The position numbers and the translations under genes were made by a program. This document shows, one piece after another, positions 1-64,000 of a DNA stretch of 64,000 bases (within the stretch, counting starts at the first letter, position 1; each line of letters opens with the position of its first letter). This DNA comes from Eubacteriales bacterium (lineage in GTDB: Bacteria; Bacillota; Clostridia; Oscillospirales; CAG-272). The stretch covers positions 361 to 64,360 of the forward strand of contig JAZQWH010000192.1 in the NCBI GenBank assembly GCA_045632205.1, given 5' to 3'. Below the pieces are notes generated by a model. It was not told the origin of the DNA. It saw only the letters and a list, made by a program, of their open reading frames with translations, and did no database searches.

Positions 1-752
1 ATCTTGTTCCCGACGAAGGTGAGATCAAGCTGTTCGGTAGAGATTATACCGATCCCGGCGTGCGCGTGAGAGTCGGCGCGCTGATCGAGAACGCAGGCTG
101 TTTCTCCGGATCAAGCGTGTATCAGAACCTTATGATGCAGTGCATCAATCTCGGGATTGAGAACGCAGACGAGGAGATCAGACGCGTGCTTGAGATCGTG
201 CGTATGGAGGATAACGCAAATCTCAAATTCAAGAGCTGCTCGCTCGGTATGAAGCAGCGTATCGGTATCGCAATGGCTCTGCTTGGGTCACCCGCGCTTC
301 TCATTCTCGACGAGCCGATCAACGGTCTTGATACTGACGGTATGCGAATTATGCGTGAGATCCTTGTAGATATTACAAAGAAATACGGCTGTACCGTTCT
401 CATCTCCTCTCACATCCTCGGTGAGCTTGAAAAGATCGCAACCCATTACGGAATTATCCGTCAAGGCAAGATGATTATGGAGCTATCTGCTGAGGAAATG
501 GATTCGAGAGCGCAGGTCTTTACCTCATTGAAATGCGCGGATATGCAGGGCGCAAAGGCGGTTCTTTGTAAGCAGTACACCGACGTGCGAGAGGAAGAAG
601 GATATATCCGTATTTATGACGTGGACGATACCGCTTCTATCGTTGACTTCTTGATGAAAAACGGTCACGTTGTCAGCGAAATTTCAAGAAATAAGATCGG
701 TCTTGAAGAATATTACATCGAGCTGATGTCGAAAAAGGAGGCAGAATTATGA
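1..752 (+). CDS. ABC transporter ATP-binding protein (5' end outside window)
   Basis: Frame is open from the window edge. Signature-like SLGMKQR, Walker B LLILDEP, H-loop SSHIL. Clear paralog of 1606..2505. Stop overlaps the next start (ATGA). Confidence 0.85.
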   Translation, partial: LVPDEGEIKLFGRDYTDPGVRVRVGALIENAGCFSGSSVYQNLMMQCINLGIENADEEIRRVLEIVRMEDNANLKFKSCSLGMKQRIGIAMALLGSPALLILDEPINGLDTDGMRIMREILVDITKKYGCTVLISSHILGELEKIATHYGIIRQGKMIMELSAEEMDSRAQVFTSLKCADMQGAKAVLCKQYTDVREEEGYIRIYDVDDTASIVDFLMKNGHVVSEISRNKIGLEEYYIELMSKKEAEL

Positions 753-1591
753 ATACAACACGTGAAATCAAATTTGAATCGCCTACCTTTGCACGCAGAA
801 TTAAAGGGATGCTCGGCGTTGACTTCTACCGTCTGTTTCACACGCCCCTCTTTTACATCTTCCTTGCCATTGCCGCGATCATTCCTGCAATGGTATCGGC
901 TATGACTATGATGCCCGATCAGAACGGACAGACGATGGAGCCTCTTTATTCTAACGTTTGGCAGATCATCGCCGCCTCCAAGTCGCTTTACGTCATCGAG
1001 GGAATTGCTGACTACGCCAATATGAATATGGTGTTCATCTTTGGCGGGATTATGGTGTCTATCTTTATCGGTCACGATTATAAGAGCGGATACGTGAAGC
1101 AGCTTTTCACCACACACGCAAAGAAGCAGGACTATATGATCTCAAAGAGCCTTGTGTGCGCCTTTGCCATGGCTTGTATGTGCATTACGTATCTTATTGG
1201 CGGTACGGTGGGCGGCTTGCTCGTAGGATATGAAACCGACGTGAACGTAGGCTCGCTCATTATTGCTATCCTTGGTAAAATTATTATGTCGCTCGGTTGG
1301 GCAAGCCTCTACACCTTCCTCAACGTGATATTCAGAAGATATTTCGGCATCTCGGTTGCCTCGTCCTTCTTCTTCGGCACGGGTATCCTCATCATCGGTG
1401 CAGCGGCAATCATTGAGAGTATAAAGCTTCCCACAAGCTTTCTCAACGTCTTCCTTTACGGTGCGTCGGTGAACGCCAATCTTTCAAGCGGGATCGGATC
1501 CTTGCTGATCTGCATTGTTGTATCGGTGGCTTGGGCGGTCATCTATAACGTAGCAGGCACGCAACTTCTTAACAAGTGCGACGTTTATTAA
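749..1591 (+). CDS. ABC-2 type transporter permease (multi-TM)
   Basis: 280-aa hydrophobic protein, about 6 predicted TM segments by eye. Translationally coupled to the upstream ATPase. Paralog of 2502..3314 (shared N-terminal FE..SF.(K/R)R(I/L)KGML.VDF motif). Confidence 0.8.
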   Translation: MNTTREIKFESPTFARRIKGMLGVDFYRLFHTPLFYIFLAIAAIIPAMVSAMTMMPDQNGQTMEPLYSNVWQIIAASKSLYVIEGIADYANMNMVFIFGGIMVSIFIGHDYKSGYVKQLFTTHAKKQDYMISKSLVCAFAMACMCITYLIGGTVGGLLVGYETDVNVGSLIIAILGKIIMSLGWASLYTFLNVIFRRYFGISVASSFFFGTGILIIGAAAIIESIKLPTSFLNVFLYGASVNANLSSGIGSLLICIVVSVAWAVIYNVAGTQLLNKCDVY

Positions 1592-1605
1592 AGGGGGGCA
1601 GAAAA

Positions 1606-2505
1606 ATGAATGCAGTTGAAATAAAAAACTTATCCAAAAACTTCGGCCCCAAGCAGGCGGTGTGCGGTCTTGATATGACCGTTCCAATGGGCGCGATCTA
1701 CGGATTTATCGGGGAGAACGGCTCGGGAAAATCGACCACAGAAAAAATGATCTGCGGACTGATCCCCGTAAGCGGTGGCTCAATCAAGCTTTACGGTAAG
1801 GAGTATACCGATGAGTGCGTAAGAGCAAAAATGGGTGTTTTGATCGAAGCTCCCGGATGCTTTCCGGGGCTTACCGTATTTGACAATATGATGCTTCAAG
1901 CGGCAAATCTTTCCATTCCCAATGCAGAGCAGGAAGTTGTTAAAGTGCTTAAAACGGTTCGTATGGAGGGTGCGGCAGGCAATCAATACAAGAACTGCTC
2001 CCTCGGTATGAAGCAAAGAGTAGGCATTGCGATGGCACTGCTCGGTGATCCCACATTGCTTGTACTTGACGAGCCTCTGAACGGTCTGGATGCAGACGGT
2101 ATGAGAATTATGCGCGAGGTGTTTCTTGACATTATCAAGGACGGAAAGCGCAGTATCATTGTTTCCTCGCATTTGCTTGGAGAGCTTCAGAAGGTAGCAA
2201 CACACTACGGCATTATCCGTCACGGAAAAATGATCGTGGAAATGACCGCGGACGAGCTTGACGCAAGCTGCCGTACCTACGTTGCGCTTACGTCGGCTGA
2301 AATGAACAGAACCAAGATGCTTCTCGGCTGCAAATATTCCCGCGTGGAAGAGGATGAGGCGGGCTATATCCGTGTGTACGATCAGACCACTCCCGAGGAG
2401 ATCGTAACGTATCTCTACGAAAACGGTATTTGCGTAACAGAGATCAAGACCGACAAGATCGGACTTGAGGAATACTATATCGACCTGATGAAAGGAGGCA
2501 GATGA
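1606..2505 (+). CDS. ABC transporter ATP-binding protein
   Basis: Walker A GENGSGKST, signature SLGMKQR, Walker B LLVLDEP, H-loop SSHLL. RBS aaagggggg lies upstream of ATG 1606; the ORF-track start at 1576 has no RBS. Confidence 0.9.
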   Translation: MNAVEIKNLSKNFGPKQAVCGLDMTVPMGAIYGFIGENGSGKSTTEKMICGLIPVSGGSIKLYGKEYTDECVRAKMGVLIEAPGCFPGLTVFDNMMLQAANLSIPNAEQEVVKVLKTVRMEGAAGNQYKNCSLGMKQRVGIAMALLGDPTLLVLDEPLNGLDADGMRIMREVFLDIIKDGKRSIIVSSHLLGELQKVATHYGIIRHGKMIVEMTADELDASCRTYVALTSAEMNRTKMLLGCKYSRVEEDEAGYIRVYDQTTPEEIVTYLYENGICVTEIKTDKIGLEEYYIDLMKGGR

Positions 2506-3314
2506 GAATGGAAAATGGAATGAAATTTGAGAAAATCAGCTTTGGTAAGCGTTTGAAAGGTATGCTCAACGTGGATTTTCGCAGAATGTTTAAGTCCAAA
2601 TTGTTTTACATCCTGATTGTCTGTGCGCTTGTGATGCCGATTCTGATGACGGTTATGATGTCGATGATGGATGGTTCTGTTTCGGTCAATCCGCAAACGG
2701 GAGAGGAAACAATTATGCAGGGACCTGAAAATACCTGGCAGAATATCGGTACGCTTCCCGGGGAGCCTCTCGGCGGCGACGAGATCTTTATGATGTGCAA
2801 TATCAATATGATGTTTATGGCGGTTGCCGTATTCACCTGCCTCTTTATATCCGACGATTTCAGAAGCGGATACGCCAAAAATCTCTTTACCGTTCGCGCA
2901 AAAAGAGGCGAATACGTGTTCTCCAAGACGCTTGCGGGCTTTGTTTGCGGAGCGTTTATGATGATCGCATATCTTTTAGGCGCAATCCTCGGCGGTGCGA
3001 TCTCGGGGCTTTCCTTTGACCTTCACGGACTGAATGCAGGAAATCTCGTTGCTTGTATGCTCGCAAAGATACTCCTGATGCTTGTGTTCGTTTCCATTTT
3101 CACCCTCATCAGCGTGGCGGCAAAGCATAAGGCGTGGCTCTCGATTTGCGGCTCGCTCGGCGGCGGTATGCTCCTCTTTATGATGGTCTCTATGATCACG
3201 CCCCTTGGCTCTACCATAATCAACGTCGCACTCTGTGCGGCAGGCGGCGCATTGTTTGCGTTCGGTCTTGGCGCGATCAGCAAGGTGGTTCTCAAAAAAA
3301 CAAGCTTGGTTTGA
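2502..3314 (+). CDS. ABC-2 type transporter permease
   Basis: 270-aa polytopic protein. ATGA overlap with the upstream ATPase stop. The start could instead be ATG 2508. Confidence 0.8.
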   Translation: MRMENGMKFEKISFGKRLKGMLNVDFRRMFKSKLFYILIVCALVMPILMTVMMSMMDGSVSVNPQTGEETIMQGPENTWQNIGTLPGEPLGGDEIFMMCNINMMFMAVAVFTCLFISDDFRSGYAKNLFTVRAKRGEYVFSKTLAGFVCGAFMMIAYLLGAILGGAISGLSFDLHGLNAGNLVACMLAKILLMLVFVSIFTLISVAAKHKAWLSICGSLGGGMLLFMMVSMITPLGSTIINVALCAAGGALFAFGLGAISKVVLKKTSLV

Positions 3315-3322
3315 TTTTTGAT

Positions 3323-3366
3323 ACAAGGCAACACAAAAACGCGGTTGCCTTGTAATTTTTTTTTTC
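3323..3366 (+). terminator. Intrinsic terminator after the ABC genes
   Basis: Hairpin acaaggcaac/gttgccttgt followed by a run of about 10 T. Confidence 0.75.
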
Positions 3367-3454
3367 AAAAAACCAAAACACAAACAAAACTTTAACATTT
3401 CTATGTTATACTATACGTATAAAAGCCAAAATACCCCCTTTGGAGGACAAGAAT

Positions 3455-4126
3455 ATGTTTAAAATTCTAATTGTGGAGGATGACAGAGATCTGAACCGCA
3501 GTGTTTGCTCGTTTCTTAACGGCAGCGGATATGAAGCGGTCGGTTGTCTTGATGCGGAAAGCGCATACGACGAGATGTACAAGACGGTCTTTGACTGTAT
3601 TGTTTCGGATATTATGATGCCTCATATCGACGGCTTTGAGTTCGCCAAGACCGTGCGCTCCCTCAACAACGATATTCCGATTTTGTTTATGACCGCCCGT
3701 GATGATTTCGCGTCCAAGCAGAGAGGCTTCCGCATCGGTATCGACGATTATATGACCAAGCCCATCGACCTTGACGAGCTGTTTCTGCGCATTGGCGCGC
3801 TTCTTCGCCGTTCCAAGATCGCATCCAGCCGTCGCCTTGAGGTGGGTAATTTTGTGATGGATGCCGATGAGAGAAGCGCTACCTTGAACGGTGAGGAAAT
3901 ACCTCTCACGGCAAGAGAGTTTGATCTTCTTTATAAGCTCCTCTCCTATCCCAAAAAGACCTTCACGCGCACACAGCTGATGGACGAGTTCTGGGACGTG
4001 GATACACAGACGGGCACTCGCACGGTTGACGTGTATATGACCAAGCTTCGCTCCAAGCTCTCGGATTGCGATTCCTTTGAGATTCAGACCGTCCACGGTC
4101 TTGGTTATAAGGCGGTGATCAAATGA
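3455..4126 (+). CDS. OmpR-family response regulator
   Basis: Receiver motifs (ILIVEDD, SDIMMP, MTARD, KP) and a winged-helix C-terminus (TVHGLGYK). RBS ggagga lies before ATG 3455. Confidence 0.9.
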   Translation: MFKILIVEDDRDLNRSVCSFLNGSGYEAVGCLDAESAYDEMYKTVFDCIVSDIMMPHIDGFEFAKTVRSLNNDIPILFMTARDDFASKQRGFRIGIDDYMTKPIDLDELFLRIGALLRRSKIASSRRLEVGNFVMDADERSATLNGEEIPLTAREFDLLYKLLSYPKKTFTRTQLMDEFWDVDTQTGTRTVDVYMTKLRSKLSDCDSFEIQTVHGLGYKAVIK

Positions 4127-5214
4127 AAAAGCCGAGCTTTCGCGGTTTCCTTCGGGAGTTCAGTAGCTTTCTGTTGTTCTTTCTGTCGGTAGGCTTTGTG
4201 GTCTCCTGCTGTATGATGCTTTTTTTGAAGGTTTTATCAACGGAAATGGGGCTTGTTTATACCTCCGAAAACATCGCAGAAGCGGCAAAGATCACCTTTC
4301 TCAACGTTGTCATTATCACCGTGCTTTTCAAAACCGTTGATTTTATCCGTCGCAGGATGATGGTGGATAAGCCGGTCAAGCTGATTACAGATGCTGCAGA
4401 GAAAATTATGAACGGCGATTTTTCTGCCCGTGTGAGGCTTATGCACGGCTCGGGAATGGAGGGCTTCAATCAAATCGGTGAATCGATCAACGCGATGGCA
4501 GAGGAGCTTTCGAGCGTGGAAACCCTGCGCACCGATTTTATTGCCAACGTCTCCCACGAAATGAACACGCCCCTTGCCGTAATGCAGAACTACGGAACGC
4601 TTTTGCAGGCTCCCGACCTTCCCGAAGAAAAGAGAGTGGAATACGCCAAGGCAATCACCGACGCCTCGCGCCGTCTTGCCGATATGATGACGAACATTCT
4701 CAAGCTCAATCGGCTTGAAAATCAGCAGATCTATCCGAACCCCACCACCTTCGACCTCGGCGAGCAGCTTTGCGAGAGTCTTTTGCAATATGAGGGCACG
4801 TGGGAGCGAAGGAATATCGAGATCGAAACCGATATAGCCGAGAATGTGATCATTTCTGCCGACTCGGAGCTTCTTTCGCTCGTTTGGAACAACCTTTTCT
4901 CCAATGCCTTCAAGTTCACCGAGGATGGCGGCAAGGTCACGCTCACGCTTGCGGCAGACGAAGCATACGCCACCGTAAAAGTAACCGACACGGGATGCGG
5001 AATGAGCGCAGAGGTTGGCGCGCACATCTTTGAAAAGTTCTATCAAGGCGACACGTCGCGTGCAACGCAGGGAAACGGACTCGGACTTGCACTTGTCAAG
5101 CGTGTGGTTGATATTATGCAGGGCGAGATCGGCGTGGAAAGCGCCGTCGGTGTCGGAACAACGTTTACGGTCAAGATCAGGAGGGCGAATGATGGATTGG
5201 CAGAAACTCGGTAA
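4123..5214 (+). CDS. Sensor histidine kinase (HAMP-HisKA-HATPase)
   Basis: H-box FIANVSHEMNTPL, N-box NLFSNAFKFT, G1 DTGCGM, G2 GNGLGLALV. Two N-terminal TM segments. ATGA overlap with the regulator. Confidence 0.9.
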   Translation: MKKPSFRGFLREFSSFLLFFLSVGFVVSCCMMLFLKVLSTEMGLVYTSENIAEAAKITFLNVVIITVLFKTVDFIRRRMMVDKPVKLITDAAEKIMNGDFSARVRLMHGSGMEGFNQIGESINAMAEELSSVETLRTDFIANVSHEMNTPLAVMQNYGTLLQAPDLPEEKRVEYAKAITDASRRLADMMTNILKLNRLENQQIYPNPTTFDLGEQLCESLLQYEGTWERRNIEIETDIAENVIISADSELLSLVWNNLFSNAFKFTEDGGKVTLTLAADEAYATVKVTDTGCGMSAEVGAHIFEKFYQGDTSRATQGNGLGLALVKRVVDIMQGEIGVESAVGVGTTFTVKIRRANDGLAETR

Positions 5215-6082
5215 AGCTCTGCTGTTCCCGCATCTCGCGATTATGATATTGTTCGTTCCGATTGCAACCGTTTTGCTGGTCGGTTCAATGGTATTTATCG
5301 GAACAGAGTCGATTATCGCGTACGTCTCATATGTCCTTGCCGCTTATACCCTCACGGTTTGGTGCTTCAAGATTCCGTATTTGATCAAATTTTTTAAGAT
5401 CTTCAAGCAAGAAAACAAATATGCAAGAAGATGGCAGGAGGATACGCGCCTGCGCGTGAACGTATCTCTTTACGGATCGCTTTCGTGGAACGCCTTGTAC
5501 GGAATCCTTCAGCTGTGGCTTGGATTTTACCACCACACCTTCTGGTTCTATTCTCTCGGCGCGTACTATATCTGTCTTGGCGTGATGCGCTTCTTCCTGG
5601 CGCGTCACACAACGAGATACGCTCCGGGCGAGAGAATGCAGATTGAGCTGAAAAAATACCGCGCCTGCGGCATCGTGTTTCTTGTGATGAACTCAGCCCT
5701 TGCGCTGATCATCTTCTTTATGGTCTATTGGAACAGAACCTTCGAGCATCATATGATCACGGCGATCGCGATGGCGGCATATACCTTCACGGCGTTTACG
5801 GTAGCGATCGTAAACGTGGTGAAATACCGCAAATACAACAGCCCCGCTTTTTCTGCATCCAAAGCGATCAGTCTGGCGGCGGCGCTTGTGTCGATGCTGA
5901 CGCTGGAATCCACGATGCTCACGACCTTTGGTGATGGAACGATGACCGCTACCGCACAAAAATGGATGCTCGGAGCGACAGGCGGCGTGATTTCGGTATT
6001 GATCGTTGCTACAGCGGTTTATATGATCGCGGTTGGAACAAAGAAACTCAGAGAATTAAAAACAGAGGTTGAAAATGGATAA
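5189..6082 (+). CDS. Polytopic membrane protein, unknown function
   Basis: RBS aggaggg lies before ATG 5189, with hydrophobic segments throughout. The ORF-track N-terminal extension (5015-5188) lies inside the kinase gene and looks non-protein-like. Confidence 0.7.
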   Translation: MMDWQKLGKALLFPHLAIMILFVPIATVLLVGSMVFIGTESIIAYVSYVLAAYTLTVWCFKIPYLIKFFKIFKQENKYARRWQEDTRLRVNVSLYGSLSWNALYGILQLWLGFYHHTFWFYSLGAYYICLGVMRFFLARHTTRYAPGERMQIELKKYRACGIVFLVMNSALALIIFFMVYWNRTFEHHMITAIAMAAYTFTAFTVAIVNVVKYRKYNSPAFSASKAISLAAALVSMLTLESTMLTTFGDGTMTATAQKWMLGATGGVISVLIVATAVYMIAVGTKKLRELKTEVENG

Positions 6083-6488
6083 CAATAATCAAGAACAAAA
6101 CGGATTTACTTACACCTACTCCGCGCGTGAGCAGGCAGAGCTGAAGCGCATCCGTGATAAATACACCGCCCAAACAGAAGCCGAGGACAAGATGACTCGC
6201 CTACGCCGACTTGACGCAAGTGTTACCAATACGGCACAAGCGGTCGCGCTCGTGTTCGGTGTAATTGGAACGCTCATTCTCGGCTTTGGAATGAGCCTTG
6301 TTATGACAGAGCTTGCAGACAGCCTTGGTATTTCGGGGGATGCAGCTATGGTGATCGGCATTACCGTAGGCATCGTCGGCGGCATTCTCGCAAGCCTTGC
6401 TTATCCCATCTACAATGCCATTGTAAAAGCAAAGCGCAAAAAGCTCGCCCCCGAGATCCTTCGTCTGACCGATGAGCTGATGAAATGA
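6075..6488 (+). CDS. Small membrane protein (two central TM helices), unknown function
   Basis: RBS agagg lies 7 nt before ATG 6075. Charged N-terminus, Gly-rich TM pair, basic C-terminus. Confidence 0.6.
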   Translation: MDNNNQEQNGFTYTYSAREQAELKRIRDKYTAQTEAEDKMTRLRRLDASVTNTAQAVALVFGVIGTLILGFGMSLVMTELADSLGISGDAAMVIGITVGIVGGILASLAYPIYNAIVKAKRKKLAPEILRLTDELMK

Positions 6489-6565
6489 GGAGCGGAGAAT
6501 AAAACGACCTAACAATCCGATCAATCCTTAATATCCGAATCGGACAGGGAAAAACACCAAAACGG

Positions 6566-6594
6566 TTGAAAGGGTTACAGAACTATGATATAAT
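6566..6594 (+). promoter_or_regulatory. Sigma-A type promoter (TTGAAA-N17-TATAAT with TGn) plus conserved leader, copy 1
   Basis: ttgaaa 6566-6571 and tataat 6589-6594. The promoter and the leader cgataaataagaatttgt recur at 7780-7840. Confidence 0.65.
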
Positions 6595-6635
6595 AATCTC
6601 ACCGATAAATAAGAATTTGTTTAGGAGGAATAAAT

Positions 6636-6959
6636 ATGTTTGGATTATTTGCTAAAAAGGTTATGAACGAAGAAGCCGCCAAGTCTTTTTGGGAATGGTT
6701 TGCAGAAAAAGAAGAGTGGATTATCAGTTGTATTTCCAATCACGACTCAGCATTTGTATGGGCAATCGATGAAAAGTTAAAACCGGTATTCCCTTATTTC
6801 AAGGGAGAACTCGAATTCCAGCTTGGATACAACAATGGCGTTGGAGAATTTTTCTTCTTCCACTTTGGAAAAAAAGACCTTGCTCGTGATGGCGAAGCCT
6901 TGGGAAAGATGATGCCTCCAGAAATCGCAAAAAATTGGAAACTTATTCTTGAAAAATAA
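6636..6959 (+). CDS. Hypothetical small cytoplasmic protein (107 aa)
   Basis: Strong RBS aggagg, AT-rich coding sequence, no motif recognised. Confidence 0.6.
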   Translation: MFGLFAKKVMNEEAAKSFWEWFAEKEEWIISCISNHDSAFVWAIDEKLKPVFPYFKGELEFQLGYNNGVGEFFFFHFGKKDLARDGEALGKMMPPEIAKNWKLILEK

Positions 6960-6966
6960 ATTAGCC

Positions 6967-7054
6967 AATTCCAATTTTTCGGGATGATACAGAACGAGGG
7001 CTGACGAAATCAATCGTCAGCCCTCAAAATTTGCGTCAGAGGAAACAAAGAAAA
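6967..7054. repeat. Repeated intergenic hairpin/junction element, copy E1
   Basis: aattccaatttttcgggatgata ... gagggctgacg-N8-cgtcagccctc ... aaaatttgcg..aaagaaaac. Related copies at 8475-8563 and 31487-31545, tail only at 30637-30670. Confidence 0.8.
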
Positions 7055-7058
7055 CAGG

Positions 7059-7613
7059 TTACGGCTTCATCACCTTGATAAAGTGGAACATTTCGTCGGG
7101 ACCTTCATCGGGATCACGCTCATCGTCATCGGGCATCTCGTGGTCGGGTGTGAAATACTCACACCAAAATTGGTCGATTTGAAAGCCGCACTTGTTTACG
7201 TAAAAATGAATATTGCGCTTTTCAAAATAGGGAGTACAGGTCTCCCAAACCTTCGTTTCGGGGTGCAGAGCCTCGACCTCCTGCCACGCGCCGTAGCCAA
7301 TGCCCTTGGTGTGCTCCTCGGGGGAAACGAACAGGATCTCCAGCTCGTTGTGGTTCGTTTCCTTGTTGATCTTCAGAATCACGCCTCCAACCCGTCTGCC
7401 ATCCAAAACGATGCGGTAGGTCTCGTTGTTGGCATCGTCGATGGATTTTTCGATGGTTTTGCGAGAAATGATCTCACCGTCACCGTCAATGTGGTCATCG
7501 CGCTCACCAAACTCCATCATCGCGCCATACTTGAACGCCCATTGATTGTCAAGAATGAATTGCTCACGGTCGTCTGCCGTAAGCGGAACAAGAGTAACCT
7601 TCGTGTTTTTCAT
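7059..7613 (-). CDS. GNAT-family N-acetyltransferase
   Basis: 184 aa with the acetyl-CoA pocket-like motif HTKGIGYGAW and GNAT-like beta-strand spacing. Acidic C-terminal tail. Confidence 0.7.
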   Translation of the reverse strand: MKNTKVTLVPLTADDREQFILDNQWAFKYGAMMEFGERDDHIDGDGEIISRKTIEKSIDDANNETYRIVLDGRRVGGVILKINKETNHNELEILFVSPEEHTKGIGYGAWQEVEALHPETKVWETCTPYFEKRNIHFYVNKCGFQIDQFWCEYFTPDHEMPDDDERDPDEGPDEMFHFIKVMKP

Positions 7614-7779
7614 AAAATACCTCCGAAAATAAAAATAGAGCTAAGGTCTTGCGAATGCAATAACCCAAGCTCACTTGGACACCTAATCCGGCATTTTGGT
7701 ACTACGGTACACAGCCTCCGGTGACAAATATTCAACGCAGAGATTATACCATAAATACGGGTGAATGTCAAGTAAGCGA

Positions 7780-7808
7780 TTGAAATATTCATAAAAATAT
7801 GATATAAT
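7780..7808 (+). promoter_or_regulatory. Sigma-A type promoter plus conserved leader, copy 2
   Basis: ttgaaa 7780-7785, 17-nt spacer with TGn, tataat 7803-7808. Followed by the leader cgataaataagaatttgt shared with 6566-6630. Confidence 0.65.
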
Positions 7809-7872
7809 AAACGCATCGATAAATAAGAATTTGTAGGAGATATATCTTTCCTAACGGATAATAAAAAACAAG

Positions 7873-8472
7873 ATGAAAACATTGATTATTATATGGTGTA
7901 TAACACTTTTTGCAGACAATCTACTTCCGTTGGTGCTTGCACGCTTCTATCCGAATTATAGTCATAAAGAAAAGGCGCTGTCTGTCCTTGGTTCACGCCA
8001 AAGCCCGGTGAGGTGGATATACAATGTGTGGTGTATCATATCAGGAATTGCTTTTTGTATTGCCCCTTATGAGTTGTACAAAGAGAATAGTAGCGATTTG
8101 ATGATAGCAATATGGGTATTGCTTGCAATATACGGCATCGGCTGTGAGATTATATCGGGATTCTGTCCATTAAACGAGAACAAACAAGACGAGGATGCAC
8201 TGACCAAAATTCACGGCGGTGCTTCTGCGATCGGATTTATGACATTACTCGTTGTACCGTTACTCTTGGCAATATTGCAATTTCAAGCTACCAATATAAT
8301 TATGGGAGTAATCTCACTTGTTAGCTTTATTGTGGCTTTCGCTTTCTTCTGCTTTTTCATTATGGGAGAGAAAGAAAAGTTTGCAAATACGGTTTTGCGA
8401 TACGGCGGTCTTTGGCAACGACTTGTTTTATTAAGTTGTTACATACCGTTGTTCATTTGGTGTCTTAAATAA
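7873..8472 (+). CDS. Polytopic membrane protein (DUF998-like, tentative)
   Basis: 199 aa, about 6 hydrophobic segments, AT-rich. No good RBS before ATG 7873, so the start is uncertain. Confidence 0.55.
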   Translation: MKTLIIIWCITLFADNLLPLVLARFYPNYSHKEKALSVLGSRQSPVRWIYNVWCIISGIAFCIAPYELYKENSSDLMIAIWVLLAIYGIGCEIISGFCPLNENKQDEDALTKIHGGASAIGFMTLLVVPLLLAILQFQATNIIMGVISLVSFIVAFAFFCFFIMGEKEKFANTVLRYGGLWQRLVLLSCYIPLFIWCLK

Positions 8473-8474
8473 CA

Positions 8475-8563
8475 AATTCCAATTTTTCGGGATGATAAAA
8501 GCTAGGGCTGACGGAAAACAACCGTCAGCCCTCAAAATTTGCGGTGCAGTAGGCAAAGAAAAG
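8475..8563. repeat. Repeated intergenic hairpin/junction element, copy E2 (contains the left 18-bp direct repeat 8546-8563)
   Basis: Same architecture as E1. The tail gcagtaggcaaagaaaag is identical to 30653-30670. Confidence 0.85.
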
Positions 8564-8775
8564 CCCCGGCGAGAAGGTCAGATCAAAGCGGTTGGATAGA
8601 CAGCCGCTTTTTTCTCTTCTGCGTGAAAAAAGCTCAAACAATATGCAAAGAACGTGGATTGATGCTTCAAGATGTTGCAACTTTTTATCAAAACATTAGA
8701 CAAACAGGTTGCAAAACAAAAGAAAGTATGATATAATATAGAATATTCAAGCTTTAGCTTTTGCGAGGTGTAGAT

Positions 8776-8997
8776 ATGGGTATCAGCTATAAAAAACTAT
8801 GGGTTCTCCTGATTGAAAAGGATATTACAAGGGCGCAAATGCGCAGAGATCTGAAGATTGCCACGGGTACGATGAGCAAGCTGAACAAGGGTGAAGAAGT
8901 CGCCTTGTCGGTGATTCTCCGTATATGCGAATATTTGGATTGCGATATTGGTGACATCTGCTCTGTTGTAAATCAGAAAAAGGAGGACTCTGTATGA
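8776..8997 (+). CDS. XRE/Cro-type helix-turn-helix transcriptional regulator (73 aa)
   Basis: Motif ITRAQMRRDLKIATGTMSKLNKGE resembles an HTH. RBS gaggtg precedes ATG 8776. Stop overlaps the LytTR regulator start (ATGA). Confidence 0.75.
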   Translation: MGISYKKLWVLLIEKDITRAQMRRDLKIATGTMSKLNKGEEVALSVILRICEYLDCDIGDICSVVNQKKEDSV

Positions 8998-9725
8998 TAC
9001 GAATTGCATTATGTGACGATGAGAAAAGCTATCTTGATAAAATAAAAGGTATATTAGAGCAATACGAAACCGAGAAGGGGTTGTTATTTGATATTCACTC
9101 CTATTCATCCCCTTCTGCCTTGCTTGACAAAATTGAGGCGGGCGAGGAATATTCCATCTATATACTGGACATTTATATGCCCGGCATTACGGGAATGAGC
9201 GTGGCAACCCAGCTTCGTGACATGGGTGTGGAGTCTCCCATTATCTTTTTAACGTCGTCACCCGATTTTGCGTTACAGGCATTTGGAGTGAACGCAACTC
9301 ACTATATACTGAAGCCCTATGATAAGGATTCGGTTTTCTTTGCCATAGATAAGGCATTGAACGAGATCGGTATGATGCGTCCCGAAGGAATCATGCTTCG
9401 CATCGACGGAGGATATCAAAACGTTCTGGCAAAGAATATTATATTTTCCGAGGCAGACGATAACTATCAACGCATCCACTTGGTGAATGAAAAATATTTG
9501 TATATAAGAATCACGATGGGAGAGCTTTACGATCAACTTTCGGGCTTGAACGGATTTTTTAAGTTGGGACGCTCTCACGTTATAAATTTGAAACACGTTG
9601 TCAAATTCACCTCAAACAAGCTGTTGATGACAGGCGACAAGGAGCTGACAATTCCAAAAGGCGCAATTGCGGATTTCAAAACTGCTTATTTTGATTATTT
9701 CAGCACCCAGACCAATCTTTCTTGA
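8994..9725 (+). CDS. LytTR-family response regulator
   Basis: Receiver domain (IALCDDE, LDIYMPGITG) and a C-terminal LytTR-like segment (FFKLGRSHVINLKHV). Confidence 0.85.
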   Translation: MIRIALCDDEKSYLDKIKGILEQYETEKGLLFDIHSYSSPSALLDKIEAGEEYSIYILDIYMPGITGMSVATQLRDMGVESPIIFLTSSPDFALQAFGVNATHYILKPYDKDSVFFAIDKALNEIGMMRPEGIMLRIDGGYQNVLAKNIIFSEADDNYQRIHLVNEKYLYIRITMGELYDQLSGLNGFFKLGRSHVINLKHVVKFTSNKLLMTGDKELTIPKGAIADFKTAYFDYFSTQTNLS

Positions 9726-9740
9726 AAGGAGTAAGCAAAA

Positions 9741-11006
9741 ATGGATTTTTGGAATGCGGTTATTGACGGTGTTGCCGTTATTACAGCACACGTCATGAGC
9801 GGATTGTTTTCTGCTCCGTTAAAATACAAAAAATGGACATCCGTTCTCATTTGGTGCGTATGGGGTGTAGTTCAAGCAGTGCTGTTTATTCCCGCTATGA
9901 CCTCGACCGCCGACAAGGTGTTTGGCTTTATATTCGGATTTGTCACTCCTTACGTTGGACAGTACGTTTTGTTTTTCATTACCACAAAAGGAAAATTCGC
10001 TAAACGTTTGTTTACGATCCTCACCTATTCGGTATTTTTCTGTATCTATATGGCTATTGCAACCTCGGTCATTGGAAGCTTTCCCAATTTACATTGGGGA
10101 GTTGCTTCACTGATACGGATCGTTCTGTTATTTGTAGTGGTGTTTATTTTTCTCAAAAAAGTATGCCCACTGTTTTGGAATAACCTATCCGAGTCAATTA
10201 AAAGCTGGTGGCTTTTGGTCTTTGCGGATGCGGTGTTTTTACTTGCTGTCGTTTCATCCTCAGTATTTCCCAACAGGATAGAAAACGTAAGGAACCCGTA
10301 TTTTATTGCTTTTCTCACCTTGGTTATTGCCATTGTTTCGGTATATCCTATCATATTTATCAGTATCAAAAATATGGCGGTGGCAGAACGTGAAAAACGA
10401 AGCTTATTGCACAACGAGCTTTTGCTCTCCCAAGTGAAGTCGCAGGAAAAAGAAGTGGAAACGGCAAGACGGACAAGACACGACCAGCGGCAGCATTACG
10501 GAATGCTTTTGTCCTATGCCCGAAACGGAGAGATGGAAAAGATTATTCAGTATCTTGAGGAGCGAACCGAGAGTATTGACAATCTTCGTCAGATGGTATT
10601 TTGCGAAAACGATGCGATCAACAACATTTTGTCGGTCTATGCTAACAAGGCATCGGCGGTATGTATTCCGATGGAGATAAAGGCAAGTGCAAAAAAAGAA
10701 TTGAAGGCATCTACGTCCGATCTTGTCACGATTATGGGCAACGTGTTGGAAAATGCTATTCACGGCGCTCAAAGCTCCAAGGCAAAAGCCCCCACACTTT
10801 CCGTTGAAATCTATCACAAAAGCGGAAGGCTTGTGGTAAACTGTAAAAATTCCTGCAAGAGAGGTCTTGATTTTGACGAGATACCCGACTCGCTTGCAAG
10901 CATTGGAGTGAGAAGCATTCGTTCCACCGTTGAAAAGTATAACGGCATTTGCCGATTCTCCGCACACGACGGAGTTTTTACAGCTCTGATCATTATGGAC
11001 AAGTAA
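9741..11006 (+). CDS. AgrC/HPK10-like GHKL sensor histidine kinase
   Basis: Six or more N-terminal TM segments, a coiled linker, H-box-like RTRHDQRQH, N-box NVLENAIHGA and a C-terminal GVRSIRSTVEKYNG. Confidence 0.8.
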   Translation: MDFWNAVIDGVAVITAHVMSGLFSAPLKYKKWTSVLIWCVWGVVQAVLFIPAMTSTADKVFGFIFGFVTPYVGQYVLFFITTKGKFAKRLFTILTYSVFFCIYMAIATSVIGSFPNLHWGVASLIRIVLLFVVVFIFLKKVCPLFWNNLSESIKSWWLLVFADAVFLLAVVSSSVFPNRIENVRNPYFIAFLTLVIAIVSVYPIIFISIKNMAVAEREKRSLLHNELLLSQVKSQEKEVETARRTRHDQRQHYGMLLSYARNGEMEKIIQYLEERTESIDNLRQMVFCENDAINNILSVYANKASAVCIPMEIKASAKKELKASTSDLVTIMGNVLENAIHGAQSSKAKAPTLSVEIYHKSGRLVVNCKNSCKRGLDFDEIPDSLASIGVRSIRSTVEKYNGICRFSAHDGVFTALIIMDK

Positions 11007-11077
11007 ACCTATCCTATTATATATATTGTTTCCATTAAAGACTCTCTTTCGTAAAGAGGGTCTTTTGCTTTTTGTCT

Positions 11078-11107
11078 GTTCACCACAAAAAAATATCCGT
11101 TCACCAC
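11078..11107 (+). promoter_or_regulatory. LytTR-type operator: direct repeat GTTCACCAC-N12-GTTCACCAC
   Basis: Identical 15-mers gttcaccacaaaaaa start 21 bp apart (11078 and 11099). A tatact -10 lies at 11142-11147 with a poor -35, and the site is 77 nt upstream of the first operon gene. Confidence 0.6.
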
Positions 11108-11183
11108 AAAAAACGGTGCAGATGATTTTTTGTGATAGACTTATACTGTCCAAAAATATATTTGGAATTGGAGAATTGGAATC

Positions 11184-12443
11184 ATGAATTCAACTAATGA
11201 CAATAAAAATCAAACTACTGTTGATGAAGATATTGCGAGAATGCGAAATGATCTGAAAATGGGACGATTTACTCTCGATTTCGAGGGAATGGAAAGTATG
11301 ACCATTTTGCAAAGAACCGAGTTTGTTCGACACGGACTTTACGAAGAAAGAGGAAAACTGCCGGAAAACGCAAAACGACTTGTAAATGATATTACCTTAG
11401 AGTCTGACCGTATGGATTTTTTTCCTAACGTTCATTTGATTTGTGAAAAAATGATTGCAAGCTCTGATAAACGCTTTGAGCAGGCGAAAAGCGCGTTTAC
11501 CTCTGCCCTTAACAACAGTAACGTTCGTCCGGGTAAAAAGGCGGTAAGCATACGTCGAACAATAGATGCAAAATATGACTCTGCTGTGGCAAAGCAGCTT
11601 GCCGAGGAAAGAAAAAAGATCGATGCGCAAAAAAAGGCGATGGAGAAGTATATCAAGATGGCTCCACAGTCCTCTTATGCGGCTATGATGGTTGATATTC
11701 TCAAGCAAAATGAAGAGAGCTATCAGCTGACCTCACAGTATCTGTCTGCACAGGCGACCGTTGGCAAATACGAAGCCTATGAGAAGAGTGGCGTGCTTAC
11801 CGAAGAGGAGAAAAAGCTTTGCACCTTGGCAAAGGAGATGGAGCAGGCATCGCAGCTGAAGCTGACCAACCACAAACAGAACTCCTATCTTATGCAGGCG
11901 CGCGATGCGTTCTTAAGACTTGATAACAAAAAGCTCATGATGCAGGCTCACAAAGGGCTGTTGAATTGCGCGAAAGATTCTCTTGCTTTCATAGAGGTCC
12001 CCAAGGAAATGACCGAGCGTCTTCTTGAGCACGGGCTTATGGCAAAAGAGAAAACGTATTATGAGGCATTACAGGCAAAGCAAGACCTGAAAGGGTTTCA
12101 CCCATTCAAGAAAATGGCGCTTAACCGCGAGCTCCAAAAAACTGCGAAGGAATACAACGAGGGGCTTGCGCTTTTGCCTGACACTCTGGAAAATAAGTTA
12201 AAGCATCCCCCTCTGACAACGCTTGAGGAATGGAAAAAGAATATTATGCCCACCGAAAAAATTCAGGAAGACCTGGATTTTCCCGTAGAGGTCATTGAGG
12301 AAAAGAAGGGGGCGAAGCAAACGCAGCTTGATCTCGGAGACAGGATACACGCGCCCAAGGAAGCTGCAGTGCCCACCTTTGAGAAAGAGAAGGTAACGGA
12401 GATACAAAAGAATACCTCCGAGCTTGACAAGGAAATTTGGTAA
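11184..12443 (+). CDS. K/E-rich alpha-helical protein P1 (419 aa) with C-terminal QLDLGDRIH module
   Basis: RBS ggaga. No signal peptide or TM segment. The C-terminal module is shared with P2 and P3. Confidence 0.75.
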   Translation: MNSTNDNKNQTTVDEDIARMRNDLKMGRFTLDFEGMESMTILQRTEFVRHGLYEERGKLPENAKRLVNDITLESDRMDFFPNVHLICEKMIASSDKRFEQAKSAFTSALNNSNVRPGKKAVSIRRTIDAKYDSAVAKQLAEERKKIDAQKKAMEKYIKMAPQSSYAAMMVDILKQNEESYQLTSQYLSAQATVGKYEAYEKSGVLTEEEKKLCTLAKEMEQASQLKLTNHKQNSYLMQARDAFLRLDNKKLMMQAHKGLLNCAKDSLAFIEVPKEMTERLLEHGLMAKEKTYYEALQAKQDLKGFHPFKKMALNRELQKTAKEYNEGLALLPDTLENKLKHPPLTTLEEWKKNIMPTEKIQEDLDFPVEVIEEKKGAKQTQLDLGDRIHAPKEAAVPTFEKEKVTEIQKNTSELDKEIW

Positions 12444-12459
12444 AAGGGAGAAAGAGAAT

Positions 12460-14820
12460 ATGGCAAAAAAGGGATACGATCCGCACAACAAGGTGAACTT
12501 CGACGCCAAGGTAAACGATCAAGGCAAGACGTTAAGAGACGAAATAAACGAGGCGATGGCGATTGGCAAGGAGGACAATGTAAATTACCGCAATCAGGTT
12601 GCTGAATTGCTGCAGGGAGAGGTTGAACAGGAGATGTTCAACTACGTACAGAGCATTGATAAATCGGGATACGCTGAGGTTCTCAATAACCAAGCTCTTA
12701 CCCGAGATATTATTTCCCTATTCCGGCAAGATGACGTATTCAACCGGATTCAGTCCGCCGATCAGGTACAGCGTCTTCAGAATATATTTACCGATCACCT
12801 TACCGTGAAGGCAAGAAGAGCGGAAATTATGGCAAAGGAGCAGGCAGGTCAGCAGATCACGGCAGAGGAAAGATCCGTCCTTGATCAAAAAACCTCCTTC
12901 GAGACCTATATGGATCGCGCAACCAAGAGCTACTTTGTGCAAAAGATCCTAGACGTTGAATATTATATCTCCCAAGCCAGAGATGATGCGCTGTTCACCA
13001 ATTATCATAAAAACGCCGATCAGATCAAAAAGTCGCTCAACAGAAACCTTGCTTTATACAGAAGCGGCGGAAGAGGAGGATTTGGCGTAAGCTTTAATTT
13101 CCATAAAAAGGACGTATCTCCGATTTTTTATGATAGCAAAGCACTTGATCAGTATGCAAGCTCTTTGATCGAAATAAGAGAAAAGTTCAAAACGCAAAGC
13201 TCGGTGCTTGCGGTGTACCGTGAAAGCGCCAAGAACCTTGAAACAGCGGGCGATAACTGGAAGGGCGCCGCAAGACACTATAAAATTATGACCGATGCGG
13301 AAGCCGTTGCGCATTTCAAGCGTCCTAAGGAAAAGATCTCTCAGTATGAGTACGATAAGGAAAACCTCAAGCGCTTGATCAATAAGAAGGATGATCTTCA
13401 CAAGCGTTATAACGTGGCGCTTGACCGCTTCCACAAGTTAGAGCAATACATCTACGATCATCCCGAGGTCAAGGACTATCTTGATTCGCCCGAGTATCTT
13501 GAGGTAATGAAGCTGGAGTATCACGAGGGTACGTATGAGGGCAAGTCCTTTTCGGAGATGACTTCCCTCGATCAGCAGAATTACGTCCTCGATAAATACG
13601 GATGTGCAGAGCTGAGAACGATCCCCAGAGAGCACAGAGAGGCTTATTCCCTGGCAAGAGATAAAAAGGCGCAGGAAGAGCTCCGTGATCTTGAGGATAA
13701 ATTTGAGAACGCAGAGCATAGGATCAAGATGTATTGGGGAGACCGTCCCGTAACTCCCGAAATGGAGATCCAAAAGCTGGAGCTGGAGGAAAACCGTGCG
13801 ATCATCGACGCGCTCCGCAATTGCGTAACCAAAAATTCTCCCGAGAACGAAGCAAAATACGTTGAGGCGGTCAAAACCGCATACGATAACGCAAAGCAAA
13901 GATACCTCGACAATCCGGAGCTCAGAGATCGTATGGATCTGAGAGCAAAGCAGCTTGATAAGGGCGATTTCTCATTTGTTCCGATCAGCAATCAACAAAT
14001 GGCGTTGTCGTTCGATATGTCCCCTATCTGGTCGGATGATACCACCAGATTTACCAAGGAGCAGAGGGAGGCGGCAAGAGCTGCACGTGAGAACAGTTTT
14101 CTTACGCGTTCCTATCTGGAGCGAGTCAAACCGCTTGTGCAGCCTCAATTCCAGATCCAGATCGAAAACGAAAGACAGGCAGCACGCGAATACACGCTCA
14201 AGCAAATGGCCCGCGGCTTGGATAAGGAAGACCTTGAGGCGTACAAGACCGACATCAATAACAGAAGGATGGAGAAGCTTGAATATACGAGAGACGAATT
14301 CAAGCTCAAGCTGGACGCGCTCAGTGAACAGAAGGACGCACTGAAAAAGCAGCACGGCTTCTTTACCAGAGTGTTCAGCAGCAAGTATAGGGTGTCCGCA
14401 AAGGAAATAGACCAAAAGATCGACGGTCTCCGCAAGGCATACAAGTCCGAGCAGGACAAGGCAAGATACGATATTCTCAAGACCTATCAGGAAAAAGGTC
14501 TTGCTATGACGAGATCGGAGGCAAACGAGCTTAAATCCCTTACCAAGGAAGCTACAAAAACGGGCGACCTGCAAAAGTGGGACAAGGAAAGAGCCGAGGA
14601 AAAGCGCAAGATCGAGGAGTACAACAGAACTTTCGGTGAGACGGAGATGGAAAAGCCGCAGGGAACCGAGAAAAATGTTCCTACTACGACCCAACTTGAT
14701 CTGGGGGCGCGGATCCACAATCACAAAACCGTGGAGCAGCCCATAAAGGAAGAGACGGTAAAGGAAAATACGATCGCAAAAGAGCAAAAGACCTTAGAAG
14801 AAAAGGACATCGAAATATAA
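12460..14820 (+). CDS. K/E-rich alpha-helical protein P2 (786 aa) with C-terminal QLDLGARIH module
   Basis: RBS aagggag precedes ATG 12460. No signal peptide or TM segment. The last ~200 aa are homologous to P3. Confidence 0.75.
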   Translation: MAKKGYDPHNKVNFDAKVNDQGKTLRDEINEAMAIGKEDNVNYRNQVAELLQGEVEQEMFNYVQSIDKSGYAEVLNNQALTRDIISLFRQDDVFNRIQSADQVQRLQNIFTDHLTVKARRAEIMAKEQAGQQITAEERSVLDQKTSFETYMDRATKSYFVQKILDVEYYISQARDDALFTNYHKNADQIKKSLNRNLALYRSGGRGGFGVSFNFHKKDVSPIFYDSKALDQYASSLIEIREKFKTQSSVLAVYRESAKNLETAGDNWKGAARHYKIMTDAEAVAHFKRPKEKISQYEYDKENLKRLINKKDDLHKRYNVALDRFHKLEQYIYDHPEVKDYLDSPEYLEVMKLEYHEGTYEGKSFSEMTSLDQQNYVLDKYGCAELRTIPREHREAYSLARDKKAQEELRDLEDKFENAEHRIKMYWGDRPVTPEMEIQKLELEENRAIIDALRNCVTKNSPENEAKYVEAVKTAYDNAKQRYLDNPELRDRMDLRAKQLDKGDFSFVPISNQQMALSFDMSPIWSDDTTRFTKEQREAARAARENSFLTRSYLERVKPLVQPQFQIQIENERQAAREYTLKQMARGLDKEDLEAYKTDINNRRMEKLEYTRDEFKLKLDALSEQKDALKKQHGFFTRVFSSKYRVSAKEIDQKIDGLRKAYKSEQDKARYDILKTYQEKGLAMTRSEANELKSLTKEATKTGDLQKWDKERAEEKRKIEEYNRTFGETEMEKPQGTEKNVPTTTQLDLGARIHNHKTVEQPIKEETVKENTIAKEQKTLEEKDIEI

Positions 14821-14875
14821 TATAGGTACAGCCTACAAAAATAATACAAAATATAAACGAAAGTGAGAAAAAACC

Positions 14876-15562
14876 ATGGCAAAGATAACAATTAAGGAAA
14901 AGCAATTTAAAATTAAGAATGGCGAATTCAACCTGGATCTGGCAGCATTCAAATTAGAAGGTGAAGATCTGAAGCAGTATAAATTAAGCATATACAGCCG
15001 CCGCGAAGCCGATTACCAGAATAAACTTGACGCGATTTCTGCAAGAGAAAACGAGTTCAAGGAAGAAAAGGAAGCTCTGAAAAAGAAATACGGATTTTTC
15101 GGCAGACTCTTTAACAAAAGATGCAGAGCCGAAATGAAAAGAATCAACCAGAATCTCAAAGAACTCCCGCAGTCCTATAAGCAGGCTAAAATGGAAACGC
15201 AATATTACGTGCTCAAGGAATTTCAGGATAAGGATCTTACCATGACCGCTAAGGAAAAGAAGGCTCTGGCTTCTATCGAAAAGGACATACATCCCTACAT
15301 AAAGGGTGAGTGGGATAGAAGACGTGAGAAAGAAAAGGAAGTCAATGAACGTGCGTCTCAGTCATACAAAACATACGATCAGTTAAAAAAAGAAAAAGAA
15401 GCCGAAAGGCTTGAGCGTACCAATGCTAAGAAGCAGCTGGACCTCGGAGATAAGATTCACAAGCCCGTGGAAAAGACAGAAACGGTCCGCGAGACTTCCG
15501 TAAAGGAAAAAGAGATCGAAAAGGAACAGAAGGTTCAAGAAGGCCCCGATCTCGAAAAATAA
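14876..15562 (+). CDS. K/E-rich alpha-helical protein P3 (228 aa) with C-terminal QLDLGDKIH module
   Basis: Aligns with the P2 C-terminus (ALKKxxGFFxRxF ... QLDLGxxIH). Confidence 0.7.
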   Translation: MAKITIKEKQFKIKNGEFNLDLAAFKLEGEDLKQYKLSIYSRREADYQNKLDAISARENEFKEEKEALKKKYGFFGRLFNKRCRAEMKRINQNLKELPQSYKQAKMETQYYVLKEFQDKDLTMTAKEKKALASIEKDIHPYIKGEWDRRREKEKEVNERASQSYKTYDQLKKEKEAERLERTNAKKQLDLGDKIHKPVEKTETVRETSVKEKEIEKEQKVQEGPDLEK

Positions 15563-15582
15563 TACTCAAAGGATAACTTCCA

Positions 15583-18033
15583 ATGAAAAATAACAAAAAA
15601 TCAGAAGGAATAGGAGCAAAGCTGGCATCATTAGGGATCCGTGCGGGAATCGGACTTGCCATTTCCCTTGGATTGGCGCTTGTGGGCGTGATACTTGTCT
15701 GCGGCACGTTTGTATTTGAGCCGTGGATGATCGCATCACTGACAATATTTGTAATATCCTTGCTGTCGATCATATTATCCGACCTACTAGCTCTGTTATC
15801 TGCCGCATTGAATAAGGTTTTGATGACCGTATATTCATTTGCCATTGTGGGTGCTATCTTTTCTCTTTTAACTTACGCTATCATATCTTCGAAATTTAAT
15901 TTTGAGGATATGAATTGGCAAAGAATTTTCACAAGCTTTGCCGGTGACAAATTGTTTTATACCATCTTTGCTCTTTTCGCCATTACCCTTGTAGTAGGGT
16001 ATTACGGATTTGTAAACCGCGCTGAGATCGGGGACCTGATCGCAACGCTGACGGGTAACAAGGGTAAGCTCAATCAGATTGAGGCAAACCTTGAAAACTC
16101 CCGTTGGATGACCGACGCGGAAAGAGATAAGATATTCAACTCGTGCAGATACAGCGACCTTGAGGGTATGAAAAAGGACGGCGTACCGATCCGCGCGTTG
16201 TACGATGGCAAGAAGGATATGAAGATCACCTTCAATTCCCCCTGTCACGGACTGATCATCGGTAGTACGGGTTCGGGTAAAACGACCACCTTTATTAACC
16301 CGATGATCCAGCTTCTCGGCGCATCGGGCGCAGGCTCGTCTATGATCATGACCGACCCTAAGGGTGAGCTTTTCTCACTGCATTCAAAGTTCCTCAAGGA
16401 CAGAGGCTATGACGTAAAGGTGCTTGACCTTCGCGATGCTTACCACTCATACAGATGGAATCCCTTAGAGCCGCTTTGGGACGCTTATCAGGAATATCTC
16501 GGTGCGGAGCGCGCAGCTTTTCAGCACGAGAACGAAAACGTAGAGGAAAGCGGACTTACTCTCACAGCAAAGCCCGAGGAATACGGCGACGCTTGGTTTG
16601 AGTTTAAGGGGAAGGCGTACACCGATATGGAGCGCCTCGTAAAGGAAGTGAAGATCTTCCGCACACAGACCTTTGACGAGATGTACGAGGATATGAACGA
16701 CCTTGTAAGTGTTCTCGTTCCCGTTCAGAATCAGAACGATCCTATGTGGGAAAAGGGCGCAAGATCGATCACCATGGGCGTTCTTCTTGCAATGCTGGAA
16801 GATAGCGCCGATCCCAGGCTTGGAATGACAAAGGAAAAGTTCAATCTGTTCAACGCATCGAAAATATTACAGAATTCCAACGATGAATACCGTGAGCTTC
16901 GCGAGTATTTTCAAGGAAGAGATCCCTTGTCCAAGGCGGTGGCGGTTTCCAAGCAGGTGCTTGGCGCCCCCGACAAGACTCGTTCGTCCTATATGAGCGT
17001 TCTTCTTGAAAAGCTCTCGATATTCAACGATACGGGAATATGCGCGCTGACCAGCTCATCGGATTTCAAAACGTCCGATCTTGCAGAGCGTCCTACGGCG
17101 CTTTTCGTCAAGATACCCGACGAGAAGGATACGAGACACGGTCTGGCATCTATATTCCTCACCAACGTTTACAAATCGCTTATCAAGGTGGCATCGTCCT
17201 ATGAGGATCTATCGCTACCGAGAAACGTGTACTACATCCTCGACGAGTTCGGTAATATGCCGAAGATCGAAAAGTTTGATAAGATGATCACCGTCGGACG
17301 AAGCCGAAAGATCTGGTTCAACATGGTGGTGCAGTCCTACGTACAGCTCAACAACGTTTACGGAGATACCGTTGCCGACATCGTCAAGGGTAACTGCGGT
17401 ATCAAGATGTTTATCGGCTCCAACGACATGGGAACCTGTAAGGAATACAGTGAGCTTTGCGGAAACGTAACGGTGCTCACGAAATCCACGTCGGGCAACA
17501 AGAAGGGCGGAGACGTCAATGTCAGCGAAAGCATGCAGACCCGTCCGCTGATCTACCCGTCCGAGCTTCAAAAGCTTAATAACAAATTCTCTTCGGGCAA
17601 CTCCCTGGTGGTAACCTTCGGAAACTATCCGCTCAAAACACAGTTTACACCGAGCTATAAATCTCCTCTTTATCAAATGGGCAAGATGGATACCGACGAT
17701 ATTGAGGGCAGACTGTTTGAGGAAGAGGAAGTATTCTATAACATTGCACGTCGGAACAGATTTGTTTTGCGCCCCGATGAGATACTTCCTGAGGAGCTTG
17801 AAGAATTAGAAGAAGAAACGGTTGAACCTGAGGAAGAGACCGAAATCACCGAAGAGGAAAAAGCGGTTAAACTTGAGGAAGAGACCGAAATCACCGAAGA
17901 GGAAGAAACGGTTAAACTTGAGGAAGAAACCGATATCGCCGAAGAAAAGACGGTAGTGCTCGAAGATGAGACAGTATCTTTGGAGGAAGAAGAAAATTCT
18001 AATGAATCGGGAGGACAGAATGAAACAACATAA
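15583..18033 (+). CDS. VirD4/TraG-type type IV coupling protein (T4CP) with acidic repeat tail
   Basis: About 4 N-terminal TM segments, Walker A GSTGSGKTT, Walker B YYILDEFGNMP, and T4CP-typical GRSRKIWF..VQSY. The C-terminal ~90 aa are E/T-rich repeats. Confidence 0.85.
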   Translation: MKNNKKSEGIGAKLASLGIRAGIGLAISLGLALVGVILVCGTFVFEPWMIASLTIFVISLLSIILSDLLALLSAALNKVLMTVYSFAIVGAIFSLLTYAIISSKFNFEDMNWQRIFTSFAGDKLFYTIFALFAITLVVGYYGFVNRAEIGDLIATLTGNKGKLNQIEANLENSRWMTDAERDKIFNSCRYSDLEGMKKDGVPIRALYDGKKDMKITFNSPCHGLIIGSTGSGKTTTFINPMIQLLGASGAGSSMIMTDPKGELFSLHSKFLKDRGYDVKVLDLRDAYHSYRWNPLEPLWDAYQEYLGAERAAFQHENENVEESGLTLTAKPEEYGDAWFEFKGKAYTDMERLVKEVKIFRTQTFDEMYEDMNDLVSVLVPVQNQNDPMWEKGARSITMGVLLAMLEDSADPRLGMTKEKFNLFNASKILQNSNDEYRELREYFQGRDPLSKAVAVSKQVLGAPDKTRSSYMSVLLEKLSIFNDTGICALTSSSDFKTSDLAERPTALFVKIPDEKDTRHGLASIFLTNVYKSLIKVASSYEDLSLPRNVYYILDEFGNMPKIEKFDKMITVGRSRKIWFNMVVQSYVQLNNVYGDTVADIVKGNCGIKMFIGSNDMGTCKEYSELCGNVTVLTKSTSGNKKGGDVNVSESMQTRPLIYPSELQKLNNKFSSGNSLVVTFGNYPLKTQFTPSYKSPLYQMGKMDTDDIEGRLFEEEEVFYNIARRNRFVLRPDEILPEELEELEEETVEPEEETEITEEEKAVKLEEETEITEEEETVKLEEETDIAEEKTVVLEDETVSLEEEENSNESGGQNETT
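17830..17964 (+). repeat. 45-bp tandem repeat (about 3 units) encoding the acidic T4CP tail
   Basis: Units 17830-17874 and 17875-17919 are near-identical (gaggaagagaccgaaatcaccgaagagga..). Unit 17920-17964 has diverged. Confidence 0.85.
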
Positions 18034-21000
18034 AAACTTAATATGTAAGCGTATTTTGTCCTTTGTGATGGTTTTCGTCATGCTTGTTCCTTTTGCCGCG
18101 AGCGTATTTCCGTTAATCGCCTCGGCTGCCGAAGCCATAAATGAGGCAACCACCCCGACTGTCAGTCTTGCGTGGGATACGAGCACGGTTACTGTAACTG
18201 ACGGTGTGGCTACACCGTATAAGAACGCAAGCGCAACGGCAAGCTCATACACGATGAGCTATACCGTAACGGCAAGCGGTACGATCACCGCACCTGTTAC
18301 GGTAAGAGTACAGAGCTTTGATATCTCTGCTCAAGTCTCTGCCTATGGTATTCAAAGGGAATATGCGGGTGTTGATAACACCGTAACCTTGACGGCGCAA
18401 AATCCCACCGCTACGGGAACCGTGACGGTATACCGACATGAAGGCTATGCGACCAAGGTGACCGAAACGGGTGTGATCTATACCAAAGAATTTGGCTTGC
18501 GCATCACCGAGATCACCAATGCCAAAAAGCAGAGCGGCGCGGATACCCTCCGCGCACAGGTGCTTCCAAGGAACGGATATACGCTTGAAGTGTCCAAAAA
18601 CAGTCAGGGGCAGAATTACGGAGGCGGAACGGGTACTTTGCCAAATTCTTACGTGTATACCGATATGGCAAAGCAATATGCCTCCGGCACCATTTCTTAT
18701 ACGGTTGGCCATCAAGAGACCGTTACCGGTGTCATCGATCCGTATTCCGTACTGAAGGCGCAAAATTCTCGTTCCTTAAACGCTTTGCTTGGTGATTTCC
18801 ATTACGGCGTGGACGTTTATTTTAACGGTCAGTGCTATGTTACGTCAAAACAGAACGTAGCAGGTCAGCGGGCAGGCTTGACCTTTAAAATCTGGGAGTA
18901 CTTTGATGAACAAACCGGAACCCAGGTGGCGTATAACGATTACGGTGACAAGAACTACCGAGACGGATTTACCTTCAATTGGGACGTTGCACATGAGTTG
19001 ATTGCCGAGCAGGAAAACGCCACGGCTGCCGCTTATCATAGAGGAACTTCCTATGACGGCGACTATATCCGAGCGCGTTATTGGGATAGGAGTCTGTATA
19101 AATACAGCTTTTATAACAAGGAAGATGCGGCATGGAACAAATCCGAAAAGCCGGTGACGATGAAATACTCGGTCATTCTCGCGAACTCCCAAGATGTATC
19201 CGTTCGTTCCTATCATATAGAGGACAGGGCATACGGAGCGGGAGATACGGTGTATTTGACCATACTCTTTGACCGTCCTATGCAGATCGCACACAATGAT
19301 GCGCATCCGCTTCAAATTCAGGCAAAAATCGGAGATTCTACCGCAAACTATTTTACCTATTGCGGTGGTAATATGACCGATACCTTGATTTTTTCTATGG
19401 TATTACCTGAAGACCGTGAGATTTACGGAAGCAAAATTGAGCTTATAGGCTTTTCCAACGAGGATTACAACAACACGGTTGTCGATCTGTTCTGGAACAA
19501 GGCGAATAAGAACAATATGTGGAATCTCGAGGATTCCAAGGTGAAAGGACAAACGCTTGCCTGCACGGTAGACACCAGAACTCCCGACATTACTGTACAA
19601 AATATTGTAGGCAACTCCGGAACGGTAAAGTCGGCTTCGTTCAACGTAACCGTTGCCGATATCACGAACAAAGGTAAAATAGAGGTTGCGTGGACAAAGG
19701 AAGAAGCTCCGCCAACTGCATCGGATGCTTGGTCGAGTGTAACGTTTTCGGCAGACGGCGACGACAAAACCACTGTCAGCATAGAAAAGAAAGGCCTGAC
19801 GGGAGTGTATTACGCTCACATAAGAGTAACGAGCGTCTCCGGCAATCAAAGCTTCCAGACCGTCGGTCCGTTCTCCTTTGACAATCAATCGCCTACGATT
19901 TCCAACCTTCGTCTGACTAACGGTGATCACGCGCAAAAATACCTAAAGGAGCACACGTTACTTTTCAACATTTCCGACGTTTCGATCGGTGTGGACAAGG
20001 TATATATGAAGGCGCGACACACGGACGAGGACAAGGGGCTTGCAGGCGGAGTCGATGAGCTTCTTGTATATGACAGCGCCTCGCCGAGCAATCTGTTAAG
20101 CATTACGGGCGACACGGCGGAGATCAAAGTGCTGTCGTCAATGCTTGACCTTGCCGCAGATGCCTACGATGCGTATGTTATTGAATTTTACGCTGTTGAT
20201 AAGCTTGGAAATCAAAGCGATATTTATCAATTTGCAGATGCGTTGATGTTTGATAACCGAAACACCTTTGCCGCATCGCTCGATACCGCATCGGATATCT
20301 CTATAAAAGGAAAACAGATTTATTATAATGATAAAACACTGAAGTTTTCTCACTCGGAATCGGGTAGTAATACGTGGGTGATGGATTCTCTGAAATACAA
20401 CGGCGTTGACATCACCGACAAGCTTGACGAAAACGGAATCCGCGGAAGCGCTGACAATGGCAATAAGACGTATTATTTGACGCTGAACGAAAACGTTCAA
20501 GGATACATCGAGATCGTCTTCAAGCTCAACGGTGAGCGCGGATCTAACGTAATCAATTTTTACGTTACGAGCAAAGAGGTGAATTCGCCAAACTATCAAA
20601 AGCTCTATGCTCCCAACCGATTGCTGATCAATGAAGTATGGCAGCTTTCCACGGCTACCTTCTATTCGGGAAATAACCGAAGCGGAAGCTACTATGTGGG
20701 AACAAATCTCAAGCCGATCTTTTCCGGCAAGGATAAGGCGCTTGACTACGCAAAGTTCTTTGAAAAGCAGGATATCGTCATCGAGTATATCGACGACGAG
20801 GTTGAAAAAAACAATCTGGAGGGTGGCTGGATCAGTAATTACAGAAAAGCGGAATCCGATAAGGATAAGGTAGTAGCTGTAGGCCAAACGTGGCTTCGAT
20901 ATAAGAGCAATGCTTGGACGCTTGACTCAAACAACGAAGAGCATTGGGTATATTATTTTTACTCAAACGAAAGGGTAACGGCGATTGATCCGGTTCTGAC

Positions 21001-24000
21001 CCCTGCGTTGAATGCAGCGATCGACCGCAACGCAAAGCTGATCTGTAATTACAACGGCGATAACCGTATCTATCTGACGGCAAACAACACGTCAAAGGGG
21101 TATGTCAATTCTTATAGCGAGCCCTATTACGATGCCCGCGGAATCTTAACCGAAGCACTTTCTTATCAAGAAATTTACAGTTACGATATAACCATCTCGG
21201 CGGATAATAGCATCTATGATAGCTTCATTACCTACAACGAGCTGCAGATACCTCTTGTTGCGAACTACAAATTCAGTATTGACAGCTTACAGCACGGATT
21301 TGTATATTACAGACAACACGGCACGGAGGAATGGTTGCCGCTGGCAAACGGCGAGTCCTTCAAGGATAAGCTGAAGGCATCGGGATTGTACGAGATCTGC
21401 GAGTTTGGAAACGGATATATGACGTATCTCGTTTACGTGGATCTGGACGCTCCCGTAATATCCTATGATCTTACGGTGGACGGAGCAACCAAAGCGGGAT
21501 ATATCACGTCCGACACCTCGGGCGGAACGCTTCGAGCTTCTAAATTCACAGTAAAAGAGCTTTTGAACAGCGTTTCCGGCGGTCTTCCCGTAGAGCGCGA
21601 CAGATGGGCATATTTTTACATTCTTTATAGCTCTCTTGGCGGCGGTGAGCATGCGTTTATGACGATGACCGACCTCAACAGAGCCAAATACGAGCTAAGC
21701 ACGGGAATCTATAAAATATACGCCTGCGACCGTCTCGGTAATATGGTCGTGCAGACCATCAAGATCAACACCGAGGACATCAATGTTACGGGAAAGGTCA
21801 GCACATCGGGACTGACGGTCACGTCAAACCGAGCTCCTGCAGACATTATGCCGGGAACGTTTAAGGTATGGCGCGATAATATGCTTTTGTCTGACGAAAC
21901 CTACTCGCAGAGTATGACGTTCTCTCAAAGCGGAGTTTACCAAATTGAGTTTGAGGACGTTTACGGAAACTTCGTAAATGAGACCTTTACATTCAGACGT
22001 GATCTCCCCGTAGTCACTTTCTCGCGTGAAAAGAAAGAGGGAACTTCATTATATGAGACGATCACTGTAAATTCGGAAGACAAGAACAAGCTTTCAAGCG
22101 TTGTCAGCGAGGATAACCAGCTATTTACCGTCTCCACGTCGGCAAACATCAGGATATCTTATCCCGTAAGCAGCGGATATGCTTTTGAGTTTATAGGCGG
22201 TGAGCCTGAATACAAGAGCTCTATCCTTTCTACTACAAATATTGATATAAAAAGCACTTCAAAAAATTGGACGTTAAAGATCTTCTACAAAAACGATCCC
22301 GACGTATATATCCATGTTACCTGTATCGTGGACAAGGATGCACCTGTCATAAGCGGTTCGGTGCTTGCCAAGGAATATACGTATAACGACCAGACGGGCG
22401 CAAGAGATAACGTTCTGTTTACCCCCACAGGAAACACCGCAAGCAGTATCTTTTACAGCGGTGAGAGTGCCGTTGGAGACAGCGCAGTGATCTCTTGGAC
22501 AGACGAAACCAGGGTCGCAAGTATCTCGTATTCCTTCAACGGCGGTGAAAAGATCACCGTGAATCCTTCTGTCGGAAGCCTGACGCTTCCCGAAAACGGA
22601 AATTACGTATTTGAGGCAGAGGACCTTTTCGGAAACAAGTCTACTTTTGCGTTTACATTGACCGATCATATTGATTTCAATCTTATGATCGGTGGCAAGG
22701 AACAAACGGTCGACTATGAGTCCGAAAAATATATCGACGGAAACAGATATACGCAAACACTCTATGTGGGTAAGGAAACACAGCTCATCTTAAAGGAAAA
22801 TGCTCTTCTGGCATTGTACTATACGGATGGCAGCAAGAGCTTCCTCTATAACCTTGAATATGAGGTAAAGGACGGGAAGGCAGCTCTGCTCATTTATGCC
22901 TTTGATGCAGCAACCGGAGAGTCTATCGTTATCGAAAACGGAGAGATCGACTTGGCGTCAAGCGGAAAGATCTTTGACGGAGATATCGTTATCAACTATA
23001 CGTATCAAAACGGTGTTCTGACGTTGATCCTTCCAAAATGCGAAAAAACGTATGAGCTGTGGCAGCTTCGCATTTCCGATTTTACCGGTCACAGCCCCGT
23101 GGTCGTTCAGATCGAACGGTCTGACAAGGTTTCCGAAATGGAAATTTCCCGCGAGGACGGTACGAAGCTGGATCTCTCCTATAACGGCTTTGTAGGAAGC
23201 AATCAAAAGCTGACCTTGGAAAGCTCTTCCATATCCGAGGATACCGTCGAAATCGTCGCGTATTACTCCGCAACCTATACGGAGAGCTTTGCGAACGCAG
23301 AAAAAATCGTTCTCTACGGTCAGGGAGCAATATCTTCTCTCGAAAAGGAAGGATATTACAAGATCCTTGCTACCAACAAATACGGAAATGAACGAGTAAT
23401 CTACGTTGCGCTAAGCTTTAAACTCTCGCTTGACGTACATATTGAGTACGACAAGATAGACAACCGCACACAAACGCTGAATATCCCCGATACATATTCG
23501 ATCTTCTCCAACAAATCAGTGAATATCGTCATATGGGATACAAGAGCAACCGTTGTTTGCTTAAAGAACGGTGTGGCGTTTGACGTTGAGATAACAGAAG
23601 AAAACGGATATCTTGGATTTTCCTTGACGGAGGTTGGAGAATACACCGTTACGGTAAGTGACGAGAGCGGAAACGTATATATTCTTTCCGTATCGATCAA
23701 AGAACCCGAAACGCTTACGTACGACGGATTCCTTACGGGATTTAACGAAAATGCATTAAAGAGGGAAGAGAATTATACCAACGGAGCATTAAGTCTTGAT
23801 AAGGCAAGGATTGAAGCGAACGGCATCAAATACGTTGCGTTCCGCAAGGTTGGTACAAATGAATTTGCGGTGCTCTACGATCTGATCAACGTAATCCCAA
23901 CGGAATACAGTGAAGCTACCTTTAACGGTAGTATCGGAAAAGAGGACGGAGAGTATGAGGTATGGTTCTGCGATGCCTACGGAAACCTGCACGTAGAGAC

Positions 24001-25342
24001 CGTAAGGATATCCCGAAAGCCCTTGCTCTCAATCAACCGTCAAACGCAGGACGCAACAAAACCGTCGGCATACGATTTTGAGTTTGCCCTGCAAAACGGC
24101 GCGTGGTCGAATTACGAATTGACCTTTATCAACACCTCGGAAAAATATTTGCTGATGATTGACGGAGCAATAGCAAGCTTCACAAACGGCAAGTACACCT
24201 TCACCCTTCCCTCAAATCTTGGGGGGGCAGAGCAATCTTACGTTCTCTGCTACGTTGACGATTACGGAAACAGCTATGAGATCAGGATTCATCTCTACCG
24301 TTACGTTCCCGAATCATTCGTTGCGGAAAATGCGGATACTGTTACACATGGTGGCACGTTATTTGTAAAGAGTGATTTCTCAATGACGTGGGGGGATCGG
24401 ATCACCGCAACCTATTCCTTGAACGGCGATTCCGCAATCCCATTCGATCAATCCACGGTATTTACCGAGGACGGCGAATACACCCTTGTGTTCACCGACT
24501 ATGCGGGAAATACCTCCACGCGTATTATGGTAAAGGATTCCAGGGTGCTATATGATATGGCAAGCGACGGATTCGTTCTGTATAATGGCGCTGTGGTTTC
24601 CTCAAAGGTCTCCCTTTCCCCCGACGAGGAGCTTACCTTTACCGCCACAAGGAACGGTGAAGCATACGTCACCGAAACGAGAAGCTTCACGGAGGACGGA
24701 CACTACGTCGTAACGCTTACCGACCGCATTGGAAACGTATCGTATTTTGAATTTACCATATACTCCAAGGCAAAGCAGAGCTTTACGTTTACCGTTCCCG
24801 ACGGATATTCCTTCTCGCAGATCTGGTACATCACGGACGGACACAGAGTGTCGCTGGTAAGTAATGTGGTCTTGAATGAAAACGGTTCTCAAAGCTATAC
24901 CTTCTCTACCGACGGAGTATATGAGATCGAGCTGCTTCATACGGCAAGCAATCAGATCTGTTATTTTACGCTTAACGTAGACAACGTTCCGCCCGAGGCC
25001 TTGCTTGTCGGCGCGGAAAACGGAAGCGTAACAAGAAACAACGTAACCCTTGAAGGATTGAAAAACGGAGATATGATCTACGTTTATAAAAACGGGGCGC
25101 TTGTTTCGACGTATATCGTTGAGGGTAATTCCGAGACTGTTCTTGAGTTGCTCAGCAACGGTGATTTCGGAAGCTACTCCGTGGTCATTCAGGATGAAGC
25201 CGGAAACTCGGTAACACACGAATTTACCAAGGAGTTCGCTACCAATACCTTTTCCAATATCTTTATCTGCTTGCTCCTCGTATCATTCGGGGCAATCGGT
25301 ATCATTTACATCCGTTTCAACGGCAAAGTCCGAACAAAATAA
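18020..25342 (+). CDS. Giant surface protein (2441 aa) with signal peptide, repeated Ig-like-type modules and a C-terminal TM anchor
   Basis: RBS gggagga precedes ATG 18020, which overlaps the T4CP stop. N-terminal signal-like sequence FVMVFVMLVPFAASVFPLIASAAEA. At least 11 strict GxYxhxxxDxxGN motifs. C-terminal FICLLLVSFGAIGIIYIRFNGKVRTK with no LPXTG. Confidence 0.8.
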   Translation: MKQHKNLICKRILSFVMVFVMLVPFAASVFPLIASAAEAINEATTPTVSLAWDTSTVTVTDGVATPYKNASATASSYTMSYTVTASGTITAPVTVRVQSFDISAQVSAYGIQREYAGVDNTVTLTAQNPTATGTVTVYRHEGYATKVTETGVIYTKEFGLRITEITNAKKQSGADTLRAQVLPRNGYTLEVSKNSQGQNYGGGTGTLPNSYVYTDMAKQYASGTISYTVGHQETVTGVIDPYSVLKAQNSRSLNALLGDFHYGVDVYFNGQCYVTSKQNVAGQRAGLTFKIWEYFDEQTGTQVAYNDYGDKNYRDGFTFNWDVAHELIAEQENATAAAYHRGTSYDGDYIRARYWDRSLYKYSFYNKEDAAWNKSEKPVTMKYSVILANSQDVSVRSYHIEDRAYGAGDTVYLTILFDRPMQIAHNDAHPLQIQAKIGDSTANYFTYCGGNMTDTLIFSMVLPEDREIYGSKIELIGFSNEDYNNTVVDLFWNKANKNNMWNLEDSKVKGQTLACTVDTRTPDITVQNIVGNSGTVKSASFNVTVADITNKGKIEVAWTKEEAPPTASDAWSSVTFSADGDDKTTVSIEKKGLTGVYYAHIRVTSVSGNQSFQTVGPFSFDNQSPTISNLRLTNGDHAQKYLKEHTLLFNISDVSIGVDKVYMKARHTDEDKGLAGGVDELLVYDSASPSNLLSITGDTAEIKVLSSMLDLAADAYDAYVIEFYAVDKLGNQSDIYQFADALMFDNRNTFAASLDTASDISIKGKQIYYNDKTLKFSHSESGSNTWVMDSLKYNGVDITDKLDENGIRGSADNGNKTYYLTLNENVQGYIEIVFKLNGERGSNVINFYVTSKEVNSPNYQKLYAPNRLLINEVWQLSTATFYSGNNRSGSYYVGTNLKPIFSGKDKALDYAKFFEKQDIVIEYIDDEVEKNNLEGGWISNYRKAESDKDKVVAVGQTWLRYKSNAWTLDSNNEEHWVYYFYSNERVTAIDPVLTPALNAAIDRNAKLICNYNGDNRIYLTANNTSKGYVNSYSEPYYDARGILTEALSYQEIYSYDITISADNSIYDSFITYNELQIPLVANYKFSIDSLQHGFVYYRQHGTEEWLPLANGESFKDKLKASGLYEICEFGNGYMTYLVYVDLDAPVISYDLTVDGATKAGYITSDTSGGTLRASKFTVKELLNSVSGGLPVERDRWAYFYILYSSLGGGEHAFMTMTDLNRAKYELSTGIYKIYACDRLGNMVVQTIKINTEDINVTGKVSTSGLTVTSNRAPADIMPGTFKVWRDNMLLSDETYSQSMTFSQSGVYQIEFEDVYGNFVNETFTFRRDLPVVTFSREKKEGTSLYETITVNSEDKNKLSSVVSEDNQLFTVSTSANIRISYPVSSGYAFEFIGGEPEYKSSILSTTNIDIKSTSKNWTLKIFYKNDPDVYIHVTCIVDKDAPVISGSVLAKEYTYNDQTGARDNVLFTPTGNTASSIFYSGESAVGDSAVISWTDETRVASISYSFNGGEKITVNPSVGSLTLPENGNYVFEAEDLFGNKSTFAFTLTDHIDFNLMIGGKEQTVDYESEKYIDGNRYTQTLYVGKETQLILKENALLALYYTDGSKSFLYNLEYEVKDGKAALLIYAFDAATGESIVIENGEIDLASSGKIFDGDIVINYTYQNGVLTLILPKCEKTYELWQLRISDFTGHSPVVVQIERSDKVSEMEISREDGTKLDLSYNGFVGSNQKLTLESSSISEDTVEIVAYYSATYTESFANAEKIVLYGQGAISSLEKEGYYKILATNKYGNERVIYVALSFKLSLDVHIEYDKIDNRTQTLNIPDTYSIFSNKSVNIVIWDTRATVVCLKNGVAFDVEITEENGYLGFSLTEVGEYTVTVSDESGNVYILSVSIKEPETLTYDGFLTGFNENALKREENYTNGALSLDKARIEANGIKYVAFRKVGTNEFAVLYDLINVIPTEYSEATFNGSIGKEDGEYEVWFCDAYGNLHVETVRISRKPLLSINRQTQDATKPSAYDFEFALQNGAWSNYELTFINTSEKYLLMIDGAIASFTNGKYTFTLPSNLGGAEQSYVLCYVDDYGNSYEIRIHLYRYVPESFVAENADTVTHGGTLFVKSDFSMTWGDRITATYSLNGDSAIPFDQSTVFTEDGEYTLVFTDYAGNTSTRIMVKDSRVLYDMASDGFVLYNGAVVSSKVSLSPDEELTFTATRNGEAYVTETRSFTEDGHYVVTLTDRIGNVSYFEFTIYSKAKQSFTFTVPDGYSFSQIWYITDGHRVSLVSNVVLNENGSQSYTFSTDGVYEIELLHTASNQICYFTLNVDNVPPEALLVGAENGSVTRNNVTLEGLKNGDMIYVYKNGALVSTYIVEGNSETVLELLSNGDFGSYSVVIQDEAGNSVTHEFTKEFATNTFSNIFICLLLVSFGAIGIIYIRFNGKVRTK

Positions 25343-25374
25343 AAATTAACAAAAAATAAAAAGGAGTTATTCAC

Positions 25375-25683
25375 ATGAAAAACTTGATTTACGCACTGGC
25401 AATCGATGAGGTACAAGCAAATGAAATGGTCAGCCCTGTCATGGAGCTGATTCAGGTATTTATTCCCGTTATTCTCACGCTCGTGGCAACCGTAGGCTTT
25501 ATCTGGTGTATCGTTCTCGGCGTAAAGTTCGCAAAGTCCACAGATCCCCAGGAGCATCAGCAGGCAAAGAAGTCCTTGATCAATGCCATTATCGGTTTTG
25601 TTCTGATCTTCGTTTTAATGCTGGTTCTTCACATCGCGTTCCCCTATTTCCTTGAAATGGTCAAGGGTGTATCTAAGTTCTGA
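25375..25683 (+). CDS. Small two-TM membrane protein, VirB2/TrbC-like topology (tentative)
   Basis: 102 aa, RBS aaggag. Two hydrophobic helices separated by a charged loop (KFAKSTDPQEHQQAKK). Confidence 0.5.
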   Translation: MKNLIYALAIDEVQANEMVSPVMELIQVFIPVILTLVATVGFIWCIVLGVKFAKSTDPQEHQQAKKSLINAIIGFVLIFVLMLVLHIAFPYFLEMVKGVSKF

Positions 25684-25697
25684 GTTCTGATTTCAGA

Positions 25698-26441
25698 ATG
25701 AAGCTACTTTGTAAGCTGACCGCGCTTGCGGTCTGCGTCGCTCTTCTTCTCTCCCTCGCCTCCTGCGCAGACTTTGGCGCGGGAGAGAATGAGGACGATT
25801 TCAAAAAATATTTTTCCGGCGTTTACGTTTTGTCTAAAAGTGGGGCGGAAAAATACTCTATTGAAGATTTTAACCGTGATATCCACATGGAAGATATGGA
25901 TATTCCCATTGTAGTTCCGTACAATGAGTATTGTTATATCGGCTTTCGGGTGTCCGAGGAATATACGTTATCCCTCTCTGAGTTTGCTTTCTTTGCGAAA
26001 ACCCAAAATGGAGAAGGTGAGCTTGAGCTGGAGTTTTACATCACTGACAAGATGCCCACAAGCATCAAGGACAATGACGGAAACGACGTAGAGATGCCGG
26101 GGCTTGACGAGGGGGAAACGCAAACGCCGCCGGAAAGCGATGCGAACAGCGAAACAAATAGCGATGGTGAAACGGAAACGGAAACAGAAATCCGCGAGGA
26201 GGATCTGTTTATTCCCGCAAATAAAATTCACACCGCTACCTTTTCTGTTGGAGAGGAATGGGATTCGGTTTTGTTGGAATTTGATGCCTCAAAAACAATA
26301 GAGCCGAAGCAATACGTTATCGTACGCGTGGGCAACAACTGTTATTTTTCATCCGATGACGAGGAAGAAGAAAAAACACCTTCGGTATCCTTTACATTCA
26401 ATTATTTATTGTTTCATATTACGGATGCTCACAAAAAATAA
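25698..26441 (+). CDS. Lipoprotein with acidic T/E-rich linker
   Basis: Lipobox LSLASC after a hydrophobic signal. Low-complexity DEGETQTPPESDANSETNSDGETETETE. Confidence 0.7.
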   Translation: MKLLCKLTALAVCVALLLSLASCADFGAGENEDDFKKYFSGVYVLSKSGAEKYSIEDFNRDIHMEDMDIPIVVPYNEYCYIGFRVSEEYTLSLSEFAFFAKTQNGEGELELEFYITDKMPTSIKDNDGNDVEMPGLDEGETQTPPESDANSETNSDGETETETEIREEDLFIPANKIHTATFSVGEEWDSVLLEFDASKTIEPKQYVIVRVGNNCYFSSDDEEEEKTPSVSFTFNYLLFHITDAHKK

Positions 26442-26452
26442 GGAGCAAATTT

Positions 26453-27967
26453 ATGTTTAATTGGTTTTGGGAATTTTTATACGGACTGATCAAGGTTCCG
26501 CTGTTTTGCATCGATATTATCATTATGATCGCTCGCAAGCTGTGTGGTATTGATCCCGTTCAGATAGAAAAGGAAGTAAACGGTGAGATCGTTACGGAGG
26601 ACGTGGATCTTTTGACCTACTTTATGCAGGGCGAAACGATACTGAACGCCTTTGGTTACGTCTGCCTGTTCGGTTTTATTCTTCTGTTTCTGTTTACGGC
26701 ATTTCGAATTACACGGGATCAATTGACCTTTTACGAGAAAAAATCCCCCATTCGTATTTGCCTTGACTCCGCAAAGATCATTCTTTTCTTTTTACTTGTT
26801 CCGGCTATCATGATCGCGTCATCGGTATTCGTGTCCACGATCATGCGCGGAATATATGAGGCGACCGCCAACGGAAATAGCGGACTTGGAGGCTCTATGT
26901 TCACAATCTTCGCAAACGAAGCATACATAGGTCCGTCCGAGGACAAGAAAGCGGTGCTTGATGCCTTCAGAAGCTGTTCTCTTGAGGAGTATTTAACAGG
27001 TGTCAGTGAGTTTTCTTACTATAACACAGACAAGGTCGCCGATTTCTTCAAATTGAGTAAATTCAATTTCTTTTTGGGTCTCGTCGGATCTATCTCCGTG
27101 CTGATCCTTCTTGCGCTGACGTTACTTTCCTTTGTGGAGAGAGTTATCAGCCTCATTTTGTTGTTTGTCATTGCGCCGCTTCCCATAAGTGCATCCCCAC
27201 TTGACGACGGCGAACGCTTCAAAATGTGGCGAGAGCAGACAATCAACAAATTTATCACAGCATACGGCGGTATCCTCGCATTAAACATTTTTTCCTTAAT
27301 GCTTCCAATGATCGCAAATATCAATTTCTTTTCGGTTGGAGGAACAGGCGATAATCTTGTCAATGGAATTGCAAGATTGCTGTTCATCATAGGCGGAGCC
27401 TTCGCTTGCAGACGCGGAATGGTGCTGATAGGCAACCTTGTATCCCGCGGTGCGGGCTCGCAGGACCTTATGGACCAGAGTCATTTGACGGGCGGTATGG
27501 CGGCTCTCGCTCATATGGCAGGCGGAGTGATAAAAGGTGCTTTTGGCACAGTTACAGGCGCTGCAAAGGGCACCTTCAACAAGGGAAGATCTTGGCTGCA
27601 GGCTGCAGACGTTCCCACCAGCATTGCTGAGGGAATAAGAAAGCATACGCAGATGAAAAAAGAGCACGATGCCGAGGAGAGAAGAAATGCTGCAAACCGT
27701 TTTGACGGCAAAGTAGACCGTGGTGGCGCTCAGGGCGGTGCAAATTTACAGGCAGCAATGCAAGGAAAGACGGACGGTGGCTCTGCAAAGAATGTCCCCG
27801 ACAAGCCCGCCGCTGCACCTAATGCCGCAAAATCTCCCGCAAACAACGATAAGAATTCAGAAATGAATAAGAATGCGCAGACCGACATTAAGAATGCGCT
27901 TCAAAACAAAAAATCAGACGATGCTAACACAAAAGCAGACGATAACAAAGACAACACAACAAAGTGA
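26453..27967 (+). CDS. Polytopic membrane protein, VirB6/TrbL-like (tentative), with disordered C-terminal tail
   Basis: 504 aa, RBS aaggag, about 7-8 TM segments. The last ~130 aa are A/G/K/N/D-rich. It sits between the VirB2-like and VirB4-like genes. Confidence 0.55.
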   Translation: MFNWFWEFLYGLIKVPLFCIDIIIMIARKLCGIDPVQIEKEVNGEIVTEDVDLLTYFMQGETILNAFGYVCLFGFILLFLFTAFRITRDQLTFYEKKSPIRICLDSAKIILFFLLVPAIMIASSVFVSTIMRGIYEATANGNSGLGGSMFTIFANEAYIGPSEDKKAVLDAFRSCSLEEYLTGVSEFSYYNTDKVADFFKLSKFNFFLGLVGSISVLILLALTLLSFVERVISLILLFVIAPLPISASPLDDGERFKMWREQTINKFITAYGGILALNIFSLMLPMIANINFFSVGGTGDNLVNGIARLLFIIGGAFACRRGMVLIGNLVSRGAGSQDLMDQSHLTGGMAALAHMAGGVIKGAFGTVTGAAKGTFNKGRSWLQAADVPTSIAEGIRKHTQMKKEHDAEERRNAANRFDGKVDRGGAQGGANLQAAMQGKTDGGSAKNVPDKPAAAPNAAKSPANNDKNSEMNKNAQTDIKNALQNKKSDDANTKADDNKDNTTK

Positions 27968-27984
27968 GAGAGGAGGAGCGATAA

Positions 27985-34405: not shown

Positions 34406-35959
34406 TCAGATGACCTCCTCCTTTATTTTAGTCGGCTTCTTCGGCTTTTTGATGACGGAATAGTCAAGGAAGGTCTCCTGCTCGGAGATCAAGCGCTTGA
34501 CCGCCTTTCTCGCCTTGAGGTTGAAGATGAGACCGCAGATCTGAATGGAGATGATCGGCGTGAGCGCGACGAATGCAACACAGCCGAATGCCTGTGTCAG
34601 AACGTCTCCGCCAAGCTCAATGCAAGCCCCCTGTGCAAAGGGAAGCACAAACGCGCTCATCATAACGCCGCTGGCAACTCCACCCGAGTCAAATGCGATA
34701 CCCGTAATGAATTTGGGAACAAAGAAGCTCAGCCCGAGGGCGATGACGTATCCCGGAATGAGGATCCACAGAATGGAGATCCCCGTAAGTATGCGGAGCA
34801 TAGAAAGTCCAAGTGCGGCGGAAACACCGATCGAGAGCGAGATGCTCATCGTGCGCGAGGAGATCGCGCCTGCGGTGATCTGCTCGACCTGCTTGTTCAG
34901 GACGTAAACGGCAGGCTCTGCGGAAACGATGAAGTAACCGAAGATCATACCGATAGGCAGAATGACAAAGCCGTTTCCGAGCGATGCGAGCGATTGACCG
35001 AGCGAGGAGCCCGTGGGCAGAAAGCCCTCGTTTGCTCCCGTGAGGAAGATCATAAGTCCCACAAAGGTGTAGAGGAGACCGATCAGGATTCGAACCATTC
35101 GACGTCCGTTAAACGCGCGGGTAACGAGCTGGAAGAGCAGTGCAAATACCGCAATGGGGAGCAGGGCAATGCCGACCTCCTTGGCGTATTCGCCCAAGCC
35201 GTGGACGTAATGAACAACGCCCGCGCGCGTATCGGCGATCTGTGGCAAAACGGTTGCCGCGTGCTCGCCTCCGCTGACACCGCAGATGATTCCGAGCACC
35301 ATCACCGCAATGATGGGACCAACACTGCAGAGTGCGACCAGACCGAAGGCATCGTCATGTCCGTCCTTATCGGTTCGCATGCCTGCAACACCCGCACCGA
35401 TCGCCATAATAAAGGGAACGGTCATGGGCCCCGTGGTAACTCCGCCCGAGTCGAATGCCATTGCCCAGAATTCCTTGGGGACGAAGCAGCAGAGCAGAAA
35501 TACCACGGCGTAAAAGCCGATGAGAAGCTTGGAAAGGCTGATGTGGAAGATCATACGGAGCATTGCGATGACGAGAAATACGCCAACACCGACCGAGACC
35601 GAAAGAATGAGCGCAAGCTCGGGAATATCGCGCGAGACCTGGCTTGCAAGGATCTGCAAATCGGGCTCGGAGATGGTGACCATAATACCGATGACAAAGC
35701 TGACGAATGCGATCAACCAGACCTTGTTGGAGGAGGCAAGCGAAGCACCGATCTTGGAGCCGAGCGGCTGCATTGCCATTTCTGCGCCGATGGTGAAGAT
35801 CGAAAGTCCGAGGATCAGACAGAACACGCCAATGAGGAAGAGCAGAAAGGTTCCCGGCTCCATAGGCGAGATGGTGATCGAGAGCGCTGCCACCACCGCG
35901 GCAATCGGCCAGATGGACTGCAGGGATTCGATCAGCTTGGATTTGATAATACCGTTCAA
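34406..35959 (-). CDS. DUF1538-family polytopic membrane protein
   Basis: 517 aa with internally duplicated hydrophobic halves containing FDSGGV(T/A)(T/S)G motifs. Confidence 0.7.
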   Translation of the reverse strand: MNGIIKSKLIESLQSIWPIAAVVAALSITISPMEPGTFLLFLIGVFCLILGLSIFTIGAEMAMQPLGSKIGASLASSNKVWLIAFVSFVIGIMVTISEPDLQILASQVSRDIPELALILSVSVGVGVFLVIAMLRMIFHISLSKLLIGFYAVVFLLCCFVPKEFWAMAFDSGGVTTGPMTVPFIMAIGAGVAGMRTDKDGHDDAFGLVALCSVGPIIAVMVLGIICGVSGGEHAATVLPQIADTRAGVVHYVHGLGEYAKEVGIALLPIAVFALLFQLVTRAFNGRRMVRILIGLLYTFVGLMIFLTGANEGFLPTGSSLGQSLASLGNGFVILPIGMIFGYFIVSAEPAVYVLNKQVEQITAGAISSRTMSISLSIGVSAALGLSMLRILTGISILWILIPGYVIALGLSFFVPKFITGIAFDSGGVASGVMMSAFVLPFAQGACIELGGDVLTQAFGCVAFVALTPIISIQICGLIFNLKARKAVKRLISEQETFLDYSVIKKPKKPTKIKEEVI

Positions 35960-35983
35960 AATGAAGTCTCCTTTCGAAAGCGG

Positions 35984-36754
35984 TCAGAAGGTAACGCGGC
36001 TGACGCGAAGGACACGCTTGGCATCGGGATCGATCTCGAAGATCGCACCGTGTGCGCGTACCTCTCCGTCGGCAACGGTAAAATGAGCGGGGAGATGGGT
36101 GCGGAACCGACGGATGACCGTTTCAATATCGGTTCCGATGATGCTGCGAACGGGGCCGCACATGCCGAGATCGGTAATGTATCCGGAGCCCTTTGGCAAC
36201 ACCTGTGCATCGGCGGTGGCAACGTGCGTATGCGTGCCGAACATCATTTGTATTCTGCCGTCAAAATAATAGCCAAGCGCAAGCTTTTCGCTGGTCGTTT
36301 CGGCGTGAATGTCAAGGATGGCAAGGTCGTAATTTCCCGCCTCGCGCTTCAGGATTTTGTCAACCGTTTCAAAGGGGCAGGCAAGCGGCTCCATCAGCGC
36401 GCAGCCGCAGACGTTGACACAGAGCAGTCTCCAGCCGTCTGCCGTCACGATCGTATAGCCGCATCCGGGTGCCTCGGGCGGATAGTTTGCAGGACGGACG
36501 AGGCGTGCTTCGTTCTCAAGAACAGGGTAGAGATCCCGCATACCGTAGGTGTGATTGCCGAGCGTGACAACGTCGATCCCGCAATCAAGGAGAATGTGTG
36601 CGTCTCTTGCGCAAAGTCCGCGAACGTCGGTGGCGTTTTCGCCGTTTGCAATGACAAAATCAATGCCGTTTTTTTCGCGGAAGCTCCAGAGCCTTGTGCG
36701 GATATATTCAATTGCGTTGGTTCCTACGATGTCGCCCAGCGAAAGGATTTTCAT
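35984..36754 (-). CDS. ymdB: YmdB-like (TIGR00282-type) metallophosphoesterase
   Basis: MKILSLGDIVG...VIANGENA N-terminus and GNHT motif. The start was chosen at the conserved MKIL; the upstream Met at 36778 is also possible. Confidence 0.75.
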   Translation of the reverse strand: MKILSLGDIVGTNAIEYIRTRLWSFREKNGIDFVIANGENATDVRGLCARDAHILLDCGIDVVTLGNHTYGMRDLYPVLENEARLVRPANYPPEAPGCGYTIVTADGWRLLCVNVCGCALMEPLACPFETVDKILKREAGNYDLAILDIHAETTSEKLALGYYFDGRIQMMFGTHTHVATADAQVLPKGSGYITDLGMCGPVRSIIGTDIETVIRRFRTHLPAHFTVADGEVRAHGAIFEIDPDAKRVLRVSRVTF

Positions 36755-36928
36755 ATGCCTGTCAAACTCCGTTCTCATCTGTTTTCTACCTATTTTATCA
36801 TATAGGGATAGGATTGTCAATAGGGGGTAATGTAACCTCTTTGTAAATTTTCCGAGAGGAGTGGGGACTTTGTCATGTTTTACAAGAAATGGTGGTTGAT
36901 GGCAAGGAGGATTGTGTCATCTGCTCTG

Positions 36929-36957
36929 TTGACAACGCAAAAGAAATCGTGTATAAT
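36929..36957 (+). promoter_or_regulatory. Promoter TTGACA-N17-TATAAT for the folT-folC leader
   Basis: ttgaca 36929-36934 and tataat 36952-36957. Confidence 0.7.
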
Positions 36958-36989
36958 ATTTATGTGTGTCCTTGGGCACAAATAACCAT

Positions 36990-37104
36990 GAAGAGTAAAG
37001 GCGTGGGCGTTGGTACGTCCGCAGTGCCGTCTGGACGGGGAGTTGTCAGACGGACGAAAAGTCTCTATCGTTGAGCTTACGGTTCACGCCTTGCATCCCG
37101 CTTC
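36990..37104 (+). promoter_or_regulatory. THF (tetrahydrofolate) riboswitch
   Basis: GAAGAGUAA..AGGCGUG..GGCGUU..GGGGAG..ACGAAAAG..CACGCCU UGCAUCCCGCUUC. The conserved blocks and the P1 (GAAG/CUUC) and P2 (AGGCGUG/CACGCCU) pairings match the known THF-I architecture. It lies upstream of a folate-type ECF S component. Confidence 0.75.
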
Positions 37105-37183
37105 GTATGGCAAGCAAGAATTCGGAATCCGTAATATCATTACCTTCCTGTTCTGCCGTATGGGTGGAAAAGGAGGTATTTTT

Positions 37184-37747
37184 ATGAGTCGTTCCTTGTC
37201 CGCGCGCTCCAACATCTACCGCATTGCAGTTGATGCGCTGTTCGTTGCTCTGTACGTTATTTTGGGGACTTATCTGTCCTTTAAAATTCCCGGAGCAATC
37301 CAGATCTCGTTTTCTACGCTGCCGATCCTGCTTTGTGCATTTCTGTTTCATCCCTCGGATGCTGTTGCAGTGGCGGTGATCGGAAATCTGCTTGAGCAGA
37401 TCATCGATCCGTCTCCCTATGGATTTGCCACGCTCCTGATCTGGCTGATCCCCGGTGCGGTACAGGCGTTGGTGGCTTCCCTCGGTGCGCAGCTTGTACA
37501 CCGTGCGGCTTCCAAAAAGCGAGCGTTGATCCTGATGATCGCGGTCATCGTGTGTGCGGATCTGGTGCTGACTTTGCTCAACACGGGCGCCCTGTATCTG
37601 GATGGATACCTTCTGGATTATCCCGTAAAGGCGTTGCATTTGCTGATGCCGATGCGTGTGGTCAATGCGATCGTGCGGAGCGTAATTTCCTGCATTCTCT
37701 TGCCTCTTTTGTTGCCACCCTTAAAGCGTGTGCTTGCAAGATGGTAA
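37184..37747 (+). CDS. folT: ECF transporter S component, folate family (tentative)
   Basis: 187-aa six-TM-like protein. RBS aaaggagg. Preceded by the THF riboswitch and followed by folC. Confidence 0.6.
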   Translation: MSRSLSARSNIYRIAVDALFVALYVILGTYLSFKIPGAIQISFSTLPILLCAFLFHPSDAVAVAVIGNLLEQIIDPSPYGFATLLIWLIPGAVQALVASLGAQLVHRAASKKRALILMIAVIVCADLVLTLLNTGALYLDGYLLDYPVKALHLLMPMRVVNAIVRSVISCILLPLLLPPLKRVLARW

Positions 37748-37910
37748 TCAGATAACCGATCTACCGAAAACGATTTGAGCATACAGATCGTTTTTTACGG
37801 CGTTTCTCTCAAAGCCGTCAATCTTTTCCCCGGGAGCGGGTGCTCCCAATCACGCGGCGTTGCTCCCAATGGACGTCGCGTCATTTGTGTGTAAGGAAGG
37901 ATTTTTCACT

Positions 37911-39200
37911 ATGACTTGCGAAGAAGCGATCCAATACATTCACGCGGCGAGCCACAATTCCGACAAGCCGGGATTGGAGCGTATGCGCGCACTGCTCAGC
38001 CTGCTGGGGGACCCGCAGGACCGTTTGCAGTATATCCACGTAGCGGGAACGAACGGAAAGGGCAGCGTTTGCGCAATGCTCGATTCGATCCTGACTGCGG
38101 CGGGCTACCGCACGGGACGCTATACCTCTCCCTTTATCCGTATCTTCAACGAGCGCATCTGCGTTTGCGGTACTCCTATTTCGAACGAATCGCTGGCAAG
38201 CTTGACCGAGCAGGTCAAGGCGGCGGCAGAGCAAACGGGCTTGTCCTTTTGCGAATTTGAGCTGATCACAGCGGTTGGCTTCCTCTATTTTGTGCAGGAG
38301 CAGGTTGACGTGGTCGTGCTTGAGGTTGGACTCGGCGGGCGCTTTGATTCCACAAACGTGATCAAAAATCCGCTTCTCTCCATCATTACGGGAATTGATT
38401 TTGATCATACCAAGCTGCTCGGAAATACCCTGCAAAAGATTGCCGCAGAAAAGGCGGGAATTATCAAAGAGGGATGCCCCTGCATTTACGGCGGCGGAAA
38501 GACCTCGGTTGGAAGAGTTCTTTCGATGCTTGCCGCTCAGCAGAATGCACCGATCTATTCGGTCGATCGCCGCAAATTCAATCTGCTTGAAATGACGCTT
38601 GAGGGGACGAGATTTGATTTCGGAGAATACCGTGACGTCTATCTCTCGCTCCTGGGCAGCCATCAGCTTTCAAACGTTCAGACCGTGATGACCGCACTTG
38701 AGGTCTTGGCGACGCGTGGAATTGCGGTGGAAGAGGAGGCTGTTCGCCGCGGACTTGCATCGGTTCGTTGGCCCGCGCGCTTTGAGCTGCTTTCGCGTGA
38801 TCCGTTGATCATCTATGACGGTGCGCATAATCCGCACGGTGTCCGTGCGCTGATCAAGAGCATAGAGACCTATTTCCCCGAGGAGACCGTCAACGTTTTG
38901 TCCGGGGTAATGGCAGATAAGGATTACGGAGAAATGGTGGAAATGCTTCGTCCCGTTACCGAGCATGCATTTACCGTTACGCCTCCCGAAAATCCGCGTG
39001 CGTTGGAAGCGGAAAAATTTGCTCAGGTATTTGAGCGTCAAAGAATTCCCGTAGAGGCGTATTCCACGCTTCGTGCGGGGATCGATGCAGCACTTGCAAG
39101 CAGCCGCGAGAACGGAAAGCCAATTCTTTGTCTCGGCTCGCTCTATCTCTATGCGGCATTGGCTCGGGAGCTTGAAGAGGCTCTTAAAAAAGGAGAATGA
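37911..39200 (+). CDS. folC: Folylpolyglutamate synthase / dihydrofolate synthase
   Basis: P-loop HVAGTNGKGS and Mur-ligase-like domains. Start taken at MTCEEAIQYIH. Confidence 0.9.
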   Translation: MTCEEAIQYIHAASHNSDKPGLERMRALLSLLGDPQDRLQYIHVAGTNGKGSVCAMLDSILTAAGYRTGRYTSPFIRIFNERICVCGTPISNESLASLTEQVKAAAEQTGLSFCEFELITAVGFLYFVQEQVDVVVLEVGLGGRFDSTNVIKNPLLSIITGIDFDHTKLLGNTLQKIAAEKAGIIKEGCPCIYGGGKTSVGRVLSMLAAQQNAPIYSVDRRKFNLLEMTLEGTRFDFGEYRDVYLSLLGSHQLSNVQTVMTALEVLATRGIAVEEEAVRRGLASVRWPARFELLSRDPLIIYDGAHNPHGVRALIKSIETYFPEETVNVLSGVMADKDYGEMVEMLRPVTEHAFTVTPPENPRALEAEKFAQVFERQRIPVEAYSTLRAGIDAALASSRENGKPILCLGSLYLYAALARELEEALKKGE

Positions 39201-39227
39201 CAGGCGAAACGTCTGCATTTCTATAAA

Positions 39228-39268
39228 CGTGAGTTCGTAACCATCCTCACGAAAAACAAAACTAAGGA
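39228..39268 (+). promoter_or_regulatory. preQ1-I riboswitch
   Basis: CGUGAG UUCGUAACCAUC CUCACG AAAAACAAAACUAAGGAG. A short P1 hairpin is followed by an A-rich tail ending in CUAAGG that overlaps the RBS, as in known preQ1-I aptamers. It lies upstream of a QueT-domain gene. Confidence 0.75.
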
Positions 39269-39277
39269 GAAAAAAGA

Positions 39278-41146
39278 ATGATGAGAAGATCGGCAACCCA
39301 ACAGCGATTGCTCTCCGCTTGTGCGGCAGGGCTGATCGCAGCACTTTACACGGTGCTCACAGTTATTGTGGGCGCATTCGGACTTGCAAACGGTGCCATC
39401 CAGCTTCGCGTATCGGAGGCACTTTGTGTGCTTCCGTTTTTTCTTCCTGCGGCGATTCCGGGACTTACGGTTGGATGCTTGCTTTCCAATCTGCTCCTCG
39501 GTGCGCTCTGGCAGGACGTGATTTTTGGAACGCTTGCAACCCTGATCGGCGCCATAGGAACCTACCTTTTGCGTCGTACAAGCAAGTGGCTTTTGCCAAT
39601 CCCGACAGTTGTGGCAAATACGGTCATCGTCCCCTTCGTGCTGGCATATGCATACGGCGCGGAGGACGGACTTTGGTTTTTGATGCTGACGGTGGGACTC
39701 GGTGAGGTCCTGTCCGCGTACGTACTCGGAATGGTATTTTTTGCGGCACTCTCGCGCCGTTCGGGCATTTTTGCGGGCTTTTCAAGGGGTGAGCGAGCAT
39801 CCGCACGATCGGAATCGTTTGCCATCGAGCCTCCTGATCCCGTGCGCGAGGCGATTGAAATGCTGGAGGGTGCGGGCTTTGAGGCTTATGCCGTTGGCGG
39901 ATGTGTGCGCGATTCCATTATCGGACGCGCCCCCAATGATTGGGACATTAACACCTCCGCGCGTCCCGAGGAAACCGCACGCGTGTTTGCTTCCTATCGC
40001 ACGGTCGAAACGGGGATCAAGCACGGCACGCTCACCGTTCTGATCGGCGGAATGTCGCTTGAAATTACCACGTTCCGCTGTGACGGAGAATATCTCGACA
40101 ATCGCCATCCCGCATCGGTCACCTTTGCGCGCCGCGTGGAGGATGATCTTTCAAGACGTGATTTCACGGTCAATGCGATGGCATATCATCCCAGACGTGG
40201 GTTGGTGGATCTTTTCGGAGGCAGGGAAGACCTTTCGCGCCGTCGGATCGCCTGTGTGGGGGATGCCAAAACGCGCTTTGAGGAGGACGGACTTCGCATT
40301 CTGCGTGCCATCCGCTTCGCCTCGGTGCTGGATTTTGAAATTGAGGAGAGAACGGCGGAGGCGATCCATTCCTGCCGCGCGTTGCTTGCCAATATTGCCG
40401 CAGAGCGCTTGCGTGAGGAGCTTTGCAAACTGATCTGCGGTGTGGGAGCGATCCGTATCCTGCGGGAGTACCACGACGTCATTGAGGTGTTCATTCCCGA
40501 ATTTGCTTCGTGCGTGGGCTTTGCACAGAATACCAAATACCATTGCTACGACGTTTACGAGCATACTCTGCACGCGTTGGAGCAGGAGCGCGACGGCGAT
40601 CTTTGCACCCGTCTCGCCATCCTCCTCCACGATATCGGAAAGCCGCGGTGCTATACCGAGGATGAGCAGGGCGGACACTTCAAGGGACACGGCGCGGTCG
40701 GCACGGAGATGACCGATGAGATCCTCTCTCGCCTGCGCTTCGACAACGAGACCCGTGAGCGTGTGGTGCGGCTCTGTGAATATCACGATCGCGAGATCCC
40801 CGCCGAGGCGAGATCGGTCAAGCGGCTGATGCGGGTATTCTCGGATGAGGATATTTTGCGCTTGATGGAGGTCAAGCGCTGTGACCGCGTGGCGCACGCA
40901 GAGGGCTATAACGTTCCCTCCGAGGCACTTGCGGCGATCCCGCAGACCGTCAAAGCGATCCGCGAGGCAGACGCGTGCATCTCCCTGCGTACGCTTGCGG
41001 TAAAGGGTGACGATCTGATGGCGATCGGCATTCCCAAGGGGCGCGAGATCGGTCGGATCCTCTCCGAATTGCTGGATTCCGTGATGGATGAAGCATTGCC
41101 AAACGAGCGTGAAGCGCTTCTTGAAGCGGCAAGGAAAATGAAATAA
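39278..41146 (+). CDS. Fusion protein: QueT-like queuosine-precursor transporter domain plus CCA tRNA nucleotidyltransferase (with HD domain)
   Basis: aa 1-~165 form a hydrophobic QueT-like domain (RVSEALCVLPFF..). From ~aa 185 the sequence shows AYAVGGCVRDSIIGR..NDWDI, RDFTVNAM and an HD region (LLHDIGKP). There is no stop or internal start between the two parts. Confidence 0.8.
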   Translation: MMRRSATQQRLLSACAAGLIAALYTVLTVIVGAFGLANGAIQLRVSEALCVLPFFLPAAIPGLTVGCLLSNLLLGALWQDVIFGTLATLIGAIGTYLLRRTSKWLLPIPTVVANTVIVPFVLAYAYGAEDGLWFLMLTVGLGEVLSAYVLGMVFFAALSRRSGIFAGFSRGERASARSESFAIEPPDPVREAIEMLEGAGFEAYAVGGCVRDSIIGRAPNDWDINTSARPEETARVFASYRTVETGIKHGTLTVLIGGMSLEITTFRCDGEYLDNRHPASVTFARRVEDDLSRRDFTVNAMAYHPRRGLVDLFGGREDLSRRRIACVGDAKTRFEEDGLRILRAIRFASVLDFEIEERTAEAIHSCRALLANIAAERLREELCKLICGVGAIRILREYHDVIEVFIPEFASCVGFAQNTKYHCYDVYEHTLHALEQERDGDLCTRLAILLHDIGKPRCYTEDEQGGHFKGHGAVGTEMTDEILSRLRFDNETRERVVRLCEYHDREIPAEARSVKRLMRVFSDEDILRLMEVKRCDRVAHAEGYNVPSEALAAIPQTVKAIREADACISLRTLAVKGDDLMAIGIPKGREIGRILSELLDSVMDEALPNEREALLEAARKMK

Positions 41147-41150
41147 AAGA

Positions 41151-41184
41151 GATCCCGTACGTCTTGAACGTACGGGATCCTTTT
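41151..41184. terminator. Bidirectional terminator
   Basis: gatcccgtacg/cgtacgggatc hairpin flanked by aaaa and tttt. Confidence 0.8.
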
Positions 41185-41185
41185 G

Positions 41186-41998
41186 TTAAAACCAGCTTGC
41201 CACGATTCGGATGGCGCGGATGGCGAGTGCGAGAACGACCCAAAATGCCGAAAACGCAATGACAAGGCAGAACAATGACATCGCGCGCAAATTCCAAAGC
41301 CAAAGAAAGCGGACGATTGCCTCCGACGCGCCAAGCGCCATTGTGGGGATGGCGAAAAGCAGGATGAGGAGAAGATAGAGGGGAAGTGCGCCTGTGGCGG
41401 ATTTGATGTCCTGCCAGCTCAGCGACACGTGAAGCGAGACAGGGAGGATGATCAGGATTCCGATGAGGCTCCGCAACCAATTTTCTCCGAATGCGCGGAA
41501 GAGATTGGCGAAGAGGGAGAGCAGCGTGGAGAGGTAGCCTCCGAATCCCACGTCTGAGGCAAGCATCTCGCGAGAGGCGGAAAGATATGCCTGCCATTGG
41601 GTGGGGAAGCAGATCCAAAGTGCCAGGATGATGACGGCAAGTCCGCTGAAGATCGGCCCGACGCCGATAAAGAGACTGCCAAGTCTTGCCCAGGGATTTT
41701 TGCGGTTATAGTTGTGCTCAACGTAGCCGTAAACGCCGCCCGCGTGTCCCGGAGACCATAGGCTCATCCGTGTGATGCGGTGCGCAAAGAGGAGGCACAT
41801 TGCGGCATGTCCAAGCTCGTGGATGGGTGTGCCGATGGCGGCGGTGACGTCAAAGACCTTTCCAAAGCCTGTGCCCGAAAGGCGCGCAAAGGTGCGAGAG
41901 AAGAAGCGCACGGCAAAGCCGCAAAGCAGGATCACGCCAAGCGTCAGCCCGAGCAGCTCTAAAAAATAGATCAAAAACTGTTTGATTGCATCGCTCAT
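41186..41998 (-). CDS. Polytopic membrane protein with HExxH motif (putative membrane metalloprotease, DUF3267-like)
   Basis: IHELGHAAM motif between TM segments. 270 aa. Confidence 0.6.
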   Translation of the reverse strand: MSDAIKQFLIYFLELLGLTLGVILLCGFAVRFFSRTFARLSGTGFGKVFDVTAAIGTPIHELGHAAMCLLFAHRITRMSLWSPGHAGGVYGYVEHNYNRKNPWARLGSLFIGVGPIFSGLAVIILALWICFPTQWQAYLSASREMLASDVGFGGYLSTLLSLFANLFRAFGENWLRSLIGILIILPVSLHVSLSWQDIKSATGALPLYLLLILLFAIPTMALGASEAIVRFLWLWNLRAMSLFCLVIAFSAFWVVLALAIRAIRIVASWF

Positions 41999-42097
41999 AA
42001 CATACCTCCGAGGGGGGAATGCTATTATTATAGCCCGATTTTAGGGATTTGTCAAGAAAAAACGACCTCCGCTTGGCGGAGGCCGTTTGATTTTTGA

Positions 42098-43531
42098 TTA
42101 CTGAACCTTGTTCTGGTCGATGTACCAGAAGTTTCCGTCGCTGTCCTTGATGAAGTAGACGGAGTAGTTGCTTCCGTAGGTACCCTTTGCGAGTACGGTT
42201 ACGGTCGTGCCTGCTGCGAGAGGATCACTGTACTTGTTGTCGGTTCCAAGCTCGGGAGCGAGGTAACGGTATGCACCGCCTGCAACGACGGTCTTGGTAA
42301 CGGGCGTGCAAGCCGTGATGGAATCGTACTTCTCGTAGTCGTTTGCCTTGGGAGTGGTTGCACCGCCCTGAATGAGGGTGATGAAGTTTGCGGAAACGAA
42401 GTAGTAGCCCTCTGCGGTATCGTCGTCAGAGAACTTGATGAGGTACCATTCCGCATAGTTGCCCTTGCCCTCAGCGTAGACAGTAACCTCGTCGCCCTTG
42501 TAGATCTTGCCGACCTTGTTATCATCCTCGGTGGTGGGGGTGGAACGAACGGTCAGGGGAGTGGTTCCGAGATCGGCGGAAGCCCACATTTTCTTGGGAG
42601 TGGTGTATTCCTCGAGATCAAAGTGAGAGATCAGCGTCTCAAACTTGGTATTGTCCACACCTGCGAGGTTGCTGAGGAAATCTGCACGGATGTAAGCCTT
42701 GAATGCTGCGGATGCGGGATCGCCGGGATCGGTCAGAACCTGAACCTGTGCCCACTTCTCGGTGTTGATGGTGGTGATGGAAAGAACGGTGACCTCCATA
42801 CCCTTGCTGTAAGAGCCGAGGGACTGGGAGTATGCCTTGGAGGAGGGATACTTTCTGAGGTTGACGCCGTTCGAATTGAGTGTCATCTTCTTGGGAGTAG
42901 TGAACTTGTCGCGCTCGAACTTTCCTTCAAAGTCGCCGAGGTCTGCGAGAGAGGGAACGTCGCCCTCCTCAAAGTAGTCCTTGGAGACGTAGTACTTCTT
43001 GCCGTCCATACGGATCTGATACCAGCTCTCGTTTTCCGCAGTAACGGTGATGAGATCGTTCATAATGAGCTTCTTGACGAAGGTCTTTTCATTTGCAAGG
43101 TAGTGTGCGGTGGGGTAGGAGCGAACGTTGACACCCTCGGTGATGGCGTGCATCACGCGCTCGGGGGAAACTGCCGTAAAGGATTTAAGACCGAGGTCAT
43201 CGGTGGTGAGGTAATCGGACATTACGTAGTATTCGGTATTCTCAAGCACAACGACACTCCAGTTCTTGCTGTACTTGATGCGCGTCATCTCGGTTGCAAA
43301 GGAGACCTGCTTGGGGGAGGTTGCGCTCGTGTTTGCCGCAGTTCTCAGGTTGAGCTCGTCTACAAGCGCGTAGACCGTCTCGTTGACCGCCTGGTAGCCG
43401 TCCGCATCGGTGATGATGGGATCGGTTGCGTTGGGATCGGTGGTTCCGGGGTTCTCGGCAGTGTTGTTACAAGCCACTGCGGACATTGCCATCAAGCCTG
43501 CGAGAAGGAGCGTAAGGATTCTTTTTTTCAT
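42098..43531 (-). CDS. Lipoprotein with repeated SH3b-like domains
   Basis: Lipobox SAVAC. Four repeats of the (L/V)N(L/V)R..P pattern typical of bacterial SH3 domains. Confidence 0.7.
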   Translation of the reverse strand: MKKRILTLLLAGLMAMSAVACNNTAENPGTTDPNATDPIITDADGYQAVNETVYALVDELNLRTAANTSATSPKQVSFATEMTRIKYSKNWSVVVLENTEYYVMSDYLTTDDLGLKSFTAVSPERVMHAITEGVNVRSYPTAHYLANEKTFVKKLIMNDLITVTAENESWYQIRMDGKKYYVSKDYFEEGDVPSLADLGDFEGKFERDKFTTPKKMTLNSNGVNLRKYPSSKAYSQSLGSYSKGMEVTVLSITTINTEKWAQVQVLTDPGDPASAAFKAYIRADFLSNLAGVDNTKFETLISHFDLEEYTTPKKMWASADLGTTPLTVRSTPTTEDDNKVGKIYKGDEVTVYAEGKGNYAEWYLIKFSDDDTAEGYYFVSANFITLIQGGATTPKANDYEKYDSITACTPVTKTVVAGGAYRYLAPELGTDNKYSDPLAAGTTVTVLAKGTYGSNYSVYFIKDSDGNFWYIDQNKVQ

Positions 43532-43719
43532 GTTTTTTTCGTCCTTTCTTTTCTATGTTCAATCAAATTATTTTCTCATCATGTTGGGGGTAAGCCCCCT
43601 TTTACACACTAAATATAGTATATCATATCAAAAAAATATTGTCAATAACGAAGTGCGGTTTTTTTGAAAATATTTTCACTCTTTTTTAGGGTTTTTTCCC
43701 CACTTTTCCAAGCGCTTCG

Positions 43720-44502
43720 TCAGGACTCGACGGGATGATCCCTTTGGATCAGAATGCGGATCGCATCGAGTGCGGTTTCGATGGCAGGGGCGGTGTTATG
43801 AGCCTCGCTCTGATCGGTATCGAGCCCTGCGGCATAGCGCTCCTGATTCCATACGGCGAGGAAGATCGCGCCCGTACGCAGACGGCGGTATGCACCGACC
43901 GTAAAGAGGGTGGAAGCCTCCATTTCGCTTGCCAGAACGCCCAATCGGCGCCACGCCTCCCATTTTTCCAAAAGGATGCCTTGCGTGGGCTTGGAGGCAG
44001 GATCGTGCTGACCGTAGAAGGAATCCTTGGATTGCACCACGCCCACGTGTGCCTCCTCCTGCCGTCTCTCGGCAGCCTCTGTCAATGCCGTCAGAACACC
44101 GTAATGCGGAACTGCGGGGAACTCTGCGGGCGCGTATTCGTGGGAGGTTCCGTCCTGTCGCACGGCGCCCGTCGCAATGACAAGATCTCCGCACTTGACG
44201 TTCAGATCGATCCCGCCGCAGGTGCCCACGCGGATGCAGGTGGTTGCACCGCAGTTGGCAAGCTCCTCGACCGCGATCGCCGTCGAGGGACCGCCGATGC
44301 CCGTAGAGCAAACGGTTACGGTCTCGCCGTCGAGCAAGCCGTTCCAGATTTCAAATTCGCGACGCTTTCCGATCCGCACGGGAGAATCAAGATAGCGCGC
44401 GATCTGCTCACAGCGGTCGGGATCTCCGGGCAGGATACAGTATTTTCCAATCTCTCCCGGCGCTGCGGGAATATGAAATTGCTTTCGATCGGTTTTGAGC
44501 AT
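43720..44502 (-). CDS. udp: Uridine phosphorylase
   Basis: STGIGGPSTAIAVEELA and RVGTCGG motifs of the PNP/UDP-1 family, closest in pattern to Udp. Confidence 0.8.
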   Translation of the reverse strand: MLKTDRKQFHIPAAPGEIGKYCILPGDPDRCEQIARYLDSPVRIGKRREFEIWNGLLDGETVTVCSTGIGGPSTAIAVEELANCGATTCIRVGTCGGIDLNVKCGDLVIATGAVRQDGTSHEYAPAEFPAVPHYGVLTALTEAAERRQEEAHVGVVQSKDSFYGQHDPASKPTQGILLEKWEAWRRLGVLASEMEASTLFTVGAYRRLRTGAIFLAVWNQERYAAGLDTDQSEAHNTAPAIETALDAIRILIQRDHPVES

Positions 44503-44623
44503 GGCGTTCTCCTTTCGGTTGACGGACTTTGTTTTTCAATATTATTTTACCATATACACGAGAATAATGCAAGTGATTTTGCGCATAATAGCATTGCAAA
44601 TCACAGACGGAGGAGTGGGAAGG

Positions 44624-45634
44624 ATGCAAACGGTAAAATTGTGTGCGAGGATCGTTGCGGCAGGCACGGCGGTTGGAAAAAAGGAGGCGGAGGGGCCGCT
44701 CGGAGAGCAGTTTGATCTCCGCGATCCCGACGATAAATTCGGAATGAATACGTGGGAACGCGCGGAGAGCGAAATGCAACGTCTGGCGCTCAACACCGCG
44801 ATGGGAAAGGCGGGCTTGCGCGATGCCGACGTGGACGCGCTTTTTGCGGGCGATCTGCTCAATCAATGCGTGGGCTCTGCCTACGGTCTGCTCGGGTTTG
44901 ACATTCCTTATTTTGGACTTTACGGTGCTTGCTCAACGGCGGCGGAGGGGCTTTTGCTTGCCTCTATTATGGTAAGTAACCGCGTGTTTGCGCGGTGCGC
45001 ATCGGTCTCCTCGTCGCATAACTGTGCGGCAGAGCGACAGTACCGCACACCGCTTGAATACGGCGGACAGCGCACACCGACGGCACAGTGGACAGTGACG
45101 GGAGCGGGCGCGTTTCTGACCGAGAGATGGGACGGATGCTCCGATTGTGCCGTTATACAAAGGGGACTTCCCGGAAAGGTGCAGGATCGCGGTGTTAACG
45201 ATCCCAATAATATGGGTGCGGCAATGGCGCCCGCTGCGCTTGACACGTTGGTGCGTTTTTTTGAGGACACGGGGGAGTCTCCCACGTCGTATGATCTGAT
45301 CGTTACGGGAGATCTTGGCTTTGAGGGCGGCTCTCTGCTTTGCTCCTTGATGGAGGCGGAGGGATATTCGATCCGTGGGAGATATGCCGATTGCGGTCAA
45401 ATGATCTATGACAGACGGCGGCAGGACGTGCATTGCGGCGGCTCGGGATGCGGCTGCTCCGCGGTGGTGTTGGCATCGCATCTGTTACCGATGATCGAGA
45501 GAGGCGAGCTTGAGCGGATCTTGTTTCTGGCGACGGGGGCGATGATGAGCCCGGACAGCGTCAAGCAAGGACGGAATATTCCCGCTGTCGCACATCTGCT
45601 TGAGATCGTACACGCAAAGGAGGGGAGAAAATGA
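44624..45634 (+). CDS. spoVAD: Stage V sporulation protein AD
   Basis: Recognisably collinear with Bacillus SpoVAD (AGDLLNQ, SSHNCAAERQYR.P.EYGGQ, GGSGCGCSAVV). RBS ggagg precedes ATG 44624. Confidence 0.9.
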   Translation: MQTVKLCARIVAAGTAVGKKEAEGPLGEQFDLRDPDDKFGMNTWERAESEMQRLALNTAMGKAGLRDADVDALFAGDLLNQCVGSAYGLLGFDIPYFGLYGACSTAAEGLLLASIMVSNRVFARCASVSSSHNCAAERQYRTPLEYGGQRTPTAQWTVTGAGAFLTERWDGCSDCAVIQRGLPGKVQDRGVNDPNNMGAAMAPAALDTLVRFFEDTGESPTSYDLIVTGDLGFEGGSLLCSLMEAEGYSIRGRYADCGQMIYDRRRQDVHCGGSGCGCSAVVLASHLLPMIERGELERILFLATGAMMSPDSVKQGRNIPAVAHLLEIVHAKEGRK

Positions 45635-46005
45635 GCTGGCAGGACTTTTTGCCGTACGTTTGGGCGTTTGCGGTGGGCGGAGGATTTTGTGTGATCGCGC
45701 AGATCCTGATCGATCGCACCAAGCTTACGCCCGCAAGGATTTTGGTGCTTTACGTTGTGTTGGGCGTCGCACTTGGGGCAATCGGGCTCTATGAGCCTCT
45801 TGTGAAGCTGGCGGGCGCGGGAGCGACCACACCGCTCACGGGCTTTGGATATCTGATCGAAAAGGGAGTGCGCGAGGCGGTGGATGAAAAGGGGCTGCTC
45901 GGTGCGCTGACGGGCGGTCTTTCTGCGGCGGCGGGCGGGATCGCGGCGGCTTTGGTGTTCGGTTATCTCGCCTGTCTGATCTTTTCGGGCAAGCCGAAGG
46001 AATGA
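45631..46005 (+). CDS. spoVAE: Stage V sporulation protein AE
   Basis: WAFAVGGGFCVIAQILID..LYEPLVKLAGAGATTPLTGFG matches the SpoVAEB pattern. ATGA overlap with spoVAD. Confidence 0.85.
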   Translation: MSWQDFLPYVWAFAVGGGFCVIAQILIDRTKLTPARILVLYVVLGVALGAIGLYEPLVKLAGAGATTPLTGFGYLIEKGVREAVDEKGLLGALTGGLSAAAGGIAAALVFGYLACLIFSGKPKE

Positions 46006-46038
46006 TCGGGAGGGCTTCAAAAAATCTTTGGAAAGTGA

Positions 46039-46067
46039 TTGACAGAAATATGAATTTATGCTATACT
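46039..46067 (+). promoter_or_regulatory. Promoter TTGACA-N17(TGn)-TATACT upstream of alaS
   Basis: ttgaca 46039-46044 and tgctatact ending at 46067. Confidence 0.65.
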
Positions 46068-46119
46068 ATACTATGTATGTAAAGATTTCAATGTCAAACC
46101 GAAAGGATTTTTTGTAACC

Positions 46120-48753
46120 ATGAAATGGACATCTTTAAACGACCTGCGTGAAAAGTATCTCTCCTTCTTTGAGAGCAAGGGACATTTGCGCCTGCCGTCT
46201 TATCCGCTCGTTCCCATCAACGACAAATCTCTCCTGCTCATCAACTCGGGTATGGCACCGATGAAGAAGTTCTTCACAGGTGAGGAGATTCCTCCGCGCA
46301 ACCGCGTAACCACCTGCCAGAAGTGCATCCGTACGCCCGACCTGGAGCGCGTCGGACACACCGCACGTCACGGCACGTTCTTCGAAATGCTGGGTAACTT
46401 CTCCTTTGGCGATTACTTCAAGGATGAGGCGATTCCGTGGGCGTGGGAGTTCCTGACCGAAACGCTCGAGATCCCGAAGGATCTGCTCTGGCCCTCTATT
46501 TACGAGAGCGACGAGGAGGCTTACGATATTTGGGTCAACAAGGTTGGCGTCGATCCCGCGCACGTCGTTCGTCTCGGCAAGGCGGACAACTTCTGGGAGC
46601 ACGGAACCGGCCCCTGCGGCCCCTGCTCCGAGATCTATTTTGACCGTGGCATCAAATATGGCTGCGGCTCTCCCGACTGTAAGCCCGGTTGCGATTGCGA
46701 CCGCTTTATGGAGATCTGGAACAACGTCTTCTCCCAGTTCAACAATATGGGAGACGGTACTTATACCGAGCTTGCACAGAAGAACATTGATACGGGAATG
46801 GGACTTGAGCGTCTTGCGTGCGTCATGCAGGGCGTGAACAATATGTTCGAGGTCGATTCGATCCGTAAGGTGCTTGATAACGTCTGCCGTATCGCGGGCA
46901 AGGAGTACGAGAAGGATCAGAACACCGATATTTCCATCCGTGTCGTTACCGACCACATCCGTTCCGCGATGTTTATGATCTCGGACGGTGTCATTCCCTC
47001 CAACGAGGGACGCGGCTACGTATTGCGCCGTATTCTGCGCCGCGCGTGCCGCCACGGTAAGCTTCTCGGCATCAACCGCTCCTTCCTGCCCGAGCTTTGC
47101 GTCATTGCGATCGAGGAATCGCAGGGCGCATATCCCGAGCTTGCGGAGAAGCGCGACTATATTCTCAAGGTTATCGCAATGGAGGAGGAGCGCTTTGACG
47201 CGACCATCGATGCGGGTCTTGCCATCCTTTCCAACCTCATTCGCCGCGCACTGACCGACGGTGTAAAGACCATCTCGGGTGAGGAGGTATTCAAGCTTTA
47301 CGATACCTTCGGCTTCCCGATCGATCTCACCCGTGAGATCCTGGAGGAGCAGAAGCTCGGCATTGATGAGGAGACCTTCAAGAAGCTGATGGAGGAGCAG
47401 AAGGTGCGTGCAAGAACCGCTCGCGCGAATATTTCGGGCTGGAGCAGCAGCACGGGCAGCCTTCTTTCCGAGCTTCCCAAGACCGAATTCACGGGATATA
47501 GCGAGACGACCACCGACGGCGCGAAGATCATTGCGATCCTCGTCGGCGAGGATTCTGTTGAGTCTGTCAGCGAGGGCGGCTGCACGCTGGTTCTGGACAA
47601 GACTCCCTTCTACGGTGAGGGCGGCGGACAGGTTGGCGACACGGGTATGATCTACGACCGCGATACGATGATCTCGGTAGCCGATACCAAGAAGACCGAC
47701 GGTGTATATCTCCACGTCTGCACGATGGTAAACGGTGACGTCAAGGTTGGCGACGTGGTCCGTGCAGAGGTTGACGCAATGAGACGCGCGGCGATTATGA
47801 GAAACCATTCTGCGGCGCATCTGCTGCAGGCTGCTCTCCGTACCGTGCTCGGAACGCACGTTGAGCAGGCAGGCTCCTACGTGGATGACGCGCACGTTCG
47901 CTTCGACTTCACGCACTATGCGGCACTGACCGACGAGGAGCTGGCAAAGGTTGAGGGGCTTGTGAACGCACACGTGCTCGTCGGCAATCCCATCGAGACG
48001 GTCGAGACCGATATTGAGACCGCAAAGAAGAACGGCGCAATGGCACTCTTCGGTGAGAAGTACGGTGCGGTTGTCCGTATGGTCAAGATGGGCAGCTTTT
48101 CCACCGAGCTTTGCGGCGGTACGCATCTGGATAACACCGCAAAGGTAGGATTGTTCAAGATCACCTCCGAGACCTCCGTTTCCGCAGGTGTTCGCCGAAT
48201 CGAGGCAGTTACGGGTCTGGGCGTGCTTATGCAGCTCAAGGCTGACGAGGCGCTTCTTGCCGATACCGCAAAGGAGCTTAAGGTTCAGAAGGTCTGCGAT
48301 CTCGCAAAGCGCGCATCGCAGCTGCAGACCGAGCTTTCCGCAATGAAGAAGGAGATCGAGGCACTCAACGCCAAGATTGCGGCATCCGGTCTGGATTCCA
48401 TTATGGCAAACGCCGAGACGGTTGGATCGGTCAAGCTGGTTGCAACCGCTCTGCAGGGTATGCAGCTTGACGTTGCACGCTCGCTTGCAGACGAGATCAA
48501 GGCTCGCTTTGACGATACCGTTGCAGTTCTCTCGCTTGAGGCGGACGGAAAGGTCAGCTTCATTGCCGTTGCAGGTAAGGCTGCCGTTGCGGCAGGCGCG
48601 CACGCAGGCAAGCTGGTGGGCGCGGTTGCTGCCGTTACAGGCGGTAAGGGCGGCGGACGTCCCGACAATGCAATGGCGGGCGGCAGAGATGCCTCCAAGA
48701 TCGCAGAGGCCCTTGCGAGCGCAAAGGATACTCTTGCGGGTATGCTCAAATAA
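46120..48753 (+). CDS. alaS: Alanine--tRNA ligase
   Basis: 877 aa with class II AlaRS motifs (FFEMLGNFSFGDYFK, editing-domain HSAAHLL, C-terminal DHHA1-like GGGRPD). Confidence 0.95.
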   Translation: MKWTSLNDLREKYLSFFESKGHLRLPSYPLVPINDKSLLLINSGMAPMKKFFTGEEIPPRNRVTTCQKCIRTPDLERVGHTARHGTFFEMLGNFSFGDYFKDEAIPWAWEFLTETLEIPKDLLWPSIYESDEEAYDIWVNKVGVDPAHVVRLGKADNFWEHGTGPCGPCSEIYFDRGIKYGCGSPDCKPGCDCDRFMEIWNNVFSQFNNMGDGTYTELAQKNIDTGMGLERLACVMQGVNNMFEVDSIRKVLDNVCRIAGKEYEKDQNTDISIRVVTDHIRSAMFMISDGVIPSNEGRGYVLRRILRRACRHGKLLGINRSFLPELCVIAIEESQGAYPELAEKRDYILKVIAMEEERFDATIDAGLAILSNLIRRALTDGVKTISGEEVFKLYDTFGFPIDLTREILEEQKLGIDEETFKKLMEEQKVRARTARANISGWSSSTGSLLSELPKTEFTGYSETTTDGAKIIAILVGEDSVESVSEGGCTLVLDKTPFYGEGGGQVGDTGMIYDRDTMISVADTKKTDGVYLHVCTMVNGDVKVGDVVRAEVDAMRRAAIMRNHSAAHLLQAALRTVLGTHVEQAGSYVDDAHVRFDFTHYAALTDEELAKVEGLVNAHVLVGNPIETVETDIETAKKNGAMALFGEKYGAVVRMVKMGSFSTELCGGTHLDNTAKVGLFKITSETSVSAGVRRIEAVTGLGVLMQLKADEALLADTAKELKVQKVCDLAKRASQLQTELSAMKKEIEALNAKIAASGLDSIMANAETVGSVKLVATALQGMQLDVARSLADEIKARFDDTVAVLSLEADGKVSFIAVAGKAAVAAGAHAGKLVGAVAAVTGGKGGGRPDNAMAGGRDASKIAEALASAKDTLAGMLK

Positions 48754-48777
48754 TATCCCCGAAAGGAGACCGTGTTT

Positions 48778-50574
48778 ATGAAGCACGTTACCAATGACGT
48801 TTACTACGTAGGCGTAAACGATCGCGAGATCGACTTGTTTGAGGGACAGTACGTTGTCGAAAACGGCATGGCGTACAACTCTTATCTCATTGTTGATGAA
48901 AAGGTTGCGATTTTTGATACCGTTGACGCGCGATTCACGCACGAGTGGCTTGACCACGTTACCGAGGTGCTTGGTAGCCGTCAGCCCGATTACCTCATCG
49001 TTCAGCATATGGAGCCGGATCATTCGGCAAACGTCGATCAGTTTATGAAGAACTATCCGACTGCAACGGTCGTTGCAACCGCAAAGGCGTTTGCAATGAT
49101 GAAGCAGTTCTTTGGAACCGAATACGAGGATCGCCGCATCGTTGTGGGGGAGGGAGACAAGCTTTCCCTCGGTACGCACGAATTGACCTTTGTGACCGCG
49201 CCGATGGTACATTGGCCCGAGGTTATGGTGACCTACGATGCAAAGGATAAGATCCTGTTCTCCGCCGATGGCTTTGGCAAGTTCGGTGCGCTCGACGCGG
49301 ATGAGGATTGGGCTTGCGAGGCGCGCAGATACTACTTTGGTATCGTTGGAAAATACGGCGCGCAGGTTCAGAATCTGCTCAAGAAGGCGGCAGGTCTCGA
49401 TATTGAGATCATCTGTCCCTTGCACGGCCCTGTCCTGAATGAGGATCTCGGCTATTATCTCAATCTTTACAATACCTGGTCTTCTTATTCGGTTGAGACC
49501 GAGGGAATTGTCATTGCGTATACCTCGGTTTACGGCAACACGCGCCGTGCGGTGGAGCTTCTGGCAGAAAAGCTCCGTGCAAACGGATGTCCCAAGGTCG
49601 TGGTCAACGACCTGGCAAGATGTGATATGCACGAGGCTGTGGAGGATGCCTTCCGCTACGGAAAGCTTGTCCTTGCCACCACCACCTATAACGCAGATAT
49701 TTTCCCGTTTATGAAGGAATTTATCCAGCACCTTACCGAGCGTGGATACCGTAACCGTACGATTGCCCTGATGGAGAACGGCTCCTGGGCACCTATGGCG
49801 GCAAAGGTGATGCGCGGAATGCTTGAGGGCTGCAAGAATCTGACCTTTACCGATACCACGGTTCGGATCCTTTCCGCAATGAACGAGGAGAGCAAGGAGC
49901 AGATCAATACGCTCGCGGGCGAGCTTTGCCGCGATTATCTCGCACAGCAGAGCGAGACGGCGAACAAGAACGATCTGACCGCGCTCTTCAACATCGGCTA
50001 CGGTCTGTACGTCGTGACCTCCAATGATGGAAAGAAGGATAACGGACTGATCGTCAATACCGTTACGCAGGTTACCAATACGCCCAATCAGATCGCCGTG
50101 ACCATCAACAAGCAGAACTATTCGCATCACGTCATCAAGCAGACGGGCAAGATGAACGTCAACTGCCTCTCTGTGGATGCCCCCTTTGCGGTGTTTGAGG
50201 CGTTCGGCTTCCGCAGCGGTCGCAATACCGATAAGTTTGCGGATTGCACGCCCCTGCGCTCGGATAACGGCTTGGTGTTCCTGCCCCGATATATCAATTC
50301 CTTTTTGTCTCTCAAGGTAGAGCAGTACGTGGATCTCGGAACGCACGGAATGTTTATTTGCTCGGTCACCGAGGCTCGTGTGATCTCGAACCTGGAGACG
50401 ATGACCTATACCTACTATCAGAACAACGTCAAGCCCAAGCCGCAAACTGCCGGCAAGAAGGGATACGTTTGCAAGATCTGCGGTTACGTCTATGAGGGCG
50501 ACCCGTTGCCCGAGGATTTCATCTGTCCGCTGTGCAAGCACGGTGCGGCAGACTTCGAGCCGATTCAGAATTGA
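48778..50574 (+). CDS. Multidomain flavodiiron protein: diiron MBL-like, flavodoxin-like, flavin-reductase-like and rubredoxin domains
   Basis: Diiron motif HMEPDHS, flavodoxin-like segment VIAYTSVYGNT, flavin-reductase-like segment GLYVVTS.DG...G, and C-terminal rubredoxin CKICGY...CPLCKH. Confidence 0.8.
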   Translation: MKHVTNDVYYVGVNDREIDLFEGQYVVENGMAYNSYLIVDEKVAIFDTVDARFTHEWLDHVTEVLGSRQPDYLIVQHMEPDHSANVDQFMKNYPTATVVATAKAFAMMKQFFGTEYEDRRIVVGEGDKLSLGTHELTFVTAPMVHWPEVMVTYDAKDKILFSADGFGKFGALDADEDWACEARRYYFGIVGKYGAQVQNLLKKAAGLDIEIICPLHGPVLNEDLGYYLNLYNTWSSYSVETEGIVIAYTSVYGNTRRAVELLAEKLRANGCPKVVVNDLARCDMHEAVEDAFRYGKLVLATTTYNADIFPFMKEFIQHLTERGYRNRTIALMENGSWAPMAAKVMRGMLEGCKNLTFTDTTVRILSAMNEESKEQINTLAGELCRDYLAQQSETANKNDLTALFNIGYGLYVVTSNDGKKDNGLIVNTVTQVTNTPNQIAVTINKQNYSHHVIKQTGKMNVNCLSVDAPFAVFEAFGFRSGRNTDKFADCTPLRSDNGLVFLPRYINSFLSLKVEQYVDLGTHGMFICSVTEARVISNLETMTYTYYQNNVKPKPQTAGKKGYVCKICGYVYEGDPLPEDFICPLCKHGAADFEPIQN

Positions 50575-50583
50575 CAAAAAAGA

Positions 50584-50610
50584 AGACTCCCGTGGGAGTC
50601 GGTTTTTTTT
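50584..50610. terminator. Bidirectional terminator
   Basis: gactccc gtg ggagtc hairpin with a 9-T run, preceded by an A run. Confidence 0.75.
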
Positions 50611-50617
50611 TGATTGA

Positions 50618-51955
50618 TCAAAAATGGTAGGATCTGTCCTCGCCTGCGCCGATACGAATGAAATGGAGTGTGCGGCTCGTCGGATCGATGCGGATGCAGT
50701 CGATCGCTTGCTCGGTCGCCGTTCCCACGCGCATCCTTGCGGCAAGTGGAGAGGAGGAGTATTTATACCCGTCGGAAAGAACGGAAAGAAGGGGGAGTGT
50801 CGTGCGCCCGTTTGTGACTTGGTCGAGCATATCCACGTGGATATGTCCCGTGATCCAGAATGCAAGCTCTGCGCGCGCATTTTCTTTAATGGAGAGGAGA
50901 CGATTGCTGATCTGTCGGTTTTTCTCGGTGATCACAAGGTCGCCGTCGGTACTCATACCGCGTGAATATGCGTGCGTGAAGAGAATGACCGTCCAATCTC
51001 GGTCAAGCTCCAGGATTTTTTGCTCCACCCAATCAAGCGCACCGTCCACGTAGCTATCCTCAGGCATACCGAACATACTGTCGCTGAGATAAAACTGAAC
51101 CATACGTAGCTTCTGCTCGGGAAGATCGAAGTAGCCGTGGCTGGGATCGCCCTCGGTTACGGCAAACCGTTCAATTCCGCTCATATAAAGCTCGTGGGAC
51201 TCCGATTCGGAAAATCGGAGCGCGCGATTGGTGTTGCCGCTGGAATAATTACGGTCGTGGTTGCCGAGTGTAGAGAAAACGAAAAGCTCTTTGTCGAGCT
51301 GACCGAAAAAGCCCGTTACCTCTCGCTTGGCGCAATCACGGTCGGGATTATAGCGCACGATCATATCGCCGCCAAACACAACGTATGGAATATTCAGCTC
51401 GCGGGAGAGATGATTGAGGATGGTGGGGGAGTGTTGTGCGTTGTCGATCCAATGCACGTCGGTGAGGTAGAAAAGCTCAGCCGCATTGGGAAATTCGCGG
51501 CGCGACTGCTCAATGCGTGCCCGTGCATCCTCAAGTGCGGGAACCCAATACGCAGGCAGAACGTTTTCTTGGGGGATATAGAACCGAACGGGCATATCCT
51601 CATGGGTGAACGCTCTGCCGTCCTCATACGAGACTACAAAGAGGACGTAAGTCTCCTTGTTTCCCGCATAAAGCTCGTAGTTTTTTGTTCTCCATTTTGC
51701 TTTGGAGATGTCAAAGGAGAAATCCGCATTGACGTTACCCGTGTTCCCATCCGTGCGCCTTTCGCAGGGGACTGCACGTACGCGGACGCCCTCGGGGACG
51801 GTAAATATAATTTTTGTCATAGCGGGGAGGAGCAGAGGCGTGATCAGGCGCAGGGCGGTTGTCCCTCCGCTTGTAAAACAGTTTTGCTCATCGTCCGTGC
51901 CGCCCTGCATCCAAAGCGCGCGGTCCTGCAGCATCGTGCCGTAGTCAAGCTTCAT
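50618..51955 (-). CDS. Calcineurin-like metallophosphoesterase family protein
   Basis: VVFGGDM, GNHD and GHIH motifs. 445 aa. Confidence 0.7.
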   Translation of the reverse strand: MKLDYGTMLQDRALWMQGGTDDEQNCFTSGGTTALRLITPLLLPAMTKIIFTVPEGVRVRAVPCERRTDGNTGNVNADFSFDISKAKWRTKNYELYAGNKETYVLFVVSYEDGRAFTHEDMPVRFYIPQENVLPAYWVPALEDARARIEQSRREFPNAAELFYLTDVHWIDNAQHSPTILNHLSRELNIPYVVFGGDMIVRYNPDRDCAKREVTGFFGQLDKELFVFSTLGNHDRNYSSGNTNRALRFSESESHELYMSGIERFAVTEGDPSHGYFDLPEQKLRMVQFYLSDSMFGMPEDSYVDGALDWVEQKILELDRDWTVILFTHAYSRGMSTDGDLVITEKNRQISNRLLSIKENARAELAFWITGHIHVDMLDQVTNGRTTLPLLSVLSDGYKYSSSPLAARMRVGTATEQAIDCIRIDPTSRTLHFIRIGAGEDRSYHF

Positions 51956-52023
51956 CGTAAGTATTCCTTTCGGCTATCTTTCCTTATATTATAACAAGAG
52001 AAGTACGAAATTACAAGAGAATT

Positions 52024-52056
52024 AAAAAAATACCGCCGAGTTTTTTCTCGGCGGTA
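52024..52056 (-). terminator. Intrinsic terminator of the lipoprotein gene
   Basis: accgccgag/ctcggcggt hairpin with a T-run on the minus strand. Confidence 0.75.
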
Positions 52057-52064
52057 AAAAATGA

Positions 52065-53105
52065 TTATTTCAGATCCTTTTCAGTCCAATCAAAGGTTGC
52101 GGACTGTGCCCATTTGATGAAGGTGGGCATATAGTTTGCGGCGGATTTTCTCTCGCACGCGAACTCAACGGTGTAGAGATTCTTGCCACCCTCCAGGCAG
52201 AATACGAAGTAGGTGTATTTCTGCGTAGTGGGCTTCTGTTGAGGATTGTTGGGGTTGGGGATCGACTGACCGAACTCAAAGGTAAAGTAGCTCAGGCTGC
52301 CTTCCTTGGTCAGACCAGAGATCTTATCGATCTTTTCGCTGATCTGATCCTGCTGTTTGTATTTTCCGTAAACGAGATTTGTGTAATCATTGAGCTTCTT
52401 GACGCCTGCGTTGGACTTGCTGTCCTTTTTGACGTTGATGATGATCTTGCCGTCATCGGAAGCGTAGCTTGCGATCAGGGTCTCCGTTTTGGTGGAGCTG
52501 ACGGGATTGTTTTCCTTGAGCAGGGTATCAAGATCGTTCTTGACGAAGCCCTCGGTGAGAGTGATCATAAATGCCTTGTCAACCAGGTAGTTCTTATCCT
52601 TCAGCGTGAAGAATACCGACTGTGCCCAGGTGGTGAAGGTGGGGAGATAACTCTCGTAAAGTGCCTCCTCGCAGACGAAGCGGATCGTCCAGAAGGAGTT
52701 GGTGCTACGGTACATAGCGGAAAGTGCCTTGTAGATCTTGCCGTCTTCCTCGTAGGTGTATTCAAAGGTAACAAGCCCCGTTTCCTCGGAAACCGTAACG
52801 TCAGAGGGCGTCTTGCTTGCATTGTTTGCGCGGACGAGCTCTGCGTAATTCTCGACAGAAAGTCTTGCCTGCTCCTCGGTCAGATCGTCAAACTTTTCCT
52901 GAATGAGGTAAACGGTTACGTCGGATGCCTCAAAGCAAGCGGTATAATCCGTTGTCTTGACCGTCTTGAATGCAGAGGAGAGGACGATGGAAACGTCGGG
53001 GGTGGAGAAGGTCTCCTCGGGGGAGTTCATCGCGGTGCGTTTTTCGCAGCCGACTGCGGAGAGCACCGTTGCCAGCACCAACAGGCAAATTAAGAGTCTT
53101 TTCAT
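52065..53105 (-). CDS. Lipoprotein with internal two-fold duplication, unknown function
   Basis: Signal and lipobox LSAVGC. RBS ggagga. Both halves end in Y.PTF(T/I).WAQS..F. Confidence 0.7.
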   Translation of the reverse strand: MKRLLICLLVLATVLSAVGCEKRTAMNSPEETFSTPDVSIVLSSAFKTVKTTDYTACFEASDVTVYLIQEKFDDLTEEQARLSVENYAELVRANNASKTPSDVTVSEETGLVTFEYTYEEDGKIYKALSAMYRSTNSFWTIRFVCEEALYESYLPTFTTWAQSVFFTLKDKNYLVDKAFMITLTEGFVKNDLDTLLKENNPVSSTKTETLIASYASDDGKIIINVKKDSKSNAGVKKLNDYTNLVYGKYKQQDQISEKIDKISGLTKEGSLSYFTFEFGQSIPNPNNPQQKPTTQKYTYFVFCLEGGKNLYTVEFACERKSAANYMPTFIKWAQSATFDWTEKDLK

Positions 53106-53292
53106 GAGATCAGATCCTCCAATAGCTGTATGTAGTAACACAAAAACTGTTCCAATTGTTATTATATCATACAAATTGTCACGTGTCAAGAGATTATTCT
53201 GTGAAAATATCTCGATGTGAGGATTGTTTTTTGTGTTTTTTGGGGGGAGTATGGAAAAAATAAAAACCGACAGACGATTGCCTGTCGGTTTT

Positions 53293-53378
53293 TGGTGGGA
53301 GATGGTGGATTCGGACCACCGAAGCGAAGACGCAACAGATTTACAGTCTGCCCCCTTTGGCCACTCGGGAAATCTCCC
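53293..53378 (-). tRNA. tRNA-Tyr (anticodon GUA), long variable arm, CCA encoded
   Basis: Reverse complement GGGAGATTTCCCGAGTGGCCAAAGGGGGCAGACTGTAAATCTGT...GGTGGTCCGAATCCACCATCTCCCACCA. Confidence 0.9.
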
Positions 53379-53405
53379 ATATGATGTCCACTACGTGTGG
53401 ACATT

Positions 53406-53480
53406 TGGAGCTGGTGAACGGAGTCGAACCATCAACCTGCTGATTACAAATCAGCTGCTCTGCCATTGAGCCACACCAGC
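53406..53480 (-). tRNA. tRNA-Thr (anticodon UGU), CCA encoded
   Basis: Reverse complement GCTGGTGTGGCTCAATGGCAGAGCAGCTGATTTGTAATCAGCAGGTTGATGGTTCGACTCCGTTCACCAGCTCCA. The T-stem contains two G-U pairs. Confidence 0.8.
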
Positions 53481-53651
53481 GAACGGATCCGTTCGCATCG
53501 GAACGTTGATATTATACCACAGACCTTTTCCTTTGTCAAGTCTTTTTTTGAAAAACTTTAATATTTTTTTTGAGAGGGAAAAACAAGTTGAAAATACCCT
53601 GTATTGCATGAAAATAGCGTATCTCAAACACAGCGCGTACGGATAATTTGA

Positions 53652-53680
53652 TTGACAAGAGAGCGGAAATGTGATATACT
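53652..53680 (+). promoter_or_regulatory. Promoter TTGACA-N17(TGn)-TATACT upstream of glmM
   Basis: ttgaca 53652-53657 and tgatatact ending at 53680. Confidence 0.65.
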
Positions 53681-53751
53681 GTCTAATAGGTGTTTTCCAA
53701 ATCGATTTCCTTGAGGCGCAAATTTTTACGAAAAACGGAGGAAAATAACCT

Positions 53752-55119
53752 ATGGGAAAATATTTTGGCACGGACGGCTTCCGCGGGGAGGCGGGTGTTA
53801 CGCTGACGTCCGAGCATGCGTACAAGATCGGCAGATTCCTGGGCTGGTATTATTCGAAGGGGGGCACGCATAAGGTCAAGGCGGTCATCGGAAAGGATAC
53901 CAGACGCTCGAGCTATCTGTTTGAATACGCGATCGTTGCGGGACTCACCGCATCGGGCGCGGACGCGTATATGCTCCACGTCACAACCACTCCCAGCGTT
54001 TCCTACGCAGTGGCGGGAGACGACTTCGATTGCGGAATTATGATCTCCGCAAGCCATAATCCCTTTTACGACAACGGGATCAAGCTGGTCAATGACCGCG
54101 GAGAAAAGATCGACGACGAGACGATCGCACAGATCGAGACCTATCTCGACGGCGATCTGGAATCGCTTGGGATCCACACTCCCGACATTCCCTTTGCAAC
54201 GGGCGCGGATTGCGGACAGATCGTGGACTATGCGGCGGGCAGAAACCGCTACATCGGTTATCTCATCTCGCTCTCGCAATATTCCTTCAAGCAGTTCCGC
54301 ATCGGACTCGACTGTGCGAACGGAAGTGCCTGGATGATTGCAAAGAGTGTGTTTGATGCGCTTGGTGCAAGAACCTATACCATCAACGCAGAGCCTGACG
54401 GTCTGAACATCAACGTCAACGCAGGCTCCACGCATATCGAGGTGCTTGCGAATTACGTCAAGGAAAACGGGCTCGATATGGGCTTTGCCTTTGACGGAGA
54501 TGCGGATCGCTGTATTGCGGTGGATGAGAGGGGTGAGGTCGTCAACGGCGACCACATTATGTACATTCTTGCGATGCAGATGAAGAAGGCGGGAACACTG
54601 ACCAACAATACCGTTGTTACCACCATTATGTCCAACATGGGCTTGTATCAGGCATTGGATGCCGCAGGGATCCAATCCGTACAGACCACGGTTGGCGACC
54701 GCTACGTCTATGAGAATATGCTTCAAACGGGAAACTGCATCGGCGGTGAGCAATCGGGGCACATTATTATGAGCAAGTTTGCCACAACGGGTGACGGTAT
54801 TCTGACCGCCATCAAGCTCGCTGAGGCGGTTGTTGCGACAAAGCTTCCGCTCGGAAAGCTGGCAGAGCCCGTCAAGATGCTTCCGCAGGTTCTCAAGAAC
54901 GTCCGTGTGAGCGACAAGGCGGCGGTACGAGAGAATGCGACGGTACAGGCAAAAATTGCCGAGGTTGCGAAATCTCTCGGTAAGACGGGACGTATCCTGC
55001 TTCGCGAGAGCGGCACTGAGCCGGTCATTCGCGTGATGGTTGAGGGACCTACCGAGGAGATCTGCGAGGCGCACGTTGACAGTGTCATTTCACTGATCTG
55101 CGCTTGCGGTCTTGCGTGA
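53752..55119 (+). CDS. glmM: Phosphoglucosamine mutase
   Basis: MGKYFGTDGFRG N-terminus and active-site SASHNP. 455 aa. Confidence 0.95.
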   Translation: MGKYFGTDGFRGEAGVTLTSEHAYKIGRFLGWYYSKGGTHKVKAVIGKDTRRSSYLFEYAIVAGLTASGADAYMLHVTTTPSVSYAVAGDDFDCGIMISASHNPFYDNGIKLVNDRGEKIDDETIAQIETYLDGDLESLGIHTPDIPFATGADCGQIVDYAAGRNRYIGYLISLSQYSFKQFRIGLDCANGSAWMIAKSVFDALGARTYTINAEPDGLNINVNAGSTHIEVLANYVKENGLDMGFAFDGDADRCIAVDERGEVVNGDHIMYILAMQMKKAGTLTNNTVVTTIMSNMGLYQALDAAGIQSVQTTVGDRYVYENMLQTGNCIGGEQSGHIIMSKFATTGDGILTAIKLAEAVVATKLPLGKLAEPVKMLPQVLKNVRVSDKAAVRENATVQAKIAEVAKSLGKTGRILLRESGTEPVIRVMVEGPTEEICEAHVDSVISLICACGLA

Positions 55120-55147
55120 CGCGTTCCCAAAAAAGGAGGAAGCAGCA

Positions 55148-55834
55148 ATGGCAATCCAAAAGGAAGAACTGACGGTGGCGGCGCTTTACCGCTATCCCGA
55201 GCATTCGATCGCCTATCCCTTTCTTGCGAGCTTTGCATACCCGTGGGAAGCACTTGCATCGATCTCTTCGTTTATTACCGAGATCGGTGCGACACTCTCG
55301 CCCGAGCTTTACGATCGTGTCGGGGAGGACGTTTGGATCGCAAAAAGTGCGCGCGTTGCAAAAACGGCAAGCGTGAGCGGACCTTGCATCATCTGCCCCG
55401 AGGCAGAGGTTCGCCACTGCGCGTTTATCCGCGGCAGTGCGATCATCGGTGCGGGGGCGGTCGTGGGAAATTCGACCGAGCTGAAGAACTGCATTCTGTT
55501 TGACGGTGTGCAGGTTCCGCACTACAACTACGTTGGGGATTCGATCCTCGGCTATAAGTCGCATATGGGCGCGGGGGCGATCACCTCGAACGTCAAGAGC
55601 GACAAAACGCCCGTCGTCGTGCGCGGTGATGGGCTGGCAATTGAAACGGGAAGAAAGAAATTCGGTGCGATGCTGGGCGATTTCGTTGAGGTCGGCTGCA
55701 ACAGTGTGCTCAATCCCGGCACGGTGATCGGCTCGCATTCGAACGTATATCCGCTCTCTTCGGTGCGCGGATGTATTCCCGCAAACAGTATTTACAAATC
55801 AAGCGACCGTATCGTACGGAAGCAACCCAATTGA
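55148..55834 (+). CDS. Left-handed beta-helix (hexapeptide-repeat) acyltransferase, GlmU C-terminal-domain-like
   Basis: Hexapeptide repeats (IGAGAVVGNSTELKNCILFDGVQV..). RBS aggagga precedes ATG 55148. Adjacent to glmM. Confidence 0.65.
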   Translation: MAIQKEELTVAALYRYPEHSIAYPFLASFAYPWEALASISSFITEIGATLSPELYDRVGEDVWIAKSARVAKTASVSGPCIICPEAEVRHCAFIRGSAIIGAGAVVGNSTELKNCILFDGVQVPHYNYVGDSILGYKSHMGAGAITSNVKSDKTPVVVRGDGLAIETGRKKFGAMLGDFVEVGCNSVLNPGTVIGSHSNVYPLSSVRGCIPANSIYKSSDRIVRKQPN

Positions 55835-56075
55835 TCAATGCGCCTCAAAAAATCGATTGGATCAGATCTACCCTTGAAATTGGGGAATCAATAGCGCCAG
55901 GCCGACGGTGTCGGTTAACGAGGAGAGAGGTTATCGAGAATTTCGGCGGATGCCTCTTCGGTGAATTTTCGCGCCGCAAGTCACGGAACAAATATGCGGG
56001 TGACCGCAAAACAAAATTCGGGACGGAAAAATATAAAAAGCAGAAAACGGAGACGTTTTCTGCTTTTTCATTTTG

Positions 56076-57224
56076 TTATTGAATCAATTCCATCGCATCG
56101 AAGTCGAGCGAGTAGACCGCTTTTGCCGCGCGGGGAACTGCAACGGCGATCCTGGAATCAAAGGACTTGGTCTCTCCTGCGCGGAGTCCGTCAAAGAGCC
56201 ATTCGCTCGAGCCTCCGAGGATCTTGTTGTTTGCATCGAGAAACTGATAATGCAGAATGACCGAGCGCAGATCGGTGGGATATTTGCTGGTCATATTTCC
56301 CGAGAAGCGCATAGCGGCGTCCTCCTTGGAGAGACGCAGCTCCGAGAGCGCGATGTGCTTCATCAGAGGTGTTTTCAAACGAAGATAGCTGCCTGCCTTT
56401 GCGGTCGATGCGATCGCGCCTACCGCCGCACCGCGGATCTTTTTTGTCACGCCGTAGTGATAGATCACGCCGGGATCGATGCACGCGATCTTATCCGCGA
56501 TCCGAACGATCTCATTGCCGGATTTATCCTTGAGGATGACGTCCACGGCAACGTCGCACGCCATACGGTCGGGATTGGGGTTTTCAATGTCGATGCCGAG
56601 CGAGAGGGAATAAACATCCTGCTCGCGTACCCCTGCGCTTCCGCCGACTGCGCGGATCTTGAGCGGCAGAGGCTCGGCTTCCGCGCCCTTTGTCAGATCG
56701 TCGAGAATGTTGCGGAAGGATTCGTAATAGCACCACGTGTAGGTTTTTTCGGGGTTGCTCTCGCCCATATAAGCAAATTCCATCAGACAAACGGTGAAGA
56801 GGTTGAGGTAGGAAAGCACCTCGGGAACCTTGCCTGCGTCAATTCCGAGCGCGAGGCAGGTGGACCAATACGAGCCGTCAAGCATCTGGAAGTAGCAGCC
56901 GTATTTCTTCTGAAACGCCTTGAATGCGGAACCGTCGGGATCGGAGAACGCGGAGAGCATCGCGCGTACGGTCTCCTCCTCCACCTCTCCTGCGACTGCA
57001 CGGCGGAAAAAGATCTCGGCGCGGTCAAGCGTCCAGCCCTGCTCCATTGCCTCGGAGAGAAGCGCGAAGGAGAATTGCTCTTTCATATTCAGATCGGGCA
57101 GAAGTGTGCAAAGCTCCACGTTCTTTTCGGGATTGATGGGGCAACGGTAGGCGAGAAAATCCGCCATATCGCGCATTACCTCGCCCGCACTTTTTCCAAC
57201 TGCATTGCGAAATTCGGTTTCCAT
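56076..57224 (-). CDS. Hypothetical protein (382 aa)
   Basis: The minus-frame translation is protein-like. The equally long plus-frame ORF (56073-57290) is R/G/A/H/C-rich, as expected for an antisense shadow. Confidence 0.6.
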   Translation of the reverse strand: METEFRNAVGKSAGEVMRDMADFLAYRCPINPEKNVELCTLLPDLNMKEQFSFALLSEAMEQGWTLDRAEIFFRRAVAGEVEEETVRAMLSAFSDPDGSAFKAFQKKYGCYFQMLDGSYWSTCLALGIDAGKVPEVLSYLNLFTVCLMEFAYMGESNPEKTYTWCYYESFRNILDDLTKGAEAEPLPLKIRAVGGSAGVREQDVYSLSLGIDIENPNPDRMACDVAVDVILKDKSGNEIVRIADKIACIDPGVIYHYGVTKKIRGAAVGAIASTAKAGSYLRLKTPLMKHIALSELRLSKEDAAMRFSGNMTSKYPTDLRSVILHYQFLDANNKILGGSSEWLFDGLRAGETKSFDSRIAVAVPRAAKAVYSLDFDAMELIQ

Positions 57225-57414
57225 AGTGTTTGTAACCTTTCTGCGAAAAAACGCGCACCCCCTTGCAATTTGAGACAAGGTGTGCTATAATACATATCGT
57301 CTGTTTCTTATATTATACACCGCCGTTTCTCTTTTCGCAAGAGGGAAAACGATTTTTCAAGGTGTTTTTTAAGAAATTTGCAATTTCACCTCGCAGTATG
57401 GAAGGAATTTTACC

Positions 57415-58257
57415 ATGTATCGGATTTTGGAGAAGCAGGAACTGAATCCAACCGTCACAAAAATGAAGATCGAAGCTCCCGCGGTTGCAAAAAAAGCACA
57501 GCCGGGGCAGTTTATCATTCTTCGCACGGATGAGAACGGTGAGCGCATTCCGCTTACGGTTGCGGACTATGATGCCGCAGAGGGCAGTGTGACGATCATC
57601 TTTCAGGTCGTCGGCGCAACGACGGAAAAGCTCAATCATATGAACGTTGGCGACTCCTTGCAGGACTTTGTGGGCCCGCTCGGCAGAGCGACCGAGACCG
57701 CAGGAAAAAAGAAGGTTGCGGTTGTCGGCGGCGGTGTCGGGTGTGCGATCGCATATCCCGTTGCCAAGAAGTTTTTTGAGCAGGGAACCGAGGTACACGC
57801 CATCATCGGCTTCCGCAGTGCTTCTCTTGTGATCCTTGAGGAGGAATTCCGTGCGGCATCCTCCAGGTGCGTTTGTATGTCCGATGACGGAAGCTGGGGG
57901 GAGAAGGGGCTTGTGACCGACGCACTCCGCGCACTCATTGAGAGTGGAGAGGAATACGATGAGGTCATCACGATCGGCCCTCTTCCGATGATGAAATTCG
58001 TTTGCAAGCTGACCAAAGAATACGGCATCAAGACCGTTGCCTCGATGAATCCGATTATGATCGACGGAACGGGGATGTGCGGCGGTTGCCGCCTTACGGT
58101 TGGCGGAGAAACCAAGTTTGCCTGCGTGGACGGCCCTGAATTCGACGGACACCTGATCGATTTTGATGAAGCGATCGCGCGTTCCTCGATGTATAAGCCC
58201 TTCGAGCGCCACGCGCACGAGGAGACCTGCAATCTCTTCCAAAAGGAGGTGCGGTAA
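57415..58257 (+). CDS. FAD/NAD-binding ferredoxin-NADP reductase-like subunit with 2Fe-2S site (NfnA / GltD-partner type)
   Basis: RIPLTVADYD, GGGVGCA and C-terminal CGGCRL...C cluster. Confidence 0.75.
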   Translation: MYRILEKQELNPTVTKMKIEAPAVAKKAQPGQFIILRTDENGERIPLTVADYDAAEGSVTIIFQVVGATTEKLNHMNVGDSLQDFVGPLGRATETAGKKKVAVVGGGVGCAIAYPVAKKFFEQGTEVHAIIGFRSASLVILEEEFRAASSRCVCMSDDGSWGEKGLVTDALRALIESGEEYDEVITIGPLPMMKFVCKLTKEYGIKTVASMNPIMIDGTGMCGGCRLTVGGETKFACVDGPEFDGHLIDFDEAIARSSMYKPFERHAHEETCNLFQKEVR

Positions 58258-58258
58258 A

Positions 58259-59644
58259 ATGCCGAATCTGTCGCTTAAGAAAAATCCGATGCCCTCGCAG
58301 GATGCGAAGCTCCGTGCGCGCAATTTTGGAGAGGTGGCACTGGGATACACGAAGGAGATGGCGATCGACGAGGCGGAGCGCTGCCTGAATTGCAAAAATA
58401 TGCCTTGTGTGAGCGGTTGCCCCGTCGGAATTGCCATTCCGAGCTTTATTCAAAAGGTAAAGGTTGGAGAATTTGAGGAAGCGTACCGCATCATTACCCA
58501 ATCCAGCTCTCTCCCTGCCGTATGCGGTCGCGTTTGCCCGCAGGAGACGCAGTGCGAGGGCAAGTGTGTGCGCGGAATCAAGGGTGAGCCTGTCGGCATC
58601 GGTCGCTTGGAGCGCTTTGTTGCCGATTATCACAACGAGACCTGCAAGGAGTCTGCAAAAAGACCTGCCGCCAACGGACGTCGCGTTGCGGTTGTCGGCT
58701 CGGGACCTGCGGGCTTGACCTGTGCGGGCGACCTCGCAAAAAAAGGATATGACGTGACCGTGTTTGAAGCCTTGCACACCGCGGGCGGTGTTTTGGTTTA
58801 CGGAATTCCCGAATTCCGTCTCCCCAAGGCGATCGTTGCAAAGGAGATCCGAACGCTGGAGGAGCTTGGCGTAAAAATCGCCGTCAATACGGTTGTCGGT
58901 AAGACGGTCTCCATCGAGGAGCTGATGCGTGAAGAGGGCTTCGAGGCGGTGTTTATCGGCTCGGGTGCGGGACTTCCGCGCTTTATGCGGATCCCCGGGG
59001 AAAATCTCAAGGGCGTGTACTCTGCCAACGAGTTTTTAACGCGTGTCAATTTGATGAAGGCTTATCGCTCCGACAGCGAAACTCCCGTTCTGCATGCCAA
59101 GCGCGTTGCGGTTGTTGGAGGCGGAAACGTTGCGATGGATGCGGCGCGTTGCGCGCTCCGTCTCGGCGCTGAGGAGGTCTCTGTCGTTTACCGTCGCTCG
59201 CTTGAGGAGCTTCCCGCACGTCGCGAGGAGGTCGAGCATGCAATGGAGGAGGGGATTCAATTCCGCCTTCTGAACAATCCTATCGAGATCATCGGCGATG
59301 AAAACGGCTTTGTCAGCGGTATGCGGTGCATCCGTATGGAGCTTGGGGAGCCCGATGCCTCCGGCAGACGCAGCCCTGTGGAAATTCCCGATTCGGAATT
59401 CCTTCTCACGTGCGATTGCGTGATCATGTCCATCGGTACCTCTCCCAACCCCCTCATCAAGTCTACCACCGAGGGGCTTGAGGTCAACCGACGCGGCGGA
59501 ATCGTGGTCGATGAGGAAACGGGTAAAACTTCCATCGAGGGCGTCTACGCAGGCGGCGATGCCGTCACGGGCGCGGCTACCGTCATCCTCGCTATGGGAG
59601 CAGGCAAAACCGCCGCCCGGGCAATCGATGAGTATTTAGGGTGA
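58259..59644 (+). CDS. NADPH-dependent glutamate synthase-like oxidoreductase (NfnB/GltA type)
   Basis: CLNCKNMPCVSGCPV Fe-S motif and two Rossmann motifs (VAVVGSGPAGL, VAVVGGGNVAMD). Confidence 0.8.
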   Translation: MPNLSLKKNPMPSQDAKLRARNFGEVALGYTKEMAIDEAERCLNCKNMPCVSGCPVGIAIPSFIQKVKVGEFEEAYRIITQSSSLPAVCGRVCPQETQCEGKCVRGIKGEPVGIGRLERFVADYHNETCKESAKRPAANGRRVAVVGSGPAGLTCAGDLAKKGYDVTVFEALHTAGGVLVYGIPEFRLPKAIVAKEIRTLEELGVKIAVNTVVGKTVSIEELMREEGFEAVFIGSGAGLPRFMRIPGENLKGVYSANEFLTRVNLMKAYRSDSETPVLHAKRVAVVGGGNVAMDAARCALRLGAEEVSVVYRRSLEELPARREEVEHAMEEGIQFRLLNNPIEIIGDENGFVSGMRCIRMELGEPDASGRRSPVEIPDSEFLLTCDCVIMSIGTSPNPLIKSTTEGLEVNRRGGIVVDEETGKTSIEGVYAGGDAVTGAATVILAMGAGKTAARAIDEYLG

Positions 59645-59654
59645 TTAATGATAT

Positions 59655-60100
59655 GCGGGGGGAAGGGGAAAACTTCTTGAAAGAAGTTTTCCCCTTCCCC
59701 CCGCGCCCCCTAACCCTTTTCAAGAACTTTTATAGAAGGGAAAATAATAAGATCGGGGTGTGTGCGCTGAGGTGCTGTCGGCACTAAGACCGATATTTCG
59801 GAGCGGCACGTTGCCGCCTTCTTGAAAGAAGTTTTCCCCTTCCCACAGCACCCCTAACCCTTTTCAAGAACTTTTATAGAAGGGAAAATAATAAGATCGG
59901 GGGATATGCGCTGAGGTGTTGACGGTAAAAACACCGGTTATTCGGGGCGGCACGTTGCCGCAATAAGTGTGATACATTGAGGCTCGCACAAGCATTCCCA
60001 TCGGGGGAGTTGTTTGCATTGCAAAAGAGACGACTGATCGGAGCGGCACGTTGCCGCCGGCACGTTGCCGCCAAAAAGGGAAGGTGATTGCTCACCTTCC
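59655..60100. repeat. Intergenic repeat region: long terminator hairpin, ~144-bp tandem duplication, four copies of GGCACGTTGCCGC
   Basis: A 21-bp perfect hairpin at 59657-59702. Units run 59673-59817 and 59818-59962. The motif occurs at 59805, 59949, 60045 and 60059. Confidence 0.8.
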
Positions 60101-60107
60101 CAATTTT

Positions 60108-60671
60108 TTATTCTTTTTTCAGCTGCTCCTCTTGGTAGATATAGTACCGCACGAGGATGCTGCGGTAGAGCAGAAAGCCGAACACAAGCAAGCAAGCCGT
60201 AAGAATCAGTGCGCCGGCACCGATTCCGTTTTGTCCTGCGTTTGCGAGCGGATAGCTCTCTCCTCCGATCTCTGCCGAGACGTCCTCTACCTCCGAAAAG
60301 GCAAGCATATTGGTCTCGGAATAGGCAAGGCGGTATTCCGTATGAGGCGCGATCGTCACGCCAAGCGGAATTTGCACTTCCTTTTCTGCTTTTCCTTTTT
60401 TCAACGTGAGATTCAGTCGATCCACCGTGATGGCATCCCGAGAGTCATTGAACAGCACGCCCGAAACAGCGTTCTCGTTCAAGCCTGCGGCAACGTTGAC
60501 GGGGACGGAGACGACCGAGACCGATTCGCGGATCTTGAGATCTGTGGTTTTGCCGGGCAGAAGCTCAAGAACGGTCAGTGCGAGGAAGAAAAGCGTGAGC
60601 AATCCGAAGACGGCGATCTTGATCGCCTGCTTGGTTTTTGCGTTCATAGCGTGATCAAGCCTTCGTTGCAA
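60108..60671 (-). CDS. Hypothetical membrane-anchored protein (N- and C-terminal TM segments)
   Basis: 187 aa. Overlaps the ackA stop by 17 nt. Confidence 0.55.
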   Translation of the reverse strand: MQRRLDHAMNAKTKQAIKIAVFGLLTLFFLALTVLELLPGKTTDLKIRESVSVVSVPVNVAAGLNENAVSGVLFNDSRDAITVDRLNLTLKKGKAEKEVQIPLGVTIAPHTEYRLAYSETNMLAFSEVEDVSAEIGGESYPLANAGQNGIGAGALILTACLLVFGFLLYRSILVRYYIYQEEQLKKE

Positions 60672-61860
60672 GAGCCTCGGTATCCTTTGCGATCATAAAC
60701 TCCTCGTCGGTCGGGATGACGAAGACCTTGACCTTGGAGCCCTCTGCGGTCAGATCGAGGAACTGTCCGCGCGGAGCGTTGAGGTTGAACTCCTCGTTGA
60801 TCTTGATTCCAAGGAATTCCATATTGGTAAGGATGAGGTTGCGAGCGCGTGCATCGTTCTCGCCCAGACCTGCGGTGAGGACAACAACGTCCAGACCGTT
60901 CATCTCTGCGGCGTAGCTACCGATGAGCTGCTTTGCATAGTGGACGATGAGATCTATTGCGAGCTTTGCGCGGTGGTTGCCCTGATCTGCTGCTGCCCAG
61001 ACGTCGCGTGCGTCGCTGGAGACACCCGAAACACCGATCAGACCGGATTTCTTGTTGAGTGCGTTGTCAACCTCGTCAGCGGTAAGGCCCTGGTTGATCA
61101 TATAGGTTACGATTGCGGGATCGATGGGGCCGCAACGGGTACCCATGGGAAGACCGCCCTGAGGGGTGAAGCCCATAGAGGTATCAACTGCAACGCCGTT
61201 CTTGATTGCGGTAACGGAGGAGCCCGATCCGATATGGCAGGTAACCATCTTCAGCTCGGAGAGGGGCTTGCCAACGTACTCGGCAGCCTTCTGAGAGACG
61301 TAGCGGTGGGAGGTTCCGTGGAAGCCGTAGCGGCGGATGCTGTATTTCTCGGTCCACTCGTAGGGAATCGCGTAAACGTAGGATTCCTCGGGCATATTGC
61401 CGTAGAAGGAGCTATCGAAAACGCCGACCTGAGGAACGGTGGGCATCAGAGCCTTGCACGCCTCAACACCCTTGAGTGCGGGAGGGCCGTGCAGGGGGTT
61501 GATGGGAACGATGGATTCGATGTATGCGAGGGTCTCCTCGTCGAGAATGCGAGATTCCTTGATCTTTCCACCGTGTGCGAAGCGGTGACCGACTGCCTCG
61601 ATTTCAGCGATGTCGGCAACGACACCGATCTCCTTATCGGTGAGCAGATCGAGAACGAGGCTGAGCGCCGCGTTGTGATCGGGGATGGGCGTTTCCTTTT
61701 CGAACTTTGCGCCGTTTGCGGGCTTGTAGGTAACGCTTCCGCTGCCTGCGGCAATACCGATCTTCTCGCAAATACCCTTTGCCAGAACCTCGCCCGTGGT
61801 CATATCAAACAGCTGATACTTGAGCGAAGAGCTTCCGGCGTTGACTACCAGAATTTTCAT
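60655..61860 (-). CDS. ackA: Acetate kinase
   Basis: MKILVVNAGSSSLKYQLF N-terminus and GFHGTSH motif. RBS aaggagg. Confidence 0.95.
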   Translation of the reverse strand: MKILVVNAGSSSLKYQLFDMTTGEVLAKGICEKIGIAAGSGSVTYKPANGAKFEKETPIPDHNAALSLVLDLLTDKEIGVVADIAEIEAVGHRFAHGGKIKESRILDEETLAYIESIVPINPLHGPPALKGVEACKALMPTVPQVGVFDSSFYGNMPEESYVYAIPYEWTEKYSIRRYGFHGTSHRYVSQKAAEYVGKPLSELKMVTCHIGSGSSVTAIKNGVAVDTSMGFTPQGGLPMGTRCGPIDPAIVTYMINQGLTADEVDNALNKKSGLIGVSGVSSDARDVWAAADQGNHRAKLAIDLIVHYAKQLIGSYAAEMNGLDVVVLTAGLGENDARARNLILTNMEFLGIKINEEFNLNAPRGQFLDLTAEGSKVKVFVIPTDEEFMIAKDTEALATKA

Positions 61861-62069
61861 GTTGTTTCCTCCTTGGACTGTCCGCACCGTAGGGGACGGA
61901 CAAAAATTTGAATTCAATGAACCACCTTATATTATAGACCAGATTTTTGAAAAATGCAAGTGCTTTTTTGAAAATGTTGATACTTTGCCGTCATTTTTAT
62001 GCATTTTTTGCAGAAATGGGCACCAAAGAGGCGGTTTGAAAAAAACTTTAAAAAACTTTCAAAAAAGTA

Positions 62070-62098
62070 TTGACAAACGTCGGCTCCTGTGGTATAAT
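62070..62098 (+). promoter_or_regulatory. Promoter TTGACA-N17-TATAAT for the tRNA-Met/tRNA-Glu pair
   Basis: ttgaca 62070-62075 and tataat 62093-62098, about 20 nt before the tRNA. Confidence 0.7.
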
Positions 62099-62117
62099 AT
62101 CCAAGCGTTGGTGATTT

Positions 62118-62194
62118 GGCGGGATAGCTCAGTTGGCTAGAGCAACCGGTTCATACCCGGTAGGTCATGGGTTCAAGTCCAATTCCCGCTACCA
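62118..62194 (+). tRNA. tRNA-Met (anticodon CAU; elongator-like, Ile2 not excluded)
   Basis: GGCGGGATAGCTCAGTTGGCTAGAGCAACCGGTTCATACCCGGT...CCCGCTACCA. There is one G-A mismatch in the T-stem. Confidence 0.8.
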
Positions 62195-62196
62195 TC

Positions 62197-62271
62197 GGCC
62201 CGTTGGTCAAGCGGTTAAGACACCGCCCTTTCACGGCGGTAACAGCAGTTCGATTCTGCTACGGGTCACCA
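62197..62271 (+). tRNA. tRNA-Glu (anticodon UUC), CCA encoded
   Basis: GGCCCGTTGGTCAAGCGGTTAAGACACCGCCCTTTCACGGCGGTAACAGCAGTTCGATTCTGCTACGGGTCACCA. Confidence 0.9.
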
Positions 62272-62273
62272 AC

Positions 62274-62331
62274 GGACAAGCACAGAAAAAGCGCATCGCT
62301 TCAAGGCGATGCGCTTTTTCTGTGCTTGTCC
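62274..62331 (+). terminator. 26-bp perfect hairpin immediately after tRNA-Glu (terminator or processing structure)
   Basis: ggacaagcacagaaaaagcgcatcgc - ttcaag - gcgatgcgctttttctgtgcttgtcc. No trailing T-run. Confidence 0.55.
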
Positions 62332-62436
62332 GGTGCTCATCTGTACAAAACCAATCGGACTGCGCATTTTGCAGGGCGAAATGCATAGCGTGCGAGCAGT
62401 TGCTATGATGCTTAGAGGGTAGGAACGCGCACGCTT

Positions 62437-62541
62437 CAGTTCAGATTCTGCTACGGGTACTACGTTTTGGCGATGCGCTTTTTCTGTGCTTGTCCGTTGC
62501 TCATCTGTACAAAACAAATCGGACTGCGTGCTTTGCAGGGC
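62437..62541. repeat. Second copy of the tRNA-Glu 3' end plus downstream sequence (direct repeat of 62246-62377)
   Basis: cagttcagattctgctacgggt matches cagttcgattctgctacgggt. 62469-62541 is nearly identical to 62305-62377. Confidence 0.8.
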
Positions 62542-62602
62542 AAGCCTGCGAAAGGGAGGTGCTTGGGGAATCATCTCCCAATATTTCCTACCTGCCTGCT
62601 TC

Positions 62603-62631
62603 TTGACAGAGCTGCGCGGCTGTGATATAAT
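62603..62631 (+). promoter_or_regulatory. Promoter TTGACA-N17(TGn)-TATAAT upstream of the GH25 gene
   Basis: ttgaca 62603-62608 and tgatataat ending at 62631. Confidence 0.65.
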
Positions 62632-62662
62632 AATAGGGAATTTTAAATGAAGGAAGTTACAT

Positions 62663-64000: not shown

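Follow-up and report, generated by a model that had tools for sequence, protein, structure and literature searches.

Organization of the Locus

The window, that is the whole 64-kb stretch of DNA analyzed here, carries on its + strand a small regulatory operon, an intergenic region with two direct repeats, and a long operon with T4SS genes. The regulatory operon is preceded by a sigma-70-like promoter at 8709-8737 (TTGCAA, 17-bp spacer, TATAAT, with TG before the -10). Its first gene, at 8761-8997 with a likely start at ATG 8777, encodes a small Cro/C1-type HTH_26 protein, and the stop of this gene overlaps the start codon of the response regulator gene at 8994-9725. The regulator, which is the proposed binder of the repeats, presents Pfam Response_reg and LytTR domains and a predicted acceptor Asp59 in the sequence ILDIYMPG. 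The Pfam match to LytTR (E = 4.9e-9, 36.7 bits for a cutoff of 22.6) places a LytTR-encoding gene at the locus. The domain is divergent, its FhRhHRS motif reading FFKLGRS, and a PDB sequence search with the regulator returned receiver-domain matches only and no solved LytTR structure. The gene at 9741-11006 encodes an AgrC/ComD-type membrane histidine kinase (HPK10-like), whose N-terminal half is hydrophobic and which contains an RHD H-box and a GHKL HATPase_c_5 domain.

The regulator had been described in the original prediction as AgrA-type, which is right in the broad LytTR sense but does not extend to an AgrA equivalog, since the NCBIfam model quorum_RR_AgrA gave 31.4 bits for a cutoff of 400. 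The accompanying statement that AgrB/AgrD-like genes are missing agrees with our Pfam search, which detected none in the operon genes or in the ORFs of at least 65 aa at 5015-11006, a range of lengths above that of AgrD-sized ORFs (<50 aa). The neighbors of the regulator and kinase genes were assigned by Pfam to DUF998, GNAT and HTH_26. No autoregulatory repeat pair was found upstream of the regulator in the window or in the related loci L004, L008 and L011. Because no LytTR repeat pair lies near its sigma-70-like promoter, the two-component system is predicted not to be autoregulated in the window. An agr quorum-sensing locus (AgrBDCA) was ruled out by the lack of AgrB/AgrD among the ORFs searched, by the AgrA score and by the lack of an autoregulatory operator.

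The kinase gene is followed by an intrinsic terminator of the two-component-system operon (11037-11076, + strand), made of a 13-pair hairpin at 11037-11065 and a T-run whose tail abuts the first repeat. The target operon then extends over about 19.5 kb (11184-30636, + strand) with closely packed genes. It encodes ORF419, ORF798, ORF228, a T4SS coupling protein (15583-18033; Pfam T4SS-DNA_transf/TraG-D_C), a giant protein of 2458 aa, a T4SS pilin (25375-25683; Pfam T4SS_pilin), ORF247, a VirB6-like conjugal transfer membrane protein (26453-27967; NCBIfam) and a VirB4/TraG-type ATPase (27985-30636; Pfam P-loop_TraG). A coupling protein, a VirB4-type ATPase, a VirB6-like protein and a pilin-like protein are thus found in one cluster, as in a conjugative T4SS. 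Two NCBIfam models matched above their cutoffs in this operon (MMCAP2_0566, 136 bits for a cutoff of 90; Mbov_0396, 103 bits for a cutoff of 70), and pLS20_p028 remained below (35.5 vs 150). No relaxase domain, which together with an oriT would distinguish DNA transfer from other kinds of secretion, was detected among the genes searched with Pfam, NCBIfam or PHROGs. ORF419, ORF798 and ORF228 had no Pfam or PHROGs match, and NCBIfam gave only a negligible match for ORF419 (18 bits, cutoff 480). An AlphaFold2 model of ORF419 built from 27 homologs (pLDDT 82) is an all-alpha bundle of long helices that resembles no known fold, as Foldseek returned nothing from the PDB at E < 0.7. Within 11184-30636, the + strand showed no convincing terminator. 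After the VirB4-like gene, inspection of the + strand revealed a hairpin (GGCGTAAGTCC / GGACTTACGCC, then TTTT) at 30670-30703, which is probably the end of the T4SS operon.

The Repeat Pair

The sequence GTTCACCACAAAAAA occurs exactly twice in the window, at 11078-11092 and 11099-11113 of the + strand, with a start-to-start distance of 21 bp. The two identical half-sites of the original prediction were thus re-found at exactly 11078 and 11099, and they are unique in the 64 kb. A repeat search extended them to 18 nt, with TCTGTTCACCACAAAAAA at 11075-11092 and TCCGTTCACCACAAAAAA at 11096-11113 (94% identity); the half-sites formerly proposed in an alternative register, TCTGTTCAC at 11075 and TCCGTTCAC at 11096, are therefore correct. 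For the general LytTR half-site consensus [TA][AC][CA]GTTN[AG][TG], reportedly that of Nikolskaya and Galperin 2002, TCCGTTCAC matches at 8/9 positions and TCTGTTCAC at 7/9, and the GTT core is present. LytTR consensus sequences are loose, and repeat sequences vary widely between systems (PMC6193735).

The distal half-site DR1 (TCTGTTCACCACAAAA, 11075-11090, + strand) contains the 9-bp core GTTCACCAC at 11078-11086 and has a predicted center at about -66. The proximal half-site DR2 (TCCGTTCACCACAAAA, 11096-11111, + strand) has its core at 11099-11107 and a predicted center at about -45, and touches an empty -35 slot at 11113-11118. With 9-bp cores, a 12-bp spacer and a 21-bp period, the pair has the geometry of a LytTR direct-repeat operator of the ComE, AgrA, PlnC and HdrR type. 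The 9-bp repeats with a 12-nt spacer announced earlier are correct as to this geometry but too short as half-sites, the conserved unit being about 16 nt long (TCyrTTCrCCACAAAA).

Among repeats of at least 12 nt at 16-30 bp spacing, this pair is alone in the 64-kb window. In windows simulated with a first-order Markov model, a 15-mer repeat at such spacing appeared in 0/200 and a 12-mer in 7/200. A chance origin of the pair is thus unlikely, given these simulations and the lack of any other such repeat in the window. A PWM scan of the 64 kb for two half-sites 20-22 bp apart gave 58 bits here and -2.4 bits at the next independent position (a score of -0.9 bits belonged to the same site shifted by 1 bp and was not counted as independent), so that no second pair was found anywhere in the window. 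Rfam families had no match in 10900-11300, so no riboswitch or leader RNA accounts for the conservation described below. A minus-strand terminator-like hairpin at 11116-11097 was rejected; it is merely CCGTT...AACGG around DR2 and is not kept in relatives.

The Predicted Promoter

As originally predicted, the repeats are located between the kinase terminator (hairpin 11037-11065) and the operon, whose first gene starts at 11184. Downstream of DR2, a T-tract followed by the TRTGn extended -10 TGTGaTAGACT occupies 11126-11141 (+ strand). The extended -10 itself spans 11131-11141, and its hexamer TAGACT (11136-11141) lies at a conserved offset of 36-37 bp from DR2. A second -10-like hexamer, TATACT, lies at offset 42 (11142-11147, + strand). 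Many relatives show it too, at offset 42-43, and it represents either a -10 used alternatively or a discriminator rich in A and T. The start-site assignment is uncertain because of these two tandem hexamers. The -35 slot reads ACGGTG and is separated from the 9-bp core of DR2 by 5 bp, and inspection revealed no -35-like hexamer ahead of tatact. A tatact -10 lacking a good -35 had been proposed: the hexamer at 11142-11147 and the missing -35 were both found again, but the conserved -10 is TAGACT at 11136-11141, 6 bp further upstream. Considered from the sequence alone, the predicted promoter therefore has repeats placed within 4-11 bp of a weak or absent -35 and an extended -10.

This arrangement would suit an operator from which the adjacent regulator activates the T4SS operon. 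The same regulator might instead bind the repeats mainly as a brake, or in a mixed role, with induction corresponding to relief of repression; the -10 could be occluded, for instance, by the unphosphorylated regulator or by a third protomer bound to an inverted copy of the half-site. Such a copy, identical at 12/15 positions, reads on the minus strand from 11140 to 11126 and overlaps the extended -10, so a regulator bound there could repress instead of activate. The T-tract and TGTG are conserved in the closest relatives, and a precedent is given by AlgR, whose low-affinity site at -45 of algD is in the opposite orientation and which acts as a repressor upon overexpression (PMC4064291). However, a T-rich spacer followed by a TRTG extended -10 would by itself largely produce the inverted similarity, and the copy is lost in the related loci L064, L083 and L084, and likewise in distant loci retaining the direct repeats and the -10 spacing. 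Moreover, a promoter without a -35 is typical of activator-dependent promoters. We thus consider a role mainly as a brake, or a mixed one, unlikely, and the activator reading is followed below.

Conservation in Related Elements

A blastn search with 8500-12500 against a plasmid database gave no match, and a search of a genome collection returned only three near-identical MAG loci. The elements appear abundant in ruminant metagenomes, with 212 member sequences in one regulator cluster. The module TCyrTTCrCCACAAAA, twice, then a variable spacer and TGTGnTAnAnT, is kept in eight footprinted promoter modules of related elements (the window, L001, L004, two in L008, L064, L083 and L084). In the alignment of these eight modules, conservation does not extend to the 12-14-nt spacer or to the flanks; the repeats are thus kept while the surrounding DNA drifts, as expected of an operator in orthologous promoters. 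They persist in elements that share only 63-75% identity in the first operon protein and have unalignable flanking DNA.

The 21-bp period is exact in 20/20 related modules examined. A TAnnnT hexamer follows DR2 at 36-37 bp in 17 of these 20 and at 38 bp in two more, and is missing in L035. TRTG or TnTG precedes the hexamer in the window, in L001, L004, L022, L046 and L059, and in both L008 modules. The position is also constant: the repeat pair directly follows the kinase terminator in all six independent loci that were anchored on the regulator or kinase and extend beyond the kinase (L001, L004, L008, L011, L087 and L088), the terminator hairpin itself being retained in relatives with sequence changes, and the pair is present in 5/5 ORF419-anchored loci with an upstream intergenic region. 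Two divergent repeat pairs occur in L022. In L008 the module is found twice, before an inserted gene for a 1215-aa surface protein and before the ORF419 homolog, and the upstream flanks of the two copies are unrelated.

A recent functionless 21-bp tandem duplication could also create such a pair. The copies are identical over 15 nt, and the number of units differs among relatives (two, or three in L001), as would result from slippage. We give very little weight to this explanation, since the repeats are maintained at the protein divergence and in the unalignable flanks mentioned above, and likewise in unrelated LytTR loci.

The HTH_26 protein, whose gene shows translational coupling with that of the regulator in the window, is another candidate owner of the site. 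Cro/C1-like repressors commonly control mobile-element transfer genes, and this protein could act as a classical repressor of the transfer operon. HTH dimers, however, usually bind inverted and not direct repeats. In addition, none of the related loci with the operator has an HTH_26 homolog, not even L001 and L003 with their 93-97% identical kinases. This absence places HTH_26 outside the conserved system, and a site belonging to it is very unlikely.

Half-Site Variation and Regulator Residue 157

Relatives with regulators 46-49% identical to that of the window present the same layout, period and place, with a half-site that reads TTCACGAC. In this sister clade, TTC(A/G)CGAC replaces TTC(A/G)CCAC. 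The change is paralleled in the regulator: position 157 is N in 8/8 LytTR proteins linked to CACCAC, which are 24-100% identical overall, and K in 3/3 linked to CACGAC. The correlation represents a single evolutionary split, and 28 other columns also separate both clades. Position 157 aligns two residues before H169 of AgrA, in a loop which we take to contact DNA. In the AgrA sequence used for this alignment, the FFRCHNS motif falls at 196-202, in agreement with PMC4227749. N157 or K157 with CACCAC or CACGAC is thus a candidate specificity pair.

Motif-First Scan of Metagenomes

A motif-first metagenome scan recovered 39 two-copy loci. Seven had a LytTR gene within 6 kb (all six that were tested were confirmed by Pfam), two more had a kinase homolog at the contig edge and one had an ORF419 homolog. 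The LytTR loci recovered in this way are unrelated loci, and their LytTR genes adjoin the site. Since TTCRCCACAAA pairs serve very diverse LytTR proteins (24-29% identical), cross-recognition is plausible, and the operator might serve another LytTR regulator, with its gene in another part of the host genome or of the element, and the adjacent two-component system would then be a mere neighbor. The window covers 64 kb of the host genome, which leaves room for such a regulator. On the other hand, every related element sampled carries the regulator-kinase pair along with the operator, and the half-site changes along with the clade of the adjacent regulator. The use of the operator by a distant regulator is, in our opinion, quite improbable.

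The scan also returned arrays in which the same TTCACCACAAA core is present in 3-8 units, some of them on freshwater plasmids. The array tested, L018, has eight units beside a gene with Rep3_N and Rep3_C domains and an AT-rich stretch. As iterons of Rep_3 plasmids contain the same 11-mer, also phased at 21 bp, the motif alone is not diagnostic. The repeats of the window might accordingly be iterons or another DNA-processing site of the mobile element, such as a replication origin or oriT, and iterons, such as those of the Rep_3 (pPS10/pSC101) type, are typically direct repeats of about 21 bp. Several observations make this reading highly improbable. The iteron arrays have three or more copies and repeat the whole 21-nt unit, whereas the window has two and L001 three, and most LytTR-linked sites repeat the core only (the window pair is identical at no fewer than 16/21 positions). 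A LytTR gene was found in 0/29 loci with three or more copies, and Pfam revealed no Rep_3 domain in the genes flanking the window pair. Finally, the pair is followed by a predicted promoter at a fixed 36-37 bp spacing to the -10, and the module has been duplicated before different genes.

Comparison With Known Systems

The comCDE, comAB and comX promoters of Streptococcus pneumoniae possess an extended -10 and no -35, as in the window, and the ComE half-site (aCAnTTcaG) differs from GTTCACCAC. ComE autoregulates comCDE, responds to the known peptide CSP, and has the peptide gene and exporter in its regulon, whereas in the window the two-component system is preceded by a promoter of its own, neither a peptide gene nor an exporter gene was detected, and the target is a T4SS operon. 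ComE boxes resemble the window pair, with two 9-bp direct repeats and a linker of 12 nt, and a dimer of the phosphorylated response regulator binds them through its tandem LytTR domains (PMC4005675).

At agr P2/P3 of Staphylococcus aureus, AgrA is likewise a LytTR response regulator working with a multi-pass membrane GHKL kinase, and its direct-repeat pair lies just upstream of promoters with defective, suboptimal core elements (PMC4227749). The pair is centered at about -60 for AgrA and is predicted near -55 to -61 in the window (PMC4227749). Unlike agr, the window has no divergent P2/P3 pair and no positive feedback. The LytTR regulatory systems of the HdrR/BrsR type (Streptococcus mutans and homologs) are similar in repeat spacing, placement and extended -10: their EMSA-confirmed repeats are 12 bp apart (11-13), 4-11 bp upstream of the -35 and often followed by an extended -10, the distance from core to -35 slot being 5 bp in the window (PMC6193735). 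They differ in that a stand-alone LytTR protein and a membrane inhibitor form an autoregulatory system, whereas the window encodes a phospho-accepting response regulator and a kinase and appears not to be autoregulated.

In the alternative register, the window half-site CCGTTCACC is identical at 7/9 positions to the AlgR consensus CCGTTCGTC of Pseudomonas aeruginosa and at 8/9 to the AlgR rhlI site CCGTTCATC (PMC4064291). Most AlgR sites, however, are solitary; their position varies and is often remote, and both orientations occur. The organism and regulon are unrelated to those of the window.

Several conjugation switches are known, including PrgX/cCF10 (pCF10), RapI-PhrI/ImmR (ICEBs1), Rap/Rco (pLS20), TraR (Ti plasmids) and RteA/RteB (Bacteroides CTnDOT). 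As in the system proposed here, an element-borne sensory module gates a long transfer operon. To our knowledge, none of the PrgX, RapI-PhrI, Rap/Rco, TraR and RteA/RteB systems combines a LytTR response regulator with a direct-repeat operator, and our search for literature linking LytTR regulators to the control of conjugative T4SS or ICEs returned only incidental co-mentions. The design of the switch would thus be of a well-known kind, and its use for the control of conjugation would be the new part.

Proposed Mechanism and Significance

Taken together, these data indicate that the two repeats are likely the operator of an activator-dependent promoter, used by the adjacent LytTR regulator to switch on the T4SS operon. 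The original prediction of a LytTR operator serving this regulator is backed in silico by the geometry and position of the repeats, their conservation, the varying number of units and the duplication of the module, the joint change of motif and regulator, and the metagenome scan. We propose that transcription of the HTH_26-regulator-kinase operon begins at the sigma-70-type promoter in front of it (8709-8737) and ends at the hairpin at 11037-11065. The membrane kinase (9741-11006) would sense a signal and phosphorylate the response regulator (8994-9725), which would then bind DR1 (11075-11090) and DR2 (11096-11111) as a head-to-tail dimer; the two half-sites, being two helical turns apart, are on the same DNA face. 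As DR2 abuts the expected -35 position, the bound dimer may recruit or stabilize RNA polymerase at the promoter, which has only an extended -10 (11131-11141). Transcription would begin near 11148 and presumably run through the whole T4SS operon of about 19.5 kb (11184-30636).

It is evenly balanced, in our judgment, whether this organization extends to a whole family of ruminant-gut Clostridia mobile elements carrying their own LytTR two-component transfer switch. Such a switch would include a constitutive AgrC-like kinase, an extracellular cue (a peptide, or a recipient- or host-derived signal), a non-autoregulated LytTR regulator and an operon for a T4SS and an adhesin. The portable module, two direct repeats and an extended -10, would have been copied before newly acquired surface-protein genes.

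Little is known of how conjugation is controlled in Gram-positive gut anaerobes; the paradigms are peptide/RRNPP systems, Rap-Phr systems and cI/ImmR-type repressors. If our interpretation is true, these elements would form a clade with transfer machinery gated by a two-component sensor, and theirs would be the first conjugation system of Firmicutes under LytTR or two-component control. The N157/CACCAC and K157/CACGAC natural pairs would offer a clean test of how LytTR proteins read DNA, and regulons of this LytTR clade could be searched with the pattern TTCRCCACAAA-N10-TTCRCCACAAA followed 36-37 bp later by TAnnnT. Through reuse of the promoter module of about 70 bp, this one switch would also come to control new cargo, giant Flg_new/LRR surface proteins for example. 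Also, the environmental or cell-cell cue that triggers horizontal transfer in the rumen and gut would become testable.

Organization of the T4SS operon and the adjacent two-component system

Gene order in the window was assigned with Pfam and NCBIfam. Downstream of two ABC-2 transporters and a HisKA-type kinase (60-5214) lie some unknown genes together with a GNAT and a DUF998 gene, and then a 78-aa HTH_26 (Cro/C1-type) protein (8761-8997), a Response_reg + LytTR regulator (8994-9725) and a membrane kinase of 421 aa that bears a GHKL HATPase_c_5 domain (9741-11006). The regulator carries the receiver signature (DD..., ILDIYMPG, K of ILKP), and the kinase combines an RHD H-box with an N-terminal half that is hydrophobic. 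After a 13-pair terminator hairpin (11037-11065) come nine closely packed plus-strand genes (11184-30636), including ORF419, ORF798, ORF228, a VirD4-type coupling protein, a 2458-aa protein, a T4SS pilin and ORF247, and ending with a VirB6-like conjugal transfer membrane protein and a VirB4/TraG-type ATPase. No convincing plus-strand terminator was found inside 11184-30636, and a hairpin followed by TTTT lies past the operon (30670-30703). The G+C content is 41-48% across 6-33 kb versus 52-58% past 34 kb, and the low-G+C block fits a mobile element, whose right boundary is probably the step at 33000-34500. Neither an integrase nor a relaxase was identified within the 64-kb window.

The ORF419 family (first operon gene, 11184-12443) is narrow, with 63 proteins and a Pfam domain in none. 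A confident structural model (pLDDT 82) predicts an all-alpha fold, in which very long helices pack into a bundle and the charged C-terminus is disordered, and no structural relative of it was found in the PDB. Part of the ~770-aa ORF798-type proteins of relatives shows homology (E about 1e-20) to ORF228 (14876-15562), so the window has, besides the second operon gene (12424-14820), an additional partial paralog of it. Past the operon, a perfect consensus promoter (TTGACA-17-bp spacer-TATAAT with TG, within 30817-30904) is followed after 23 nt by a 10-pair hairpin and T-run, which may represent a small RNA or a leader/attenuator. Just downstream, a short ORF starting at 30978 ends after ~60 codons; judged by eye, it resembles the N-terminal part of a MATE efflux protein, and is possibly a disrupted gene at the element edge.

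A unique repeat pair before the operon

The region around the repeats reads ttgtcTGTTCACCACAAAAAAAtatcCGTTCACCACAAAAAAcggtgcagatgaTTTTTTGTGATAGACTTATACTgtcc (excerpt, read directly from the window). The original prediction had placed two copies of GTTCACCACAAAAAA at 11078 and 11099, between the kinase terminator and the operon; both are exact matches, and the order of hairpin, repeats and operon start (11184) is upheld. With one mismatch allowed, the repeat extends to 18 nt (11075-11092 and 11096-11113). It is the sole direct repeat of at least 12 nt at 16-30 bp spacing in the window, and a 15-mer repeated at this spacing occurred in 0/200 Markov-simulated windows. A matrix made from related sites, scored across 64 kb as two half-sites 20-22 bp apart, gave 58 bits at this site, -0.9 at the same site shifted by 1 bp and -2.4 at the next independent position. 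The pair is thus confirmed as real, not due to chance, and unique within the window. Each half-site contains an A6-7 tract; the tracts, two helical turns apart, would bend the DNA in phase.

The HTH_26 gene, whose stop overlaps the regulator start (ATGA), is translationally coupled to the regulator. No homolog of it occurs in any related locus fetched, including those with kinases 93-97% identical, and it seems to have joined the two-component-system operon in the window alone. The repeats as an HTH_26 operator are a disfavoured reading.

The predicted promoter

A TAnnnT hexamer lies 36-37 bp past the repeat-2 TTC in 17 of the 20 listed modules (half-site pair plus promoter); two others place it at 38 bp, and L035 lacks one. 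The best hexamers of distant loci are TATAAT (L023, L028), TATACT (L059), TATGAT (L022) and TAAAAT (L046). The hexamer follows a TGTG or TnTG in the window, L001, L004, both L008 modules, L022, L046 and L059. At this offset the window has TAGACT (11136-11141) after TGTGa (11131-11135), a predicted extended -10 of the TRTGn type. The tatact proposed earlier as the -10 (11142-11147) does exist, but it sits at offset 42 and the conserved position is that of TAGACT. Many loci likewise have a second hexamer at offset 42-43, which may be an alternative -10 or merely an AT-rich discriminator. The claim that a good -35 is lacking holds, the slot at 11113-11118 (ACGGTG) matching at 1/6 positions.

Given the conserved -10, transcription is predicted to start near 11148, which would place the repeat-core centres near -45 and -66 and the pair centre near -55 (-61 with tatact as the -10). 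This arrangement is that of the ComE (PMC4005675), HdrR/BrsR-type (PMC6193735) and AgrA (PMC4227749) promoters, in all of which the -35 just downstream of the repeats is absent or poor and the core promoter defective or compensated. An inverted 12/15 copy of the half-site overlaps the -10 and could give the site a repressive or mixed role, which we consider quite improbable.

Conservation within the element family

Related loci, from MAGs of Eubacteriales/Clostridia and from ruminant and gut metagenomes, were fetched via the kinase, the regulator and ORF419. The module is kept in the window, L001, L004/L005, L008/L009 (two modules), L053, L064, L083 and L084, with ORF419 identity down to 63%. 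The conserved half-site spans ~16 nt (TC[CTG][GA]TTC[AG]CCACAAA[AT]), whereas the 12-14 nt from repeat 2 to the T-tract and all sequence upstream of repeat 1 are unconserved. L001 has three units in the same phase, the most upstream being degenerate. In L008, and likewise in L009, one module follows the kinase and precedes an inserted gene for a 1215-aa Flg_new/LRR surface protein (L008:8079-8150), and a second lies 4 kb downstream, before the ORF419 homolog (L008:12116-12190); the upstream flanks of the two L008 modules are completely different. Under protein-anchored sampling, which is unbiased with respect to the motif, the pair was present in 6/6 independent regulator- or kinase-anchored loci reaching past the kinase and in 5/5 ORF419-anchored loci having the upstream intergenic region. 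The three units, the duplicated module and this sampling argue for a functional, portable cis-element. A neutral duplication is disfavoured by the data. In L085 and L086 no module directly precedes the ORF419 homolog; another gene lies 24 bp upstream, so their promoter must sit farther up, outside the contig.

Upstream of its two-component system, the L008 element also encodes a tyrosine integrase and two TIR proteins that are ThsB-like (Thoeris-type). In L001, a MAG, the regulator gene is split into overlapping frames (5237-5569 and 5503-5982) by a frameshift or assembly error, and the regulator may be inactive there.

Distribution of the motif in metagenomes

Scanning public metagenomes for TTCRCCACAAA-N10-TTCRCCACAAA yielded 66 stretches, plus 2 from viral contigs, in two classes. 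The first comprises 29 loci with 3-8 copies of the full 21-nt unit and a LytTR gene in 0/29. In L018, the one examined, eight units (3300-3560, minus strand) and then an AT-rich stretch lie beside a Rep3_N + Rep3_C gene (3677-4771); this is a plasmid iteron origin. Similar arrays occur in L015, L027, L030, L042, L044, L047, L051, L057, L058, L060, L063, L067, L073, L076, L079 and L080. The freshwater-metagenome plasmid arrays hold up to 8 21-bp iterons with the core TTCACCACAAA, which is that of the LytTR half-site, each array being followed by a conserved AT-rich stretch (ATGATT..AAAAAC..AAAACA); the shared 11-mer may be coincidence. For the window repeats, an iteron or oriT is disfavoured.

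The second class comprises 39 two-copy loci. A LytTR gene lies within 0-6 kb in seven (L022, L028, L035, L048, L059, L062, L072; Pfam confirmed 6/6 tested), a kinase homolog at the contig edge in two (L023, L053) and an ORF419 homolog in one (L064); a number of short contigs duplicate members of these families. Where the LytTR locus is unrelated, the pair mostly stands at the head of an [M13 peptidase]-FtsX/MacB permease-ABC ATPase-regulator-kinase operon, which would therefore be autoregulated. L022 has two divergent pairs ~30 bp apart in one intergenic region (5904-5935, minus; 5963-5998, plus), which recalls agr P2/P3; one of them faces an FtsX-ABC-regulator-kinase operon, the other a 137-aa gene without Pfam match. 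The motif would thus serve a broad LytTR clade as its type of operator, and the mobile element probably employs one member of that clade, sited outside the regulated operon. Further two-copy families from marine and soil metagenomes (L021/L025/L056; L037/L039/L052/L065/L066; L075/L078; L077) showed no LytTR gene by HMM on the fetched stretches; their pairs may be operators of off-contig regulators or unrelated repeats.

A sister clade with an altered half-site

L011-13, L087 and L088 encode regulators 46-49% identical to that of the window and keep the layout regulator-kinase-terminator-repeat pair-promoter-cargo, with TTC(A/G)CGAC half-sites at a period of exactly 21 bp. They also hold mobile-element genes (RepA_N, HTH, Flg_new giant proteins). 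When the linked LytTR proteins were aligned, window-regulator position 157 was Asn in 8/8 CACCAC-linked proteins, of which those outside the window's own family are only 24-29% identical to its regulator, and Lys in 3/3 CACGAC-linked ones. Its AgrA counterpart in the alignment is K167, which precedes H169 by two residues and belongs to a loop that contacts bases in the AgrA-DNA crystal structure. The AgrA sequence used agrees with the published numbering of FFRCHNS as 196-202 (PMC4227749). As 28 further columns also separate the two clades, in a single evolutionary split, the correlation between residue 157 and half-site is suggestive, not proof. Use of the site by a LytTR regulator other than the adjacent one seems very improbable.

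A proposed LytTR switch for the T4SS operon

The two-component system would be transcribed from its own sigma-70-like promoter (TTGCAA-17-TATAAT, 8709-8737), insulated by the terminator at 11037-11065. On a signal, the kinase would phosphorylate the LytTR regulator, which would bind both half-sites (11075-11090 and 11096-11111) as a tandem dimer and bring RNA polymerase to the extended -10 promoter, so that the T4SS operon is transcribed. In agr, com, blp and HdrR/BrsR-type systems an operator lies upstream of the regulator gene, whereas none was found there in the window, so no positive feedback loop is predicted. An agr locus was rejected: neither AgrB nor AgrD was found among the ORFs scanned, as first claimed, the regulator does not qualify as an AgrA equivalog and autoregulation is absent. 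Read in the alternative register as CCGTTCACC, the half-site most resembles those of AlgR (CCGTTCGTC; at rhlI CCGTTCATC; PMC4064291).

By its geometry, adjacent LytTR gene, promoter position and conservation, the cis-element passes as a LytTR direct-repeat operator, and its half-site fits the loose general LytTR consensus at 7 or 8 of 9 positions, with the GTT core present. Our literature search found no LytTR regulator tied to control of a conjugative T4SS or ICE, so the proposed T4SS target is new; the kind of switch itself is well known.

Follow-up and report, generated by a model that had tools for sequence, protein, structure and literature searches.

A giant protein of about 2,400 residues, a predicted tail-anchored surface fibre, forms a fixed part of a compact, minimal Mycoplasma-like type IV secretion system (T4SS) in walled, uncultured gut Clostridia, as judged from sequence comparisons, and it represents a putative new and unannotated family within the known theme of T4SS adhesins. 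Its gene was studied in the window, by which we mean the whole stretch of 64,000 nucleotides that was analysed, and the features of the locus are collected in Table 1. We consider it probable that the protein is a dedicated Sec-exported, tail-anchored fibre which gives this chromosomal T4SS its target specificity. Gram-positive T4SSs are thought to depend on adhesins that sortase anchors through LPXTG, and nearly all of the known systems serve conjugation. Whether dedicated non-conjugative T4SSs exist in monoderms has been described as a long-standing open question (PMC12857230), and the known T4SS functions in Firmicutes would be widened if the system described here is non-conjugative.

Table 1: Features of the T4SS locus, with positions counted from the first letter of the window.
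Feature	Position	Strand	Basis or remark
Regulatory unit: Cro/C1 HTH protein, LytTR response regulator, GHKL (AgrC-like) histidine kinase	8761..11006	+	Pfam
Three K/E-rich cytoplasmic proteins (419, 798, 228 aa), operon head	11184..15562	+	common C-terminal QLDLGxxIH motif
Type IV coupling protein (T4CP), VirD4/TraG-like	15583..18033	+	Pfam T4SS-DNA_transf 6e-53, TraG-D_C 8e-30, TrwB_AAD_bind 3e-23
Shine-Dalgarno sequence GGGAGGA of the giant gene	18009..18015	+	in the 3' end of the T4CP gene, 4 nt before ATG 18020
Giant gene	18020..25342	+	stop-free ORF, 2,440 aa plus stop
Predicted Sec signal peptide, aa 1-36 (...LIASA then AEA)	18020..18127	+	hydropathy; also in family members; putative cleavage site
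Conserved N-terminal beta-sandwich region, aa about 40-204	18137..18631	+	61-75% conservation (40-aa windows)
Hypervariable tip cassette, aa 205-400	18632..19219	+	identity 35-43%
Beta-sandwich modules, aa 401-829	19220..20506	+	mostly strands in AF2 model of N-half; degenerate motifs at aa 605 and 727
Conserved central domain, aa 830-1145	20507..21454	+	82-87% conservation in near family
Stalk, about 14 beta-sandwich modules, aa 1146-2405	21455..25234	+	holds 8 strict G-x-Y-x-h-x3-D-x2-G-N motifs
Juxtamembrane motif EFATNTFSN, TM helix and basic tail RFNGKVRTK	25235..25339	+	hydropathy; 93% conserved
Pilin-like two-TM protein (PF18895 T4SS_pilin; Mbov_0395 family)	25375..25683	+	Pfam 43.9 bits vs 26.6; NCBIfam 55.4 vs 40
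Conserved T4SS-module protein, 247 aa	25698..26441	+	syntenic in relatives
VirB6-like polytopic membrane protein (MMCAP2_0566 / Mbov_0396)	26453..27967	+	NCBIfam 136 bits vs 90; 102.9 vs 70
VirB4 ATPase, Mollicutes-ICE type (Mbov_0397)	27985..30636	+	NCBIfam VirB4_plasma 615.9 bits vs 590

The giant open reading frame proposed in the first-pass annotation reads through without stops, and its ATG with the ribosome-binding site GGGAGGA could be confirmed directly in the sequence, where both lie within the end of the T4CP gene. As the TAA of the T4CP gene occupies 18031-18033, the two genes overlap by 14 nt. A longer reading frame starting at ATG 17966 was rejected, since the related locus L001 has a stop just 5' and both L001 and L002 use the same ribosome-binding site and ATG, with GGAGAA/GGGAGGA preceding the equivalent start. 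The distance from the T4CP stop to the giant start is -14 nt in the window and in L010, -8 in L008, -4 in L011, -1 in L001 and L005, +9 in L007 and +46 in L012, and the overlap of stop and start is retained in five of the seven loci having gene calls. Translation of the giant gene would accordingly seem to be coupled to that of the T4CP gene, and because of the overlap both proteins are probably made together. A promoter and terminator scan found the plus strand from 11184 to 27900 to be without a strong terminator. The gene itself is free of long DNA repeats, as had been noted before: a repeat search of the gene found no tandem array, and the longest direct repeats measure 20-25 nt at 69-81% identity.

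Both ends of the protein agree with the earlier description of a signal-peptide-like N-terminus, a C-terminal hydrophobic helix with a basic tail and the absence of a sorting motif. The N-terminus consists of a basic n-region and a 22-residue hydrophobic core followed by ASA and AE at the putative cleavage site, and no lipobox cysteine is present in this segment (...PLIASA, then AEA). Hydropathy shows one second hydrophobic stretch (aa 2408-2435), which is followed by RFNGKVRTK, and no further ones. No LPXTG-like motif was found near the C-terminus of the window protein or of about 45 relatives, and essentially all full-length family members end in the same tripartite arrangement of motif, TM helix and basic tail, which is conserved more strongly than any other part of the protein. 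Regarding the strand-turn motif G-x-Y-x-h-x(3)-D-x(2)-G-N, at least 11 strict and 2 degenerate copies had been claimed. The total of about 13 holds, but the split does not, as we count 8 strict copies (aa 1229, 1305, 1527, 1873, 1977, 2152, 2227 and 2384) and about 5 degenerate ones; shuffled versions of the protein contain on average 0.002 strict matches (2,000 shuffles). A profile HMM made from the 8 strict modules detected a further pair at i-E<0.005 (aa 519-621 and 1712-1804) as well as a borderline pair (aa 2040-2096 and 2261-2315), and an additional degenerate copy, at aa 727, was spotted by eye.

With respect to known families, the giant protein has no match above threshold in Pfam, NCBIfam or PHROGs, solely Ig-like ones below it. 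The best scores stay below the curated cut-offs for Big_13 (PF19077, 14.8 bits vs 27), BiPBP_C (PF06832, 18.7 vs 26.8) and OmpL47 (23.5 vs 40), all of these matches coincide with motif sites, and a Pfam scan at E<=1 returned just weak Big_13, BiPBP_C and Myco_19_kDa matches. One weak Big_13 match (aa 575-621) falls into the region aa 401-829 together with the module at aa 519-621. In the relative P0019 BiPBP_C reaches 32.0 bits, which exceeds the cut-off of 26.8, and distant relatives show sub-threshold Calx-beta matches at the position equivalent to aa about 40-204. A phmmer search with the whole protein against PDB sequences gave no relevant match. The AF2 models consist almost entirely of beta-strands (mean pLDDT 56.8 and 68.5, the latter for the C-terminal half) and show, at moderate confidence, tandem beta-sandwich modules, while the central domain is modelled at a pLDDT below 50. 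Using Foldseek against PDB and BFVD the models match multi-Ig, FN3 and MG (macroglobulin) domain chains at a probability of 1.00. The top match is the neck of the grappling-hook protein GhpA from Aureispira (9flp_A, E 6e-20), and others are 9flw_A, the ice-binding adhesin stalk 4p99_A, SbsC, complement MG arrays and phage FN3 and tip-attachment proteins. The almost all-beta models and these matches thus support the earlier term 'fibre'. As only such generic chains were returned, no fold could be assigned to the tip cassette or to the central domain; neither matched a known binding domain in Pfam, and for the central domain a profile search against PDB sequences and a Pfam scan of 16 central-domain sequences gave no match either. 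Likewise, Pfam recognised no binding or enzymatic domain in eight full-length relatives spanning other cassette classes.

GhpA and the Marinomonas ice-binding adhesin stalk are, like the giant protein, long chains of beta-sandwiches, and they reach out to catch a cell or surface, but the likeness is at fold level only (8-11% identity) and both differ in secretion and anchoring and have no link to a T4SS.

To define the family we compared 16 full-length close homologues (60-92% identity) and about 45 distant cluster representatives, mostly of 2.1-2.7 kaa, which were collected by an exhaustive HMMER search. Only this search made the superfamily visible, as a word-indexed search restricted to the central region gave two fragments only. 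The central domain aligns throughout the superfamily and carries the signatures PIFSSxxKAxEYAxFMExQD, GQTWIRYKSxxW and WVYYFY. The window protein possesses all three, together with the signal peptide and the terminal xxN-x-A-x-S/T motif, TM helix and basic tail, and its gene is located between those of the T4CP and the PF18895 pilin-like protein. Both the C-terminal anchor and the conserved central domain can serve as new signatures for locating such systems in metagenomes.

The conservation is interrupted by the tip cassette, which shows 35-43% identity vs about 70-87% elsewhere in the protein. Compared with the window protein, the relative P0004 is 20-29% identical in the cassette and about 74-97%, mostly 80-95%, in the next 100-aa windows, and P0005 shows the opposite pattern. 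At least four allele classes of the cassette could be distinguished, which are discordant with the backbone tree. Thus, the backbone of P0004 is 85% and its cassette 22% identical to the window protein, whereas at 73-76% identity this cassette resembles those of P0008, P0009 and P0013, the backbones of which are 64-68% identical to P0004. These alignments show a cassette (aa 205-400) that has been swapped between lineages, and such an exchangeable tip offers a concrete and testable handle on partner specificity. Discrete cassette classes that persist across diverged backbones are also typical of recognition loci under balancing selection, and the protein could be a determinant of self/non-self recognition or exclusion, the tip of which reads the allele of neighbours and permits or blocks engagement of the T4SS, in the sense of kin discrimination or surface exclusion as opposed to general adhesion. 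The position of the operon behind an Agr-like LytTR/GHKL pair, suggesting control by cell density, would fit this explanation as well. The exclusion proteins known so far, for example PrgA and TraT/TraS, are small in contrast to the giant protein, and the observations fit homotypic and heterotypic binding alike. We regard such a role as quite unlikely; it would be a special case of contact mediation and is compatible with it.

The claim that the giant protein belongs to the machine is strongly supported by its genomic context, as it occupies the same slot in every relative examined. The order T4CP, giant, pilin-like, a protein of about 250 aa, VirB6-like and VirB4 is found in L001, L002, L005-L008 and L010-L012. 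Among L007-L033 the T4CP gene lies 5' of the giant gene in all 21 contigs reaching far enough, and the pilin-like gene lies 3' of it in 21 of the 21 contigs that extend to this side. In these loci the giant proteins are only 22-34% identical to that of the window, compared to 41-70% for the T4CP and 47-71% for VirB4, and by this measure the giant protein evolves fast relative to the T4SS ATPases. Giant Ig-repeat proteins are common as bacterial surface adhesins, the structural matches include 4p99 and SbsC, and the family sources are all gut or faecal metagenomes, with relatives located in Clostridia MAGs. It is nevertheless very improbable that the protein merely shares the T4SS operon, without a part in secretion, and serves general colonisation by adhering to host mucus, plant fibre or other surfaces, given the constant position and strand at such low identity and the overlap of the giant start with the T4CP stop. 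Furthermore, the loci examined contained no family member away from such a T4SS module, and the plasmid and phage collections contain no homologue (tblastn with the central region).

The surrounding T4SS can be assigned to the Mollicutes-ICE (MICE) family, as its VirB4 (Mbov_0397), VirB6-like (Mbov_0396) and pilin-like (Mbov_0395) proteins all score above the NCBIfam cut-offs, and the nearest plasmid relatives of the VirB4 are from Spiroplasma and Mycoplasma (about 27%). The 247-aa protein encoded between the pilin-like and VirB6-like proteins has no match in Pfam, NCBIfam, PHROG or PDB. The MICE backbone genes, namely the DDE transposase (CDS22) and the ParA-like CDSG, could not be found within the module or next to it. 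Among the ORFs scanned in the 64-kb window none belongs to a recognisable relaxase, integrase or transposase family, and the same holds for the surroundings of the giant gene, up to a distance of 10 kb, in L005, L007, L010 and L012. The module is flanked by housekeeping genes, and a low-GC block of about 6-33 kb adjoins a tRNA-Pro gene; the search for an att-type repeat of this tRNA on the far side of the block gave a chance 14-mer only and no flanking repeat. The 'mating-pair formation' in the conjugative sense suggested by the first-pass annotation is therefore not established for this minimal Mollicutes-ICE-type T4SS without a recognisable relaxase. A minus-strand ORF at 46135..50880 (1,581 aa) was dismissed as spurious, because it lies on the strand opposite alaS and a flavodiiron gene and matches no family. 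A plasmid of Clostridium estertheticum encoding a distant VirB4 was also set aside, as it carries an ordinary Firmicute module with a glucosaminidase and without the giant gene.

The host is not a wall-less Mollicute, as the window encodes SpoVAD (sporulation) and an SH3/GW wall-binding protein, and neither a wall hydrolase nor a VirB8-like protein was recognised in the module with Pfam and NCBIfam. The giant protein might therefore span the wall structurally, instead of or besides acting as an adhesin. Taken to its end, this leads to a structural envelope-spanning scaffold, a stalk or sheath which bears the channel or the pilin-like protein through the peptidoglycan, or shields it there, and replaces the missing VirB8-like and VirB1-like parts with no target binding at all. 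The anchor and the central domain being the best-conserved parts of the protein, and the invariable location of its gene beside those of the T4CP and the pilin-like protein, would both fit a scaffold, but a lineage-hopping cassette with 20-40% identity among otherwise 85%-identical alleles is not expected of a purely structural part, the protein evolves far faster than the ATPases, and about 2,400 aa of Ig domains arranged as beads on a string far exceed the thickness of the wall. We thus consider the scaffold unlikely.

A comparison with known systems shows a close counterpart in Spiroplasma, where a plasmid encodes a protein annotated as 'adhesin' (WP_215825433.1), which we take to be of the ScARP/SARP1 type. 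It occupies the same slot directly 5' of the pilin-like gene, followed by VirB6-like and VirB4 (Mbov_0395/0396/0397), and like the giant protein it starts with a signal peptide, continues with an ectodomain and is anchored by one C-terminal TM helix that is followed by a cytoplasmic tail. The Spiroplasma protein also carries one GKYVVELLDNLGH strand-turn motif. The similarity (BLASTP E 0.005, module HMM E 5e-4) covers about 50 residues around this motif in a single sequence. The Spiroplasma adhesin is smaller (702 aa vs 2,440) and without the central domain, its T4CP gene follows VirB4 instead of preceding the adhesin, and in contrast to the window it belongs to a plasmid replicon in a wall-less host. 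The giant protein is not one of the PrgB-type adhesins named in the first-pass annotation, as Pfam and motif searches show it to be unlike PrgB and the related LPXTG adhesins of Gram-positive conjugative elements in sequence, domains and anchoring. PrgB, the aggregation substance of Enterococcus pCF10, is also a T4SS-encoded surface protein with an Ig-like stalk and a distal binding domain that promotes contact between donor and target (PMC12857230), but it carries an LPXTG sortase anchor and a polymer-adhesin (GbpC/AgI-II-like) domain. The giant protein has neither, is twice the size and membrane-anchored, and its gene stands between that of the T4CP and those of the channel in a module that lacks a relaxase.

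In the ICE of Mycoplasma agalactiae and Mycoplasma bovis, which uses the same VirB4, VirB6 and pilin-like families, the surface lipoprotein CDS14 is essential for transfer and thought to start the contact between donor and recipient (PMC6030558). CDS14 differs from the giant protein in its N-terminal lipid anchor and in its gene position downstream of CDS19 and not beside the T4CP, and no sequence similarity between the two was detected. The T4SSs of Patescibacteria (Saccharibacteria) resemble that of the window in being monoderm and chromosomal, in their PF18895 VirB2-like pilins and in the lack of a relaxase in most clusters, and co-option for a lifestyle of cell contact without conjugation has been proposed for them (PMC12102498, PMC12857230). 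Unlike the window module they retain VirB1-like and VirB8-like parts (PMC12857230), no adhesins were detected with them, and they rely on type IV pili (PMC12102498).

For our preferred reading, a fibre providing target specificity, we propose the following model. The giant gene would share an operon transcript with the genes of the T4SS machine, and its product would be exported by Sec with subsequent removal of the signal peptide. The single C-terminal helix would hold the protein in the cytoplasmic membrane with the short basic tail inside the cell, and the juxtamembrane, TM and tail segment probably docks the fibre beside the pilin-like and VirB6-like channel proteins. The stalk, with about 20-23 Ig/FN3-like modules and the conserved central domain, could measure tens of nanometres and project through the wall. 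In such a type I topology the N-terminus would be the end farthest from the cell, and the 200-residue hypervariable cassette located there may bind a structure on the target-cell surface and so set which cells the T4SS can engage. It is this topology, together with the exchange of the N-terminal cassette, that suggests a role in contact and adhesion, and surface exposure, binding and docking to the channel are predicted along with it. Gram-positive T4SSs use surface adhesins in place of pili (PMC12857230), a theme into which such a fibre would fit.

The three K/E-rich proteins encoded at the head of the operon have no family match in Pfam, NCBIfam or PHROGs, and a homologue search with the first of them (11184) returned unnamed relatives only. 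They are candidate substrates or accessory factors. It could also be possible, though we put this forward only tentatively and consider it rather doubtful, that the module is a non-conjugative, chromosomal, quorum-regulated and contact-dependent T4SS which delivers proteins or other material to neighbours, with the QLDLGxxIH proteins as cargo and the giant protein as a long-reach 'grappling' fibre, the exchangeable tip of which defines partner classes. If true, Gram-positive bacteria would have a counterpart of effector-translocating or interbacterial T4SSs, equipped with a targeting arm of a new type. The regulatory unit upstream is closed by a strong terminator at 11037-11065, and its response regulator and histidine kinase are kept upstream in L001, L002 and L005.

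Translation showed that the giant gene stays open over 2,440 codons, and its ATG lies 14 nt inside the preceding gene for the T4CP, behind the ribosome-binding site GGGAGGA at 18009–18015, as the first-pass annotation had described. An upstream ATG at 17966 was rejected as start because relatives do not use it: the related locus L001 has a stop just upstream, and L001 and L002 start at the same RBS and ATG. In five of the seven loci with gene calls the giant gene starts before the T4CP gene has ended, and in the other two the genes are 9 and 46 nt apart, an arrangement that fits but does not prove a translational coupling of T4CP and giant. According to hydropathy the protein has a Sec-type N-terminus (basic n-region, long hydrophobic core, ASA|AE) and a second and last hydrophobic segment at aa 2408–2435, followed by the positive-inside tail RFNGKVRTK. 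An LPXTG-like motif was not found near the C-terminus in a motif scan, so both ends are as previously read: signal peptide-like in front, and a membrane helix with a basic tail but without LPXTG at the end.

Features of the T4SS locus and its borders (window positions)
Feature	Position	Strand	Assignment and remarks
Regulatory unit	8761-11065	+	Cro/C1 HTH, LytTR response regulator, GHKL (AgrC-like) kinase; promoter-like site 8709-8737; strong terminator 11037-11065
K/E-rich ORF	11184-12443	+	Just upstream of T4CP; apparently cytoplasmic
K/E-rich ORF	12424-14820	+	Just upstream of T4CP; apparently cytoplasmic
K/E-rich ORF	14876-15562	+	Just upstream of T4CP; apparently cytoplasmic
T4CP	15583-18033	+	T4SS-DNA_transf 6e-53, TraG-D_C, TrwB_AAD_bind; directly upstream of giant; stop TAA 18031-18033
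Giant gene	18020-25342	+	
Pilin-like, 102 aa, two TM			Downstream of giant; PF18895 T4SS_pilin; NCBIfam Mbov_0395
247-aa protein			Downstream of giant, after pilin-like gene; family not assigned
VirB6-like polytopic protein			Downstream of 247-aa gene; Mbov_0396 / MMCAP2_0566
VirB4			Downstream of VirB6-like gene; VirB4_plasma (Mollicutes equivalog model), 615.9 bits vs threshold 590
MATE-transporter fragment, truncated	30908-31481		After VirB4
tRNA-Pro	32544-32619	-	Borders low-GC block, 3' end facing block

The motif G-x-Y-x-h-x3-D-x2-G-N had been counted as 11 strict and two degenerate copies; the total of about 13 holds, but the split is eight to five. The literal pattern gave eight copies (aa 1229, 1305, 1527, 1873, 1977, 2152, 2227 and 2384; mean in 2,000 shuffled sequences 0.002), an HMM built from these strict modules added two (aa 519–621 and 1712–1804, i-E<0.005) plus two borderline ones, and inspection by eye added another, degenerate one at aa 727. 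As a repeat scan found no direct DNA repeats >25 nt within the gene, the modules are old and diverged, in line with the earlier reading. Three family-database scans assigned no curated family at threshold to the protein. Weak matches to Big_13, BiPBP_C and OmpL47 coincide exactly with the motif sites and thus identify the motif as the F–G strand-turn signature of bacterial Ig-like domains; BiPBP_C exceeds its cut-off in the relative P0019.

Two segments were modelled with AlphaFold2 from a 17-sequence alignment. Residues 51–1250 (mean pLDDT 56.8) are mostly beta, with some helices at about 850–1095 where pLDDT is <50, and residues 1251–2405 (mean pLDDT 68.5) are all-beta with strands in groups of 7–8. 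In Foldseek searches of the PDB the C-terminal half matched best to GhpA, the grappling-hook protein of Aureispira, in its neck (E 6e-20), ahead of numerous multi-Ig/FN3 ectodomains. The N-terminal half matched arrays of macroglobulin domains (complement C3, TEP1), the tail tip of lambda, GhpA and the ice-adhesin stalk 4p99; the hits in BFVD were FN3 chains and tip-attachment proteins. The chain of Ig-like modules anticipated by the first-pass annotation is therefore also seen in the models, and from the strand grouping, not from a parsed model, we estimate 20–23 beta-sandwich modules and one non-Ig domain.

An exhaustive HMMER search with residues 51–1250 against 1.84 billion representatives gave 71 proteins at E≤1e-3, about 45 of them with 2.1–2.7 kaa and 25–35% identity and a few with 3.5–5.4 kaa. 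All named members are annotated as 'hypothetical protein', and no giant homologues were found in plasmid and phage collections. A signal-like N-terminal segment is present in essentially all full-length members, and all of these end with (F/Y/H)xxN-x-A/P-x-S/T/N, a TM helix and a basic tail (RGKxRxK or YRNxSKxD), none carrying LPXTG. The central domain (aa 830–1145) can be aligned over the whole set, shows the signatures PIFSSxxKAxEYAxFMExQD, GQTWIRYKSxxW and WVYYFY, and has no match in Pfam or among PDB sequences. Four homologues, P0034 (5,403 aa, locus L009) and P0041, P0042 and P0044 (3.5–4.2 kaa), are far longer with the C-terminal anchor kept; in the first three central-domain matches cover >1,700 residues, suggesting a duplicated core. 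A T4CP fragment also precedes P0034.

The near family comprises 16 full-length homologues with 60–92% identity, all from metagenomes or MAGs. Their identity to the window protein is 35–43% over aa 200–400, 82–87% over aa 841–1040 and 1121–1240 and 93% over the last 40 residues, so that central domain and anchor are conserved and aa 205–400 form a hypervariable cassette. Pairwise matrices separate at least four cassette classes (A: window protein, P0001–3, P0005; B: P0006–7; C: P0004, P0008, P0009, P0013, P0015; D: P0010–12, P0014), which cut across the backbone relationships. P0004 shares 20–29% with the window protein in aa 201–400 and about 74–97% (mostly 80–95%) in the windows after the cassette, while P0005 shares 84–88% in the cassette and 61–88% (mostly 70–85%) elsewhere. 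Such a pattern would be expected of a specificity-determining module exchanged by recombination. Since the cleaved signal peptide and the C-terminal anchor put the N-terminal end farthest from the cell, the cassette lies at or near the tip. Of the tip domain envisaged within aa 1–500 we thus find an exchangeable cassette at about aa 200–400, and no known family above threshold.

The gene order is kept in Ca. Scatosoma (L001/L005) and in an Eubacteriales MAG (L002), with flanks that differ but are housekeeping, and is identical in the distant loci L007, L008 and L010–L012 (giant 25–33% identical), where flanking genes include moaA/moaC/moeA, rplM/rpsI/nrdR and chromate transporter genes and no relaxase or integrase Pfam matches occur within 10 kb. 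A metagenome scan using the central-domain alignment gave 21 additional loci. Within L007–L033 the T4CP gene lies immediately upstream on the same strand in 21/21 contigs reaching far enough, the pilin-like gene follows immediately downstream in 21/21, and the VirB6-like and VirB4 genes come next wherever sequence exists. Identity to the window proteins is 41–70% for T4CP, 47–71% for VirB4, 44–57% for the pilin-like protein and 22–34% for the giant. As the neighbours are constant while the giant is the least identical, it appears to be an obligatory but fast-evolving part of its T4SS type among the loci found by the central-domain search. Its proposed membership in the machine is thereby strongly supported, and a general adhesin merely hitch-hiking in a T4SS operon becomes unlikely because of this synteny.

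The giant would be a type I membrane protein standing on the cell beside the channel, spanning the wall and projecting tens of nanometres; Ig-like modules are about 4 nm long, and some 20 of them would make a fibre of 80–100 nm. Its cassette would bind a variable surface structure of the target cell and bring this cell to the secretion channel. For the central domain, which is conserved and rich in aromatic residues, the ligand may be an invariant one, be it a polymer of the wall, a partner subunit or a further copy of the same protein. A kin-recognition or exclusion role would be a variant of this contact mediation. As main alternative the giant would be a structural part that spans the wall and makes up for missing VirB8/VirB1 parts. 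The ORF scan across the window revealed no recognisable VirB1-like hydrolase, VirB8-like protein, relaxase, integrase or transposase. The reading as contact-mediating fibre or adhesin is supported at the level sequence analysis allows.

Reviews describe Gram-positive T4SSs as having no pili and employing LPXTG-anchored adhesins in their place, among them PrgB, which has a polymer-adhesin domain (PMC12857230). Because both of these defining features are missing, the window protein does not belong to the PrgB family, although it may perform the same job. The window machine is most closely related to the minimal systems of Mollicutes (CDS5, CDS15, CDS16, CDS17), which have no VirB1 and VirB8 and cannot transfer without the surface lipoprotein CDS14 (PMC6030558; PMC12857230); the nearest plasmid VirB4s come from Spiroplasma and Mycoplasma (~27% identity). 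Unlike the window protein, CDS14 is lipid-anchored at the N-terminus and encoded at a different place in the element. By position, the nearest analogue found is a 702-aa 'adhesin' (code 4) of the Spiroplasma plasmid NZ_CP065192.1 (L034, 4435–6543), directly upstream of Mbov_0395/0396/0397 genes, with a signal peptide, a C-terminal TM helix plus tail and one GKYVVELLDNLGH motif. It resembles the giant in sequence at the motif level only and may connect the plasmid adhesins of Mollicutes with the giant fibres in evolution. In a second Spiroplasma plasmid a 555-aa hypothetical gene lies farther upstream of Mbov_0396/0397 genes, with several small ORFs between. Patescibacteria possess chromosomal relaxase-less T4SSs with PF18895 pilins, in which an adhesin was not detected (PMC12102498). 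From these comparisons the giant represents a new family in an already known role, distinct by its membrane tail-anchor in place of LPXTG, its size, its novel conserved domain and its modular tip, and as far as the literature examined shows, a T4SS of this type has not been described before in walled Clostridia.

The most interesting point of the locus is the purpose of the machine. Since no relaxase or integrase was recognised, the flanks are housekeeping, an Agr-like pair lies upstream and three K/E-rich proteins with a common C-terminal motif are encoded next to the T4CP, there is room for a non-conjugative, contact-dependent function. The regulatory genes, a unit of their own directly before the T4SS operon, suggest control of the T4SS by peptide or cell density; their response regulator and GHKL kinase are retained in L001, L002 and L005, and genes resembling AgrB or AgrD were not recognised. 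The K/E-rich proteins match no family and all carry QLDLG[DA][RK]IH some 40 residues before their C-terminal end, with QLDLSAQMH, QLDISDKLY and SVDLSKDLH in the orthologues of L001 and L008. ORF 14876 is paralogous to the last 210 aa of ORF 12424 (35% identity, E 1e-26), which itself is ~31% identical between loci whose ATPases match at 87–91%. These proteins may be T4SS substrates that bear a signal for secretion or for binding to the T4CP; alternatively they may be accessory proteins of a relaxosome-like kind. As the next strong terminator after 11065 follows only beyond 27900, 11184–30636 is probably one operon.

The remaining window genes are housekeeping (alaS, glmM-like, CCA-adding enzyme, ECF transporter, SpoVAD, SH3/GW wall protein), and the host is therefore a Clostridium-class organism that has a wall and probably forms spores; the MAGs with related loci (Ca. 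Scatosoma, Eubacteriales, Clostridia) were obtained from faeces and yak caecum. As in wall-less Mollicute systems, neither VirB1 nor VirB8 could be recognised in the T4SS module, yet its host has a wall (44495–45634 region; SpoVAD, SH3/GW). It sits in a low-GC block at ~6000–33000 (mostly 0.40–0.49 vs 0.52–0.58 beyond 33 kb), which is only suggestive of an island; neither a flanking repeat nor an att-like tRNA-Pro repeat was found at the far side. A 1,581-aa ORF at 46135–50880 (minus strand) was dismissed as spurious in a GC-rich region, being antisense to alaS (46120–48753) and a flavodiiron/rubredoxin gene (48772–50574) with no family match.

A 45-nt tandem repeat at 17808–17945 (plus strand, 3.1 copies, 89% matches) codes for an acidic E/T-rich C-terminal extension of the T4CP, which has 816 aa in the window; the T4CP of L001 lacks this extension and has 734 aa. 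The distant loci (regions L007 4333–7449, L010 4591–7197 and L011 139–5331) lack the K/E-rich proteins. There, the gene just upstream of T4CP in L007 and L011 encodes a lipoprotein-like secreted protein with signal peptide and Cys, and L010 has such a gene parted from T4CP by a 98-aa ORF; further upstream L011 has a 1,081-aa protein with Big_2 and a transglutaminase core. Two extra genes (~520 and ~660 aa, no assigned family) follow VirB4 in L007 and L010. In L014 a tblastn match to the pilin-like protein covers ~700 nt (11847–12541), suggesting two possible tandem pilin-like genes, which would recall the pilin arrays of Patescibacteria.
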